Positions 1 through 64,000 of a stretch of 64,000 nucleotides of DNA are shown here, piece after piece. The DNA is from Sporopachydermia quercuum. Lineage: Eukaryota. The notes below the pieces were generated by a model. The model made no database searches and had not been told where the DNA came from. It saw only the letters and a list, made by a program, of their open reading frames with translations. The first letter of the stretch is position 1; each line of letters starts with the position of its first letter. The position numbers and the translations under genes were made by a program. The stretch is taken from assembly GCA_001599295.1 (NCBI GenBank), contig BCGN01000012.1, positions 248,001 to 312,000 of the forward strand, written 5' to 3'.

Positions 1-2342
1 TAGAAATAAATCCATTGGGCAAAAGGAAAGAGATGTAACGAGAGACGAGCATAAGACGATAAGGATTGAGAAGAAAACGAACAATCAATTCAATATGAGA
101 TGAAATACTGTTGAAAACTTCAAGTTGAGTTAGGATTGTATGAGACTATTCTCCAACAAAATGATCAAATGAAATATCAACGTGATTTGTAGTGACACTT
201 TGCAGAAAAAGCAAAGGCAAGTAATAAACTTCTTTGTTGATACTCTCAATTTCTCTAGTTACAGGATTCAACAGCCTAAGTTATACTTATTTCATTTCAT
301 TTGGACATATTAGTATAGTATAGTTAGTGTGCTCAATGATGTTTTGCTGTCCTTCTTCGAACACTCCAAGAATTGATAAAAAGACGTTTACAATCGTTGT
401 TGATTATTTCCAAGGAAGAAAATCTTCAAATAGAGAAAAAAGCCTTCACTTTATATGTTCCGCCATTTCAGACACTTGCAGTATACCCTTTCACTTATCC
501 AATCAACTTTGAAACCAAATCATCAAATTTGATCCTCCGTGCATAAAAGTGATGAATCACTGTTTTATTTTTTTGAAACAGGAAGACCGTTTCACTAAAA
601 TAAAGTTAAATTAATGGATTAAACTCTACTCACGTCCCCATACTCGTTGTCAACTCCAGCGTTATCTATGTATAAAGTTTTTTTTCTTTTTCTTTTTGAT
701 ATTCAATCTCTTTCTATCTTTCAGTTTCTGGTTTTATGATTTTTGTTTCGAATATAGGAGAACCCAGAGAAGTTCTCTTTCCGTAAGNGCTGCGTTGTTC
801 ATTGTTCAACAATAAACATAACGGGGATATGCTGGTTGGCCAAAGTAAGGTTTAATTTAAACTTTAAGTGGTAAAAATGAAACTAATATTTAATAACTGT
901 CGAAACGGAGAAAGTTTGAACTAAACATTAATCTGTTCATTTTATTAGGAATGAGAGTTGATCATCGAACCTTAACTGTAAAACAGAGGGTACTTGTACG
1001 CCTTGCAATTTATATTACTTATTGTTTACATACCGTCTGCCGTTCAATGAGACCCAAAAAGCAAACTGAGGTTTATTTTTTGTTTCATGACTTATTCCTG
1101 GATGGCAGAAAAAAGTGAAGATGAAATGAGCTCTCTTGAGGAAATCCTAAAAAGCTTTAATGATCCCACTACCTAATAGTTGAGGATATTCAATAAATCT
1201 AACTGTTATGTGGATCGGTTATCTGAAATAAAAGCATAGAGCAAAATGTAATATCACGTTTCGCGCTTCGAATACTTTACCTAACATTTCTAACTTTCGA
1301 TGGCAGATCTTTCTGTGGATAGTCGGAAGAGAAATGATTCTTTTCAGCTTCGCATATTTAAAGTGCAAAGTTAAAATATACCATAAAACTTAGAGTTTAA
1401 ACTTGTTCCCTTTCTGCTTTTAATTATGTTTGATGATGCTTGATAATAACCTGGGTCCTCAGCTAATATCCAGTTTTGCCCAATATTAAATGCAATGGTG
1501 TTTGAATCTACCAATATTCTCGACAAAAATCTCTGGTCTTGTAAAGAACAGTAAGATGACAGGCGAATAAAGTGACTAATGATTGTTCTTTGGAGTTGAG
1601 CTACGCATTTCTGTGGAAGTTCCGTTTACTTGGTCCAGCTTTGCCAGACTTCACAAACCACCAACAGAAGTTTGTTTGCCGCAAAAGTTGTCACCGTCTT
1701 GAAACTATCGTCTGTCTTCCTCATTCCTTTTATTTTATTTTTTATTTTATTTATTAATTATTTTTCGATAGTCTAATAAAGTGCAAATATTTGCTAGAGA
1801 GGAGGGAGATGAGAATTTATACTTTTTTTTAAACTTCACAAGTGTTCTGTTTCTTTAACCTTATTTAGCTTCGGGTTGTAAATCACTTTAACTTAGAACT
1901 CTATTTTCATTGGGGGCTTTATTTTATATTACACAACAATGTAACTCTAACTTAAATGTTATTATCAAACAAAGCTTATTTTAAGTTTAAGTTATTTTTA
2001 CTAACTCTTGTTGCTTGTTCATTCAAATACCGATTTCTCTCTATCCTCCAGTTTATCAACTTGTACTCCTTTGCTGTTTTATTCCTCTTCTTCTTTATTG
2101 CCTATTTCCCTACTATCAACACTTTTACTCTACAACATTGGTAGCTCTTTGCGAACTTTATATACTATTACCATACTTTCATCTCCAACTTTGTATGTAC
2201 CTTCTCATACTCAAATCCTGCCATAACATCTTACACTTGCTCTTTGTTCATGTTTTCAGAGTAATCTGACAGTCTCTTCTCCTTTGAATGCCAAAGAAGA
2301 AACTGTGTAATTTACCAGCAATTTGTCTATTCGTCAACCAAC

Positions 2343-5300
2343 ATGACAAGTGTTATTGAAACCCAGGCTCCTTCGAAACATAATACTTCTATACAGGCGG
2401 CAGCCCCTCACAGTGGATCCAATACCACAGCGGCAAGTACTAGTTCAATTACGAAGCCAATAACTGATAATACAATGATTTCAAAAGATCCTCTGGAAGA
2501 ATTTGACGGAGCAATCAAAGATTTCAGTATAGATCAAATAAACGCTCTACAGAAAAGTCTCACCGAAGATTTCCAGCTGTTGGCTATTGAATTTGCCAAC
2601 CTTCGTTCATCAAGATTAGAAAAAATAACTAGCATGTTATCTGATGCCAATCTGACAAAAATTGTCAATGCTGAATCAAACAACAAGAATAATGATAGTG
2701 CTGATGGTTCTCTCAAACTACCTGTNTTAATAGCCAAATTCATAACTAATCCTTTAATTCCTTACAATAAACGAAAAGAACTTCTAAACACTGCATTAGA
2801 ACTTCAAGTGAACTCAACGGCTAAGGTAACCAACGGTGAAATCAAGAACGTTTGGACCCAATTTCTCGATTCTAACAGCAATCTAAAGGAGAATCTAATA
2901 AGAAAAGTGCAACAAGACATTTTAAACCTAGACTCCGAATTTCTCAATAGAACTACTGGTAGTTCTAATATCAAAAACAGCGATGAAAGACTAAAGCTTG
3001 ATGCTTCTTCGGTAAGGTATTTAACAGATTCGATTGCTGTTATTAACGATGCTCATGAAAGGACCAATTTGACGGATGTTGAACCAAATAGTTATAAACT
3101 AAGGCGACAAAGTCCTAATGATGAAAATTCTATAGGATCTTTGATTAAAAGAGAGGAAATCTCAGTAGATGATGATTTAGATACTATTAAGTTTCTATGC
3201 CACCAAGCTGAAATAAGGAAAATGAGCTCAAATAGCGGGAAGAATGAAAGCGAAGAGGACAACGACGAAGAAAATAACGCTGACGATACTGTTCCCGTTG
3301 ACGATAAAAACGAGAACGAATATGGTAATAGTAGCAGTAATAGTAATAATAATAGTGTTGCTAGTACCAATCCACATTCTCCTATCACTGGCTGTATATC
3401 ATTTGCACTGTTGAACATTGCTGAGGCTGAGTTATCCAAAATCAATTCCCCACCCCAGCAAAAAGCTTCAATAGTACGTCCACCGACAGGCAGCATCAAT
3501 ATTGGTAACAGCGATTTAAACACTGCCAATGCCAATCTTCAGAACAAACCACGTTCTACTGGTATTACTTCTATTGCGGGAGTAATGAATAACGATGTTT
3601 CTGCTGTTGACAACAATGGTCTCAGTGCTACGAATGGCAGTTCTTTGCCTGTTAATGCCCATCTTTCTGCGCCCGCTGTTCCATCTATTTCGAATCCCCC
3701 TATCAATTCTGGTATGCCTATCGGTTCTGTATCAAATCCTATTCCGAAACATAACTACCACACAAATGCTATTGCCAACTTACTGAATAGAACGAATAGC
3801 GACCCAAATATTCCTCAATTTCAGCAGTCCAAACCTGAACCCAAAACCGAACCTGTTCAAGGAACAAATTGGTCAGAGCCGGTTGAGGAGAAAAAGGCAG
3901 TGAAACGGAGGAAAAGAAAGCTGGACAAGATGCGGGAGAATGAAGGCGAGCGGGAAAAAGAAAAGGAAAGGGAAAAGGAAAAAGGGAAAGAGAATGAAAC
4001 AGACTCTCGACGAGGTTTTAATGGTAACAATGGTAGCAATTATGGCGGCGGGCCATTGAAGGTTTTGCCTGGCAATAATCCAAATATGATGAGTATTAAT
4101 CCCAATGAAAATCCCTATAATAACATGATGCCAATGGGACCTGGATATTCTATGTATGATATGAAGAAACAGCAGCAGCAACAGATTCCTGGTCCTGAAA
4201 ATCAAGCTTCTTTGATGGAGAAACCAAGGGTTCTTTATACTTCTAGCCAAGGAATTCCTATGGCAAGCGGCCAGAACAACAATATGCCAGTCCAAGGTTC
4301 TGTTCAAGTGCCTTTAGGAGCTTTGCCCGTTCATACCTTCATTAATGGTGCAGAGCATTATAATCCAAATCTCATGGATCCTTCCGGTTCTATGCCTTCA
4401 AACAAAGAGATTCCTTCCAATTCTACTGCTTCTACAACGGAATCTAATATCGAATCTCTTTGGAAGCCCAAAAGACGTAGAAGAACAAAGAAACAAATGG
4501 AACACGACCGAGAGCTTGCAAGGATTCAATCATCTTTACAAGAGCAATCTGCTGTTCAAAAAAGAGAACAAGCGTTGGGTCAACAAATTCCTGGTTCCCC
4601 GATAGCTGTGCAGGCTTCTCTTCTTGCAGAAACCGATAAATCCACCGTGAAAGCTTCTGGAATGANTAATGAAACCGGGGCTAGCACAGGAGTTCCGGCT
4701 GTTGCTGGGGAGCCAACCGCAGGGTCTGCTGCAGATTCTTCTATAGAATCGGTTGGCAAGGGTAAAACCAAAGGAAAAACTGGTAAACCGCGGGGCCGGA
4801 AAGCAGGGAAACTCAACAAAAGTAGCTTTGCATCGTCTGAAAATATTCCTTCAAATTTAACTGCTGTTGATCGTTCTCCTTTACCAACGCTTGTAGATTC
4901 TCAAGCACCTCAAGGACATTCGGGAAATCAGCCTCCGGGAAGCCAACCTGGCGTTGATACCACCAAACAAACAAGTACTGCTGTTTTCTCTCCATATTCT
5001 GACCCCAGAGACTCCAGAGGCCCAGAATCCAACCAGCAGCAGTTCCACACCCAATTGTCGCATGTTCAACAGGTCCATAATTTACCACCAATAGAACAAC
5101 ATGGCATGGGCCCGCAAGGGTCTTCCAGATCACATTTGCCTCCACCATTACTACATCCACTTAATTCTGGTGGCTCTGTACAGGAAATGAATGGAAATGG
5201 ATCTTACCAAGAAGCCCAAATGATGCTTGGTGCGCCTTGGCTGCCTCCTCTTGCACCGCAACAGCAGCAACAACAGCAGCAACAGTATCATTTACAGCCA

Positions 5301-6830
5301 AATTCTCAAGTTTCTCAGGGCCCAATAGAACAAGAGCAACGTCCTCAGCCCCAACCGCAGCAACTGCCACCACCCCAGAAATCTCAAGCCCCCCAGCTCT
5401 CACAATCTTCTCAACAGGCTAACCAACAAATGTATCAAATGCCCCCTCATTACCAACAGCCAAATATACTACTGAACAGCAGCAATGGAAATAATACTAG
5501 CAATCATAATATCATGAACAGTATGGGAAATTTAAACACTATCGCTAGTATAAATACTAATGCTGGCAATGAGGAAAACGAGAGCAAACTAGTAAGGCAA
5601 TCTGAAGGCCACCTTTCATTAAATGACCGAAATTTGCCTTCCCAACTGCAGCAACAGGAGATTTCTTCTCAAGATGCAGCACCAGGAACAGAAAATCAGA
5701 AGATCAAGAAACCAAGGAAGCCCAGAAAGACTAAGAAAATGAAAGAGATGGAAGCTGCGTCGGTATCGGTATCGCCTCGTCAGAATGAGATCCGACCAAA
5801 CAATGCTCGTCAGAATATTCAGGATGCTTATTCAGTGAGTCACCAGGGGCCACCAGGAGCACCAGGGGGACCACGACCTCAAGGATCAATTGGTAATGGA
5901 GCACCTTTATACCAACAGGGAGCTCAGCAAGGTGTTACAGGACAAGCGCAACAGCCAATTGGTCCCCCAGTGCCTCCAGGTCATGGGCAGCATATAGGGC
6001 AGCAATTCAATGGTCCTCCTACGCTTGCTATGCTTATGCCTAATGGTCAGTTGGTGCCAATTAACAATTTGGAAGAGCAACATATGCTTGAGCAGCAGCA
6101 GCAACAACAGCAAGCTCAACAGGCTCAACAGGTTCAACAACAGCAGGCTCAGCAAGCCCAGCAAGCTCAAATGCAGTCGCAGCAGCAAGCACAGCCTCAA
6201 GGACATCCTGCCATGGTCCATGAATCACAGCAATCTCAGGCACTTTCTCATGGTCACGGGCCTCTCCAAGGACACAACCAATCATCTTTCTATTCTTATA
6301 ACCAATCACAATATCATTCCCAGCAGCCTCAACCTCAGCAATCTCAACAGCAACCAAATCTTGCGTCTTCTCCAGGTCAAAACCAGGTTTCTCCGAATAT
6401 GGAGCCTAGTGTTTCGAAGAAAAGAAGATCCAAGAAGAGTAAGGAAAACAAAGACGGTATGGTGGTCAATGGAGCAGGAAATACATCAGGAAACAGTTCC
6501 TCTGGAATTAATGGTCAGCCAATGATTCACGGTCCCTCAGGACCTCCAGGACCTCCTGGGCCTTCTGGGTCATCAGGAGTTCCTGGAACTGGAATGGAAT
6601 CTTCTCTGCAACAACAGCAGCTGCCCCACGGACTACCTCATATGCAACCTAGACCTCCAATGGGCCCTAATCAAGAAATGGTTCAATATCCTAATTATAA
6701 CGCACCCCCGAATATTTATTATTATAACGAGAACGAGCCCAGGGTTGATCGTCCATGGTCTCAGATGCCTCAGCAGTATCCAGCACCTCCACCACCACCA
6801 GGATCACTTGGGCCTCCTCCTAGCAATTAG
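2343..6830 (+). CDS. 1495-aa protein: N-terminal Sds3/Dep1-like coiled-coil region (Rpd3L/Sin3 HDAC subunit-like) followed by a very long Q/N/P/S/G-rich disordered region
   Basis: Long uninterrupted ORF. Residues ~60-200 (LAIEFANLRSSRLEKITSML...KRKELLNTALELQVNST...IKNVWTQF...LKENLIRKVQQDILNLDSE) follow the Sds3-family helical pattern as I recall it. Several basic NLS-like clusters and poly-Q tracts. The CDS is solid; the family call is tentative. Confidence 0.6.
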   Translation: MTSVIETQAPSKHNTSIQAAAPHSGSNTTAASTSSITKPITDNTMISKDPLEEFDGAIKDFSIDQINALQKSLTEDFQLLAIEFANLRSSRLEKITSMLSDANLTKIVNAESNNKNNDSADGSLKLPXLIAKFITNPLIPYNKRKELLNTALELQVNSTAKVTNGEIKNVWTQFLDSNSNLKENLIRKVQQDILNLDSEFLNRTTGSSNIKNSDERLKLDASSVRYLTDSIAVINDAHERTNLTDVEPNSYKLRRQSPNDENSIGSLIKREEISVDDDLDTIKFLCHQAEIRKMSSNSGKNESEEDNDEENNADDTVPVDDKNENEYGNSSSNSNNNSVASTNPHSPITGCISFALLNIAEAELSKINSPPQQKASIVRPPTGSINIGNSDLNTANANLQNKPRSTGITSIAGVMNNDVSAVDNNGLSATNGSSLPVNAHLSAPAVPSISNPPINSGMPIGSVSNPIPKHNYHTNAIANLLNRTNSDPNIPQFQQSKPEPKTEPVQGTNWSEPVEEKKAVKRRKRKLDKMRENEGEREKEKEREKEKGKENETDSRRGFNGNNGSNYGGGPLKVLPGNNPNMMSINPNENPYNNMMPMGPGYSMYDMKKQQQQQIPGPENQASLMEKPRVLYTSSQGIPMASGQNNNMPVQGSVQVPLGALPVHTFINGAEHYNPNLMDPSGSMPSNKEIPSNSTASTTESNIESLWKPKRRRRTKKQMEHDRELARIQSSLQEQSAVQKREQALGQQIPGSPIAVQASLLAETDKSTVKASGMXNETGASTGVPAVAGEPTAGSAADSSIESVGKGKTKGKTGKPRGRKAGKLNKSSFASSENIPSNLTAVDRSPLPTLVDSQAPQGHSGNQPPGSQPGVDTTKQTSTAVFSPYSDPRDSRGPESNQQQFHTQLSHVQQVHNLPPIEQHGMGPQGSSRSHLPPPLLHPLNSGGSVQEMNGNGSYQEAQMMLGAPWLPPLAPQQQQQQQQQYHLQPNSQVSQGPIEQEQRPQPQPQQLPPPQKSQAPQLSQSSQQANQQMYQMPPHYQQPNILLNSSNGNNTSNHNIMNSMGNLNTIASINTNAGNEENESKLVRQSEGHLSLNDRNLPSQLQQQEISSQDAAPGTENQKIKKPRKPRKTKKMKEMEAASVSVSPRQNEIRPNNARQNIQDAYSVSHQGPPGAPGGPRPQGSIGNGAPLYQQGAQQGVTGQAQQPIGPPVPPGHGQHIGQQFNGPPTLAMLMPNGQLVPINNLEEQHMLEQQQQQQQAQQAQQVQQQQAQQAQQAQMQSQQQAQPQGHPAMVHESQQSQALSHGHGPLQGHNQSSFYSYNQSQYHSQQPQPQQSQQQPNLASSPGQNQVSPNMEPSVSKKRRSKKSKENKDGMVVNGAGNTSGNSSSGINGQPMIHGPSGPPGPPGPSGSSGVPGTGMESSLQQQQLPHGLPHMQPRPPMGPNQEMVQYPNYNAPPNIYYYNENEPRVDRPWSQMPQQYPAPPPPPGSLGPPPSN

Positions 6831-7688
6831 CTATATGCTGAATAAGCTGTATGACTCAAGGAATAGCTAGTAAAGAAACTTGCAAGCAATGAATTCACGA
6901 ATGTATAATACAATTGCATAAAATTTATTATTTTAGTATACGATGGTACTTAATGGATAATTAAATGTAATATAGTGAGAATGAATGAATGATTAAGAAT
7001 AATTTAACACAGTACTAGTACTATATTATTGTAGGCTTTGAGTACTTAGTTGACCGTTGATTGACTGGAATTGCTACTTTTTCCAGGAAATCAGGTTCAG
7101 CGGAGTCTCAATTAGAAGTAAAAACAGTCTTTTGAAGGTCAGTTGCCCAGCTTGCTCGTTAAGCGTTGGTACGACTCGGGCCGCTTTGAAGCGACATTAC
7201 AGTTCTGGAGCGAAATTTTTGGAGTGTTTGAATTAGTTATGGTAAAATAAAGTTAACGGCAAAGGTAATACTATTTTAAACCTTAATTAACTCAAGGTTT
7301 TTTAGTATAAAGTTTATGTAGTGTCAACGCTAGATTCACACTTAACTCAATCAATTGGTTCCAAGTTTATTTTATTTCACTCGGTAAACTCAAACTTATG
7401 AACCCGAACATCGCTAGCTTCCCTCACATATGCATAATATATGATTACATCATCATATTCTTACCTATCCCAATAATACTTCACAAACTCGTTAGTAGAA
7501 AAATCCAAATCAGTATACAAACATTTCCAGAACATCAAGCCATCTCATCATCTTCGTATCATCAATATATGCTTGTTCTAACCTTCCACTGAATAATCAA
7601 TTAAGAAACTGGAATATTCCTGAGAATAAGAGTCAATTGGTTATTTAGATTCAGTAAATTTAAGGCAACACAAGTTTGGAACGCCACA

Positions 7689-9257
7689 ATGGCCAGTCAA
7701 GAAGAAATTGACCAATTTCGCAGTATCACTGATACCTCGGATGGCGAGACAGCAGAAAAATTCTTAGAAATTGGTGGGTCTCTTGAAAATGCCATTTCAC
7801 TGTTTTTTGAACATGGTGCTTCATTTGTAGCTGCCAATGAAGCAAGTTCCAGAGGGGGAGATGAAGTAAATGAATCAGCAGACGTTGAAACCGAATCTGA
7901 TGACGCCTTGGCTCAGAGATTACAGTCAGAAGCCTATCAGGCTGCTGATGAACCCAGGGCCCCTATTCAAGCCACCAGAGAAACTCTTGTAGATCCTGCT
8001 TATGCTAATCTACAAAGGCTCTCGGGTATGTTTTCTTCTGGTGGCTATTCGCATTCTGGCAGGGGGAGAGTTCCTGGTTTCGGAAGCCAATTCTCCACTA
8101 TCTTTGGACAAGAGATAAGATTGCCAGGAGCTTCTGACAATGAGGACGAAGATGATGGTTTGACTGATCATCAAAGAAGACTTGCAGAGCTTTATAGGCC
8201 TCCTTTTGATATCATGTCCACTTTGACATTCCAAGATGCGAGAGCTCAAGCCAAGACTAAAAGGAAGTGGCTACTGGTGAATATTCAAGATGTATCTGAT
8301 TTTAGATGTCAAATGCTCAACCGTGATTTCTGGAGCGATAAGGAAGTGAAAAATGTCGTAAAAGAGAACTTCATTTTCATTCAGTATCAATCAAATTCAG
8401 TAGAAGGTGAAGAGTACATACAGTTCTATCCTTTCTATGATGAGTATCCTCATATTGCAATAATTGATCCTATTACAGGAGAACGACTGAAGCTATGGAG
8501 CGAAACTCCAAAGCCTATAAATTGGATAGAGGAAGTTTTTGAATTTTTGGGTAAATTCTCATTAGATCCTAAGAGGAAAAATCCTGTGAATATAGACAAT
8601 AAAGACAAGCCACGGATTGATCCCAGTAGGCTGACAGAAGAAGAACAGATTGAATGGGCTACCAAACGATCTTTATGCTCTTCATCAGGTCATGGAAATG
8701 CAGGAAGTAAGCCAAAGTTTGTTGATAGCGACTCAGTGTCAGATGAAATGGTTATATCTGATGATTTTGATGGGGAAGACGATGATGAAGATGTGAGTGA
8801 TGTTTATTCCTTTGATGATTCTTTGGTAGAAGTCAATGGAGATTCAAACAATGATTCTAATGTTGATGACGATAATACTGCTGGTACAGTTGAGAAACCT
8901 ATTGATTTAGACGGCAATGAAGATAGTGATGGAATAATAGAAGACGAGTTAACCGAAGAAGAGTTATTCGTCACTATAAGAGCTGTTCATCATGATGAAC
9001 CAACAGATGCCGACCCTAAAAAAACCACCAGGATTCAAATACGCGGTGATGGTTTTAGAACAGTTAAAAGAGTGAATTTGAATGATAAAGTGAAGATTAT
9101 TTATGAGACAATCAAAGCCGATATTCCCCAAGTAGAAGGAGGCAATAAGTATTTTGTTCTTACATCTGAGAGGAAGAATCTTATTGAGTATTTAACGAAA
9201 ACTGTGGAAGAAGCAGGATTGAAAAATAGCTCTATTAACTTAGAGATTATTGATTAA
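7689..9257 (+). CDS. UBX5: UBX domain protein (UBA-UAS-UIM-UBX), Cdc48 cofactor
   Basis: N-terminal UBA-like (LENAISLFFEHG), UAS domain (KWLLVNIQDVSDFRCQMLNRDFW), UIM (LTEEEQIEWA), C-terminal UBX (TRIQIR...EAGLKNSSI). Confidence 0.92.
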   Translation: MASQEEIDQFRSITDTSDGETAEKFLEIGGSLENAISLFFEHGASFVAANEASSRGGDEVNESADVETESDDALAQRLQSEAYQAADEPRAPIQATRETLVDPAYANLQRLSGMFSSGGYSHSGRGRVPGFGSQFSTIFGQEIRLPGASDNEDEDDGLTDHQRRLAELYRPPFDIMSTLTFQDARAQAKTKRKWLLVNIQDVSDFRCQMLNRDFWSDKEVKNVVKENFIFIQYQSNSVEGEEYIQFYPFYDEYPHIAIIDPITGERLKLWSETPKPINWIEEVFEFLGKFSLDPKRKNPVNIDNKDKPRIDPSRLTEEEQIEWATKRSLCSSSGHGNAGSKPKFVDSDSVSDEMVISDDFDGEDDDEDVSDVYSFDDSLVEVNGDSNNDSNVDDDNTAGTVEKPIDLDGNEDSDGIIEDELTEEELFVTIRAVHHDEPTDADPKKTTRIQIRGDGFRTVKRVNLNDKVKIIYETIKADIPQVEGGNKYFVLTSERKNLIEYLTKTVEEAGLKNSSINLEIID

Positions 9258-9727
9258 TTCTGGTTTCCTTATTAATGATTATTGATATTATATCATATTT
9301 CCTTTTACTATATGTTATGTTACCATATTATGTCATTATCTCATCAGTGATTACATTTCCTAGTAGTAGTAGTAGTCAGTTGGTATCAGTTGTTGGCTTT
9401 AGCAAACCATTCACCACATAACCTTCCAGATTCTGGATACCAAATCATGGTGACAAATTCCTCGACAATGTATGCTAAACATCCTAATACAGCTGCTTCA
9501 AATGAGTGTCCACAGTTGAGTTATTAATCATAATGCTATAAGTGTCAAGCTTGACTTCTCATTGCATTACGATCATGAAGTGATGCGATGCCTTATAAGG
9601 CGTATAAATTGGAAACAGTATAAACTGTTCCAATACTAAATTCAAGTATAATTCAGATTTCTTAATAGTTGAATAATAAGAACTAAGCATACAAATCATC
9701 ACTCATATCAAGTTCAGCCAAATACAC

Positions 9728-12256
9728 TCAATTGTTTTTCCTACTAAATTCTACACCTGTACCTACTCCTAAATCTGTACTAGTACCAGCACCTTTATCA
9801 CTTGCTTTCACATCCCCAATAGGACCAACTATCAAAGCTTCGTGCTGTTCCCTCCGTTTCGACCATTCGTCCATTCTCTTCTGCTTTGCAAGCTCTTTCT
9901 TCGACTCTTTTTCTTTCCGCTCATCCACCTTTTTGATTTCCCTCATAAGCTTGGTCTTCTCACTGTTCATACTCTTAATGATCTTATGCAACAATGCAAT
10001 TCCACCTCCTTTCATGGCTGTTATAATGCCATTGGCTTCTCCTTTGTTCAAAGCTTGCATTTTCTTATCGATAACTGTATTCAGCTCCCCAAGTCGAGAA
10101 TTGTCTCCCTGTTTCTCCAAATGTCTAGAAAGGATTGTTTTCATTCTCTTGCCAATAACTTCTTTCTGTTTAACTGAGGCTTCCTTTTTCCGCCATTTAG
10201 CATCCTTCAAAACTGTGGATTGTGCGAAGAGCTTCACCACCACGCTGTCTGCAGCCCTCAGGGCTATTAATGGTTCAGAGATGTCACTGAACATCACTTT
10301 TTTCAGATATTTACGTCTATTCCTACTCCCAGAACTCTCTGAAAAATCGCCTGTCGTTGATAAAGGCTTATAATACACGAGTTCAAAACACTTATTGCTA
10401 GCTTCTCCGATGGGTTCCATACTAGAACGAGTACGTTTCTTTTTACCCTTAACTTCAGCTTCATATTCATTCTTATCTTCACATTTATCCACTAGAACCA
10501 GTCTCAAAGAAGAGCCATCCAATCCCGCTAGAATATATTTACCACCAGGCAACTGTACCCAAGCAAATCGCGAGAGAGCCAGCGGTACTTGATATCTGCT
10601 AATATCCTGTCCTTTATCATTGGTGTCAAAGTGGCTTAGGCTTCCGCCGGAAAAGCCATTCATAGTGTTGATAAACTCTTGGAGTCCTTCGTAGGTTGAT
10701 ACTTTCAGCTTCAAATTTGAATAATCCATTTTAGCAGCATCACTGTCATTACCAGTAGTAATAGATTCATCTTTACTACCAATGATGTCACAGTAATCTT
10801 GGTCCTCCACCTCCTGCCCATCCGTTCCAGTTCCCGTTCTCCTTGACGCTTCCGCTTCTGCTTTCTTTTTCGCCCAGTGATTCCGTACTAGTCTCCGTTC
10901 CTGTCGCAGTGCCTCCATCTCGGAAAGAGTCATTCCATCCACTTCCGTATCAGGATCCAGCCCCGTCAAGGTTGGAACTGTCACGACCCCTGTATTATTG
11001 GTAGAAACAAAATCAACCACATGGCACATTGTCTTTCCAGGGTGCAAGCGCAAACCTCTTCCAAGCATCTGAGTCATCAGTGTAATTGAATATGTCGGTC
11101 GGATTAGCATCACCAAGTCAATATTCGGTATATCAGTTCCTTCAGTGAAGACGCCACAGTTCAACAGAACCTGGAAATCGCCTTGCCGAAATCTGTCAAC
11201 AATCTCAGATCTATTTCCCCGGTCTGTTGTCCCGATTGCATAGTGGGCCTCGACTCCGAATTCCCGGAATTTTTCTGTTAGGGAGGTCACATGATCGATA
11301 TCAACGCAGAACACAAGCGTAGATCTTATTTTATGTTTTTCCTTCATGAGCAGCCAAGTTTTCACTACTATTGTGTTATTTATATCTGTATCAACTTCTT
11401 TCGACAACGATGACAGAACGAAATCACCTTTGGTCTTAGAATAGCCCACTTTTGATAAGTCGGACTGGATTTTAACGGTGGAAAACTTCACATCAACTAA
11501 CCAGCTTTCATTGATGAGATCCATGATTCCTTTATGAAAGACAATATGATCTAAGGCTTTCCCAAGTTTTATTCCGTCCGAACGGAGAAAGGTAGCTGAG
11601 AATCCCACAACAGGAATTGGCGCATTCGGTGTATCGGCATCAAAATACTCCAGAACTTGTCTATACGTTTTCGCAACGATATGATGAGCTTCATCAACGA
11701 TTATCAGTTTGAAATCACGAGGATCCAATCGTCCTAGACGTTCAGGTTTATAAAGGCTCTGCACAGACGCTAATACTACATCGCAGTCCTCATCAGCTTC
11801 AAGTTTCCCCATTTCTATCCCAACTTTCAGGTTGGGGTTCATGTTTTTTATATGCCGTGCTGCTTGGTCAATAAGTTCCTGTCTATGAGCTAGAACCAGG
11901 ACTTTGTTACCATATCCTGGTGTAATTGGTTTCATTTGGTTGATCAGTTTAGAGAAAATTACTGTCTTTCCTCCACCGGTAGCTAGGGACACCCCCAGAC
12001 GCCGCTGGCCTTGCGATAGAGCCTCCAGGGTCGCATCAATACATTGCTGTTGATAATTCCGTAGTTCTAGGGAAACGTTCTCTTCTGTGGAGTAAAATTG
12101 ACGTTTGTTCAGAGATCTGTACATAGGTTCTGGTGATACTGATAAAATTGCAGGTGGTCTTGCTATATAAGCAATGGACACTGAGAGTGTAGGTAGGCAA
12201 ACATTAGCACTGATCCACTGGTGCCTGACACCGCAAGAGTAGAACCGAGCAAGCAT
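9728..12256 (-). CDS. IRC3: Mitochondrial SF2 DNA helicase Irc3
   Basis: LRNYQQQC Q-motif, ATGGGKT Walker [27 protein letters not shown]; presequence-like N-terminus. Confidence 0.92.
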
Positions 12257-12445
12257 TGATTCTGGGGCATAATTTCATACAGATTTTTGACTACAATTAT
12301 GCGGTTCAGCAATAATAACGGTACTGTTTGTTGCAAATAGTTCCATAAACTTGGGGAACAGAGTATTCATGATCAATATCATAAAGAAAGCCTCCAATNG
12401 TTATATGAATGTTTGATTGATTGAGTTAGGCAAACAGATAAATTG

Positions 12446-12485
12446 AATATGTATAAATATGTATAAATATGTATAAATATGTATA
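12446..12485 (+). repeat. Tandem repeat (AATATGTATA)x4
   Basis: Four exact 10-bp units read directly in the IRC3/GPI8 divergent intergenic region. Confidence 0.9.
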
Positions 12486-13131
12486 GTTATGCATGAGGAG
12501 GCGAGAGTTTACCAGTCATTGTAGGTTCCAAATTGGGAAATGGAGAGGTTAGGAAACTGGGGTAACATCGGAGACTTTGGAATTTGGAGAGAATACATTA
12601 GGTATCGACGATATTTGGACTATAACTGTAGGTAAACATTAAAACAAATCTTGAAACGGATATATTACAAGTGGTGTTAGCGCTATTTTAGCCATTTTAT
12701 GCTTTAGATACCCATTGATCATTGAACGATAAAAAAGCATCACCTTTCTTCACCTATTATGGGACACAAACATCATGTCTCTTTCCACATTCATTCTGTC
12801 TCCGAACAAGATTTTTGGCACTTACTAATCAAGTTCACATTTACCTAATGAAACTAACATCAATACTATTTTCCATGCATTGTTCCACCATAGTGATATG
12901 ACTTAGGGATTATAAAGAACGCCAGTCTCTTTAGCAGTAGTATTACCTTTTTACATTTCTAATAACTGGCTATCCATTTATATTCACTGCTTTTGCTTTA
13001 CAAACATTTATAGCATTTCTATCTACTGGAGACTCCCTATTTTTTCAAAAAAGCACAATCAGCATAATATATCAACACGAACATAAAGAGGTTATAACCA
13101 CAAACAGCCACATTATACATTCCCATCAACA

Positions 13132-14397
13132 ATGCTGCCGTCAAGCATAATAAAAGGCATATTTTTGCTACTAGCGACGTTTCTTTATTCTTGTTCAGGA
13201 GAAACAGCATCAGCGGAGGGCGACACAGCGCGTCATACAAATAACTGGGCTGTTCTAGTAAGTACATCGCGATTCTGGTTCAATTATCGTCATATGGCCA
13301 ATGTGCTGAGTTTTTATAGGACTGTGAAACGCCTAGGAATCCCCGATTCGCAAATAATTCTCATGCTATCCGATGATATGGCATGTAATCCTCGGAATCT
13401 ATTCCCTGGAGTTGTTTATAACGACAACAAACGATCAATCGATTTATATGGTGACAACATTGAAGTAGATTATAGAGGCTACGAAGTTACGGTAGAGAAC
13501 TTCATCAGACTACTTACCGATAGATGGGATGAAAATACACCAAGATCAAAAAGACTACTTACTGATGATAGATCAAACATCTTCATATATATGACAGGTC
13601 ACGGAGGAAATGAATTTTTGAAATTCCAAGATGCAGAGGAAATTGGTTCATATGATATTGCTGATGCGTTTGAGCAAATGTATGAAAAGAAACGTTATAA
13701 CGAGATTTTGTTTATGATCGACACTTGCCAGGCTAACACGATGTACTCACGATTCTACTCACCTAATATCTTATCTGTGGGATCCTCTAAAAAAGATGAA
13801 AGTTCTTATTCATATCATTCAGATCCTGACCTTGGTTGTGCTGTTATTGACAGATTTACCTATTATAATTTGGAACTTCTAGAAAACGTTGAAAAGAACT
13901 CTTCAATGTCGCTTGACGAGTTCTTCTCACTATACAACTATGAATCTATTCATTCCCATGCTGGGGTAAGAGAGGATTTGTTTCAAAGGGATCTGAAAAC
14001 CGTGAAATTAACAGATTTCCTTGGAAACGTTCAAAGTGTAGTAGTGGACGAAGTAGAAAGTGATATCCTAAAAATCATGAACGAAACCCGTCTTGAACCT
14101 GCACCATCAAAAGGTTCTATACAATTAACCCCAAAACCTCTGAACAACGAGTCTGTTTTCCAACACCAAACTGAAGTACTACAAAAAGTGGACAATATGT
14201 TGTATTCAGTGCTTGATGAACTGAAAATCGTTGTACTACGTTCATTTGACCAGAAACAAACGTTTGCATTACCTTTTACAAAGCTAGACTTATCACCGTC
14301 TTCTTTACTACTACAAACGCAAAAGGAATGGTGCAAAACTGTTGGATATTCAGCTGTATTCCTGTTTTTTGGCACATATATGTTAACTCTGATATAA
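13132..14397 (+). CDS. GPI8: GPI transamidase catalytic subunit (peptidase C13)
   Basis: Signal peptide; HTNNWAVLVSTSRFWFNYRH; catalytic His in TGHGG and Cys in DTCQA; C-terminal hydrophobic helix. Confidence 0.97.
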   Translation: MLPSSIIKGIFLLLATFLYSCSGETASAEGDTARHTNNWAVLVSTSRFWFNYRHMANVLSFYRTVKRLGIPDSQIILMLSDDMACNPRNLFPGVVYNDNKRSIDLYGDNIEVDYRGYEVTVENFIRLLTDRWDENTPRSKRLLTDDRSNIFIYMTGHGGNEFLKFQDAEEIGSYDIADAFEQMYEKKRYNEILFMIDTCQANTMYSRFYSPNILSVGSSKKDESSYSYHSDPDLGCAVIDRFTYYNLELLENVEKNSSMSLDEFFSLYNYESIHSHAGVREDLFQRDLKTVKLTDFLGNVQSVVVDEVESDILKIMNETRLEPAPSKGSIQLTPKPLNNESVFQHQTEVLQKVDNMLYSVLDELKIVVLRSFDQKQTFALPFTKLDLSPSSLLLQTQKEWCKTVGYSAVFLFFGTYMLTLI

Positions 14398-14571
14398 ACA
14401 ACAATCAACTTTGATGCATCATTATACAATTCATTTTATCATTGAAAACAAAATAAAGGGTAGGTAGGCTTAATGAATAACTGTTTCTATTATAAGGTAC
14501 TGGAATTGTAGGAACCAAAAGAAATTCTTTACAATTCATATACAAACATCTATTGTCTTTGCTGTTTATTC

Positions 14572-17500
14572 TTATTCGACATATATATCCCTTTTTCTAC
14601 CACTGAGCCAGTCTTGCCAGACCATTCTATATACCTTCTCCATTCTTTTCACCCATCCAACAGAATCAAACTGTGGTGATTTTTCTCTCATATTAAACAA
14701 ATACTCTCGAAGGATATCACGATCCTTTCTACTAGTTATCAGCCTCATCGTCTTCAATATATACTCTTCTTCATTCTCACTAATAAGAAGATCTTTCCCC
14801 CAATCCGCTTGGGACCCTTCTCCTAATGCTGATATTATAACTGATGCTGCTACTCGAGAGCACATCTTATAATCATAAGGCGCAAAAGTCACCATTGGAG
14901 TACATCCCCATAACACATCACATGCAGTTGTATGGCCATTGCACTCTGGAGTATCGAGCACAATATCTGGAGCACTACATCTAGTCAAATGGTCTTCCTT
15001 CAGAGCTATATCAGTGAAAACTATTCTACTGAATACACTGGGTGAGCAGTGAGCTTCTGCTATCTTTTTTAAATACTTCTCTCCCGCTATTGGGAACCTG
15101 AGCAACCACAACACAGCATTAGGAGCCATTTCTAATATCTTCAACCATAATTTGAACGTTATAGGATCAATCTTATATAATTGGTTGAAATTAGCCAGTA
15201 CAACTATATTTCCCTTATCAACTCCTGGAATCTCTATTGGCTTGCCGCTTACTGTGAATTTACCATTCAGGAAATCGTCTCTCAGCTTGTTCCTATTGCC
15301 ATTGAACTCAGCAAATTCAAGCTCAGGCAAACCTTTCATTTGTCTTTGATAATGTGAATCCTTGCTGCTCGTTTTATGTCCGCATACAAAGAAAGACCTT
15401 TCTAAATAAACAATATTCTCTTTATACACATCGCGTGCACTTGTTGGCACACTGTGACGGTCAGCCACCAAATAGTCATTCCAGGCAGAGCCCAAGGACC
15501 CCGCAAAGCCCATCAAAGATATCTGCACGGGAGCAGCTCTAGCTGCAAATAATTCATTGCGAGAGTTCTTGGTGAATCCATTGAGATTGACCAAAACATG
15601 GATATTGTCATCAAGAACCTGTAGTAAAACCTGTTTGGTGGTCATTTGACTTACATCTCTGAAAATACTCGACTTTTCTATTGTTGCTCGATAGCTAGAG
15701 CCATCATTAGCAGACAGAGCATAGCAGAAACATCTAACATTTGATTTATCATGACTACCAAAGACGTGTTCCATCAAATGCGATAGTGGATGATTACCAA
15801 AGTCTGAAGATACATATCCAATATTCAAAATACCTTTATGTGGTTCTGCTGGAGGCTTATTTATAGATCTAGGAAGCCAATCCTGTATCAGTGTGGCAAC
15901 TGATACTCTCAGCCCTGATTTTGCATATACTCCTGCTATCATTTCCTTCGACAATGGTAATGAGAAGGTATAGAAAGGAAGTATATAGGGACAAGGCGAA
16001 GCACTCAGATAAGAAGGAATCATTGGTCTGTCATAGTGTTGTCTCAGTATATCATCAGAAATATTTGATTGGCGCTTTAGATACCAATTTCTCTGTCCTT
16101 CACGCATAGAATACTGAACCAGCTCTACTACACTGAATCCTTCATTATTTCTATCAGCAAACGTTAACAGCAGCGTTCTAACCTCATCAGATGAACGTTC
16201 TAAACAAGCACATAGAGCATCAACGAAACCAGTACCTTCTTGAGAACGTAAGAGCTGGTTAACAGCTCCGGAACCCCATTTCTCACAATCATCCAACTGT
16301 TTATTTGTCATATCAGAAATTTTGGTCAACCAGCCTGAAGAAGTTCCTATAACAATATCGTTATACTTGGAAACTAGTTCTCTGCCGACGGCTCCTCTGG
16401 AAGACCAATCGCATACTGAAGTCTTCACGTTGGCTAAACTGACAGCAGCTTCAATTGAGTCAGGATTTATTCTGGAAGCTTTCGTGAACCAGAAAATAGC
16501 TTCCTCATGTCGTAAAGTATCTCTTAAACAAGAGCCAAGGTTAAGCAATGCTGTTAATAATGTAGGATCACAGGAAACAGCTCGCTGGTAGCAATTGATA
16601 GCTTCATTCATTAGGCCTAGTTCTTTCAGCAATGTACCTAGATTTGTATATAAATGTGGATGTTTCGAATCCATAGAAAGACCACATTGATAGTACTGGA
16701 AAGAAAGGCTTCTAGTGGTCTGAACGAAATGCCACGAAGCTGTTCTACCTATTGATTTGTGTTCCTTTGTTACATCAATGCCGTCAGCAGGAACGGAAGC
16801 AGACTTAGAATAAGCTGCGGTGTTATTATCATGAACACCAGTATCACCGTTATCATTTCTATTCAGGATTTTATCTGTTGCTGGTCCTATCATTACAGGC
16901 CCTAGTAAATTAGCCACTGAAGAGAAAAGTATACCAATATTATTATAGGCAGAAGCTGACGGATTCAAGGAAAGCGATAGCATGTATAAAGCTAATATGT
17001 CGTTAGGAGATGGCACTTTACCATCTACAAGTACCAGCTGCGAAGGATCTCCAGAACAAAACCCATCTTGGAATATCTTGGCTAAATTCAACAGAGCAAT
17101 GCTCACTAATCCATTTAAAGCACGATTCAAGGAAAGATATGTCGATATAGGAACAGGAAGGCATTTTGATGCTACTTCTTCTGTATTTAGAAGCTGTGGA
17201 TTGTTCAAAACAGTTAATATAAAAGGTAAGTCTTCCGGTTTGCTTCTGTACATAATAATTGGTATCATCAGAGGGAGAATTCCATCTGAATAGCGAAAGA
17301 CCTTTTTCCTGCAACTATGAGCATCATGTGGCTGTGTGAGCATCAATCGCACATCTACAGCATTAGGAGTGGAGTCATAGAAAGATAGGATACTAGATAT
17401 CAAGGTTGCGATACCGGAAGGTTTAGTAGACATATTAGCATCATTTCTCGCTTGCCCATCTGTAGATGCCTCTAAACCTAAGCACCTGATTGCTTCCGGG

Positions 17501-18504
17501 GAGAGGAATCCTTGAACTAACGGACTATCGCCACAGGAAAACAAAATCGCTGTTTGAATGATCATCCCATGATGCTGTGCTGCCTTAGTATAGTCTTTCA
17601 TGTTATAATACGTATTCGCCATAGCTAAACAAATACTTAGAACACGAAGGATCTGATCACTGACTTTATAAATCTGCTCACCATTGGAGAGTATTGATGT
17701 ATATACTGGTGGTAAAGGTTCTAAGCATTTCCTTTGAATATGCAACAAGTAGCAAAGGCTTTGATTATCACTATTGACACCAGATTTCATTTTCAGATTA
17801 CTTAGATGCTCTACTGCATCATAAAGGTTAGGTCTTAGCTTTATAGCCTTCATGAGATAATATTCACATTCAGTTAGATTTCCGAGCGCTTGCAGTGTGA
17901 CAGCTTTATTAGAGTAGGCTTCTGGATACGATGGATCTATTTGAATTATTATATCATTGAAACGCAGAGAGCTTTTGTAATCTTTCAGCTCAAAACTTAT
18001 ATATCCGCATAGTAGATATGTTCCTAGTACCTTGCTAATTAATACATCATATCCACTCTCTTCAATGACATCATTAACTACTCCGAAATCCTCTCTAAAC
18101 CAGTATATAATGTCCTGCAAATTATGATGGAAGACCATATAATCAACTAATTTGTTAATAACAGACAAATTTCGCCCTTGAGCTGCATCTCGAATAAATG
18201 ATGGTGCTATTGGCTCCAATTCAACCGACTCTGTAAAATCATCAGCAGAAAGAATATAAGAAGAATTTTCACCAATGAGAGTGTATGACTTTGCTACTTC
18301 TTGTACAACTATTGGTACATTTCTGACATCAATCTTAGGAGTAATCCGAAGTGTTTCCCGACAGCATATTTCCAGATATCTTAAACAGTATTTCAATACT
18401 AAAAAGTTCAAACGACTCACTTGAAAATCCAATGCTCCAGGAAACAACAGCCAAGATCGAATAAGAGGAAGAACGAATTCTATCCTCTGTTCTTTGTCGT
18501 TCAT
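14572..18504 (-). CDS. OGT: UDP-GlcNAc:peptide O-GlcNAc transferase (TPR repeats + GT41 catalytic domain), ~1310 aa; first ATG at 18504, upstream exons not excluded
   Basis: TPRs (PEAYSNKAVTLQALG; HPHLYTNLGTLLKELG...AVSCDP; ALLNLGSCLRD). Animal/SEC-type motifs IGYVSSDFGNHPLSHLM, HVLVNLNGFTK, NFNQLYKIDP, VLWLLRFP, LDTPECNGHTTACDVLWGCTPMVT, MCSRVAAS. Confidence 0.92.
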   Translation of the reverse strand: MNDKEQRIEFVLPLIRSWLLFPGALDFQVSRLNFLVLKYCLRYLEICCRETLRITPKIDVRNVPIVVQEVAKSYTLIGENSSYILSADDFTESVELEPIAPSFIRDAAQGRNLSVINKLVDYMVFHHNLQDIIYWFREDFGVVNDVIEESGYDVLISKVLGTYLLCGYISFELKDYKSSLRFNDIIIQIDPSYPEAYSNKAVTLQALGNLTECEYYLMKAIKLRPNLYDAVEHLSNLKMKSGVNSDNQSLCYLLHIQRKCLEPLPPVYTSILSNGEQIYKVSDQILRVLSICLAMANTYYNMKDYTKAAQHHGMIIQTAILFSCGDSPLVQGFLSPEAIRCLGLEASTDGQARNDANMSTKPSGIATLISSILSFYDSTPNAVDVRLMLTQPHDAHSCRKKVFRYSDGILPLMIPIIMYRSKPEDLPFILTVLNNPQLLNTEEVASKCLPVPISTYLSLNRALNGLVSIALLNLAKIFQDGFCSGDPSQLVLVDGKVPSPNDILALYMLSLSLNPSASAYNNIGILFSSVANLLGPVMIGPATDKILNRNDNGDTGVHDNNTAAYSKSASVPADGIDVTKEHKSIGRTASWHFVQTTRSLSFQYYQCGLSMDSKHPHLYTNLGTLLKELGLMNEAINCYQRAVSCDPTLLTALLNLGSCLRDTLRHEEAIFWFTKASRINPDSIEAAVSLANVKTSVCDWSSRGAVGRELVSKYNDIVIGTSSGWLTKISDMTNKQLDDCEKWGSGAVNQLLRSQEGTGFVDALCACLERSSDEVRTLLLTFADRNNEGFSVVELVQYSMREGQRNWYLKRQSNISDDILRQHYDRPMIPSYLSASPCPYILPFYTFSLPLSKEMIAGVYAKSGLRVSVATLIQDWLPRSINKPPAEPHKGILNIGYVSSDFGNHPLSHLMEHVFGSHDKSNVRCFCYALSANDGSSYRATIEKSSIFRDVSQMTTKQVLLQVLDDNIHVLVNLNGFTKNSRNELFAARAAPVQISLMGFAGSLGSAWNDYLVADRHSVPTSARDVYKENIVYLERSFFVCGHKTSSKDSHYQRQMKGLPELEFAEFNGNRNKLRDDFLNGKFTVSGKPIEIPGVDKGNIVVLANFNQLYKIDPITFKLWLKILEMAPNAVLWLLRFPIAGEKYLKKIAEAHCSPSVFSRIVFTDIALKEDHLTRCSAPDIVLDTPECNGHTTACDVLWGCTPMVTFAPYDYKMCSRVAASVIISALGEGSQADWGKDLLISENEEEYILKTMRLITSRKDRDILREYLFNMREKSPQFDSVGWVKRMEKVYRMVWQDWLSGRKRDIYVE

Positions 18505-20717
18505 TGTCCTTGTAATGATATAGTAATACAATCTTCATCTATCAGTGGATTTAATTTGATAGTAAAGATGAGGAAAGGATTGTCTTAGTTTTCAAAATCA
18601 ATGTAATGCTTTTAAGAAATATACTTCTAGTGTATACGATCAGCAAAATTCAGCTATATGATCACGGTTCCAAGGGTTGTTTCTAGAATTTCGCGAAAAT
18701 AGTAGAAGATTGTTAGTCTGTATGAAGTTGAAACAATAGCTTACTGCTGTAATACTTGGAACTAGGAAAATGAAAAACACTCTTAACTACATCCACTATT
18801 TCTGCAAAACAATAATGCAAAATATAGATTGACATAAAATAAAAATAATTGCACGCAAATCCGCAATTTTCAGGAATAAACAGTAGAAATTTCTATGATT
18901 AAGAGAAAGATCAGTAGTTGAATTGAAGTAGAACAAGAATAGATGCATATGGAAGATGGTAATTAAATTAAGGTTACACTTATGGTTTGATTTAAGATTA
19001 AAGTTAATGTTTAATTACATAAGACGAGTAATATGTTGGTTTAAGGTTTATCTGATTTAAACCTAGTATTGGTGAAAAAAGAGCTCTATTGTATAGAGAA
19101 ACGGCATAAACCAGAAGACATCGGAAAGCCTGAACCTGAATATACTGTACCATGATTATAATATCATTTTGTTATTATAAGCAAAGTAAAATACTTTAAA
19201 TAAAATCTAGGGAGAAAACAATCAACATTTTGGCGAGAAAAGGAGACTAAAATTTGCTGTACTCTAGCTGAACTAACTTTATATTCTTGGCTAGAGTCAA
19301 GTGAGCGATCTTTGAACATCAGAAGCCTCAACTTTTCTGCAGAAACCAATCGAACTCTTATTGTTATTTTTAACTTAAAAAGTTCTAGCAAATCAATTTT
19401 TCTCTCTTAATAACGATTTAATTATCACAATTCGTCTCCAAATTCATTTCTGCCTTTTAAGCATAGTGTTGTGATTTGATTGATTTTACCACTTACCAGT
19501 TAAATAAGGTTAAAGTTTTGAAATAAAGTTTAACAAGACTCATCTCTATTTTTTGGTTTAGAATAAAGTTCTCTTCTTTTATATATTTAAATAGTAGAGC
19601 AGAAACTTGAACACAATGTTGGAAACGTTTCAATGCATTTGTTCCCTAAGTGCGTGTAACCTAAGTGTATAATAACAAACTAAGAAAAAATTAAAGCAGA
19701 ATAAATTGAATTTTCAACTAGTGTAATGATATATTAGAAAATTCTGTGCTTACTTAATTTTACACTTGCCTATAGAGAAAACAAGTCGCCGTAGTGTACT
19801 GTTTAGGAAACTTAAAGCCCATAAGTTTAAGTTTATTTTACAATTCTCAATTTTATTCAACTTTTCACAACTCAAATATAGCTAGATTGAATTCATCAAC
19901 TTATAAGATGAAGGGTTCACTACTTCTGAAGAACAGGCTATTGTAATTCCATTACATTTCACTTCCGAGATACAAATGTCAAATTTTGAATCTGGAGCTG
20001 AAAGTTACATCAGCTATACTCGATATTTCTACCAGCTTCTATCTTACAAAACAGGTGTTAGACTTCAATTCGATGACGTAACCCTGCAATATTCAATTAT
20101 TAGTAAATCGAATGTATCATAAACCTTTGAAGTCTAAACTTTACTCCTTAGATTGAAAACTCTAAGTTTCGACTTCGAGTCTCATTTCATGCATAATGCG
20201 GCAATCCCCAGGTTCACTACATCATTGCTGATTGAAATACTGCCCCGGAAAGACACAGCACAGTTTCCGGTATCATCCCAAATATGGCTGCAAACAACAT
20301 CATGATGTTTGGGTGCATCAAAGGATACCCTCAACAGCTTATTATTGACATCTACACAGACTAATGATATATAGAGACAGGCACTTTTCCATAAGTATTG
20401 CTGTCATTACTAACGCCAAAAAACTGTTTGGGAAGTTGATGGTACGACTTAGCGAATGATTGTGGAAAATAATTGAACGTCTTTGGAGTTAGTTAGTGAA
20501 TAAACTGGATCGTTAAGTGGAATAATCAGTTGCTGTGCTGTAAAGATCAGTAGTTAATGATAAGGCTGAACCTTTAGGTGTATAGTAGGAGAAGCAGACT
20601 TTCTTTCATCTTTCGAATCAATTGAGAAATTCACTGCAGATATAAGAGTTTGCGTGTTTTAATTGCCATCAGATTTATATGAATCACGACATATCTCATA
20701 TCAAGTGAATCATTATC

Positions 20718-21698
20718 ATGCAACCAATTAATCTCTTATCAGCAACAATTGCATTGGCTGGTCTCATGTCATCAGCCTCCGCTTTCAAAGACACATCACC
20801 AGGAATCTTTTTATCAGCTGTTACTGCAAATGAACAACAAGCGGAGATCTTGAAGTTAGTCGATTCAAGTGAAAAAAATGCAGCATATATTGAGTCTTCA
20901 TTGTCTTTTTTAAGCTCCATCAAGCATCGATTACATAACATCTGCTCAACATCCAACTCCAATGACAACAGCATAAATTTTCTTTGGGTTCATCAGCCAG
21001 GCCTTCATTCTAGTGATTTGACAAATCAGGTTGCTGCGCCGTTTTTAGCTTCCAGAACAAATTTCATATCTTCTAATAAAGGATTAAGTGACTCGAATGT
21101 TTCATATGACAGTGTTGTTTCACCTAACGTTCATTTCAAAGAAAACGACGCCGAAACTTTTTATAAGTATGTCTTTGAGTTGATTGAAGAAGACTGTGCT
21201 GACGCTATTGCCTCAGGTAACGTAGTTTTTGAACAACTTGAGAAGAAGACTTTGACAACTGGAGCTGAAAGAAAGCAACAACTCAAGAAGGTTGATGAAG
21301 AAATTGCCGAAAAATTGAGCAACGTGAATACTGATTATGTCATTTTATTGACTTCCTCACCTATAGTGGAAAATGAAGAAACTGAAGGATTCTTGGATAG
21401 TCTCAAGAAGTCTGTCGATGAACTACTTGAAGAAGTTGAATCTGAAAGAGAGGAACTGGGAGAACTTTTAAAAGAGGAACTATCTAACTTGAACAAGCGA
21501 TCATCAGATGAGCAGTACCAGGCGAGCAGCTTAGTAACGAAATATACATTCTTTTCACCTGGTATCTGGATGACAACTTTAATTGCACTGTTTTTACTTT
21601 CAGTTTTCATCGTTGCTTTAGGTTGGGTCAGCTCATTGGATATTAGTTACAAAGCTTTTGACAAGCCTCCAGAGTATGTTACCAAAAAGGCTCAATAG
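20718..21698 (+). CDS. VOA1: V-ATPase V0 assembly factor Voa1 / Ac45-like type I membrane protein
   Basis: Signal peptide; C-terminal YTFFSPGIWM-TM-WVSSLDISYKAFDK pattern of Ac45/Voa1; KKAQ dilysine end; linked to SRB5 and VMA21 as in S. cerevisiae. Confidence 0.75.
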   Translation: MQPINLLSATIALAGLMSSASAFKDTSPGIFLSAVTANEQQAEILKLVDSSEKNAAYIESSLSFLSSIKHRLHNICSTSNSNDNSINFLWVHQPGLHSSDLTNQVAAPFLASRTNFISSNKGLSDSNVSYDSVVSPNVHFKENDAETFYKYVFELIEEDCADAIASGNVVFEQLEKKTLTTGAERKQQLKKVDEEIAEKLSNVNTDYVILLTSSPIVENEETEGFLDSLKKSVDELLEEVESEREELGELLKEELSNLNKRSSDEQYQASSLVTKYTFFSPGIWMTTLIALFLLSVFIVALGWVSSLDISYKAFDKPPEYVTKKAQ

Positions 21699-21915
21699 AT
21701 AACTTACTTTTGAATGTTATCTCAACTCAAAATATTTAATATATACAGATACATAATTGTATTTCCCTGAACAGTTCGTGAAATTGAACAATGAAGGTGA
21801 ATTAAGCATTCTCTCAAGTGTTGTTCAAAGGAAAATAAAAAATAAGAGATAAAATTGAGCAAAACGTAGGAGAAGAAACTGATAAACTCACAGTGTTAAG
21901 CTCAGGATACTTCAA

Positions 21916-22971
21916 TTACTTTTTCACTCTTGAATCCATAAAGTTTCTCTCTGGTATACCAAGAGTTACTAGTTCACCCAATTCTCCCTGTAATGTCTCT
22001 ATGGCTTTCGTTACCCTATTTATACTATCAATATCCGTAGATTTCTCAACGTTCGCAAATACTTTGAGGAAGTAATTGCGTCTATCGGGGTCTAATAGCT
22101 TTAACTTTGAAACTTGAATAGAAGCATTAGCTGTTTCTTCTAAAGGTCTCTTGAATAGAGGATCATTGATTTTCACAGGAATAGTTTCGATCGCTTGATC
22201 ATCTCTAACATATACGCGGAACACTTCTGCAATTAAAGTAATATTATCGTTCATATGAAGGTAAAAGCGGGAACCTTTAACCCAATATTCCAGTTCTAGG
22301 GCATATCCTAAGTTATATAACAAAGTAAACACATTGTTATCATATCGGAAAGTTCTTGAGGTCGGAGCGGGTAGGTCAGCGGGGTTCAATAAATCTGGAA
22401 GCTGCTGGTCACCTCGCTTCAACGGATATGAGTAAGGGAACAACGGCGTCGGCTGAGCTTCAAAATGACTTTCTGTTATAATTTGAGACGTTACCTTTCG
22501 TTTGCCTGCTGCGGGAATATCACTTGCAGTTAGAGTCCAAGGATTGCCTTTCAGTAGTTCCACATCATCGAAGTAACTGGTAGAATATATTGCTTCTTCT
22601 TCTACCTTTTTGTCACCGTCAGCACTGGAATCATTATCACTTTTCAGATTTTCTAGGAACTTTTCGTTTTTGAAGGAGAGCAGCTGTCTTAATCTTCCAA
22701 CAGCTTCCGTTGCATCTTCTGGCCCTGATTCTAAGAGATTAATATATCTGTTGTAATCATTCAAATACACACTGGTGCTCATTTTCAACCTATATTGATC
22801 GTTCGATTGTTTTGTTACTGAGTCAGGATTAGGTTCTTTGTATGGTTTAATGTTGAGGATGTGTAAGAATATAGGATTAGGAGGAGAGCTCGATAGAGCT
22901 ATTAGAGATGATATTAAAATTGGAAGCGTCGTGGGGGATACGCTCGCACTCAAACTCAATTGCTGTACCAT
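21916..22971 (-). CDS. SRB5: Mediator head subunit Med18
   Basis: MVQQLSLSAS start, PWTLTASDIPAAGKRKVTSQ, LGYALELEYWVKGSRF, C-terminal PERNFMDSRVK. Confidence 0.9.
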   Translation of the reverse strand: MVQQLSLSASVSPTTLPILISSLIALSSSPPNPIFLHILNIKPYKEPNPDSVTKQSNDQYRLKMSTSVYLNDYNRYINLLESGPEDATEAVGRLRQLLSFKNEKFLENLKSDNDSSADGDKKVEEEAIYSTSYFDDVELLKGNPWTLTASDIPAAGKRKVTSQIITESHFEAQPTPLFPYSYPLKRGDQQLPDLLNPADLPAPTSRTFRYDNNVFTLLYNLGYALELEYWVKGSRFYLHMNDNITLIAEVFRVYVRDDQAIETIPVKINDPLFKRPLEETANASIQVSKLKLLDPDRRNYFLKVFANVEKSTDIDSINRVTKAIETLQGELGELVTLGIPERNFMDSRVKK

Positions 22972-23650
22972 TGTTATATAATATATTTAGTTTTTAGTCT
23001 AACAATGATAAATATCTTCACAATTGATATGCAATGCAATGTCTTTGATAATAATCACTTTTTGAGTCCTACCAATCACTCTACCTAATTGGCATAATAC
23101 ATTGTCTTCGAGAGAGCTTAGAGGGAAATCAACAGAAAAAAGAGGCAGGCTCTTCTTTAACTCTCAAAATCCGTTGACATATACTGCAAGCAGATAAATG
23201 TCTGAATTGTGTCTGTCTATAGTATGTTTATGTGATAAACAAGTTCTACCCATGACAAATCACATATCCTGTTGATAACGGGAAGGAACAGAAGATATGT
23301 ATGTATATAACGGGGGTAAATCAGAAGACTAGAAAGATCTGATCCACAATGTGAGTTATGAGACTTGCGATGGAAATGGAATCTTCTTAATTGATGATAG
23401 ATGATATAAACAATAAGTGGTATAAATATTGTTAGGATGAGAAATTAAATTGTAAGTAATAAATTCAGTTTATTATATACAGTGGTTAGCTTTTCTTTGT
23501 ATATGGTTGATATACCAACAGCGTACTGTTGTTGAGTAGTATGTAGTATACAGTTTGATGTCCTATTGTGGTCCCATATGTGAACGGTTGATTCAATTGT
23601 CAGTAAATTGAATACAAACACGAAAGAGTAGCAATAATAAGGGACTGCAA

Positions 23651-24037
23651 TTATTTCTCCTTCTTCTCTGATTTTTCGTCTGTCTCAGTAGTATCTTCTA
23701 GAAATGCAACAACGACATATCCGATCAATACTAAATTAGCAACGAAAGCCGCTATGCCCCCAGACCAAATCGCATTCCCATCTACCAACAATGTTAGTAA
23801 CATCATCATGAAAGATAATCCGATCAATTCCACGACACTCATTTTTCTCGGTTAACATACTTGTGAGATATTGAATAATAAAAAATGTGAGAATTGGCGC
23901 AATCACCATGAGAGCTGTGAAGAGTATCAGCTTTTGAACAACTGATCTAAATAATTGTTAGTTTCTTCTGGATACAGCCTCTACAGCCTGTTTCTTTCAA
24001 TTGTACCCAAAACCTACCTTGGAATATCGACAGCCAT
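23651..24037 (-). CDS. VMA21: V-ATPase assembly factor Vma21, 78 aa; exons 24037-24018, 23946-23861, 23781-23651
   Basis: Splices to [29 protein letters not shown]...[24 protein letters not shown]...KKEK. Introns GTAGGT..AACTAAC..TAG and GTATGT..TACTAAC..TAG; total 237 nt, in frame. Confidence 0.93.
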
Positions 24038-24490
24038 TATTAGTACGGAGAAAAACGGTCAAAACTACTGTTTTATTCGATTACAAATCTAGGCTGACCG
24101 GCTGATTGCATTATTGTTGTTCATTAGCGCGAAGTACTTTTTCTTCATAATGGCAATCAAGACGTCAAGGAAGAAATAGGTAGATCGAAAGTGCCCCATC
24201 CTCTATCATGTGAGATGAGACGTAATCCTATTATAAAAATATTTCGGAAATAATATTTGTTGAAGAGAATCATCATCTCCGAAATATTTATTAAACATCC
24301 TAAAGAGATAACAACAAGGAGGAGAGAGGACAAAATTAGCAGTTGAAACCAGGTTCCCAATATATAAAACCTGGATCTGAATAACTAAATACAGGAGTCA
24401 ATTGTAAAGGTTGAGATCATGTCTTGTTCTTGCTTCTTGAGGGTTGTCACTTTTCTTACTCCCTAGGTGGATGATACGACCATAGCGATC

Positions 24491-24650
24491 TATACGAGTC
24501 TCGAGAGATAGCGTCCGGAAAGTCGAATCAACAAACGAAATTCTTTTCCACTTTCAAGCCATAAAGACGGACAAACCTTGGAAAACTCAATTGAGGGCAC
24601 ATCAAGTCTCCCTGAAGACAATCAATATGCTACGCATAAACGATGAACGA
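24491..24650. promoter_or_regulatory. Sterol regulatory element-like sites (Upc2/Ecm22 type) upstream of ERG24
   Basis: TATACGA at 24491-24497 and TAAACGA at 24637-24643 (reverse complements of TCGTATA/TCGTTTA), ~310-460 bp upstream of an ergosterol gene. Confidence 0.55.
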
Positions 24651-24950
24651 AGAATGAGATCATTTATCATGGAGTCATCTTGTTTTCCTTTCAATTAAAT
24701 AAAAGTTACTAGTTAATAGGCTTTACAACTAACTAAAACTGCTGAAAGATATAAAGGTCAATACGTGCCAATATAAATTAAGAGGTCAGAATTGAGCGCA
24801 CTTTTATCCCTGCCATAGATACTCCCATCCCCTGGTGATTGGCAACATACTTACTACTTCTATAATGTACGACTATCAGACAATAGTTGATTTATAACCT
24901 ACACGATTAGTATATCAACTCTTAGCAGCTACCCTAAATACAACTAGTTC

Positions 24951-26300
24951 ATGGTTGAATTTTACAATTTTATGAAAATGAGCAATCTAACTTTAAATCC
25001 AGAAACGCCAGAAAAAGAATTTGGTGGCTTTTTCGGGGCTCTGGCTATCACTGTGTTTCTACCAGCTTTAACGCTGTTCGTAGACCTTCTATGCAATCAC
25101 AAGCATTGTCCTAAAACACTGTCAGAACAAATAAGTACATGGAATATTGTGGTTGGTCAATTGAAAAGCTTAAGTATCTCTGATGTTTTTTTTGATTGTA
25201 CGGCTTGGAAGTTCTATCTTTCATGGTTTGGTGGTTTGGTTGTTCTGGAGAGAATTCTACCGGGAAAGACTCTTAAAGGGATAAAACTAAGAAGTGGTGA
25301 TCAACTGGATTATAAGCTCAATGGCAAAGCTTTAGTAGGAGTTTTTTTTGCTGTTTTAGTAGCAAGATTTATTGCTACAAGTGGAGACATGCCTGAATTG
25401 GTTTATATATACTACAATATTCTACCGTTAACAGGAACCTCTATTCTTTTCTCATTCATAGTTGCAACTTGGTGCTATATCAATTCATTCCTTCCCAATT
25501 TGAATGGTAAAGAGAAAGTGCTAGCGTTAGGAGGAAATTCTGGTGATCCATTATTTGATTGGTTTATTGGCAGAGATTTGAATCCTCGTATTGGATCTTT
25601 TGATGTCAAACTATTCTGTGAAGTTCGTCCCGGCCTACTTTTATGGTCTCTTATTAATATTTCAATGGCTCACCATCAATGGCAAACTTTGGGGTACATT
25701 GAGGACTCTTTAGTATTAGTTCTATTATTACAGGTATTCTATTCTGTCGATGGTGTTTTAAATGAGGATGGCATTTTGTCAATGATTGACATTACCACTG
25801 ATGGGTTTGGGTTCATGTTAGCATTTGGTGATTTGGCTTTAGTTCCTTTCACCTACACTTTACAGACCCGTTACCTTGCCAATATTGCAGAACCCATTCA
25901 TCTTGGACCTTTTAAATGTGTGTTGATCATTGGTTTAAAAGTTGCGGGATACCTAGTTTTCCATTTCGCGAATGACCAAAAAGCAAAATTCAAGTCTAAC
26001 GATCCATCTGCTAAAGATATCAAATACATCTCTAATGAAAAGGGTTCCAAACTGATTATTTCTGGATGGTGGGGAATGGCTCGTCACATCAATTACATGG
26101 GTGATATTTTAATGGCTCTTAGTTGGTGCCTGCCCACTGGGTTTAATACACCTTTTACATATTATTATGTGTTTTATTTCATTGGCCTCTTAGTTCACAG
26201 AGAAGGCAGAGATGAAGCAAAATGTTCTCAGAAATATGGAAAACTATGGGAAGAATACTGTACTAAGGTGCCATATAGGATTTGTCCCTATGTTTACTAA
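24951..26300 (+). CDS. ERG24: Delta(14)-sterol reductase (start may be the downstream Met of MSNLTLNP)
   Basis: LNPETPEKEFGG, DWFIGRDLNPRIG, DITTDGFGFMLAFGDL, LIISGWWGMARHINYMGD, KVPYRICPYVY. Confidence 0.95.
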   Translation: MVEFYNFMKMSNLTLNPETPEKEFGGFFGALAITVFLPALTLFVDLLCNHKHCPKTLSEQISTWNIVVGQLKSLSISDVFFDCTAWKFYLSWFGGLVVLERILPGKTLKGIKLRSGDQLDYKLNGKALVGVFFAVLVARFIATSGDMPELVYIYYNILPLTGTSILFSFIVATWCYINSFLPNLNGKEKVLALGGNSGDPLFDWFIGRDLNPRIGSFDVKLFCEVRPGLLLWSLINISMAHHQWQTLGYIEDSLVLVLLLQVFYSVDGVLNEDGILSMIDITTDGFGFMLAFGDLALVPFTYTLQTRYLANIAEPIHLGPFKCVLIIGLKVAGYLVFHFANDQKAKFKSNDPSAKDIKYISNEKGSKLIISGWWGMARHINYMGDILMALSWCLPTGFNTPFTYYYVFYFIGLLVHREGRDEAKCSQKYGKLWEEYCTKVPYRICPYVY

Positions 26301-26599
26301 AGGCTTAAACGGTTGAGCTCTTGATGCTACATATTTGTTTGTATTCACAAATAGTGCAATAGGTTTAATGAACAGAAAGTAAATAAAATTAATGTAATCA
26401 AATTATAATAAAACAAAACTATGCTAAGTGAAAGAAGAGTTTCGGTAAGATTGTAAAAGACATGAGTACTTTACTAACATTGAAAGTAATAATATGAGAT
26501 TATTTAATATATTAACCTACCTTCTAAATAATCATATACACACTTTGGTTTCTAGAAAGAAGTTCCCAATCTCAGTTCAACCGGAACTATTACTACTAA

Positions 26600-28459
26600 T
26601 CAACCTTTTCTTTGCTTCTTCCCTAACTTTTTCTTTTCCCTCTCAATTTTTCTCTTCTTCTGGATCAACTCATCTTGTCGACTCTCCTTCTTCTCGTTAC
26701 TATACTGCATCTTCTTATATAATTTCTTTTGCTTGTTGCTCATCATCATCAATTTCAGCTGCTTGGCTTCTTCTTCTTCCTTCTCTTGAGCAGTCTTGGT
26801 ACGTTTCTTTCCTTTAGCATTAATCACTTTAGGTTGTTCATTCTTAGAGTATGCAACACCAGCGGCTTCCAATTCAATTTCCTTCTGTCTATTATAGTCT
26901 TCATCTTCACTTTCCTCTTCTTCTTCATCTTCATCTTTTGCATTTTCATTTTCTTCTCCTTCTTCATCTTCAATCTCTTCTTCACTTTCAGCGACTTCTT
27001 CATCTTCAGCAATTGGAGCTTCTGGGTCATATCCACCAGCATCACCCCATGGACTTAAATGAGGAGGTAGTGTTTCACCTGGGGCATAATCACTGACATT
27101 TAATAAAGTACCCTTATTGATGGAATCAAATATCCATTGAGGTTGGACATATGTTCTACCAGCTACTTTGGATGAAATCACTTCACGATCAGAAACTTGA
27201 TGCGTAATTGAAGACAAGTCAATCTTGGCTTTGGATTCCTCGTCTAGTTCATCAAGTGCGGCTTCAGAAATAAGCTTACCACCACATGCTACAATCAAAA
27301 ACTCAATGATATCTAAAGGAACTTCTCTTCCAACAAAGAATGTCATAGATTTGAATAAATCTTCTTGAGGTGACTCAGTGGCTAATGGTTGAGCTAAAAC
27401 ATCTCCACTAGGGGTGTTTTCTGATTTTGATGTAATTGGTTGAAATTCATCCAAAGCGGCTTCCTCTGATTCTCCATCTTCTTCATTCTCTTCTTCTTCG
27501 GTTGTCTTAGATTCAGTCTCCTGAGCGTCTCCTGTTTCTTGTTGCTGTTCAATCTTGTCTAGCTGTAAAGTTTTGATCTTAGCTGATGTCAATTTCTTCA
27601 GAGAAGTATTGCTTTTGGATTCCTGACTGCCATCTTCCAGTTGTCTGATAGCCTCATCTCTGCCTTTCAGAATGTATGCGCTCAAACCACCAACACCATT
27701 TATCTTGGCCATATCCATCACAGGAGGATAGATCAAATTGCTGTCTGTATATAACTTGAATAAAACGAAACGAATTAAAGTAACATAGAACTCCAAAAAG
27801 GTAAGCATAATACGGAAATCAACATCGCTTGGCACATTTTGAGGAAATTTGAATGGAACCAACCATGTGATTTCTTGACCCCGGATAACTGCTTGGTAGT
27901 AGACACCTCTAATGGATACAAAGACCTTTCTCAAAAGCTTCTCCCTTGCAACATAAGCCATCCAGTGCATGCAAATCTTTTCAGCATCCTCTGTGAACTT
28001 TTGAGATACTTTATCTGAGGCAGGTAAATTGGCAAACAAAAAGATCATTGACAAGGCATCATCAATATCTCTTAATGCATCATTAAAAGAAGGATATCTT
28101 TCTTTGATTATATTATCCAATTTATATTTTGGTCTATTCTTATCCAATCTAACTGCATCACTTACTTCGTTTCTTCCTAGTAATCTAGTAAGTTTTTTGG
28201 AAAAAGTCTTATGTTCTCTGAATTTCTGCAACACTGGTTCATGCATAAGATATTGAATATCTTTGATATAATAGAAAGTCACATTTGCAGTAGAACCCTT
28301 GTTCGCCTTCTTCTTGTTTCTTGGCTCTCTAGGGAAAATGCCTTTGAAAATACATAACCTTCTGAAATCAGCTAATGATACTTGCAACTTCTTCACTGCC
28401 TGAGTTCTCGTGATGAAGTTCTTGGCCGCACCGGCCTGATGCTTTTTCTTAATTCTCAT
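26600..28459 (-). CDS. NOP7: Pescadillo homolog (PeBoW complex)
   Basis: MRIKKK...[34 protein letters not shown] ([12 protein letters not shown]); LPPHLSPW; acidic tract; [11 protein letters not shown]. Confidence 0.97.
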
Positions 28460-28613
28460 TATAAAAAACTCAATAAGTCAACAAGATATCAATTAGTATT
28501 GCTGGTTATTTTGGTTGATCAAAAAGATTGAACAACAATGGCAGAACGATAGAACTATATAGATGTAAATTGATCCTATCTTAGATAGATACTGTATTAT
28601 ATATAGGAAAGAA

Positions 28614-28739
28614 TGAAAAACTTTTCTCCCATACAATTAATTTTTTTTAATAAGCAGGTAAAGTTCAGGCACGTGATACTAGTTACCCTGTAATTTTTGA
28701 GGTGAGATATGAAGTTAGGCTTGAGATTCAGATCACGTG
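28614..28739. promoter_or_regulatory. NOP7 promoter: RRPE-like TGAAAAACTTTT and two CACGTG E-boxes
   Basis: TGAAAAACTTTT at ~28614; CACGTG at 28670-28675 and 28734-28739; upstream of a ribosome-biogenesis gene. Confidence 0.4.
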
Positions 28740-29235
28740 TTAGATATCAGCCATCAGGAAAAAGATATTCATATTGATGATTAACTGATTTAATATACAA
28801 TTCTTTCAATTCTAATTATAATAAATGATTCAGAACACAAATTGCTCGTCAATAACACCAATCGTCAGTCTAGTTAGTGTCTTTTCGTTAATTCGATGCC
28901 TGAAGTGAAGGCTGCCGAAAGACAATTCAATAGACTCTTCGGAAAGACTATTCGCTCATTTACGACTAGACAAGAGCACATTTTCAAGCAAAAAGATTCA
29001 ATCGGTAGTCCCGAACAAAATCCACTTGCACTTAGCTCTCAGAATGAATACTCATTTCCAGTCAGCTTTTTGTTCAAGAAAATACAAATCAATTTCATAA
29101 GGGTGGTTTTCAGAGCTCAAAAAAAAACCATCGTCATATCGGCCTCAACCTGTCATGGAACAATCTAAGATCGATAATGCAATAGACTAAACCAAAATAG
29201 AATACGAATTACTTTCAGAGCCTCTAACTTCCTCT

Positions 29236-30386
29236 CTAACGAAAACCATATTTACTACTACTTTCATTCTTATTCTTTCTATTAGCCATGTGTACTTCTT
29301 CTAATGCCTCCTTGCCTTCTTTAGCTGCTCGGATCAAGCTAGACAATTGATGTTTACCTGATCCGACATATTTAACAGGTCGCTTGGCCTCCTCAAGTAA
29401 ATCCTTTTGCTTCAGCTCTTCATTTTGTTGGTAAAATTCATCAACATTAAAATCGACTATCTTCATATCTTCTTCTGTAGATTTCATTCCTTTCCTGCTT
29501 TCAACAGTATTAACCTACGGCAACATGTTAGTATGATTGTCAAATTGAAACAAAATCAAGAACAAATAATCACCTCAATTGCACTCACGTAATCCCATTG
29601 AGACTCTGAAAATCTGCTAGCAGGTGGGACTATGTCATTTGGGGTAGAACCACTGGTAAGATTACTCGAATTACCATTGTTTCTCCCTATATCTTTGTTG
29701 AACAGCAGCTGTATTCCACTGGAGGTTGTAATTAAAGGCTTTTGAGAACCAATCAAAGTGCTATTGGAAGGCTTCTTATTTATACCAAAAAGATTGATTC
29801 CTGTTGAAATAGCTTCCTCTGATGCTCCTAGTGACGACTCTTGCTTGCTCATCTTTGTCTGCTTTTCTGTGGAATCTTCGACATACTGGTATTTTCTTTT
29901 ACTCCTTATAGAGTTTGGTATCATTCTAGTAAGCATTTTTTCTTTGTCTTGTGATTCTGACTTCATATCCACCTCACTATTAGTCTTAGTCCGGCTTTTC
30001 AAAATAACACTGCCGTGTGATTGAGCATCTAGCTTTCCATTTCTATTTTTTGGTTTCGGTAAAAATTCAGCAATCGAGAAACGATCACCATTAGTAGCAA
30101 CCTTATTTTTCCTCTTAAGGTTACTCTGTCCTAAATTTGAAGTACTAATTGTTGAATACTCACCATCTGAAGAATCAAGTTCAAGGTCTAATAGTAACAG
30201 TTTCTTATCATTTCCTCTATGATGTTTTCTCTTAATCTTTATCGTCTTTTTGTTGTTATTTATTTCTGATACTTGATGATTTTCCAAGCTTGATACGTTC
30301 TCCTGCCTATTAGATTGAAGCTCATGTTTACTTGGCACCTCTGCTTCTGATTCCGAAGAACTATTATAACCAGGTAGCAATGACAT
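29236..30386 (-). CDS. PRCC-like protein (MAD2B-interacting family); exons 30386-29589 and 29514-29236
   Basis: A 74-nt intron (GTGAGT..TACTAAC..TAG, 29588-29515) joins two ORF-track pieces in phase 0. N-terminus MSLLPGYNSSSESE; C-terminus GKHQLSSLIRAA...NRKNKNESSSKYGF typical of PRCC. Confidence 0.8.
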
Positions 30387-31074
30387 TAGGATTAAATGAG
30401 TAGGTTTGTGTCCTCAGCGATGATCCACTTTTGAGATCAAAATGCAGTAGAACTGAGTAAAACTGAACTCACAAATAATGTGCTTGCTTCAATTATAGAC
30501 AGTCAGACTCAGCTAACTACTCATATAGCGCGCCAGCATCCACAAGTATTAGCCATGATGCCAATGAGATGATAATGAGAATTAGAAGCACACAATTAAG
30601 TGTTCTATCTTTGAAACATTCTGTCCCATATCAGCTGGGTAGGGCAATATCACTTGCTGATGTCCAAATTCCCATATGGCATTGTGAAAGGTATTTTGGT
30701 CCTACTTTTACGTGTCCCATAACTAGGTCCTTGGAACCAAAGTCCTATCTACTGTGGAAATTTTTTTTTATTATGAGAGGAATCAATTCATAGGACGGAT
30801 AGATGAACGAATTAATGAATGCTGGTTTTTATTGTGTTAGAATATGATCAACTGTCGGTAGTCACTAGGTAGTTATTTACAGAAAATTCAAGTCGAGTGA
30901 GTTGAGTTTCAACTGCATCAAAATAGCAGTTACCAAAGGTCGTCTATCTGAGTACTGGCTGTTGTACATGATTAAAGGGTCCCAGAGTCAAACTCCAAAA
31001 TTGCAAAACCATTCAGCATTGGATATACATTGTTTAGCATTTAAGTCATTTCACAAGCATTCAGTTAGATTACC

Positions 31075-31631
31075 ATGTCAGTAGTTGGTTCACTTATATT
31101 CTGCACCTATTGTGGTAATCTACTAGATTCAACAGCACACCAAGAGCACATCAGCTGTAAAGTGTGTAAACATAGTTATCCAGCTAAGTCATTTGGCAAT
31201 TTGAAGGTCGTGACTGCAAGTTCGGAAGATGCCTTTCCATCCAGCTTGAGATTGAAAAGATCGGTCGTGAAAACCTCTTTAAATAATGATGAAGTTGGAG
31301 AAGGAGCTGTGGTATGTGGAATTCTTGTTAAATTATAGAAGTTTCAGCCCTCTGAGTTTGATGTAATGCTAACAGATTTCATACTAGATTAAAGAGAAAT
31401 GTCCACAATGTGGTAACGATGAGATGCAATATCATACATTACAGTTACGTAGTGCGGATGAAGGTGTAAGTATAGAAGAAGAACGTGAATAATAGCATTT
31501 AGTGATTATGCAGTTATAACTCCACTTCGGGTATTGTTTGTCATGAGAGTTGATACTAACTATGAGGAAACCAGGCAACTGTGTTTTATACTTGTACAGA
31601 GTGTGGTTATAGATTTAGAACTAACAATTAG
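31075..31631 (+). CDS. RPA12: RNA polymerase I subunit A12.2; exons 31075-31311, 31388-31465, 31575-31631
   Basis: MSVVGSLIFCTYCGNLLD...GAV|IKEKCPQCGNDEMQYHTLQLRSADEG|ATVFYTCTECGYRFRTNN; donors GTATGT/GTAAGT, branch points TGCTAAC/TACTAAC. Confidence 0.96.
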
Positions 31632-31892
31632 AAGATTTGGGTTATTCTTGTTGGTTTTTCTTGGATGTATATTATATAATAATAAAAGAAGCTTTGGGAA
31701 GATGTTCCTAAAAGTACCCGTAGCACCAAATGCAATTCAAAATTGACTCTGTTGCTATCCTTGACTACATTGAACCTATAGCATATTCAAATGCTATAAA
31801 ACAGTATATAAAATCCAACCATAGCATGTTCATACCTATACATTCATCTTCACTTTCATCTACACCTACTCTTCGACTTATCACTGAATGAA

Positions 31893-32867
31893 TCAAACTT
31901 CAACCACGGCGTATTCCATGTCACCTGAGGTTTCATATTCATACATATCCAAAGCAACAATTGCACTTTCTCGTACAACATCTTCTTCATCAGTAAGAAA
32001 ACTTTTCAAAACTGGTAACACTTCATCAGTAGCAATACTACCTAAAGCTTCTGCTGCTTCGTGACGCACCATTCCTGCTTCCCTAGTATCTTTCAAAACT
32101 TCAATCAATGCAGGCACACTAGCAGGATCACACATTTGGCCAAAAACATAGGCAATCTCATGCTTGAATAATGCTGATTCGTCTTTGAAGCCGGTGGCCA
32201 ATGCTAAGACTGCTTCTTCAGTGCCGATATCTCTCAGCCTGAACATTGCTCTGTATCTAAGGAAAAGAGGTTCAGACGTATCAACCAAAATCTTTTGTAA
32301 CTTTTCAATATTGTCGTTATTTTCAGTGGGCAATGGTGGAGCAGGATCAATTGAGCTGTAACTGCTCGTTTGTAATTGCTCCTTTTTAGCTTCCTCGGAC
32401 ATTTCCCATCGGATTCTTTCTAGAGCTAATTCACAAGTTTGTCTCACGGAAACATCCTCGTCATTTTTTTCGTGATATTCTAGTAGCTCCAAACTCTCTT
32501 TATCTCCCAAAGCCCCTAAACCTTCAGCTGCTTCGTGACGGACAATCACTGGCTGCTCATTAGGCTTCTGTAGGATTGATCTGAGGAATGAAGCAGCATA
32601 TAAGTTCTTAGTCTGACCTAAGACATAAGCTAACTCGTGTTTCAGTAAATCCGATTTATCTTGGAACCCGTCATTGATGATCTGAATAGCTTCTTGGTAC
32701 ACTTCTTCTGGTTGATCTGGTCCTGCTAGTGATTTCAGATGGAACAATGCTCTGAATCTGTGTGCTAGGGGTGTGGTGCCATTAACATTCAACAAAACTG
32801 CTCGAAGTGTCTTCATGTCAGAAGTCTCACTGACTTCTTCGTTGGTTCGTTCTTCATTCATAGTCAT
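31893..32867 (-). CDS. LIA1: Deoxyhypusine hydroxylase
   Basis: HEAT repeats with four HE motifs ([36 protein letters not shown]); SIDPAPP. Confidence 0.96.
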
Positions 32868-33168
32868 TGGGAATTAAATTGTAATTAAGTTCGGAATAGT
32901 AATTACAGATATGCCCCCAATGTACACTTGGAGCTCCTCTGAAACGTGAAGCAGTATTACCTAGAACTACTATATTATAAGTCAATATATGTTATCGGAT
33001 CTGCACAAGATCGACTATTATCTGCGACGGATTCTCTCCAGCTTCTCGACAAAATTATCAGTTAAAGTGTTCCAACTAATGAATCTCTTTTTCCAGTGCT
33101 GCCATTTGTTTTTATCTACATCTGAGCTGTACTTGGATACATTTCTTTATACCTTTATATCCTTTCCA

Positions 33169-33212
33169 TCTCATCTCCTTTTAAATTTTTTCACTTTGTA
33201 TGTCAAAAATTT
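33169..33212 (-). promoter_or_regulatory. PAC/RRPE-like elements upstream of LIA1
   Basis: CTCATC (GATGAG on minus) near 33170; AAATTTTTTCA at ~33183; AAAAATTTT at ~33205. Confidence 0.4.
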
Positions 33213-33726
33213 TACTTACAGATGGCTAAGAAATTAATCGTAGGATGTGATATGGGACATTTTGTTTAGGGGCTACTCGACAAGTGACAATAAGTGGGGG
33301 TCGTTGTGAAGATCAGTATGAGTGCGCGGGTGAAGAATGAGCATATATGCTTTGATGGAAAAACTTCTATGTTGGTGGAATGTTAGATACCTTACTGTAG
33401 AGAGGAAGCATTGCATAAAGATTCCGTCATGATAAAGAAACGTTTCGTTTATTTATTGTTTAAGGTTATTTTATGTTCTTTTATAAACTGGATTTATTGA
33501 TAAAGACTACCAAATCTAAAAACAATGTAAGATCGTTAAGTAAAATAAAAATAAACTATCTTAACAGAAATCAAGAAGCATATTGATTGTAATCAGCATA
33601 ACTGAACATAAAGTTTTTTCATAAATTGACATTTGTACGTAATTTATTCATATGTTTCGTTGACCATAGTCTAAACATCAATCATTCACACGGAAATTCA
33701 ATATCTCACTAGGACAATCATAACAA

Positions 33727-35450
33727 TTATGGCACATTGAATAAAGAGAATTGACGTACGATACCAGGTCCATATTCTTCGTAATCTTGTTTGGTATGGC
33801 AGTAACTCTTGAACTCCGCAGTTTGAGCTAATAAACTGCCACCAAACCAAACAGCGTTTCTCTGCTTCTTATGACTGATAACCGACACTTCAACACCAGT
33901 ACTCTTAGCTTTTGATAAAGCTTCAGATTTATGAATACGGGCATCGACAAGTGTCCTTATGTCGCGCTGTAATCTTCTACCGAAATCCTTAAACATAGTG
34001 GAGCCTCCAGACAAAACGATATTTTTATATAAACCTTTTCTGACATCAATTGGGGAGCTTTGGATTACTTGATCAACGATTTTAGGAAGAGGAGTTAAAA
34101 AGTCTGACGATTGGATTTCTGGGTTGAAAAATATTTCAGGAGCAAGAAATCTTTCATAACCAACATCAACTGTAACTCTTCTGTCTAATCTTTGATCAAC
34201 AATGTACTTTTGGAATCTATCAGGTTCACGATCAAATCTGTTAAACTCCTTCACAATATCTGGACAAACATAACAAAATTCTTCCTTGATTTTTTCTGCG
34301 GTTTTCAAACTTGTATCAGGTTCACCTCGGTCTCTTAGTAAAGTTTGGATAAAAGATGTAATATCTCTTCCTGCAATTGGGATATTCTTGATGGCTGAAG
34401 CAATCACATAACCTTCTGCTACAGGTATTACATGAGTAACACCATCACCAGAATCAATGACAGTACCGGTTAAAGAACGATCATGAACCTTGGATGATGT
34501 CCAAGAAGCAGCCAGTGCTAACACTGCTTGAACAGCAATATATAGGCCAGCACAATTGAATGATTCAAACATAATTTCAGCTGTATTTTCTCTGTTTTCT
34601 GGAGCATTCAATGGTGGTTCAGTAAGTAGAAAGTAATGGTCTTCTGGTTCACATCTTAAGTACTTGAAAATTGAATTCTCCCAGAATCTTTCCATATGAT
34701 CCCAGTTATCAACTTGACCATGTCTGATAGGGTAGTTCAATCCATAACCTATATTGTTTGTTAGGATGCAAAAATAAAATTATTGCTAGTAAATTGGCTG
34801 TATACTCAATTATAACATACCAGGACCTGATGCAGCCGCCAAAGCTTCATCACCAATATAGAAATCTAAGTCTGCAGTCCCTTTGTTGGCAATATTCCCA
34901 CCGCTACCAGAGCTTTTTGATTTTGATTCTTGTCTTGTAGCAATCGTAGTGGGGAAAATAAACGATGGAGAGTCGTTACCGGCAAAACCAATTTTGGTCA
35001 ATCCCGTACCGCTATATATAGTTAGTATCTATACTTAGGGCTAATTGAGTCGGTAGTACTCTTGTCTTAACTTTAATTTTGGTTGATTATCGTTGATTTT
35101 GATGAAAAGGTGTAATAGTACTAGCAATCTAATGTATGAACATTCAAAATGTATAGTTCTTCTGATAGAATACATCATTCTACTTCATTGCACATACACT
35201 ATGACAAGTGTCGTTTCATTATTTTCGTCAATCCCTAATCCTTCGAAAACAATAACAATTTTTTCAAACAATAGCTCAGTAACTTACTTGTCTAAAAGAA
35301 ACAGGGGTTAGTAAAGTGTGAGAAAGACTCTGATAGCTATTCCTAATCGGTTTCTCATCAATATTTCAAGCTCGGATAACTAACTCCTCTTAATTAATAT
35401 CAACAATCAAACATACCCATCACAACGGCAGGTGCACCCATGTTAGCCAT
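33727..35450 (-). CDS. ARP3: Actin-related protein 3, 416 aa; exons 35450-35417, 35291-35288 (4 nt), 35011-34821, 34748-33727
   Basis: Splices to [34 protein letters not shown]...[14 protein letters not shown]. 34+4+191+1022=1251 nt. All three introns have GT donors, CTAAC branch points and TAG acceptors. Confidence 0.95.
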
Positions 35451-38116
35451 TTTGTGTTTACAATATAGTTATAAATACAGTTTATAATGCAATCAATACA
35501 ATCAATTCGATGAACTGATCAATGTATTTTTGATTTGATAATTATCAGTGGCCTAATATTATCAATGATAATACCTCGCCAATACACACAAGGTCTCAAA
35601 TCTCTCAACAAATCAATCAATTGATGGACAACCAGGTATTAAAACTAATTACACTGAGCTGTTTAAACAATCAATTGTTCAGTATTGAGTTCTATCAATA
35701 AGAAGCTGATTGATCAATTTACGCCATTTATAACTAGCAGTACTATAGTTGATTAGATAGAAGATAATTGGCACTTTTAAGGTAGACCTCCTTAGTGTGT
35801 ATGGCAATGAGAAGTAAAGTGCTTAAGGTTTGCTTGTGGAATGGGACACAATGTTGAAATCTCGGACTTTAGNTCTCACTTTGTACTGGAGGTTGATTGG
35901 GTGTAATAATTTATGATTATGTCATATTTTGTGAGAAGAAAGCAGAAAGAGACTTGAAGTACCTAAGAATGCAGCTGAGGTTGCGTGAAGTCATTAAAGG
36001 GATTGAAATAAATGATGTAGTAATTAATTGGTGTTCGAATGTATACTTTTTGCTTAATGAAAAAGAAAAAGAAGAATATAAGATTTATCGGATTCAATTG
36101 TTACGGAGTTATCTATTATTAGGCCATCTTGACTAGTAGTCTTTTGAAATGAATAACATACAATCACATCAGCCGTATTCATTAGTTGTACGTTCAAACC
36201 AAATAAAATAAGAAAGATCTTTTAGTGTATTGATATCATAAATATCGGCTTTGATTTCATGTAAAATTCAATATATTGCATCTGTGGTCAAGGCTGGCAA
36301 AGAAGTTTGTCAATTAAGACTCTTACTTATTTTGTCGTATTAAAAGTCTAGATTCGACGCAGAAAGTCTGTGGTCACATACTGCGCCACATAATCAAGCT
36401 AATCTGCCTCTATTTAGCTCCTGATTAATTATCTATATCATACGGATCGTATCATTAAAGCTAACTGCGAGTTTATTAGGCATAAAAATGACTTGTTTCT
36501 TGAAATTAAAAACTCCAAGTAAAGCTGGCGGAGGCTGCTTTATTAGATTTCCTTTCTAAGAAAACCGTTGGAGTCGATTGTGAGTTTAATTAATTCTAAA
36601 AATAGGTGTCGTATTAACTTTAAATTAGGTTGTGCAAGCTCTTCGTTTTCTGGACTTTCTTTTCCTGTATGAGTTTTCCACTGTAGTGCTAATAGTGAAT
36701 TGAGAAGTTTTAAAAGAAAAATACAGAAATACATATGTTGTAACCATTGAGTTGCCATTGATCCAAATCGCTTTAATCACGAAGTACTGTGATAGATTGG
36801 CATAAATTTCAGACAAGCTTTTATGACTCGAGCATTTGTTTTAGGTTTCGAAGCTTATTTTTCAAGCACTTTCGTCAAGTCACTAGACTTTATCAAATTC
36901 AAGATCCACAAGTAACAGTTAATTACAGTTCAAGGAATTGAATTGGTTCCACACTCTCAACTGGTAGTACGCTTTTTACTGCAATGGTTGTAGTTTCTAG
37001 TATAACAAAATCGGGGTGCTGTTTCACTAGTGCAACTGAAAGCTTAATCTTTGTCAGAAATGCTGTAATCCTTCTATTCGTGTTATGAGTACTTGGTAGC
37101 GTTAATTGATGGCATATTTTTATCTACAGCAATAAGTGCTATCACCACGTTTCGGTATACTATTTAAATATCTATAATGTTTGTTGTTGTTGTTTTTTCT
37201 TGTTTTTTTTCCGACTTTATTGTAGCGTATCTTCTGAGACCAACTAATTATATACATGAATCTTCATATCTACCCTACTTTAGCTGCTGTTCAATCAATT
37301 CTCAACTCCATTCAAAATCTCTAAATGTTTCTCCATTTTCACAACTCTTATAATTATTAGTTTTCTGTGATTTAAACATTTCGCCAAACAAGTCTCCCAT
37401 TTCTTCCGATAACCTATCTTTCCTAATCAAAATCAGTAAATCATCATCGCAAACAAACTCTTCTATATCAAAACTCCGCCAGGTTTCTGTACTTGAAAAG
37501 TAACTAAACTCTATTTTGGCTCAAGTAACTGGGGTCCTTCTTGCATACAACCCTGAGAACTTTAGTTCAAATTTCAACTTTATTTTCTTTCCTAAACATT
37601 TGCTCCAAATCGTTATTTCCACCCTATTTTATAGTATAAATGATCACACAATTGCATCCTCCATTCAAGTTATGAAAAGTGGTTAAATTCCCACCCCTAA
37701 TATAACATTATCTAATCTGTAAGATTTCCTCAACAATATATTATCCTTTTACCCTCGAAGAATCGTCAAATTCTCATCAGATTCCGCTTTGCCAAACTAT
37801 ATTCCCTCGTGACTTCAGCTTGATACGCGAAACTCAGTTGAAACAAGATCTCTGGTTTCACGAAGTTATTATGATTTTTTCGAACTGTGGATGAGCCTTC
37901 AGTAACAAGAGACTTATTCCCACTGGAAAAGAAATAATTTTTCGCTTTCAAGTTTATCTCAACCTTTTCAAGTCGGTTCATTTATTTATTAATTGAGTGA
38001 GTATTCCCTTTTTATAGGAACAGGTCGTTATTTCACAACAGATCAAGGAAGATTACCATTGAGGAGATCATTCGAATTTTCACAAGTTCATCACACTTTT
38101 ATTCAATAATCAAAAA

Positions 38117-39409
38117 ATGTTATTATTTTCTGGCAAGTATGCGAGAAAAAAGAATGTCAATACATTTGACATGATTAACTTGGACCTGTTCAAGTATCAT
38201 ACGTTTTTCTCTATTGTCGGTTATATTTGGGTATATGTTGGTATTGGTATTACCATTGCTTTTTATGCCTCTGATGTATATACAGCCGTCAAACTTATTG
38301 GATTCAATCAATGGGCATCTATAATTGAACCTCCTATACCATACAGAATTACCAGATGGTTATTTGCGGCTTGTATTTTTGTTTCTTTTGCTCTTTCCAT
38401 ATACAAAACCGTTCTAGCTGTGAAGATTTACCGTACCAGAAACATTTCGTTGAATTACACTACGCCTTTTGCCAGGATGTTCTATTCAGTGAAAGGATAT
38501 AAATATTACTGTGTATTTAACGGGATAGCTCAGGATAGACCCTTCAGAGATATTGTTGCGTTCTTTGTCTATTTTTCATTCAAGGACATTTTAATTCTCC
38601 TGCTAGGAGACTCACCACGTCAAGCAATCAATGGATTGACACTGTTTGAAGCATTGAAGCTTGATGGAGATTTTCTTGAAGCTATCAAACAGATAGCTGC
38701 ATCATCGAGGGAAGAAGCTGTTGTTTTAAGTGTTATGGCTTTCGCTTTTATTATCTGGGCTCTTTCTATCATAAGACTGGGATTGGCTATAATTCTATAT
38801 CCTTTTGTCTTTTGCTCTATTGGAGAAGAAGCTGACTCACTAGAAGAGTACTGCTGCATTAAGGTTGACGAAAAGATTGACTCTCTTGCAATGAGGTTCC
38901 ATCTCAACACTTTTGGAGATATCAGAATGAATAGCATAAATTCAGTTCAACCAATTATGCCAGATTTTAACTTTGGTGGTGATCTTGAAATAGGCTCTCT
39001 GAACGATGACGAGAAGCTTATGAACAACGTAAGCACTGCTTCTTTATCATTACCTTTACGTGAAAACTCATTGGATGATAACAGGAGTTGGGATACTAAT
39101 CAAGCGTATGGCCAAGAGCCAGTAGCTTATGATTTAGGTGCTAATAGGTATGGTAATTCTTATGAGTTTAATAATGAGCCAATTTACTCAGGACGGAATT
39201 ACAACGAAAGTCAATCAGAGATTTACCCTAGATATCCTGAGTCGAGTTTTGGTGCTGCTATTGAAAGACCTCCATCGTACAGAACGATGAACAGTACACC
39301 TGCTCCTTCTTATAGGACGGATGTCTACAGTCGAAATGAGCAGAACGAAAGATCCAATAATGTATCACGACAATTAGATGATATTAGGGAGAATCATAAT
39401 GAATATTAG
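38117..39409 (+). CDS. KCH1: Kch1/Prm6-family potassium transporter
   Basis: FDMINLDLF, SDVYTAVKLIGFNQWAS, RWLFAACI, TRNISLNYT, DSPRQAINGLTL, SLEEYCCIKVD; disordered C-tail. Confidence 0.85.
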   Translation: MLLFSGKYARKKNVNTFDMINLDLFKYHTFFSIVGYIWVYVGIGITIAFYASDVYTAVKLIGFNQWASIIEPPIPYRITRWLFAACIFVSFALSIYKTVLAVKIYRTRNISLNYTTPFARMFYSVKGYKYYCVFNGIAQDRPFRDIVAFFVYFSFKDILILLLGDSPRQAINGLTLFEALKLDGDFLEAIKQIAASSREEAVVLSVMAFAFIIWALSIIRLGLAIILYPFVFCSIGEEADSLEEYCCIKVDEKIDSLAMRFHLNTFGDIRMNSINSVQPIMPDFNFGGDLEIGSLNDDEKLMNNVSTASLSLPLRENSLDDNRSWDTNQAYGQEPVAYDLGANRYGNSYEFNNEPIYSGRNYNESQSEIYPRYPESSFGAAIERPPSYRTMNSTPAPSYRTDVYSRNEQNERSNNVSRQLDDIRENHNEY

Positions 39410-39953
39410 GAACTGCTGTACTAGAAGTGATTGCTTTTGGATATTGAAACAGGAACATTGGTAAATGTAATGACAGGTGTGACAGGTACGATTTATAGAA
39501 TGAAAGTAGACGGTGAGTGACATAGTATTAATGTGATTAATTCTTGTCAATGGAAATGGCATAAGGGAAATAGATATAATCATGGATTTATGAATGACAA
39601 TAATAAAATACAAATGTCCAGTATGAACATTTGTAGCTAGAAAATGTGAGCAAGGATAGGGAAGTATAACAGGTTATTGGATTATCCATTAGACATGATA
39701 CATAATGCGTAATACAGTAGAAGATAGAATAATAATGGTCAATTTGTTTCACCGATCGTAATTAACAATAATATTAACGATCTCAATTACAATAAAACAC
39801 TTCCTGGTAGTAACTTCCACAAATCATGTTGGTAAGCACTGATTGCGAATCCCTTATAATACACGGAATACAATGACACCTTTTCATTACGAATAAATAC
39901 ATAATTTTTATATGCTTCAATATATACATAGATAATCCCGAAATTGAGCCCAG

Positions 39954-40808
39954 TTAATTCTTGTTTTCCTGTTTGGATTTTTCATACTCTGCTCTTAACT
40001 TAGCTAATTCCTTTTCATCAATTGGAGGAATGGGCACATCGTCGAAATCAATATCTTTTCTCAGCATCTTGTATGTGTAAATGTCTGCTAAATGTTAGTA
40101 TCAAATTGAAAAAAAAATATTGTTTTGGTGTGAATAGAAATGAAATCAAAAAGATTACTGAGACTTTGATTCGACCTTGTGTTTTAAATCAGTCTTCAGT
40201 AAATCATTACGTGAAAATTCGACCACAAGTGCGAACTGAGAATAACATACAAATTGACCCAGAAGCCAAAGCAAGAACAACAAATAAAGCAGCATTTTTT
40301 ACTGTATATGGTCTTCGAGCTCTTAACATGGCTGGTGTCATTTTCCATGTTCTAGGATCTTGATATGGAGAAGGATTTGCCCTATTGTTTGAATAATAGT
40401 ATTAGTATAAAATTGTTACATATTAGTGATAACTGATAGCAAGTGGAACGCGATATTATAGATTTCCGTAACTGATAGGATTGAAGGAAGAGTTCAGGAA
40501 CTAGATATCAACCCAGGTGACATATATCTGACTAAAGGGATAATAACTGGGAAATCAAAGCTTGAAAGAAGTTCGCCTGACCGGCTCATTCTTCATAATG
40601 TGCATCATTCGCTTTTTCAAACTCTTCTTGTGGCATCGTATGCTCTACAGAGTAAAGGATATATAGCCAACAGCCTATCAATAACAACAATAACCATGTC
40701 ACTATCACCATATTGTACTATCAGAATAATATATCATACTAATACATACAAGGCAGATCTTCGCTGAACACGAGGATCTGAAGCAAAAAGTGCCGCTGTG
40801 AATCTCAT
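39954..40808 (-). CDS. COA3: Cytochrome c oxidase assembly factor 3, 106 aa; exons 40808-40750, 40381-40251, 40084-39954 (not in ORF track)
   Basis: Splices to [45 protein letters not shown]...[39 protein letters not shown], matching recalled Coa3 ([17 protein letters not shown]). GTATGT donors, TACTAAT/TACTAAC branch points. Exon 1 is less certain than exons 2-3. Confidence 0.9.
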
Positions 40809-41085
40809 TTTTGCTATCTTTCTGAATGCTTTCTTCTATATGAAGTTATATTTCAGTACTCCTGTACTACCAACTTGTTCAAAAAGAGAAAGAATAGTTC
40901 AATGCATATAAACTATCAAACAGGTAGACTAGCTGAAAAAACAGTAGTAGACCTGACCATCTATCAGTCAGTTCATTATTTGTGGTTCTTTAATACATAA
41001 TAGATTTCCTGATTAGGTAATACTTTTTAAACAAGCGGGTAATGCATCGTTCAATACTCATCACAGAGCCAGAATATTATAAGGG

Positions 41086-41092
41086 TTACCCG
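41086..41092 (+). promoter_or_regulatory. Reb1-type site TTACCCG in the COA3/CCT5 divergent promoter
   Basis: Exact TTACCCG, ~340 bp upstream of the CCT5 ATG and ~280 bp upstream of the COA3 ATG. Confidence 0.45.
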
Positions 41093-41429
41093 GGCAGGTC
41101 AATCAGTATCTAGAACTACCCCCTACAATCTCCATCAAATTTCCCTGACCCAATTTTTATAATGGCGTTTTATGTGGATGTGAAAAGTTCGTGTGGCATC
41201 AATATTTCTGGCAAATGGAGTAAAGATCGATTGTATTACTAGGGGACTGTACTAGAACGAAGTTGTATTGGTTGTTGATCTACTGATTTGGAAGCTGTGT
41301 GATTATATATGTATAGCAATCGGTACTTATTGGGTTGTGGTATAAATTTTTGAGTAATTGAGATCTTTACGCAAGCATATTTTCAATCTTGTTCAAGAAG
41401 TGCACAAACCGCAGAAATTATAGTAAAAG

Positions 41430-43412
41430 ATGGCTCAACAACAAATGATGGCCATGCCTGATATGTCCAATGCCATTATGGCTCAGGACGAGATGGGAAG
41501 ACCATTTATAATTGTCAGAGAGTAAGTATTTAATGGTGGATTGATAAGAAAGGAGGTTAAATGAGGAATTTTGGATAGGTCAGGGATCACTATAATTGAG
41601 GATTACTAACCTGAATATCTTTAGTCAAGGAAGTAAGAAAAGGTAAGCAACAATGACAACTGAAATCAATCTGGCTTTTTTGGACTGTAGATGTAATAGG
41701 TCTTTTTATGTGATGCTGTATCAATGGTTTGATTGCTGATCTTACTACAGTTTTGTTACTGTCATTGTCGTGGGAACCTCATTGATTGATCTACTGGGTC
41801 ATAGCATACAAACTGCTTTACCTTAGCGCTTACGTGCGAACACATACTAACATTTTATCCATTTAGAGCCCATGGAATTGAAGCTGTCAAATCACATATT
41901 CTAGCGGCCAAGAGTGTAGCAAGCATCATTCAAACTTCCTTAGGACCTCGTGGTTTAGATAAAATATTGATTTCACCAGATGGAGAAATCACCATAACGA
42001 ACGATGGTGCTACAATTTTGAGTCAAATGGAATTAGATAATGAAATTGCCAAACTATTGGTACAATTATCAAAGTCACAAGACGACGAAATTGGTGATGG
42101 CACTACTGGTGTTGTTGTGTTGGCTGGTGCTTTGCTAGAGCAAGCCAGTGAATTAATCGACAAGGGAATTCACCCAATTAAGATCGCTCAAGGTTTTGAT
42201 CAAGCATGTAAAGTGGCTGTTGATCATCTTGATTCTATTGCTGATGAAGTTCCAGTTTCAAGCGAAGATCGATCCAATTTACTGAAAGCTGCCAAGACAA
42301 GTTTAGGTAGTAAGATTGTCTCTAAATCACATGAGCAATTTGCTAAGATAGCAGTCGATGCAGTGTTATCAGTAGCTGATTTAGAGAGAAAAGATGTGGA
42401 TTTTGAGCTCATCAAAGTTGAAGGAAAAGTTGGTGGATCCATAGAAGATACTAAGTTAATTAAAGGTGTCGTGATCGATAAAGATATGTCACATCCTCAA
42501 ATGCCAAAGACTTTACATGATGTGAAATTGGCTATCTTAACTTGTCCATTTGAACCACCAAAGCCTAAGACTAAACATAAGCTTAATATCTCCACAGTTG
42601 ATGAATTCAAGAAGCTTCAAACATATGAACATGATAAGTTTGTCGAAATGATTCACCAAGTGAAAGAGGCTGGTGCTAATTTGGTTATCTGTCAATGGGG
42701 TTTCGATGATGAAGCTAATCATTTATTATTACAAAATAACTTACCTGCTGTTAGGTGGGTTGGTGGTCCAGAAATCGAGCTCATTGCTATTGCAACTAAT
42801 GGTAGAATTGTTCCGAGATTTGAAGATCTTGCACCTGCAAAGCTGGGAACTGCCGGCTTGGTCAGAGAAATTAGTTTTGGTACTACAAGAGAGTCTATGT
42901 TAGTAATTGAAGATTGTGCTAATACCCGTGCTGTCACTGTTTTAGTTAGAGGCTCTAATAAGATGATTATTGATGAAGCCCAAAGAGCTCTTCATGATTC
43001 ACTCTGTGTCGTTAGAAACCTTGTACGTGATAGTCGTGTTGTTTATGGTGGTGGTGCTGCCGAGATCTCCTGTTCTTTAGCAGTCAGCGAAGAAGCTGAC
43101 AAGAGATTTGGAATTGAACAATATGCTATGAGAGCATTCTCATCTGCTTTAGATCAAGTTCCACTGGCTTTGGCTGAAAATTCAGGTTTAGCTCCTATTG
43201 AAACTTTAGCAACTATTAAGAGTAGACATGTTTTGGAAAAGGTCTCATGTTTAGGTGTTGATTGTATGGGTAAAGGTTCTAATGATATGAAAGAGCTTTA
43301 TGTTATTGATCCACTCATTGGTAAGAAGCAACAGTTGTTGTTGGCTACTCAATTGACCAGAATGATTCTCAAAATCAATGATGTGATTATTTCTGGTAAG
43401 GATAATTATTGA
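41430..43412 (+). CDS. CCT5: Chaperonin CCT epsilon subunit, 551 aa; exons 41430-41521, 41625-41642, 41867-43412
   Basis: [33 protein letters not shown] after splicing; [44 protein letters not shown]. Confidence 0.97.
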
Positions 43413-44069
43413 GTGGTGTGAACTGATACTTGTATAATTGTAAAGATATCTTGAGGAGCTATAATAGATTTTAATATCAGTAATCATTTACTATTTTTCA
43501 TGTTGTGGTAAACCAATTAGTCTATTACCGCTCATAGGGTGGTGATGAATAATCTTTAAAGATTAAATAATCCCATATTCTATTTAATCGCAAAGATCAT
43601 GCATTAGTTAGCATTGCATTCAATATCATGTTCAAAGCTGTATTTTCAAGTATTAATACCTATTTGGGATCACAATTGACTTAGTAGCGAATTGAAAGAA
43701 GACAATTATACTTAATATAAGAAGATGTTTCAAATATTAGAAAGACGCCAACCTAACTATAAATCTCCAAGTCAACTAGTATATTATCATGTGATTTGGC
43801 CTCTTATAATGTACCATATGCCCTGGTTTGGGACACGATTTTCTTCTTTGAACCTTTATCTCTGTTACTAACCTAACTCCCAGTTTGTAAACCCAACAGT
43901 TCATTGAACCCTTCATATCTATTAACCCTATTCGTCTTCAGTATTTTTGTTGCTGATATATTGTTCTCGTCCAATTGATGCAAAGAAGCTAGGTAGTGAT
44001 TGTTCGGTTTCCTTCAATCTTACGTCGCCATTCGGAAAAAAGATAGCAGCACATTTCGATCACATCGCA

Positions 44070-44831
44070 ATGGCTGTTCCTGATTTGCTTCTAGATCCCA
44101 ATCTAAAGTATTGGGTTCTTTTCCCTATTTTTTTTGTCATGATTCTCGTAGGAATGCTCAGACACTATGCTACCATTCTTTTACAGCCAAAAGCAAAGCT
44201 TGTGCCATTAAAGCAGCTACGGGAACAACAATTCCTTCTACTTGGTTCAAGTTTGAAAGCTACTTACGATGTTATGCCATACAGCACCTTCGATGGTCTA
44301 CGATCCACATTGGCTGCGGATTTCAAAGCGGGAGAATACCTACAAAACCCTGAATTGAAAGGCAAGGCTCCGCCAAACGTGTTGACTGATCCAAAGGCAA
44401 CGGAAGGCATGATGCAAATGATGAAAGGGAATATTGCCATGATTGTTCCCCAGACACTTATGATGAGTTGGATCAATTTCTTTTTTGCAGGATTTGTTCT
44501 ACTGAAGCTACCATTTCCCTTAACTGTCCAATTCAAATCTATGTTACAGTCCGGTATAGCCACACCTGATTTAGATGTTCGATGGGTTAGTTCTATTTCC
44601 TGGTATTTCCTTTGTTTGATTGGTCTCCAATCAGTTTACAGTTTGATTCTTGGCGATGATAATCAAGCCGGTAGTCTGGTTAATTCTCCTCCCCCTCAAA
44701 ATGCGATTCAACCAGGTGTTGATGTTTCTAAGATATTCGACAGTGAGGCTGAAAACTTGGATTTGATTAAACATGAATGGGTTCTTGAGAAAATAGAGAA
44801 ACGAATGCTTGAGATGTATGGATTGAAATAG
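44070..44831 (+). CDS. EMC3: ER membrane complex subunit 3
   Basis: ATG 44070 MAVPDLLLDPNLKYWVLFPI; PFPLTVQFKSMLQSGIATPDLDVRWVSSISWYFL. Confidence 0.94.
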   Translation: MAVPDLLLDPNLKYWVLFPIFFVMILVGMLRHYATILLQPKAKLVPLKQLREQQFLLLGSSLKATYDVMPYSTFDGLRSTLAADFKAGEYLQNPELKGKAPPNVLTDPKATEGMMQMMKGNIAMIVPQTLMMSWINFFFAGFVLLKLPFPLTVQFKSMLQSGIATPDLDVRWVSSISWYFLCLIGLQSVYSLILGDDNQAGSLVNSPPPQNAIQPGVDVSKIFDSEAENLDLIKHEWVLEKIEKRMLEMYGLK

Positions 44832-45366
44832 ATATGATTTATTAGCAGGGAATGTCTATTGCAACTCGAGCTCGAGTTTCGAGATAAGTATATTTGTATG
44901 TGAATGGAGATAATGAGAGCAATTTGGAGGATCGATGGGTAGTTGAAAATGAAAGATTTACTAAAGGTTTTAAATGTACATTGCAGTGATGGACATTTGG
45001 GTGCTCTTAGTATAACAATCGTATACTTCTCTTGGTGTTATCCTTACAAGTGTGTTTGAATATCATATAAGGACAGTATGAATGTATACAAATTATGAGA
45101 TGATAATTTTTTTTCCGGAAATTACTTTCAATAATTAATTGGTGCTATGGCGTCTTCATTAGATGTTCATGACTGTTTATGATTAATATATATTTGACTA
45201 TAAGAATATCACCAGTTCCCTTTTGATAGTCTTCATGTTTATTGATCCAACTAAGACCCTTGATATTCAAGGAAACTCCCACAGCTTTCCGAATGCTGTA
45301 CAATATTTCGTCTCGCCAATTTTTTTTTTACCTATTCTCGCGCAAGGTGTTTTTCAATATTGCTAA

Positions 45367-46354
45367 TCAGTTGTAAAGACCTTCCTCTAGCGAAACAGGA
45401 ATACCTCTTCGACCATACAATCCTTTCCAAGACACAGGGGTTATCCATTCCACTTGCTTATCTTCACCTACAGACTGAGATATGTTCAATACTTTTAAAA
45501 CCTTGCCAGCTAGTTGTTGTGCGTCTCTTGAATTATCTCCCTCATATACAAACATGATTAGCCCTGTGACTTCAGGCAAGGTATTGATTGAGGATTCATT
45601 CTCTCTCAGCACTTCATCCAATATGTACTGTACTATTTTATTCTTAATAACGTAATGTTCATCATTTCTTTTTGCTTTCGCTTCGCTAAATATCAGAAAC
45701 AGGTTATTGAATACTGAGATATCGCAGACTTGTTGTAAAAATTCTGTATTGCTTTCTAGATTCAGATTTTGTATTTGAGAAGTCAATGAAGTGGAAACCG
45801 CAAAGAAGGGAGAGCTAAAAGATGTTAATATTGATAGAGCTATACCTAATAAGAGAATGTATCATAGCTTCCTTAAAACCACTGTGGTTCCACCAAATAT
45901 ATGTTTCCTTTAGAACATACCTGTCGAAATCAATTCTTAGTCCCGCATCTGCAGATCCTAGAAGAAGCACACTCGCAAATTTGCCTTGCAAAATAAAGGG
46001 TATCAGTACTTCCTTGAGAAACTGTAGAGAACGCCCTGGAACTATAGGCGACCTTTGCTGAATCACTGTGTAATTTTTTTCTTTGCTTTGGTAAACATCT
46101 AGTGGCAAAGAGAGGCCTTTGGTTGATTCTATCTTCTCAAGATCTGCCGTATCAACTGGGCCGACAATTGGGTAAAGATAATCGTGATTTATAGAACCAA
46201 TATGTTCCAAACTTAGGGTATGAATAAGTAAATCCACAGCTAGTTGAGGTGTGTTTCCCATAGAAACTGTCGGAATAATTAGAGTGGATCCTGATAAGGA
46301 TTCTACTTGGAATTCATGCTTTGAGGGCGTGAATAGATCTGTTGCAATAGTCAT
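45367..46354 (-). CDS. ADD66: Proteasome assembly chaperone 2 (PAC2/Pba2), 293 aa; exons 46354-45921 and 45814-45367
   Basis: LIIPTVSMGNTPQLAVDLL, VIQQRSP, C-terminal WITPVSWKGLYG...GLYN; 106-nt intron GTATGT..TATTAAC..TAG keeps frame. Confidence 0.85.
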
Positions 46355-46909
46355 TATAAGTAGATTATATAATGCTGATAAATAATGAAGATAAATAGTG
46401 TATTAGAGATAGTTGTGGTAGAACTTGAAATTTCAATAAACAAGCAGACAAATCTGTCTCGTGTTTCTGGAGTATATTATGTCTGTTAGAAATTATAATT
46501 GAATTATATGTTGGTTTTACAATTCATATGCATTTATTTATATGTTCTGTAATCCATTTTTTCTGTGTGTGCAAAATCAGGTGTTAGGTTAAAATTAACT
46601 TGTTAGGTGTTATAAGTGAAGCTAATATTTTTCGCACTGCTACGAATAATTCTATCTCTATGGTGATGAATTAACAAAAAAGGAGTAGGGAATGAAATGT
46701 ATAAGAAGATTACCATATTAAAAGTTTAGTAAATATATTGGACTTTATTGTTGTTAATTAGTTAACTAATGAAACATTTTTTGATACTGTGAAAGGACAA
46801 ACAGAAGAAGAAATTTTAGTGTCTCGCCACAAGGAATTAAAGAGCACAATAGAACATATCACAAAACAATTTAAGCACAACAAACAAATAGTAAATTAAT
46901 ACAAATACA

Positions 46910-48172
46910 ATGTCCGAAAACAACGAATCAAGCACAAACCCAACCATCCCCGCGTCTATCATTTGCATTGGTATGGCAGGTTCAGGGAAAACCACCTTCA
47001 TGCAAAGACTCAACTCCCATATCAGATCCAAAAATGAAGTTCCTTACGTTATCAACCTTGATCCTGCAGTGCTGAAAATTCCTTTCACTGCAAACATTGA
47101 TATTCGTGATGCTGTGAATTATCGCAAGGTGATGGAACAATACAACTTGGGTCCAAACGGTGCTATCATGACAAGCTTGAATCTCTTTTCTACCAAGATT
47201 GATCAGGTAATCAACCTGGTAGAAGCTAGATCTCAAAAGAATCAAGTTAAGCATGTGATTGTTGATACCCCAGGTCAGATTGAATGTTTTATATGGTCTG
47301 CCTCTGGTGCCATTATCACCGACTCGTTTGCTTCAACATTTCCAACTATAATTGCATATATTGTAGACACACCAAGAACGAGCAATCCAGCCACATTTAT
47401 ATCTAACATGCTCTATGCTTGCTCAATACTATATAAAACTAAACTACCAATGATTATTGTTTTCAACAAGACAGATGTTAAGGATGCTTCTTTTGCAAAG
47501 GAGTGGATGACCGATTTCGAGGCATTCCAAACAGCCTTACAAGAGTATCAAGAAGCAGAAGAAGAAAAAGGAGGAATGGGTTCTGGATACATGGGAAGTC
47601 TTGTAAGTTCTTTGAGTTTGATGTTGGAAGAATTTTATCGTCATCTGGACGTTGTGAGTGTTTCTGCTTATACAGGAGCGGGCTTTGATGAATTTCTAGA
47701 AGCTGTTGATAATAAGGTAGATGAATATAATAAGGATTATAAGGCAGAACGAGAGGAAACTATCAGAAAGAAAAAGGAAGAAGAAAAGAAGAGAAAAGAA
47801 AAGGAATTAGTGAAACTGATGAAAGATTTAGGGGTAAAGGATTCGAGTAATGAAAAGAAGGATACCAGTAATGAATTGTCATCAGCAGTACATGCTGATA
47901 CTATTTCTGATACGGAATCCTTATCAGATGAAGAACAGGCTAACCCTGAGATAGATGGATTAATGGAACGTGACGAAGATGAAGGATTTTCCTATGAACG
48001 TGCTTATGATTATCCAGAAGAATATGACTTTGATGCCGAGTTCAATGATAAACTGGCCAATGCACAGGGAAGCTTACAAGATCGATATAGGAAGGCTTTA
48101 GAGGATTTGGGCACTAGCGAGGTGGATAAAAAGATTCTTGATAGTGTGAACAAGCAGATCGGAAGAATGTAA
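46910..48172 (+). CDS. NPA3: GPN-loop GTPase 1
   Basis: GMAGSGKTT, NLGPNGAIMTSLNLF, DTPGQIECFIWSASG, FNKTD. Confidence 0.96.
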   Translation: MSENNESSTNPTIPASIICIGMAGSGKTTFMQRLNSHIRSKNEVPYVINLDPAVLKIPFTANIDIRDAVNYRKVMEQYNLGPNGAIMTSLNLFSTKIDQVINLVEARSQKNQVKHVIVDTPGQIECFIWSASGAIITDSFASTFPTIIAYIVDTPRTSNPATFISNMLYACSILYKTKLPMIIVFNKTDVKDASFAKEWMTDFEAFQTALQEYQEAEEEKGGMGSGYMGSLVSSLSLMLEEFYRHLDVVSVSAYTGAGFDEFLEAVDNKVDEYNKDYKAEREETIRKKKEEEKKRKEKELVKLMKDLGVKDSSNEKKDTSNELSSAVHADTISDTESLSDEEQANPEIDGLMERDEDEGFSYERAYDYPEEYDFDAEFNDKLANAQGSLQDRYRKALEDLGTSEVDKKILDSVNKQIGRM

Positions 48173-48769
48173 AAAATGAATATATAGGAAAGTGATTATG
48201 GGTAAATTAGTGTAATAGTGTGAAAGTAGCTTTTTAAATATATAATAATGAGTATGATTATATTATTATGTGATGTAAAGAACTTGTCATTTATACATTG
48301 ATTATGGCATTTGTAATATATCTCTTTAGTATAGTATGCAGTGTTCGCAATCATTAGTCGTCTTCTTTAATTGATGTCACCTTTATCAAATAGTCCCCGA
48401 TTGAATCTACCTGGATGTCTGTTGTCGCATCTGGCCATAACCGTTCTATCCAAATGTTTCCTTCATGTTTTCTTCTTTGAGCCATTGAACATCATGGAAA
48501 TTGGAAATTAATAACAATTCTAATTTGTCACTACTAACTTGTATGCCATTTATACTGTACAATCTTGAACAATATTCTATTTTTTTTTTTGTAAATAATA
48601 AACCACTACTTGCTGAATTCGAACTCTTGTAAAAGAAAGACAGTTATATACTCCTGATTCATTCCCTACTGAAAACTCACATTGGTGGCAACATACAATG
48701 GTAGTATTAACATCAAAAAATTCCGGAGTTTGGCTCATATTTCATTGACCTATTCTTGCTGCCCTATTG

Positions 48770-50800
48770 CTATTCATTCACTTCCCTTTTTTCGGGGCCT
48801 AGCACATCCTCAATAATGAAAGGCTTGTCATCATCATCACCAAATACCAAATGAGGCTTTTTCTCAGCCAACTCAAGCAGCATGTTGCCAAATTCAGAAT
48901 TACACCAAGCGAACCATGGTCTAGTATAAAATGTTCCGAACACTGAGTCGACATGAATACTCTCGTGCATAAGGCCCAATCCAAACGTGGTGGATTTAAG
49001 AATATTCAATAAATAGATAATTTCTTCATCAGAATCCGATGTTCGTATCTGATATATAACCGCCAAAGGCCATGCATTAGATAAACCTATATGAGGCCCT
49101 CCTATACCTGAGAACGCTCTTCCTTTGAGGAAATAAGGATTTGCATCCTTGGATAGAATTGCATTACGGGTGTTTTGGTATAGAAGGTCTTTTCTGCTTA
49201 GAAATCCAGTTACAGGGAGAGATAGCAATGAGGGTAAGTTAGCATCGTCCATAGCAGTTCTACTTCCAAAACCATCAATTTCATAGGCAAAAATATCACC
49301 AAAAGACGGATGGTTATAAACTGCATGCTTGTAGATGCCCTCAGTTACTTCTGAAGCTATGGAAGAAGCTTTTGCTGAGAGATGTGATAGCAGTTCCTGC
49401 ACCGAGGAAAAACCAGTTGACGACTGAATTGACTCTAGAGATTCTTTAGCAATGAAAAAAGATTCTCTGGCAGTATTGTGGTTTCTATCTTCTTCATCCT
49501 CATCTTGTAATATATCTGCTATCATCGAAACTGTTCTATTTAATTCAACAGCCATAAAAGCATTTCCAGGAATAAAAAACTGGAAAATAGTAGCATCATC
49601 AGAAGGTCTAAATGCTGATCTAATCAACCCTGTACCACTATTCACTGGATTTCCAAACCCTGATAACGACAATGTCTCTGTTCCTATATTAGTTTGCCTC
49701 TGAAATTTATAGTCTGCACGATAAAGCATACCATTATTTTCATCAAAAGTAGGCCTTCTTTGTCTGTCAATAATTGAGAGTATGACATTGAAAGCTTTCA
49801 GCCATTTCTCATCAATAAAGCTGGTAGATCCTGTGTGTTTATAGTAGTCGTTGCAAAGCAATAGGAATGATGCTAAAGAATCCAACTCCCATTTGCATTC
49901 ATAAACTGTTTTCCAATTAGGCCTAGGATGCACATTGTCTATATGGCTTTCGGGTGGTATTTCAAAGTCCTTTCTTTTGGATTTGCTTGCTTTTGGAGCA
50001 TGGAAAGCGTTACAGTAAGGGTTACTTATTATGTATTGTGCTTGTGTGTTGATGGCTCCCTGCAACAAGAGTGAAAGTTGTGGGTCGAATGGGGCTAATC
50101 TCTGATATGCAGATAACTGTCGTGCAGCATCGCGTAACCATTCAGCATGAATATCCCCTGTGACGATAAATGACTGCGGATACCTCTTGTCAGAAAAGTC
50201 ATGCCACATTATAGTAGTGTCAATGGTATTTGGGAAGCAGTTTTCAAACAAACGAGCCAAATCAGGATCATGTGGTTTCAGTCTAGCTGTAAAAGCATCA
50301 ATAAGAGCTTCTACGCTTTCTGAATGAAATGTTCTGCATTGTTTGGACGGCCTCATATAGGAAAGCTTTAGTCTTGTCTCCGTGAGGGGTGCATGGCTTG
50401 ATTGGCTGTATTTCTCATAAGGAGGGCACGTAGAAGCTCTCGAAGTAGCAGAACTTTTGTCTGGCGATCCTTTGGCAAGCCAGTTGGCTTTGCTAGACCA
50501 AAAGCCTTGGTTTGGGTACTCTTGTAATGTTTTATGGCTGTTAGTAGAATCAATCTCCAAAGGAGATAAGCTGCCCATTGGTTTAGCATTTTGGGCAGCA
50601 GTTTCAATCTCTTCAATCGATAATTCAATAGATCTGTCGTCTGAGTCGTCTGAGCTGGTGGAAAACTTCGGCTTTGTTAATAACGAAATTGTATGAGCTA
50701 TAAGGTATAGAAGGAAGCCTGCAATGAGGATTCGCAGGATGGGGTACCTCCGTAGGTACATTTTAATTCTCACGGTGTGGTTTGATCTAGGAGTGAACAT
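48770..50800 (-). CDS. Glycoside hydrolase family 125 (alpha-1,6-mannosidase / Mug157-like) with N-terminal signal anchor
   Basis: LFENCFPNTIDTT, TGDIHAEWLRD, YECKWELDSL, SAFRPSDDA, AYEIDGFG..MDDANLPSLL, GLMHES, TRPWFAWCNS. Confidence 0.9.
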   Translation of the reverse strand: MFTPRSNHTVRIKMYLRRYPILRILIAGFLLYLIAHTISLLTKPKFSTSSDDSDDRSIELSIEEIETAAQNAKPMGSLSPLEIDSTNSHKTLQEYPNQGFWSSKANWLAKGSPDKSSATSRASTCPPYEKYSQSSHAPLTETRLKLSYMRPSKQCRTFHSESVEALIDAFTARLKPHDPDLARLFENCFPNTIDTTIMWHDFSDKRYPQSFIVTGDIHAEWLRDAARQLSAYQRLAPFDPQLSLLLQGAINTQAQYIISNPYCNAFHAPKASKSKRKDFEIPPESHIDNVHPRPNWKTVYECKWELDSLASFLLLCNDYYKHTGSTSFIDEKWLKAFNVILSIIDRQRRPTFDENNGMLYRADYKFQRQTNIGTETLSLSGFGNPVNSGTGLIRSAFRPSDDATIFQFFIPGNAFMAVELNRTVSMIADILQDEDEEDRNHNTARESFFIAKESLESIQSSTGFSSVQELLSHLSAKASSIASEVTEGIYKHAVYNHPSFGDIFAYEIDGFGSRTAMDDANLPSLLSLPVTGFLSRKDLLYQNTRNAILSKDANPYFLKGRAFSGIGGPHIGLSNAWPLAVIYQIRTSDSDEEIIYLLNILKSTTFGLGLMHESIHVDSVFGTFYTRPWFAWCNSEFGNMLLELAEKKPHLVFGDDDDKPFIIEDVLGPEKREVNE

Positions 50801-52176
50801 GATTGTGATTTGTGAGGTGTCCTAAGCTATGTTTTGTAACTCTATCTTATCAAACGCAAATTACTGGAAATGATCCTCATCATTGTACCCAAACACCAGC
50901 TAATTGAACGCAATCCAAGTCCAATTGTACAATCAATGCCAATCATCAATAGCCGATCACCGCAATAAACAACAATTGAAGAACTACTCTGTAATAGATG
51001 AGCTATAAAATGGTATTAATACTTTCTATAGGATATCCAAAAATCTTATGAATATATTGTAGACAAAGCATCAATTGCAGATTTGGTACTATCTCTTTTC
51101 ATTACCATGTTCAAAAAAGTTTGAATGGAAAACTCCGACGGCATACGTGTTATGGGACACGGACATTATCATAATCTCTATCAATTTTGTTGCCAATGGA
51201 ATAAGAATTTGAAAAGATATGAATGAGATCTGTCGAGTCTGTCTTTAAAGGTTTGATAGAGGCTTGTTGATAGTTGATGTTTGAAACTGCTCACATCAGC
51301 AGCGTTGAATAGAGTACTATCTTGCATTTTTACTGTGTGCGGTAAGGCTGAGTTTTTGAGAACATACAATTCAACGTTCAATACTTATAATATTAGTTTC
51401 GAAATAGTTTCTTACTAATCATGGACCAGATTACCAGAAGCAATTTGTGCTATATTTTCTTTTTGCTAAATCTATTGAACTCCTATTAACTTGTCTCACA
51501 TACTGATAGAGGGCAGATATCAAACGTAAAGTTAATAAGATTTCCTGTCCAGAGTAAAGTTTCAGCAATTGTCCCCTTAAAACCAATATCAGTTCTTCTT
51601 GACTGTGATACTTACTAGCACATTTCCATTCAGTATACTGTATAGTACCCGAACATATTTGCACAACAGAAGAGTTTATATTACTAGAAATGCGTTTGCC
51701 AGAGGTACAGCTTGATTGTTTCGAGGTGTATTCAACATCATCTTACAACTTTCACCTTTCTTTAGTAATTACTCAATTGGGTGGCTGAATAGGGTATCTG
51801 AATTATAAAGTTTTGAAACTCAATTGTAGCTAGTAGCTTATGAATGATAATCCAGTTTTTATTTAAGCAATCAGTCTTCGGTTTATATATAATGTAAATA
51901 CTACACTGTGAATATATATATCAACTGTAGATAGCTGATTATTTTCAATTCAGTATAATATCTCTAATGATTTTATATTTATACATGCGACGCTTTTCCT
52001 CTAAAGTTTGAATAGCTTTAGTTCTTCTCTGAGAGTATTATGATATTCATTATATATATCTCTGTTCAATTTCTAATATAATAACAAACCCACCCCAGAA
52101 GAATCCTAAGTTCCCAAAATTCTGGTACTTATTCGCATATTCACAATAGTTAATGCTTTGTTTCGATTCTAAACTC

Positions 52177-54519
52177 TTATGATAGTAAGAACTTAGTCGT
52201 AGCTTCAACGAACTCATGAGGTGCTTCAGAAATAACTAAAGTTTTTGAACAGCTGTTAATACCAAAAAATATCTTCTAACAGTTATACATCTTATCTCAA
52301 ATATTCACGTAACCCGTTCCAACTTCAGCAGCAAACTGACGTCAGTACACTTACCCCAATGACCAGTATCAAATACTCTGAAATCAGCTTCAGGGAAATA
52401 ATGATTTATATCCTTATATGATGACTCAGCAACACTAGAAAGAAATTAGAATGCGTGATTTTTGACTAGAGCTATCAGCAGCTCAAGAGCTAAATAGATA
52501 CATTAAAAAAAAAGCATACAAATCTGAGTACTTTGCTTTGATTATCAAAGCTTTCTTATGAAAAACACATTCCTTTGAGAAGGGAAATTCTTCAATTTCC
52601 GATAACGAAGATTCAAGAGTATCAATGGGAATAGCAAATTTTAAATAATTGTGTAATTCACTTGGATTCTTTGGCGGGATCAAATTTGACATTAGAAACA
52701 GCCGAACTTCTTTGCTCTGGTTGGTTGATGTTAGTAGAGTGGATCAAAGAATTTTAGTTTAGAAGAAAAGAAGCAAGAAAAAGAGAACTAAAAGATATAA
52801 GAATATACACTGAATAATCCATTGATTCATCAAATATCAAATGTCAAGTGTATAAAACCATGAACAGCAATTACTCAGATTCTTGTTTTAGTACGATTAG
52901 AGTTATTTCATCAGCCCTTCAAATCTCAATCTAGAATTTGGTTATTTCTCATGCTTCTATATTTTTCTAAAAACTAAATTAATTCTATCAATGGAGAATA
53001 ACCTCTGAAGAATTAAGAATTATAATTCAGTTTAGTTTCAAGCATTGAATCTCCCGAAAGTAGTTCATTATTCGTGTCAATGATACTTTGAATTTAAATA
53101 TGTTATCAATTGTAATCTTATCTTTTCAATTTTAGCATGATAAAAATTAAAATTTTTAAATTTTTTTTTCCTTGTATTATCTGTTTAATAGTATTAAGTC
53201 TTTGTCCTTCTACATTCCTCAGTTCTCTTTCTATTCGCTCTTTCCTCGTTTCTTTCTGTTTGAAGATACATACTTTTTCATACTGTTCCAATTCATGAAA
53301 AACCTTTTTGAACCAGTTTTTATCACTCCATTTCAGTTTCAAATCTTCAATTCTTCTCATAGCTTGGAAATATCTTTTGAATTCTGGTCCTAATTTATTC
53401 TTAGTTGGCGAGTTATCAACAGCTATGATTTTATCTACCCTATTGCTATGTTTTAACGCGAGTCCCATAGCAACTTTTGCTCCCATTGAATGACCTACCA
53501 GTATTATATTATTTTTATTGAAAGGCGTAGCATTGGTAACAGGATAGAGGATGCTATCAATGAAATGGTGAACATCAGCAACCATTGTCAGGTAGTTGTG
53601 AGGAACGGCGTGAGGCGAAGACCCATGATTTCTTAGGTCAATTGCAAATACATGAGTTCCAAGTGTTGATGAATAACGTCTAAAAATGTTAGAAATTTGG
53701 ACTAACGGGATAGGAAAGAGGATAATAGAAGATAGTCAACAGTAAACTTGACAAACAGATGAGAATGAAGATGGAAAAAGATATAGAATTGGGAGTTGGT
53801 GTTCATTGAATAGTTGTTGAATGAATTGATTGTAATTGGCTATGTAATTCAATGCAATACATTTTTTTTGTTTAAAGATAGCCTCTGGACTTCCATATAG
53901 TCAATTTAATAAAATAACTCATAATAATGAGATAACGTATAGTCACCATATAATGTCAATAGACAATATCCTCCATCATGACCCACTAGTAGAGACAGCA
54001 AATCATCCGATATACCGAGTTTCTATTTTGCTCCTATATTACAGACGTCCATACCATATCATATATCATATAACATATATGCTCTCTTGTCTTTTCTCTC
54101 TTCCCTTGCAACATCCTTTGGTATACATACTTCGCTAATGATCTATAATTTTTTTTGGAACCAAGAAATCCATGAATTAAAATCATTGGCTGATTGATTA
54201 ATTTGAATCTTTTTTCATTGTCTTTAAACTTTTTTGTCAGTTCTTTTACTTTGCTTGCTGATGGTTTATATTCATCATACTTGAGATCAACTACTCCTAT
54301 TGGATCATTGGAATGGGGAAAGGGATGAGGTTGAGGTTGAGGTTGAGGATTTGGATGGGAAGATGTTTTTGACGACCTTAAATAATTACTAGAGAATATT
54401 GAACGGTGAATTGAATAATCTTGGTGTAACAGTGTTTTAGTTAATGATAGTTTGAGTAGTTGACGGCATGGTAGTTTAATGGATATTAATGCTGATGATT
54501 TAGTAAGGAGGGCAGCCAT
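52177..54519 (-). CDS. EAT1: Mitochondrial alpha/beta-hydrolase (ABHD11/Eat1/Imo32 family), 376 aa; exons 54519-54131, 53679-53274, 52716-52520, 52434-52355, 52235-52177
   Basis: LIHGFLGSKKNY, IDLRNHGSSPH, nucleophile GHSMG, DTGHWVISEAPHEF after splicing (1131 nt, in frame). Divergent from a YGR016W-like gene, as EAT1/YGR015C is in S. cerevisiae. Family is confident; paralog identity less so. Confidence 0.8.
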
Positions 54520-55488
54520 TGATTTTGATAAGCATAAGGGACTGAAGGGCTGATAATTGGTTATTGTATATCAAAGGGATGAGCAAAGAAAATATAGTAT
54601 TGTACCAAGATAGAGAGCCGTCAACAATAAAGATATAATTGAGAAGTATTTGTTTGTTAAGTGGTTATATGGTTACAATAAAATAATGATGTAGAAGATG
54701 TGGTGGTGAGAAAAGAAGAGTACTAACAAATGGTTTAGTTGAAGCATCAAGAGGAAAACATTAAGGTTAGTAAGGAGTATGCAAGTTTATGCATATATTC
54801 AATTTAGGTTTAACATTAGTATGTCCACAAAGAATGATATATTTAAACCTAAGCTTTAATCACCAACCAAAAGGTGGATAAAATCAAATAAAAAAAAAAA
54901 AAAATACAATCAAAATTGTTACCATGTTTAGAAAAGTTACCTTATTTGAAACTAAAGTTTCGTACTGAAAGTGCTTTGTTTTCACTTCAAGAATTACGTT
55001 GTTTAGAATTCCATACAATTGAATTGAAACGCGCTATATTATAGCTAAAAAAGCAGTTAAACCTTAAGTTGTAGGCAGTAAACTTCAAACTCTAATCAAC
55101 TTTCTCTTTCCCTACAGTATCATACATACTCATACATCAATTCACTTCACTTGCCATCCATTGCAATTGTTCCTTATACTATTTTGTAGAATAAATCATA
55201 TCATGCGGTTGACTATCTTCAAAACGGAGCAGAAGATCATATAACACTCAAAAATAAGTCACTTTCTGTATTATATCAACAGCAGTTTTCTTAACAATGA
55301 AAAGAATATATTTGGAATAGTTTATTTCAACGGAATAGACATCCTTTGCACCTACAGATCGACATCAACTGGTCTTAGTACAGTACGCTGTAAAATTCAT
55401 CTTATCAACTATTGATTGACCATCTTCTCTTTATCTTTCGAACAAGCTACCCCTTCGTTCGTACGTTCACACCAACTGTCTACTTATA

Positions 55489-56124
55489 ATGTCACGATTA
55501 CGAAGAGCTGAAAGGAGGATCATTGAAAGCAGTGACATTCTTGACGAACAGGAACAAGAGGAGTTCATAGAACTACTACAATTAGAAAACGTTGAATCAA
55601 CACATTTCTTCAAAATCAGCTTTTTAGTGCTATTCCTAATACCAACTCCTATTTTGACGTACTTACCTTATTGTAGGAAGAATTCTTTCCTATCGTTTCT
55701 ATCGTTAGTATCAATACTGATAGCGGTATATGAAGTATATTATCTAGATGAAGGTGTTGAAAGATTGAATATTATTCCTGCTACCGGTGACGAAGTTGCT
55801 ATTGATAAGAAAGGAAAGAAGCAAGATACTACTAGTAAATATTCATCTAGTTATGGCAGTAGTAGTTATATGGATATTGTTGATAAACTGATGAACATCC
55901 AAAAGGAATACAAATATTGTATTGGTGTTTTGAATGTTGTGTTGGCCTTGGTGATAGCAGGATGTGGATATTTGAAACATTGGCCTTGGAAAGGATATGA
56001 TTATATATGGATATATCCTTTTTTTTCTAGTGCTAGTTCATTATTGATAAGGAAATGGTTTGTTGAGTCCAGTGAGTTGGTGAACGGTTTGCATGGGTTG
56101 AAGTATAAGTATAAAGGAGCATAG
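55489..56124 (+). CDS. Uncharacterised conserved multi-pass membrane protein, YGR016W-like
   Basis: MSRLRR start, LDEQEQEEFI, about four hydrophobic helices, LKYKYKGA end, matching recalled YGR016W. Confidence 0.8.
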   Translation: MSRLRRAERRIIESSDILDEQEQEEFIELLQLENVESTHFFKISFLVLFLIPTPILTYLPYCRKNSFLSFLSLVSILIAVYEVYYLDEGVERLNIIPATGDEVAIDKKGKKQDTTSKYSSSYGSSSYMDIVDKLMNIQKEYKYCIGVLNVVLALVIAGCGYLKHWPWKGYDYIWIYPFFSSASSLLIRKWFVESSELVNGLHGLKYKYKGA

Positions 56125-56461
56125 TGCAAGAAGAGAATTATAGTTTAGCTGTATGTGTGTGGCCAATAAGATGCGGCATGTTTCACGAAGTAATGGAACT
56201 CATATTATTTAATTTGTTTGCCATCATTACCAGTTCAACCAATCTGTTGTTGTTATTGTCGACGATTACGAACATGTAGTGGCAATCTCAATATTATTGG
56301 TGGACTATGAGCTATTCTGTCAACTGAAAGTAGTGCCTTCATATTCATTTATGTATCTCCTGATAATATACCAGTAAAAATGAATACTTCTGGTAGAGTT
56401 CGATATATCCACATATGCTTTACTCCACGGTTCAGACAGAACGTATATTTCAACTTAATCC

Positions 56462-58488
56462 TCAATCAATTTCTGTGAACAATGAACTTGAATAAGTCTT
56501 GCAGTCGAGCTGCTCAAAGCTCTGGTCTGAGTTCGTTATCGTCAATACGGAAAGCTCGGATGACAGAGGAATTGACGATATATTATCGACAGTTATAAAT
56601 TGATTTTCTGTTTCTTCTTCCCTTTTGCGCTTAATGACTGAATGGGAGGTAGTGTGCTTTTTATCATGAGATGGTAGTCTATTTTTTGATTTGGCTTTAG
56701 GCATGTTTGGACATTTATTAATTGTTGTGTTAATTAAATTTGGTTGTGTATCCAACAGGGTTTGAGAAGGTTCTATTTTAACACTGAAGGGAAATATGTC
56801 GATATTGGGTTCATTTTCCTTATCAGTTGCGGAGTTCAGTGATTGTAATGTTCTATTTGAGGATATAAGATTCTGCTCATCCCTAGAAACAGTAGAAGCG
56901 TCAGAACAGATAGTAGAAGCGTTACTGGAATGATTGGGCTGATCCTTGGAATGTTGCTTGCAGAGGAGCATTTCCATTCTTGATGAATGAGTGTTTTTGC
57001 TGTTATTTTCACCGTTCTTACTGATTGTGTGATCGCTATTACTATTTTCTCTTGGAATGATACTACTGTTACATTCTGCTTTTGATATAGCACTGTTGAT
57101 AAATGCTAGCATCACTTCATAAGGCTACAAAATGTTAGTAAAACCCTCTGTTGAACGATTTCCCTTACAAATCCATTTGATACTGTCAAAATATCTGCAG
57201 TGAATGAAATATTTGTCCTATAATATCTCAGAACTGAATCCGTATCCCTGTGATAATGTAGAGAATTTATTACGTACGAATGATTTCTCATAGAATACTT
57301 TAACTCTTGCCGATTGCACGTTCTGAAGGAACGTTTCTATAGACGAATTCAACGAGGAATAAACAGGAAGAATGTTCTTGAGTTTCTATGATAGTTAAAA
57401 CACATTATTGTTAGATGTTGCCTGTTCAGGCTTAATCATATGTCTGCCGAACAATTGTCCAGCATTTTGACCAGTGAAGCATACTTCTCTCACTATTGGA
57501 TCGAAACCTACTGGAGATGCAACCGACAATGAGTGGATTACATTATTGAGACAGGTGTTCACATTCTCTAAAAATTTGCTTATAGTTTCTTTGGAATATG
57601 TTGAATCTGGCATGATTTTTTGGGAGTTGCTAACAATGGCAGTAGCATGGTTGCTTGTGTGAATTGTATGGTGACTGAAATCTTCATTATCTTCAACCCA
57701 AATATCAGCTTCAGTTAAAGTGATTGTGTTTCTACCGCTGTAAGATATATAATGAAGAATTTCTGGGTATCTACTCAATAAGTTGCATGATAATAATACT
57801 AAATAATATAGTTAGATGTCATTTGATCGAGCGGCGGTAGCTTCACTACTTTTGAAATGCTTGGAACTGGGAGAATTACTTGTTATTTGTTGATTGCCAC
57901 AGCAAATGCATCTGCTATCTGACAAGATTTGAGCTCTGTACTGTATGGTGCTCCATTGCTATAAGAAACTGGTTAAATAATGACTAATCAGGCTGATACC
58001 AAATAGTAACATGGTACTCAACTATGGGAAGACTTTTCTTTTTTTGCACCTTATGCCTTATATGAACAATGAATGAAGTACGTACTTTCACATTTGACAA
58101 AGCTTTCACCAATTGGCTTATCAAATGAATCCTATGAATTTTGTCATAGTTTTTAAGTATGAAATGCAGATTGATCTGATTTTAGTATTAGTAACGTTCT
58201 GTTCTTCTCAAACGAATGTGCAAGAACTAACTTCCAAATAAAAAAATAAAAAAATAAACTTGATAGGCCATTTATGGTTCAGCTCTCCTGTATAGTAATT
58301 CTATATATGGCACTTACTGGGAAGCATTGCTTTGGTAGAATGATTGATTGGTCATCGCCTGATGGTGTGTCAGACTGTTTTTCAGACGCGTCTTCGGAAG
58401 AGTTGAGATTTCCTTCAGTTTGATACAATTTTGATCTCCATTCATAACGCAAACAGTTGTAGGTTGAACTGCCCCTGAGATGCTCCAT
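56462..58488 (-). CDS. REC102: Rec102-like (TopoVIB-like) meiotic DSB protein, ~474 aa; exons 58488-58318, 58175-58086, 57958-57880, 57798-57485, 57385-57278, 57124-56462
   Basis: Hand-spliced CDS of 1425 nt is open throughout. Blocks IILPKQCFPINLHFIL, KQWSTIQYRAQ, ITILLSCNLL and HSLSVASPVGFDPIVREKLK align with recalled Rec102 blocks. NMA1 lies nearby, as in S. cerevisiae. Confidence 0.7.
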
Positions 58489-59469
58489 TATTGTTGTACA
58501 ACAAACTGGGTTTGAGAAAGAGGAAAGTTATTTCCAGTTATACATTGACAATCGAGAAAACAGAAGAATAGAGTGAATAGAAAAATAGAAAGAATTGTTG
58601 ATAATGAACATGATAAAAACTAAGCAGTAGCCAGTGACCAGTCAAGACAATATAAGTTCTGACTTAAGAGAAGAAGGAATAAAGAATAAGTAATAAAAAA
58701 CTGGAATATTTCATTGTTTTGAAGAAATTAGAAGAGCATCTGTTGTTAATTGTTGTTTGGGGTTACAAATAGGCTGATGAGAAAAGTAATTAGAGTTTAT
58801 TTGGTAAGAACTATTTTCTGGTTTGAGATTTTAAGTTGCACAGATTGAACTTAATCTAGCGAGGAGTGGTGAAACAAGTTAGCATTAGCAGTCGTTAAAG
58901 AAACAAGATCGCTTGCAAAACATACAATCTGTAATATTCGAGCAAATTTATTTCTCTGACAATAAAATATACTTTTATAATAATGATAAAATAATAGATT
59001 GGATTGTAAGGTCATTTTCATTGTCGGTGAGAGATTACTATATGCTGACTGATAGTCTAACTTTCAGCAGGGGATACTCTGTCTATAAATAAATATACTT
59101 AATATGTCTCCACCTAAAATAAATATTAAAACCAAATTAATTTGTAACTTTACCCAAACTTCATCGATCTAAACTCTTTGCTTCGATGGAAACTATATCA
59201 AACATTATATTTCTTCTTGAACGTAGATTAATCTTCACCCGTCAACAGACGACTAATCGCTTTCACCTCCTAAACATTTTCCTCCCAAGTAACTCCCATA
59301 CACCTCCTATTTTAATCTCCTACCGAAAGCATTTACATGCAATGAAGCTCTTCAAATCAAGTATCTCATTAATGGAAGGAGTTCATTATTGATGCTACGG
59401 CAATACGACATGACTACAGAATTCCTCTCTTTAAAATAGTTATCATCTCGCACATATTTTGTATTCAAG

Positions 59470-60204
59470 ATGCATAGAGGACCTATAAAACCATTGCAAT
59501 TGAGAATACCCAGTTATATACAAGATAGACCTCTCATATTCCCCAAATCTCCTACAACACATCTTCCGTATCCGAAGAATATAGATAGAACGACATTCAA
59601 CAGCGAAGTGTTCAACAAAAGTGTGTATCGAAGACTCTTAAGATTAACAAACGCTATATGTAAAAGTGAACTACACGTTTGGGTATATCATAATCTGATA
59701 AGGAGAAGGTTTGAAGAGGACTATGAAACAAGGAGAAAGTTTTATTTCCCTGATAGAGAAGAGCAGGATAGGATAAATGAGCAACAGGAAAGTGGTCACC
59801 ACGAACAAATTGCTCTGTCAGCATACGAAAATAACATTATAAGTATTTGGAGGACATTGGAGTTTGTCAACAAAGCATGTGCCTTCAATGAAAAAGAATC
59901 AAAGCTTGCTGATTATAGAGTAAAACTGAGTGATGGTGAGGTAATGTTCAATCCAATAGAAAGAACTATCTTACACAACATTTTATTTAATGAGTGGAGT
60001 AGAATTCATAATTCCAGAGCAACTGTTACGGAGGAAGATGTGGCTTCCGTAGTGAAAACCCTATTAAATGACAATTTTAATGTTGACTTAAAACAAATGA
60101 AGCGAAATAAACGAAAGTTTGAAACTTATACAAGGGCTATAAATTATATTACATTTGAAAGAAATTTGATCTCACTGAATGACAGTTTATCTTTAAGACT
60201 TTAA
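59470..60204 (+). CDS. IRC19: Irc19/Rrg4-like protein
   Basis: VYRRLLRL, RTLEFVNKAC, ILHNIL, C-terminal FERNLISLNDSLSLRL resemble recalled Irc19. Confidence 0.75.
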   Translation: MHRGPIKPLQLRIPSYIQDRPLIFPKSPTTHLPYPKNIDRTTFNSEVFNKSVYRRLLRLTNAICKSELHVWVYHNLIRRRFEEDYETRRKFYFPDREEQDRINEQQESGHHEQIALSAYENNIISIWRTLEFVNKACAFNEKESKLADYRVKLSDGEVMFNPIERTILHNILFNEWSRIHNSRATVTEEDVASVVKTLLNDNFNVDLKQMKRNKRKFETYTRAINYITFERNLISLNDSLSLRL

Positions 60205-60475
60205 ATTGGACTAAAGTTTCTACAGTACGAATACTGAAAACATACTGGTGGTACAATCAATTGAATAATTGAATACCAGATATAGAATTCGCCCTAGAAT
60301 ATGATAAATAAACACATTGATGAACACATTTTTTAACCGCAGAAGAAAAACATATTATGAAAATAAAAACGAACATACTATTCAGCTACCTATAACTTTC
60401 ACTAAAGTGTCGATCATTTAAGGAATTCTCAGAGTCTATTTGAATTTTAATTAGTATACAAGAATTATAAAAAGT

Positions 60476-61813
60476 TCAATCCATCCCATTTTTCATCACC
60501 TCTTTGACGGGCTCGGATCCTCCAATATAAAGACCATTATCTTGTATATACCTTATAACACTATTGGGCAAAAGGTATTGAACGGACATGCCTCGTCTGA
60601 TAAACAACCTTGCCTTGGTTGAGGAAATATCATTATATATTAACTGTTTGATCACTAACACATTTCTGCTGTGTTCATACATGATATCATGCGACAGTAT
60701 AAAATTACGAACGTCAGTTCCTGTTCGCTCCACAATAAGACATCCATATCTTCCTAGTATATGATGCAAATCATCTTCTGCCCATACATTGGGCTCACCC
60801 ATAGATTCAATCAAATCCCCTCCTGCTAGCAACATTATTTTTACTCCTCTTGAAGCTCCAGATTTTAATTGTACTCCACCCCTTTTAACATTAATCTCTT
60901 CATTAAAATGGTCCAATACTAATGCTGTTCTAGTATATGTTAGCTGCAGAGATTCCCATGCATCAACCATAAGCCAGGAGCTTGTTCTCTCACATGCCAG
61001 TTCACACATTCTGACTCTATGATAAGCTGGTGCTAATCCTGGCTTTTTATAGTTATCAGACACAGGGGAATAGTAACCCCCGATAACTTCAAACCTTGTA
61101 TATTCACGAATAGAATCCATTGCCATTTCGAACATCCGTAAATGTAAGTATGTAATTGGTGAAAATGATCCACAAGCTACTATAACCAATGGCAGCTTAC
61201 TCTCATCCACCATAGTATTCACTAATCGATGAGTCGGAAACTTATATTCTTCCATTGATCTTCCTTGTCTTTGAATGCCATGAGGAACTTCTTCCAAATC
61301 AGCAGTAAGACCAACAGGGGGAACGTATTCTCCAACATGGTTTTTAAGTCTGGCTATTTGATAGGGTGAGCTTTGGGTGCTAATTGATTGTTGGTTTTCG
61401 TTTGCGTTATGGTTCTCATTCTGATTATCACTTTCAGAACCTGAATCCTCATCAGATGACATCAATGGATTGAACATTTCATTGGATACTGGTATAGAGT
61501 TACTTATATAGCGACTTTTCGTATTGGTAGTAATATCACCACCACTTGTCCCTGTAGTGATAGAGGAAGATGATGCATTGCTGTGAAATAGGTTTGGGCC
61601 TGTTCTTTGCTTAGAGTGGCTCAATCTATGAGCTCTGCGGGAAATTGATTTCTTCTCTGCCGCTGTTGGTGGAGCGTCAATGGCATTGTTATCATCTTCT
61701 AAAACATACGGCTGTATAGGTGCTATGTTAGGTATCAGATATGAAGGTGTCCTTGGTAGTTTGACGTCAGCCCTATTAGCGGGTTTGAAATTTGGGTCAA
61801 GTTTCGGATCCAT
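60476..61813 (-). CDS. NMA1: Nicotinamide/nicotinate mononucleotide adenylyltransferase
   Basis: MDP...PNFKP start; PLVIVACGSFSPITYLHLRMFEMA; SSWLMVDAWES; NDISST. Confidence 0.96.
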   Translation of the reverse strand: MDPKLDPNFKPANRADVKLPRTPSYLIPNIAPIQPYVLEDDNNAIDAPPTAAEKKSISRRAHRLSHSKQRTGPNLFHSNASSSSITTGTSGGDITTNTKSRYISNSIPVSNEMFNPLMSSDEDSGSESDNQNENHNANENQQSISTQSSPYQIARLKNHVGEYVPPVGLTADLEEVPHGIQRQGRSMEEYKFPTHRLVNTMVDESKLPLVIVACGSFSPITYLHLRMFEMAMDSIREYTRFEVIGGYYSPVSDNYKKPGLAPAYHRVRMCELACERTSSWLMVDAWESLQLTYTRTALVLDHFNEEINVKRGGVQLKSGASRGVKIMLLAGGDLIESMGEPNVWAEDDLHHILGRYGCLIVERTGTDVRNFILSHDIMYEHSRNVLVIKQLIYNDISSTKARLFIRRGMSVQYLLPNSVIRYIQDNGLYIGGSEPVKEVMKNGMD

Positions 61814-63182
61814 TTCAAAGCTAAGCTAAAGATTAGACAGCTGGTAGTATAATTTCAGTCACTGCACATATGTAAATCTGTAGCTTGGGATTTCTCAGCT
61901 GTCCTTTACGTGATGATTGAGTATGATAAAGAGGAGGACTTATTATGATCTCAATTACAACAGATGTTGCAAAAAGAGGCTGAAGTAGACTTCGTATCTT
62001 ACCACAAGAAAGAAAACCGGTGATGATAGGATAATAGATGTTCAGATAATATCCGGTTTTATTTGTATCTTTTCCGGAACTTACTGGAAGCGGTTATTTA
62101 ACTTCTATAGGCTATTGAGATATTATAAAGGCAAAAACAATAATTAAAAGAAAAAAGAAAACAAACTTCTAAAAAGAACTACTGGTTGAATATGAGTCGG
62201 TGGGACTTAAAATTTTTCTTTTGGTAAAAACTAAGTTGCTTTCTGCCTTCTGAAGCTTCAAGGAGGTAAATCGTACTATTCAGTGACTCTTGTATGTATT
62301 TAATCTATGACTCTTCAGCCTTAAATTTCTATCAACTGTTCTGCTTCATAAGTAATAACAGTAAATTTTAATCTCTGTTAGACATTTCAACGCTTTTCGG
62401 TTGCTAAAAGGCTATCAAATTTCAATCGTACTCCTGTTTCGAGTTGATGATTTTAGGTTAAACATAAATATCATAAAGTTTGGTTAAGAATCATAAATTT
62501 TATTTTCGAGGGATCTATTATGAGTTCTAGTACATACTCGTCCACGTTTAGTAGCATTGGATTATGTTGTAAACTGTTCAACAACTGAGTTTTAGAAACA
62601 TGCCTTTTCACAAATACTAATGATAGTTTCAACTAAATGCTCGTAGAATAGTACTACTTGTTCTAAGAAAGAGGAAATAGATCCTTGGTTAAAATCCCAC
62701 ATAAAATAAGCTTTTATAATGAAAGCTTCCGCATAAACTAAAGTAAATCAATTCCGAAAATGGTAACTTTGTTATAGCTTCCTTTAATAGTAAAGGTTAT
62801 TTCAATTGGTAATGAGCACTTGAATTTTCAGAAATAATGTATTTATTATTGTTCATGATCGTGAGTCATTCAGCTGGAGATAAAAATATGTTAGAAAAAG
62901 TCTTTCCCGCAAAATTAAAATCAATATATTGCACGGGAAATTTACATTTATTTCAGTAAAAGTTTTGATATTAATTTTGATCTTAGTTGCAATGTAAACT
63001 GTTTTCTCATAAAATTAACTCTCACTATAACACTGTAACCACAAGTACAATAGTTACTGTGCGCTACAGTTTTGAATCGCTTATTTTCATTCTAACTAAT
63101 TACACTGTTCAAGTTCAAAATTTAACTGTTTAGGATAATTTATACCGCATTAATTGTAGTCATATCCAGTCCAATACTTATT

Positions 63183-64000
63183 ATGTCTTCCACTGCACAA
63201 GAAAGCAGGGAACCCATTGCTCAACACCTCAGCCATCAATATGAAAAAGAAACTACAGCTAATGAACTAACCATAGACATTTCAAACAATTCCAACAAAC
63301 CATGTAGCAGCCAAATTATTTCCAAATCGGAATCAACAGGAGTTTTGACTAAATTTTGTCTTTTGCCTCAGTATTATGACCCCAAGGCTACTAAACATAT
63401 TTACAAGATGATCATACTCGCGGTCCTAGCATTAGCTACCGTTGTTGCACCAATGGGCACAGATGTTTTCCTACCAGCAATTGCTGATATTGCTCAAGAC
63501 CTGAACACAACTCATGATATGGTAAATATATCACTTGGTATTTATATGATAGCGCTAGGAGTATTTCCGTTATGGTGGTCATCGTTTTCCGAAAAATATG
63601 GCCGACGGTTTGTCTATTTGATATCTTTCAGCTTTTTCACCCTGCTTACTATTGGTTCGGCTTTATCTACATCTATTGGAATGTTAATAGTTTTCCGAGG
63701 TCTCTCTGGCGGATGTGCAGGCTCTGTTCAAAGTGTAGGTGCCGGATCAATTGGCGATTTATTTAAACCAACGAGACGGGGAAGAGCAATGGGTTGGTAT
63801 TACTTTGGAAGTTTATGTGGGCCACTTCTTGCACCAATATTCAGTGGAGCCATGACGAAAAAGTGGGGCTGGAGATCAACAATGTGGTTGATGGTAATTG
63901 TGGGAGCTGTCTTGACAGTTCTACTATTTTTATTTGTTCCTGAGACATATATTCTACCAGTTAAGGAGAGCACCCAAGGGTATCGTGAGGAGATAATTGA
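63183..64000 (+). CDS. QDR3: MFS drug:H+ antiporter (DHA1), QDR3-like; runs off the window end (not in ORF track)
   Basis: ATG 63183; VVAPMGTDVFLPAI, VNISLGIYMIALGVFPLWWSSFSEKYGRR, SVQSVGAGSIGDLF..RGRAMGWY, WGWRS. Confidence 0.8.
   Translation, partial: MSSTAQESREPIAQHLSHQYEKETTANELTIDISNNSNKPCSSQIISKSESTGVLTKFCLLPQYYDPKATKHIYKMIILAVLALATVVAPMGTDVFLPAIADIAQDLNTTHDMVNISLGIYMIALGVFPLWWSSFSEKYGRRFVYLISFSFFTLLTIGSALSTSIGMLIVFRGLSGGCAGSVQSVGAGSIGDLFKPTRRGRAMGWYYFGSLCGPLLAPIFSGAMTKKWGWRSTMWLMVIVGAVLTVLLFLFVPETYILPVKESTQGYREEII

Follow-up and report, generated by a model that had tools for sequence, protein, structure and literature searches.

A probable six-exon REC102 orthologue, highly diverged in sequence, in Sporopachydermia quercuum

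An unannotated six-exon gene was identified on the minus strand of a 64,000-nucleotide stretch (termed the window) of contig BCGN01000012.1 of Sporopachydermia quercuum. Judged from its sequence, this locus is quite likely to be a real gene and an orthologue of REC102, encoding a transducer-only, TopoVIB-like subunit of the Spo11 core complex. The assignment to REC102 is based on three mutually independent features that agree with one another: the site of an intron, the position relative to NMA1 and the register of a weak similarity to Rec102 of S. cerevisiae. Three longer and three short open frames are present on the minus strand of positions 56462 to 58488. These six exons (58488-56462), separated by five introns, form one 474-codon frame from an ATG at 58488 to a stop codon at 56462-56464, with a spliced coding length of 1425 nt, stop included, and a product of 474 aa. 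The predicted joins are 58318/58175, 58086/57958, 57880/57798, 57485/57385 and 57278/57124, and the parts of the gene are as follows.

Exon 1, 58318..58488, minus strand: 57 codons from the ATG at 58488; exon 1 of S. cerevisiae has 58 codons.
Intron 1, 58176..58317, minus strand: 142 nt, phase 0, GTAAGT...TACTAAT...CAG; at the site of the single REC102 intron.
Exon 2, 58086..58175, minus strand: 30 codons; INLHFILK (putative strand-D equivalent) and an amphipathic helix.
Intron 2, 57959..58085, minus strand: 127 nt, phase 0, GTACGT...TTTAAC...TAG; weak branch box.
Exon 3, 57880..57958, minus strand: 79 nt, begins with QW; Trp89 aligned with Rec102 Trp91.
Intron 3, 57799..57879, minus strand: 81 nt, phase 1, GTAATT...TCTAAC...TAG; weakest 5′ site; one in-frame stop.
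Exon 4, 57485..57798, minus strand: 314 nt; putative strands (YPEI...) and switch-loop equivalent TEADIWVE, 36-aa insert and putative start of the stalk helix.
Intron 4, 57386..57484, minus strand: 99 nt, phase 0, GTATGC...TCTAAC/TTTAAC...TAG; two in-frame stops.
Exon 5, 57278..57385, minus strand: 36 codons; putative stalk continued (KLKNIL...).
Intron 5, 57125..57277, minus strand: 153 nt, phase 0, GTACGT...TACTAAC...TAG; two in-frame stops.
Exon 6, 56462..57124, minus strand: 220 codons and the stop; putative last helices and, beyond them, a tail of ~200 aa rich in Ser, Asn and Thr.

Exon 1 would carry the first strands of the sheet and an acidic, Ser-rich loop. At the other end of the protein, the tail (residues 271-474) consists of 17% Ser and 11% Asn and has a basic cluster at 397-425.

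A dynamic-programming search was performed for the longest frame from an ATG to a stop codon that could be obtained by removal of no more than five introns of the given signal classes. Run blind on the locus, this search returned exactly the above model (474 aa, as compared to 216 aa without introns), while 200 dinucleotide-shuffled versions of the locus all fell short of 474 aa (mean of 67 aa and maximum of 139 aa). Real 2.4-kb windows from both strands of the 64 kb gained at least 100 aa through introns in 24 of 308 cases; four or five introns were used in only three, all of which overlap this locus. The model was unchanged under strict signals when a further 1 kb upstream was included in the search, and no upstream coding exon was found in this extended region under the same signals. 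Longer models obtained with relaxed signals, which extended to within 15 nt of the start of the neighbouring gene, were rejected. One further possible intron was observed ahead of the ATG, and a spliced 46-aa upstream ORF starting from an ATG at 59021 spans it.

Possible 5′-leader intron, 58856..58925, minus strand: 70 nt, GTATGT...GCTAAC...TAG.

As training set for a codon score, 17 long ORFs from the window were used, and the score was best in the proposed frame for five of the six exons, the exception being the 79-nt exon 3. In-frame scores were positive for four of the six exons, approximately zero for exon 2, negative for exon 3 and negative for all five introns. The total of +41 bits corresponds to +0.087 bits per codon, against 0.17 to 0.36 in the 17 training genes, as expected of a weakly expressed gene. 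CTG was read as Leu; three of the five CTG codons of the NMA1 gene in this window fall at Leu residues invariant in six relatives. The blind search, the absence of comparable frames from the 200 shuffles, the survey of real windows and the codon scores together confirm the spliced six-exon frame, with its predicted junctions, as a real observation. The initial annotation had spliced the ORF fragments and small exons into one 474-aa frame; the blind search reproduced this frame and no shuffle came near it.

The five introns have lengths of 142, 127, 81, 99 and 153 nt and 5′ sites of GTAAGT, GTACGT, GTAATT, GTATGC and GTACGT, respectively. All contain a [CT]TAA[CT] branch-like box (CTAAC, CTAAT or TTAAC) located 10 to 30 nt 5′ of a CAG or TAG, the weakest being intron 3 (GTAATT) and intron 2, which lacks a good branch box. 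Elsewhere in the window, homology supports three introns of an actin-related gene, which have GTATGT and TACTAAC-type boxes, and two of a CCT chaperonin gene, in which TACTAAC accompanies 5′ sites of GTAAGT and GTAAGC. Introns 1 and 5 of the candidate are ordinary for this genome, and introns 2 to 4 are sub-consensus. A stop would be met in frame upon retention of any of the five introns, through a shift of the frame in the case of introns 1 and 2 and through stops within the intron in the case of introns 3 to 5; as the last three are exact multiples of three, exons 3 to 6 share one frame that is broken by five stops. This arrangement has the look of a pseudogene and, with the low codon score (+0.087 per codon) and the weak signals of introns 2 to 4, could indicate that the locus is not a working gene at all, whether because open frames and splice-like signals happen to follow one another or because it is a degenerating remnant of REC102 whose expression or splicing has been lost. 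Every one of the stops, however, lies inside a GT...branch box...AG segment, the frame is intact across 474 codons, a chain of this type was produced by none of 200 shuffles and by no other of the 308 windows, and the codon score is positive in four of six exons and negative in five of five introns. A non-working locus was, hence, judged very improbable, and the locus is treated below as a gene.

Reference loci were obtained from a scan of metagenome contigs in which the query was the conserved core of the NMA1-like neighbour of the candidate. Among the 25 loci detected, two (L016 and L017) were of the S. cerevisiae type, with the gene order DUF4112 gene, NMA1, REC102, CHS5 and MID2. Exon 2 of the REC102 gene (206 aa) corresponded to residues 59-264 of PDB entries 8urq_B and 8uru_B, named 'Meiotic recombination protein REC102' (3e-133), and exon 2 of L016 matched the Pfam REC102 family, PF21736, at 2e-50. 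Exon 1 of the L016 gene comprises 58 codons and is followed by a 97-nt phase-0 intron (GTATGT...TGAAG) between Lys58 and Ile59. The blocks of S. cerevisiae Rec102 cited in the initial annotation proved to be genuine by comparison with L016, and the intron that it had placed before IKLNF was present there, between residues 58 and 59.

The first line of evidence is the intron site. Ile59 of S. cerevisiae Rec102 was aligned with Ile58 of the candidate in all five scoring schemes, and the two genes therefore have an intron at the same phase-0 site; the earlier placement of intron 1, before INLHF, at the S. cerevisiae site was thus reproduced by unbiased alignments. When Rec102 was aligned with shuffled sequences in which the intron coordinates were retained (five scoring schemes with 1000 shuffles each), one or other of the four phase-0 introns fell at the site of the S. 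cerevisiae intron in 0, 4, 6, 6 and 6 of 1000 shuffles. A count that involves no alignment, of 57 codons in exon 1 against 58, gave a similar result. Alternatively, this multi-intron gene might encode a nuclear protein that is specific to its lineage and has no relationship to Rec102, in which case the proximity to NMA1 and the likeness to Rec102 would have arisen by chance. For such a gene the exact agreement in intron position and phase would itself have to be chance, at the frequency of 0 to 6 in 1000 shuffles.

The second line of evidence is gene order. Two features upstream of the candidate are relevant.

NMA1/NMA2 orthologue (nicotinamide mononucleotide adenylyltransferase), 60476..61813, minus strand: Pfam CTP_transf_like, 2.2e-17.
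Intervening 244-aa ORF, 59470..60204, plus strand: divergent from the candidate and outside the gene.

Over its core, the first of these genes shares 82% identity with NMA1 of the S. cerevisiae-type locus L016. The candidate is situated 3′ of this orthologue on the same strand, separated from it by the single 244-aa ORF on the opposite strand, for which no match was found in a word-index protein database; in S. cerevisiae, YLR329W likewise follows YLR328W. YLR329W is given as REC102, beside YLR328W, in a published account (PMC1079824). NMA1 had been described in the initial annotation as a neighbour in both yeasts; this held for the L016 locus, where NMA1 lies upstream of REC102, whereas in the present locus NMA1 is not the immediate neighbour. 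The presence of an ORF between the two genes is in keeping with an unrelated gene, as is the finding that no REC102 was detected beside NMA in the other 23 loci by tblastn, phmmer, Pfam searches of 53 ORFs and read-through frames, or alignment z-scores. These results indicate that linkage of NMA1 and REC102 is not general among yeasts. For an unrelated gene, however, a location 3′ of NMA1 and in the same orientation would be a second chance event. A YPEI-like tblastn match in one of the 23 loci (L013) was rejected as REC102; this match contains a stop and is situated by a tRNA-like stretch. In DNA contigs of two other organisms, the part of the region that matched was confined to the conserved core of NMA.

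The window also contains Voa1-type, Med18 and pescadillo genes, and EMC3 and PAC2-family genes. Within each of these two short blocks the genes are presumably adjacent in S. cerevisiae as well.

The third line of evidence is similarity in sequence. Alignment of residues 1-275 of the candidate with the 264-aa Rec102 of S. cerevisiae gave z-scores of 1.1 to 2.8 over six combinations of scheme and mode, with 15 to 143 of 1000 shuffles scoring at least as high as the candidate. When length-matched segments of real proteins were used as decoys, 1 to 23 of 232 had scores equal to or above that of Rec102. Six unrelated ORFs from other NMA loci served as a control and had z-scores of −1.45 to +0.91, compared to 2.3 for the candidate in the same scheme. 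Upon splitting of the alignment at the switch loop, the observed scores were equalled or exceeded by 43 to 297 of 2000 shuffles for the N-terminal half and by 51 to 103 of 2000 for the C-terminal half; identical residues numbered 34 of 142 and 15 of 48 aligned positions, respectively.

Several individual positions were found to be in register. Trp91 of S. cerevisiae Rec102, a tryptophan described as nearly invariant in eukaryotes in the cryo-EM paper (PMC11746154), aligned with Trp89 of the candidate in five of five schemes, and the spacing from the strand-D Ile to this Trp is 32 residues in S. cerevisiae and 31 in the candidate. Strand C and the switch loop, S147-E164 of Rec102, were placed on S132-E149 of the candidate (SKEGNYVE versus TEADIWVE). 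Local alignment of the C-terminal halves began at Ile165 of Rec102 and I186 of the candidate, following a 36-residue insert; I165 is the residue given as the start of the Rec102 stalk in the structural paper (PMC11746154). Within the stalk, the pairs I195/I215, R197/R217 and L200-K201/L220-K221 (S. cerevisiae/candidate) were observed, and the essential R199 was aligned to K219. Rec102 residues K60, K79, L198 and W202 are not conserved in the candidate, and the first Rec102 strand (L8, V10 and F11) has no clear counterpart. Three of the four block pairings of the initial annotation were recovered by unbiased alignments, namely all but that of VILSLKCTIL with ITILLSCNLL, for which the aligner pairs ILS...C one strand earlier.

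Other alignment procedures gave different outcomes. With standard local scoring, the best match was off-register (residues 56-132 of the candidate on 129-196 of Rec102) and was not significant (143 of 1000 shuffles). The same off-register match was obtained with hhalign on single sequences, using residues 1-275 of the candidate (P of 0.17), and when every ORF of the retrieved loci was searched with the spliced protein by phmmer --max, the REC102 ORFs were not picked out. Taken on its own, the similarity between the candidate and Rec102 is suggestive rather than proof. The marginal pairwise scores and off-register top matches speak for a gene unrelated to Rec102; against this, the collinear similarity of the two halves exceeds that of 90% to 99.6% of real-protein decoys and has the near-invariant Trp in register. 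As an unrelated gene would require all three coincidences, in intron site, gene order and register, to have arisen by chance, this explanation was considered unlikely.

Searches of profiles, databases and structures produced no relative of the candidate, a further point in favour of an unrelated gene. Queries of Pfam, the PDB and the large databases consisted of single exons or of a read-through of exons 3 to 6 (P0002) with stops written as X, rather than of the intact spliced protein; the read-through was usable because introns 3 to 5 are all multiples of three. The initial annotation had looked to a profile match with Rec102 as a check, and this was not obtained: PF21736 did not match any of the six exon translations, a read-through of exons 4 and 5 or P0002 at E-values up to 10, with the whole 220-aa exon 6 compared at E up to 1 and its first ~66 aa at 10. 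The filters used by HMMER drop weak matches. No ATPase family was detected in the Pfam search of the exon pieces. In phmmer searches of all PDB sequences with exons 1, 2 and 4 and P0002, 8urq_B was never listed at E-values up to 10. A word-index protein database yielded no match for exon 4 or P0002, and when 1.84 billion representatives were scanned in full with HMMER, no relative of exon 4 was revealed. The sole match in the latter scan, a 2053-aa bacterial repeat protein, was rejected as a chance likeness to ITYTVTYSGANTITL-type repeats. There was no usable match for exon 4 in the Atlas, and a scan of metagenome contigs with this exon resulted in 180 pattern matches, of which none was confirmed. 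AlphaFold2 modelling of P0002 without relatives had a pLDDT of 30.2 and a pTM of 0.19 and provided no usable fold. Orthologues of Top6BL are reported to be ~11% identical in the review literature (PMC12203943), and many true members of the family are expected to be missed by the Pfam profile and by phmmer.

The region upstream of the candidate contained no URS1 or MSE motif. An Rfam search detected only a sub-threshold, snoRNA-like match on the opposite strand.

In chain B of 8URQ, a six-stranded sheet has a kinked stalk and a helical hairpin behind it. By orthology with Rec102 (PDB 8URQ and 8URU), residues 1-150 of the candidate would form a central sheet with short helices, a long loop (151-185) would occupy the position of the switch loop, and residues 186-270 would form a kinked stalk and a helical hairpin that clamps the winged-helix domain of Spo11. 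Clamping of Spo11 would, in turn, lead to DNA double-strand breaks and the start of meiotic recombination. The 270 folded residues would, therefore, constitute a transducer-like B subunit devoid of an ATPase domain, the organization described for S. cerevisiae Rec102 (PMC11746154; PMC7968521).

With five introns, three of them sub-consensus, output of the protein would depend on efficient splicing, and this splicing may be regulated in meiosis. Regulation of this type is a reasonable idea, as several meiotic genes of S. cerevisiae, including REC102, are reported to contain introns and the 3′ site of REC102 is described as poor (PMC3082912, PMC3226532). A more elaborate proposal, in which Rec102 is gated by splicing, so as to be kept off outside meiosis, and the tail serves as a docking module for other break-forming factors, is speculative and rather improbable. 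The tail might replace Rec104 or might act in a similar manner to the interaction of TOPOVIBL with REC114 in the mouse.

REC102, its structure and its Pfam family are already known, and TopoVIB-like proteins have been traced across eukaryotes in previous work (PMC9665070). REC102 has also been named in species of Ogataea (PMC6692504), a genus that does not belong to the Saccharomyces family, and the previous statement that these Spo11 partners are rarely detected in distant yeasts was too strong. What is probably new is a very diverged REC102 candidate with a conserved intron, a five-intron structure and an added tail. Rec102 and other TopoVIB-like proteins evolve rapidly and escape sequence searches, and in the present case only gene order and the intron site reveal the candidate; a five-intron gene of this type would be missed by gene calling that depends on ORFs. 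Confirmation of the assignment would make the sole intron of REC102 in S. cerevisiae an ancient one, retained from an ancestor with several introns. A true Rec102 from a very distant budding yeast would help to show which residues of the Spo11 interface matter, and the switch-loop insert and tail would mark regions in which additional modules are tolerated or acquired by the family. None of this alters the current understanding of Spo11 function.

The candidate resembles S. cerevisiae Rec102 (YLR329W; chain B of 8URQ/8URU; PF21736) in being, as predicted, transducer-only, with no GHKL domain found and just 57 residues preceding the strand-D equivalent. The folded part is of similar size (~270 residues predicted for the candidate and 264 in S. 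cerevisiae), a phase-0 intron is located at the same site before Ile-x-Leu-x-Phe, and the gene is downstream of NMA1 on the same strand. Both proteins have the WKxY-position Trp, C-terminal to the helix that succeeds strand D, a YPEI strand motif, a switch loop ending in (Y/W)VE and a stalk block of I..R.(R/K)LK. The candidate differs from Rec102 in that identity is ~24% to 31% and confined to aligned blocks, with no HMMER or Pfam match, in having five introns rather than one and in the ORF that separates it from NMA1. Within the protein, the first strand (L8, V10 and F11) is not recognisable, the acidic loop before strand D is 12 aa longer, deletions of 8 aa (~101-108) and 4 aa (~129-132) are present in the extra-strand region, 36 aa are inserted at the switch loop, and the tail of ~200 aa, predicted to be disordered, contrasts with the 34-residue C-terminal extension of S. 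cerevisiae.

In the figure of the structural paper, the switch loops of Rec102/Top6BL from Neurospora crassa and Sordaria macrospora are truncated for clarity, and the annotated S. macrospora model is described as mis-spliced (PMC11746154). By description only, the candidate resembles these homologues in its long switch-loop insert and in a structure that gene annotation would miss. Like TOPOVIBL and MTOPVIB of mouse and plants and archaeal Top6B, the candidate is, by analogy, a proposed B-type partner of Spo11/Top6A. TOPOVIBL, MTOPVIB and Top6B have a GHKL or GHKL-like domain, unlike the candidate, in which the strand-D equivalent is preceded by only 57 residues. An interaction of mouse TOPOVIBL with REC114 is reported (PMC9671922), and no comparable element was identified in the candidate. 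The transducer sheet, Trp motif and stalk are described as common to TopoVIB-like proteins (PMC11746154, PMC9665070).

The REC102 candidate, a six-exon gene on the minus strand (58488-56462), contains five introns, of which introns 3, 4 and 5 (57125-57879) measure 81, 99 and 153 nt, respectively. Every one of these lengths is divisible by three, an arrangement expected by chance in approximately 1 of 27 cases, and exons 3 to 6 therefore lie in a common frame. This single frame is broken by five stops, and retention of any one of the three introns would yield a truncated protein. Intron 3 also carries a GC-rich word:

57825-57840, within intron 3 of the candidate: GAGCGGCGGTAGC

The motif GCGGCGG occurs only twice in the 64-kb window, which has a G+C content of 36%. 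The GC-rich word is similar to, without matching, the core of the URS1 element found in early meiotic genes.

Three further features of the window carry introns or intron-like signals:

58856-59021 region, minus strand: perfect-looking intron-like element of 70 nt (GTATGT ... GCTAAC ... TAG), 370 nt upstream of the candidate's start codon
33350-35450, minus strand: actin-related gene interrupted near its 5′ end by three or more introns
41430-43412, plus strand: CCT chaperonin gene, which has two introns toward its 5′ end as well as a micro-exon of 6 codons (41625-41642)

An ATG ahead of the 70-nt element, at 59021, opens a spliced ORF of 46 amino acids. The element could be a 5′ leader intron of the candidate accompanied by an upstream ORF or could belong to a separate tiny gene. 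The actin-related and CCT chaperonin genes are useful references for the splice signals of the S. quercuum genome.

Other reading frames in the window are as follows:

59470-60204, plus strand: 244-aa ORF between NMA1 and the candidate
14572-18531, minus strand: 1319-aa ORF that combines TPR repeats with a GT41 domain (O-GlcNAc transferase type; 4.9e-97)
2343-6830, plus strand: 1495-aa ORF

No match to the 244-aa ORF was detected in Pfam or the database. In an Atlas feature search, its nearest entry was "Increased recombination centers protein 19" (Irc19, PF27708; score of 0.92, 207/256 features), a likeness which we treat as a lead only. The 1495-aa ORF matched no Pfam family at E values of up to 0.001. 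The core of the neighboring NMA1 orthologue (60953-61198) was matched by a second contig in the source assemblies with 46 differences in 246 nt; a second NMA paralogue therefore lies elsewhere in the genome.

A GT41 enzyme of the O-GlcNAc transferase type is not known from S. cerevisiae. The window also contains small gene blocks (20718-28459 and 43947-46354) whose arrangement probably resembles the S. cerevisiae gene order: in one, ERG24 is inserted among Voa1-type, Med18 and pescadillo genes, and in another, EMC3 adjoins a PAC2-family gene.
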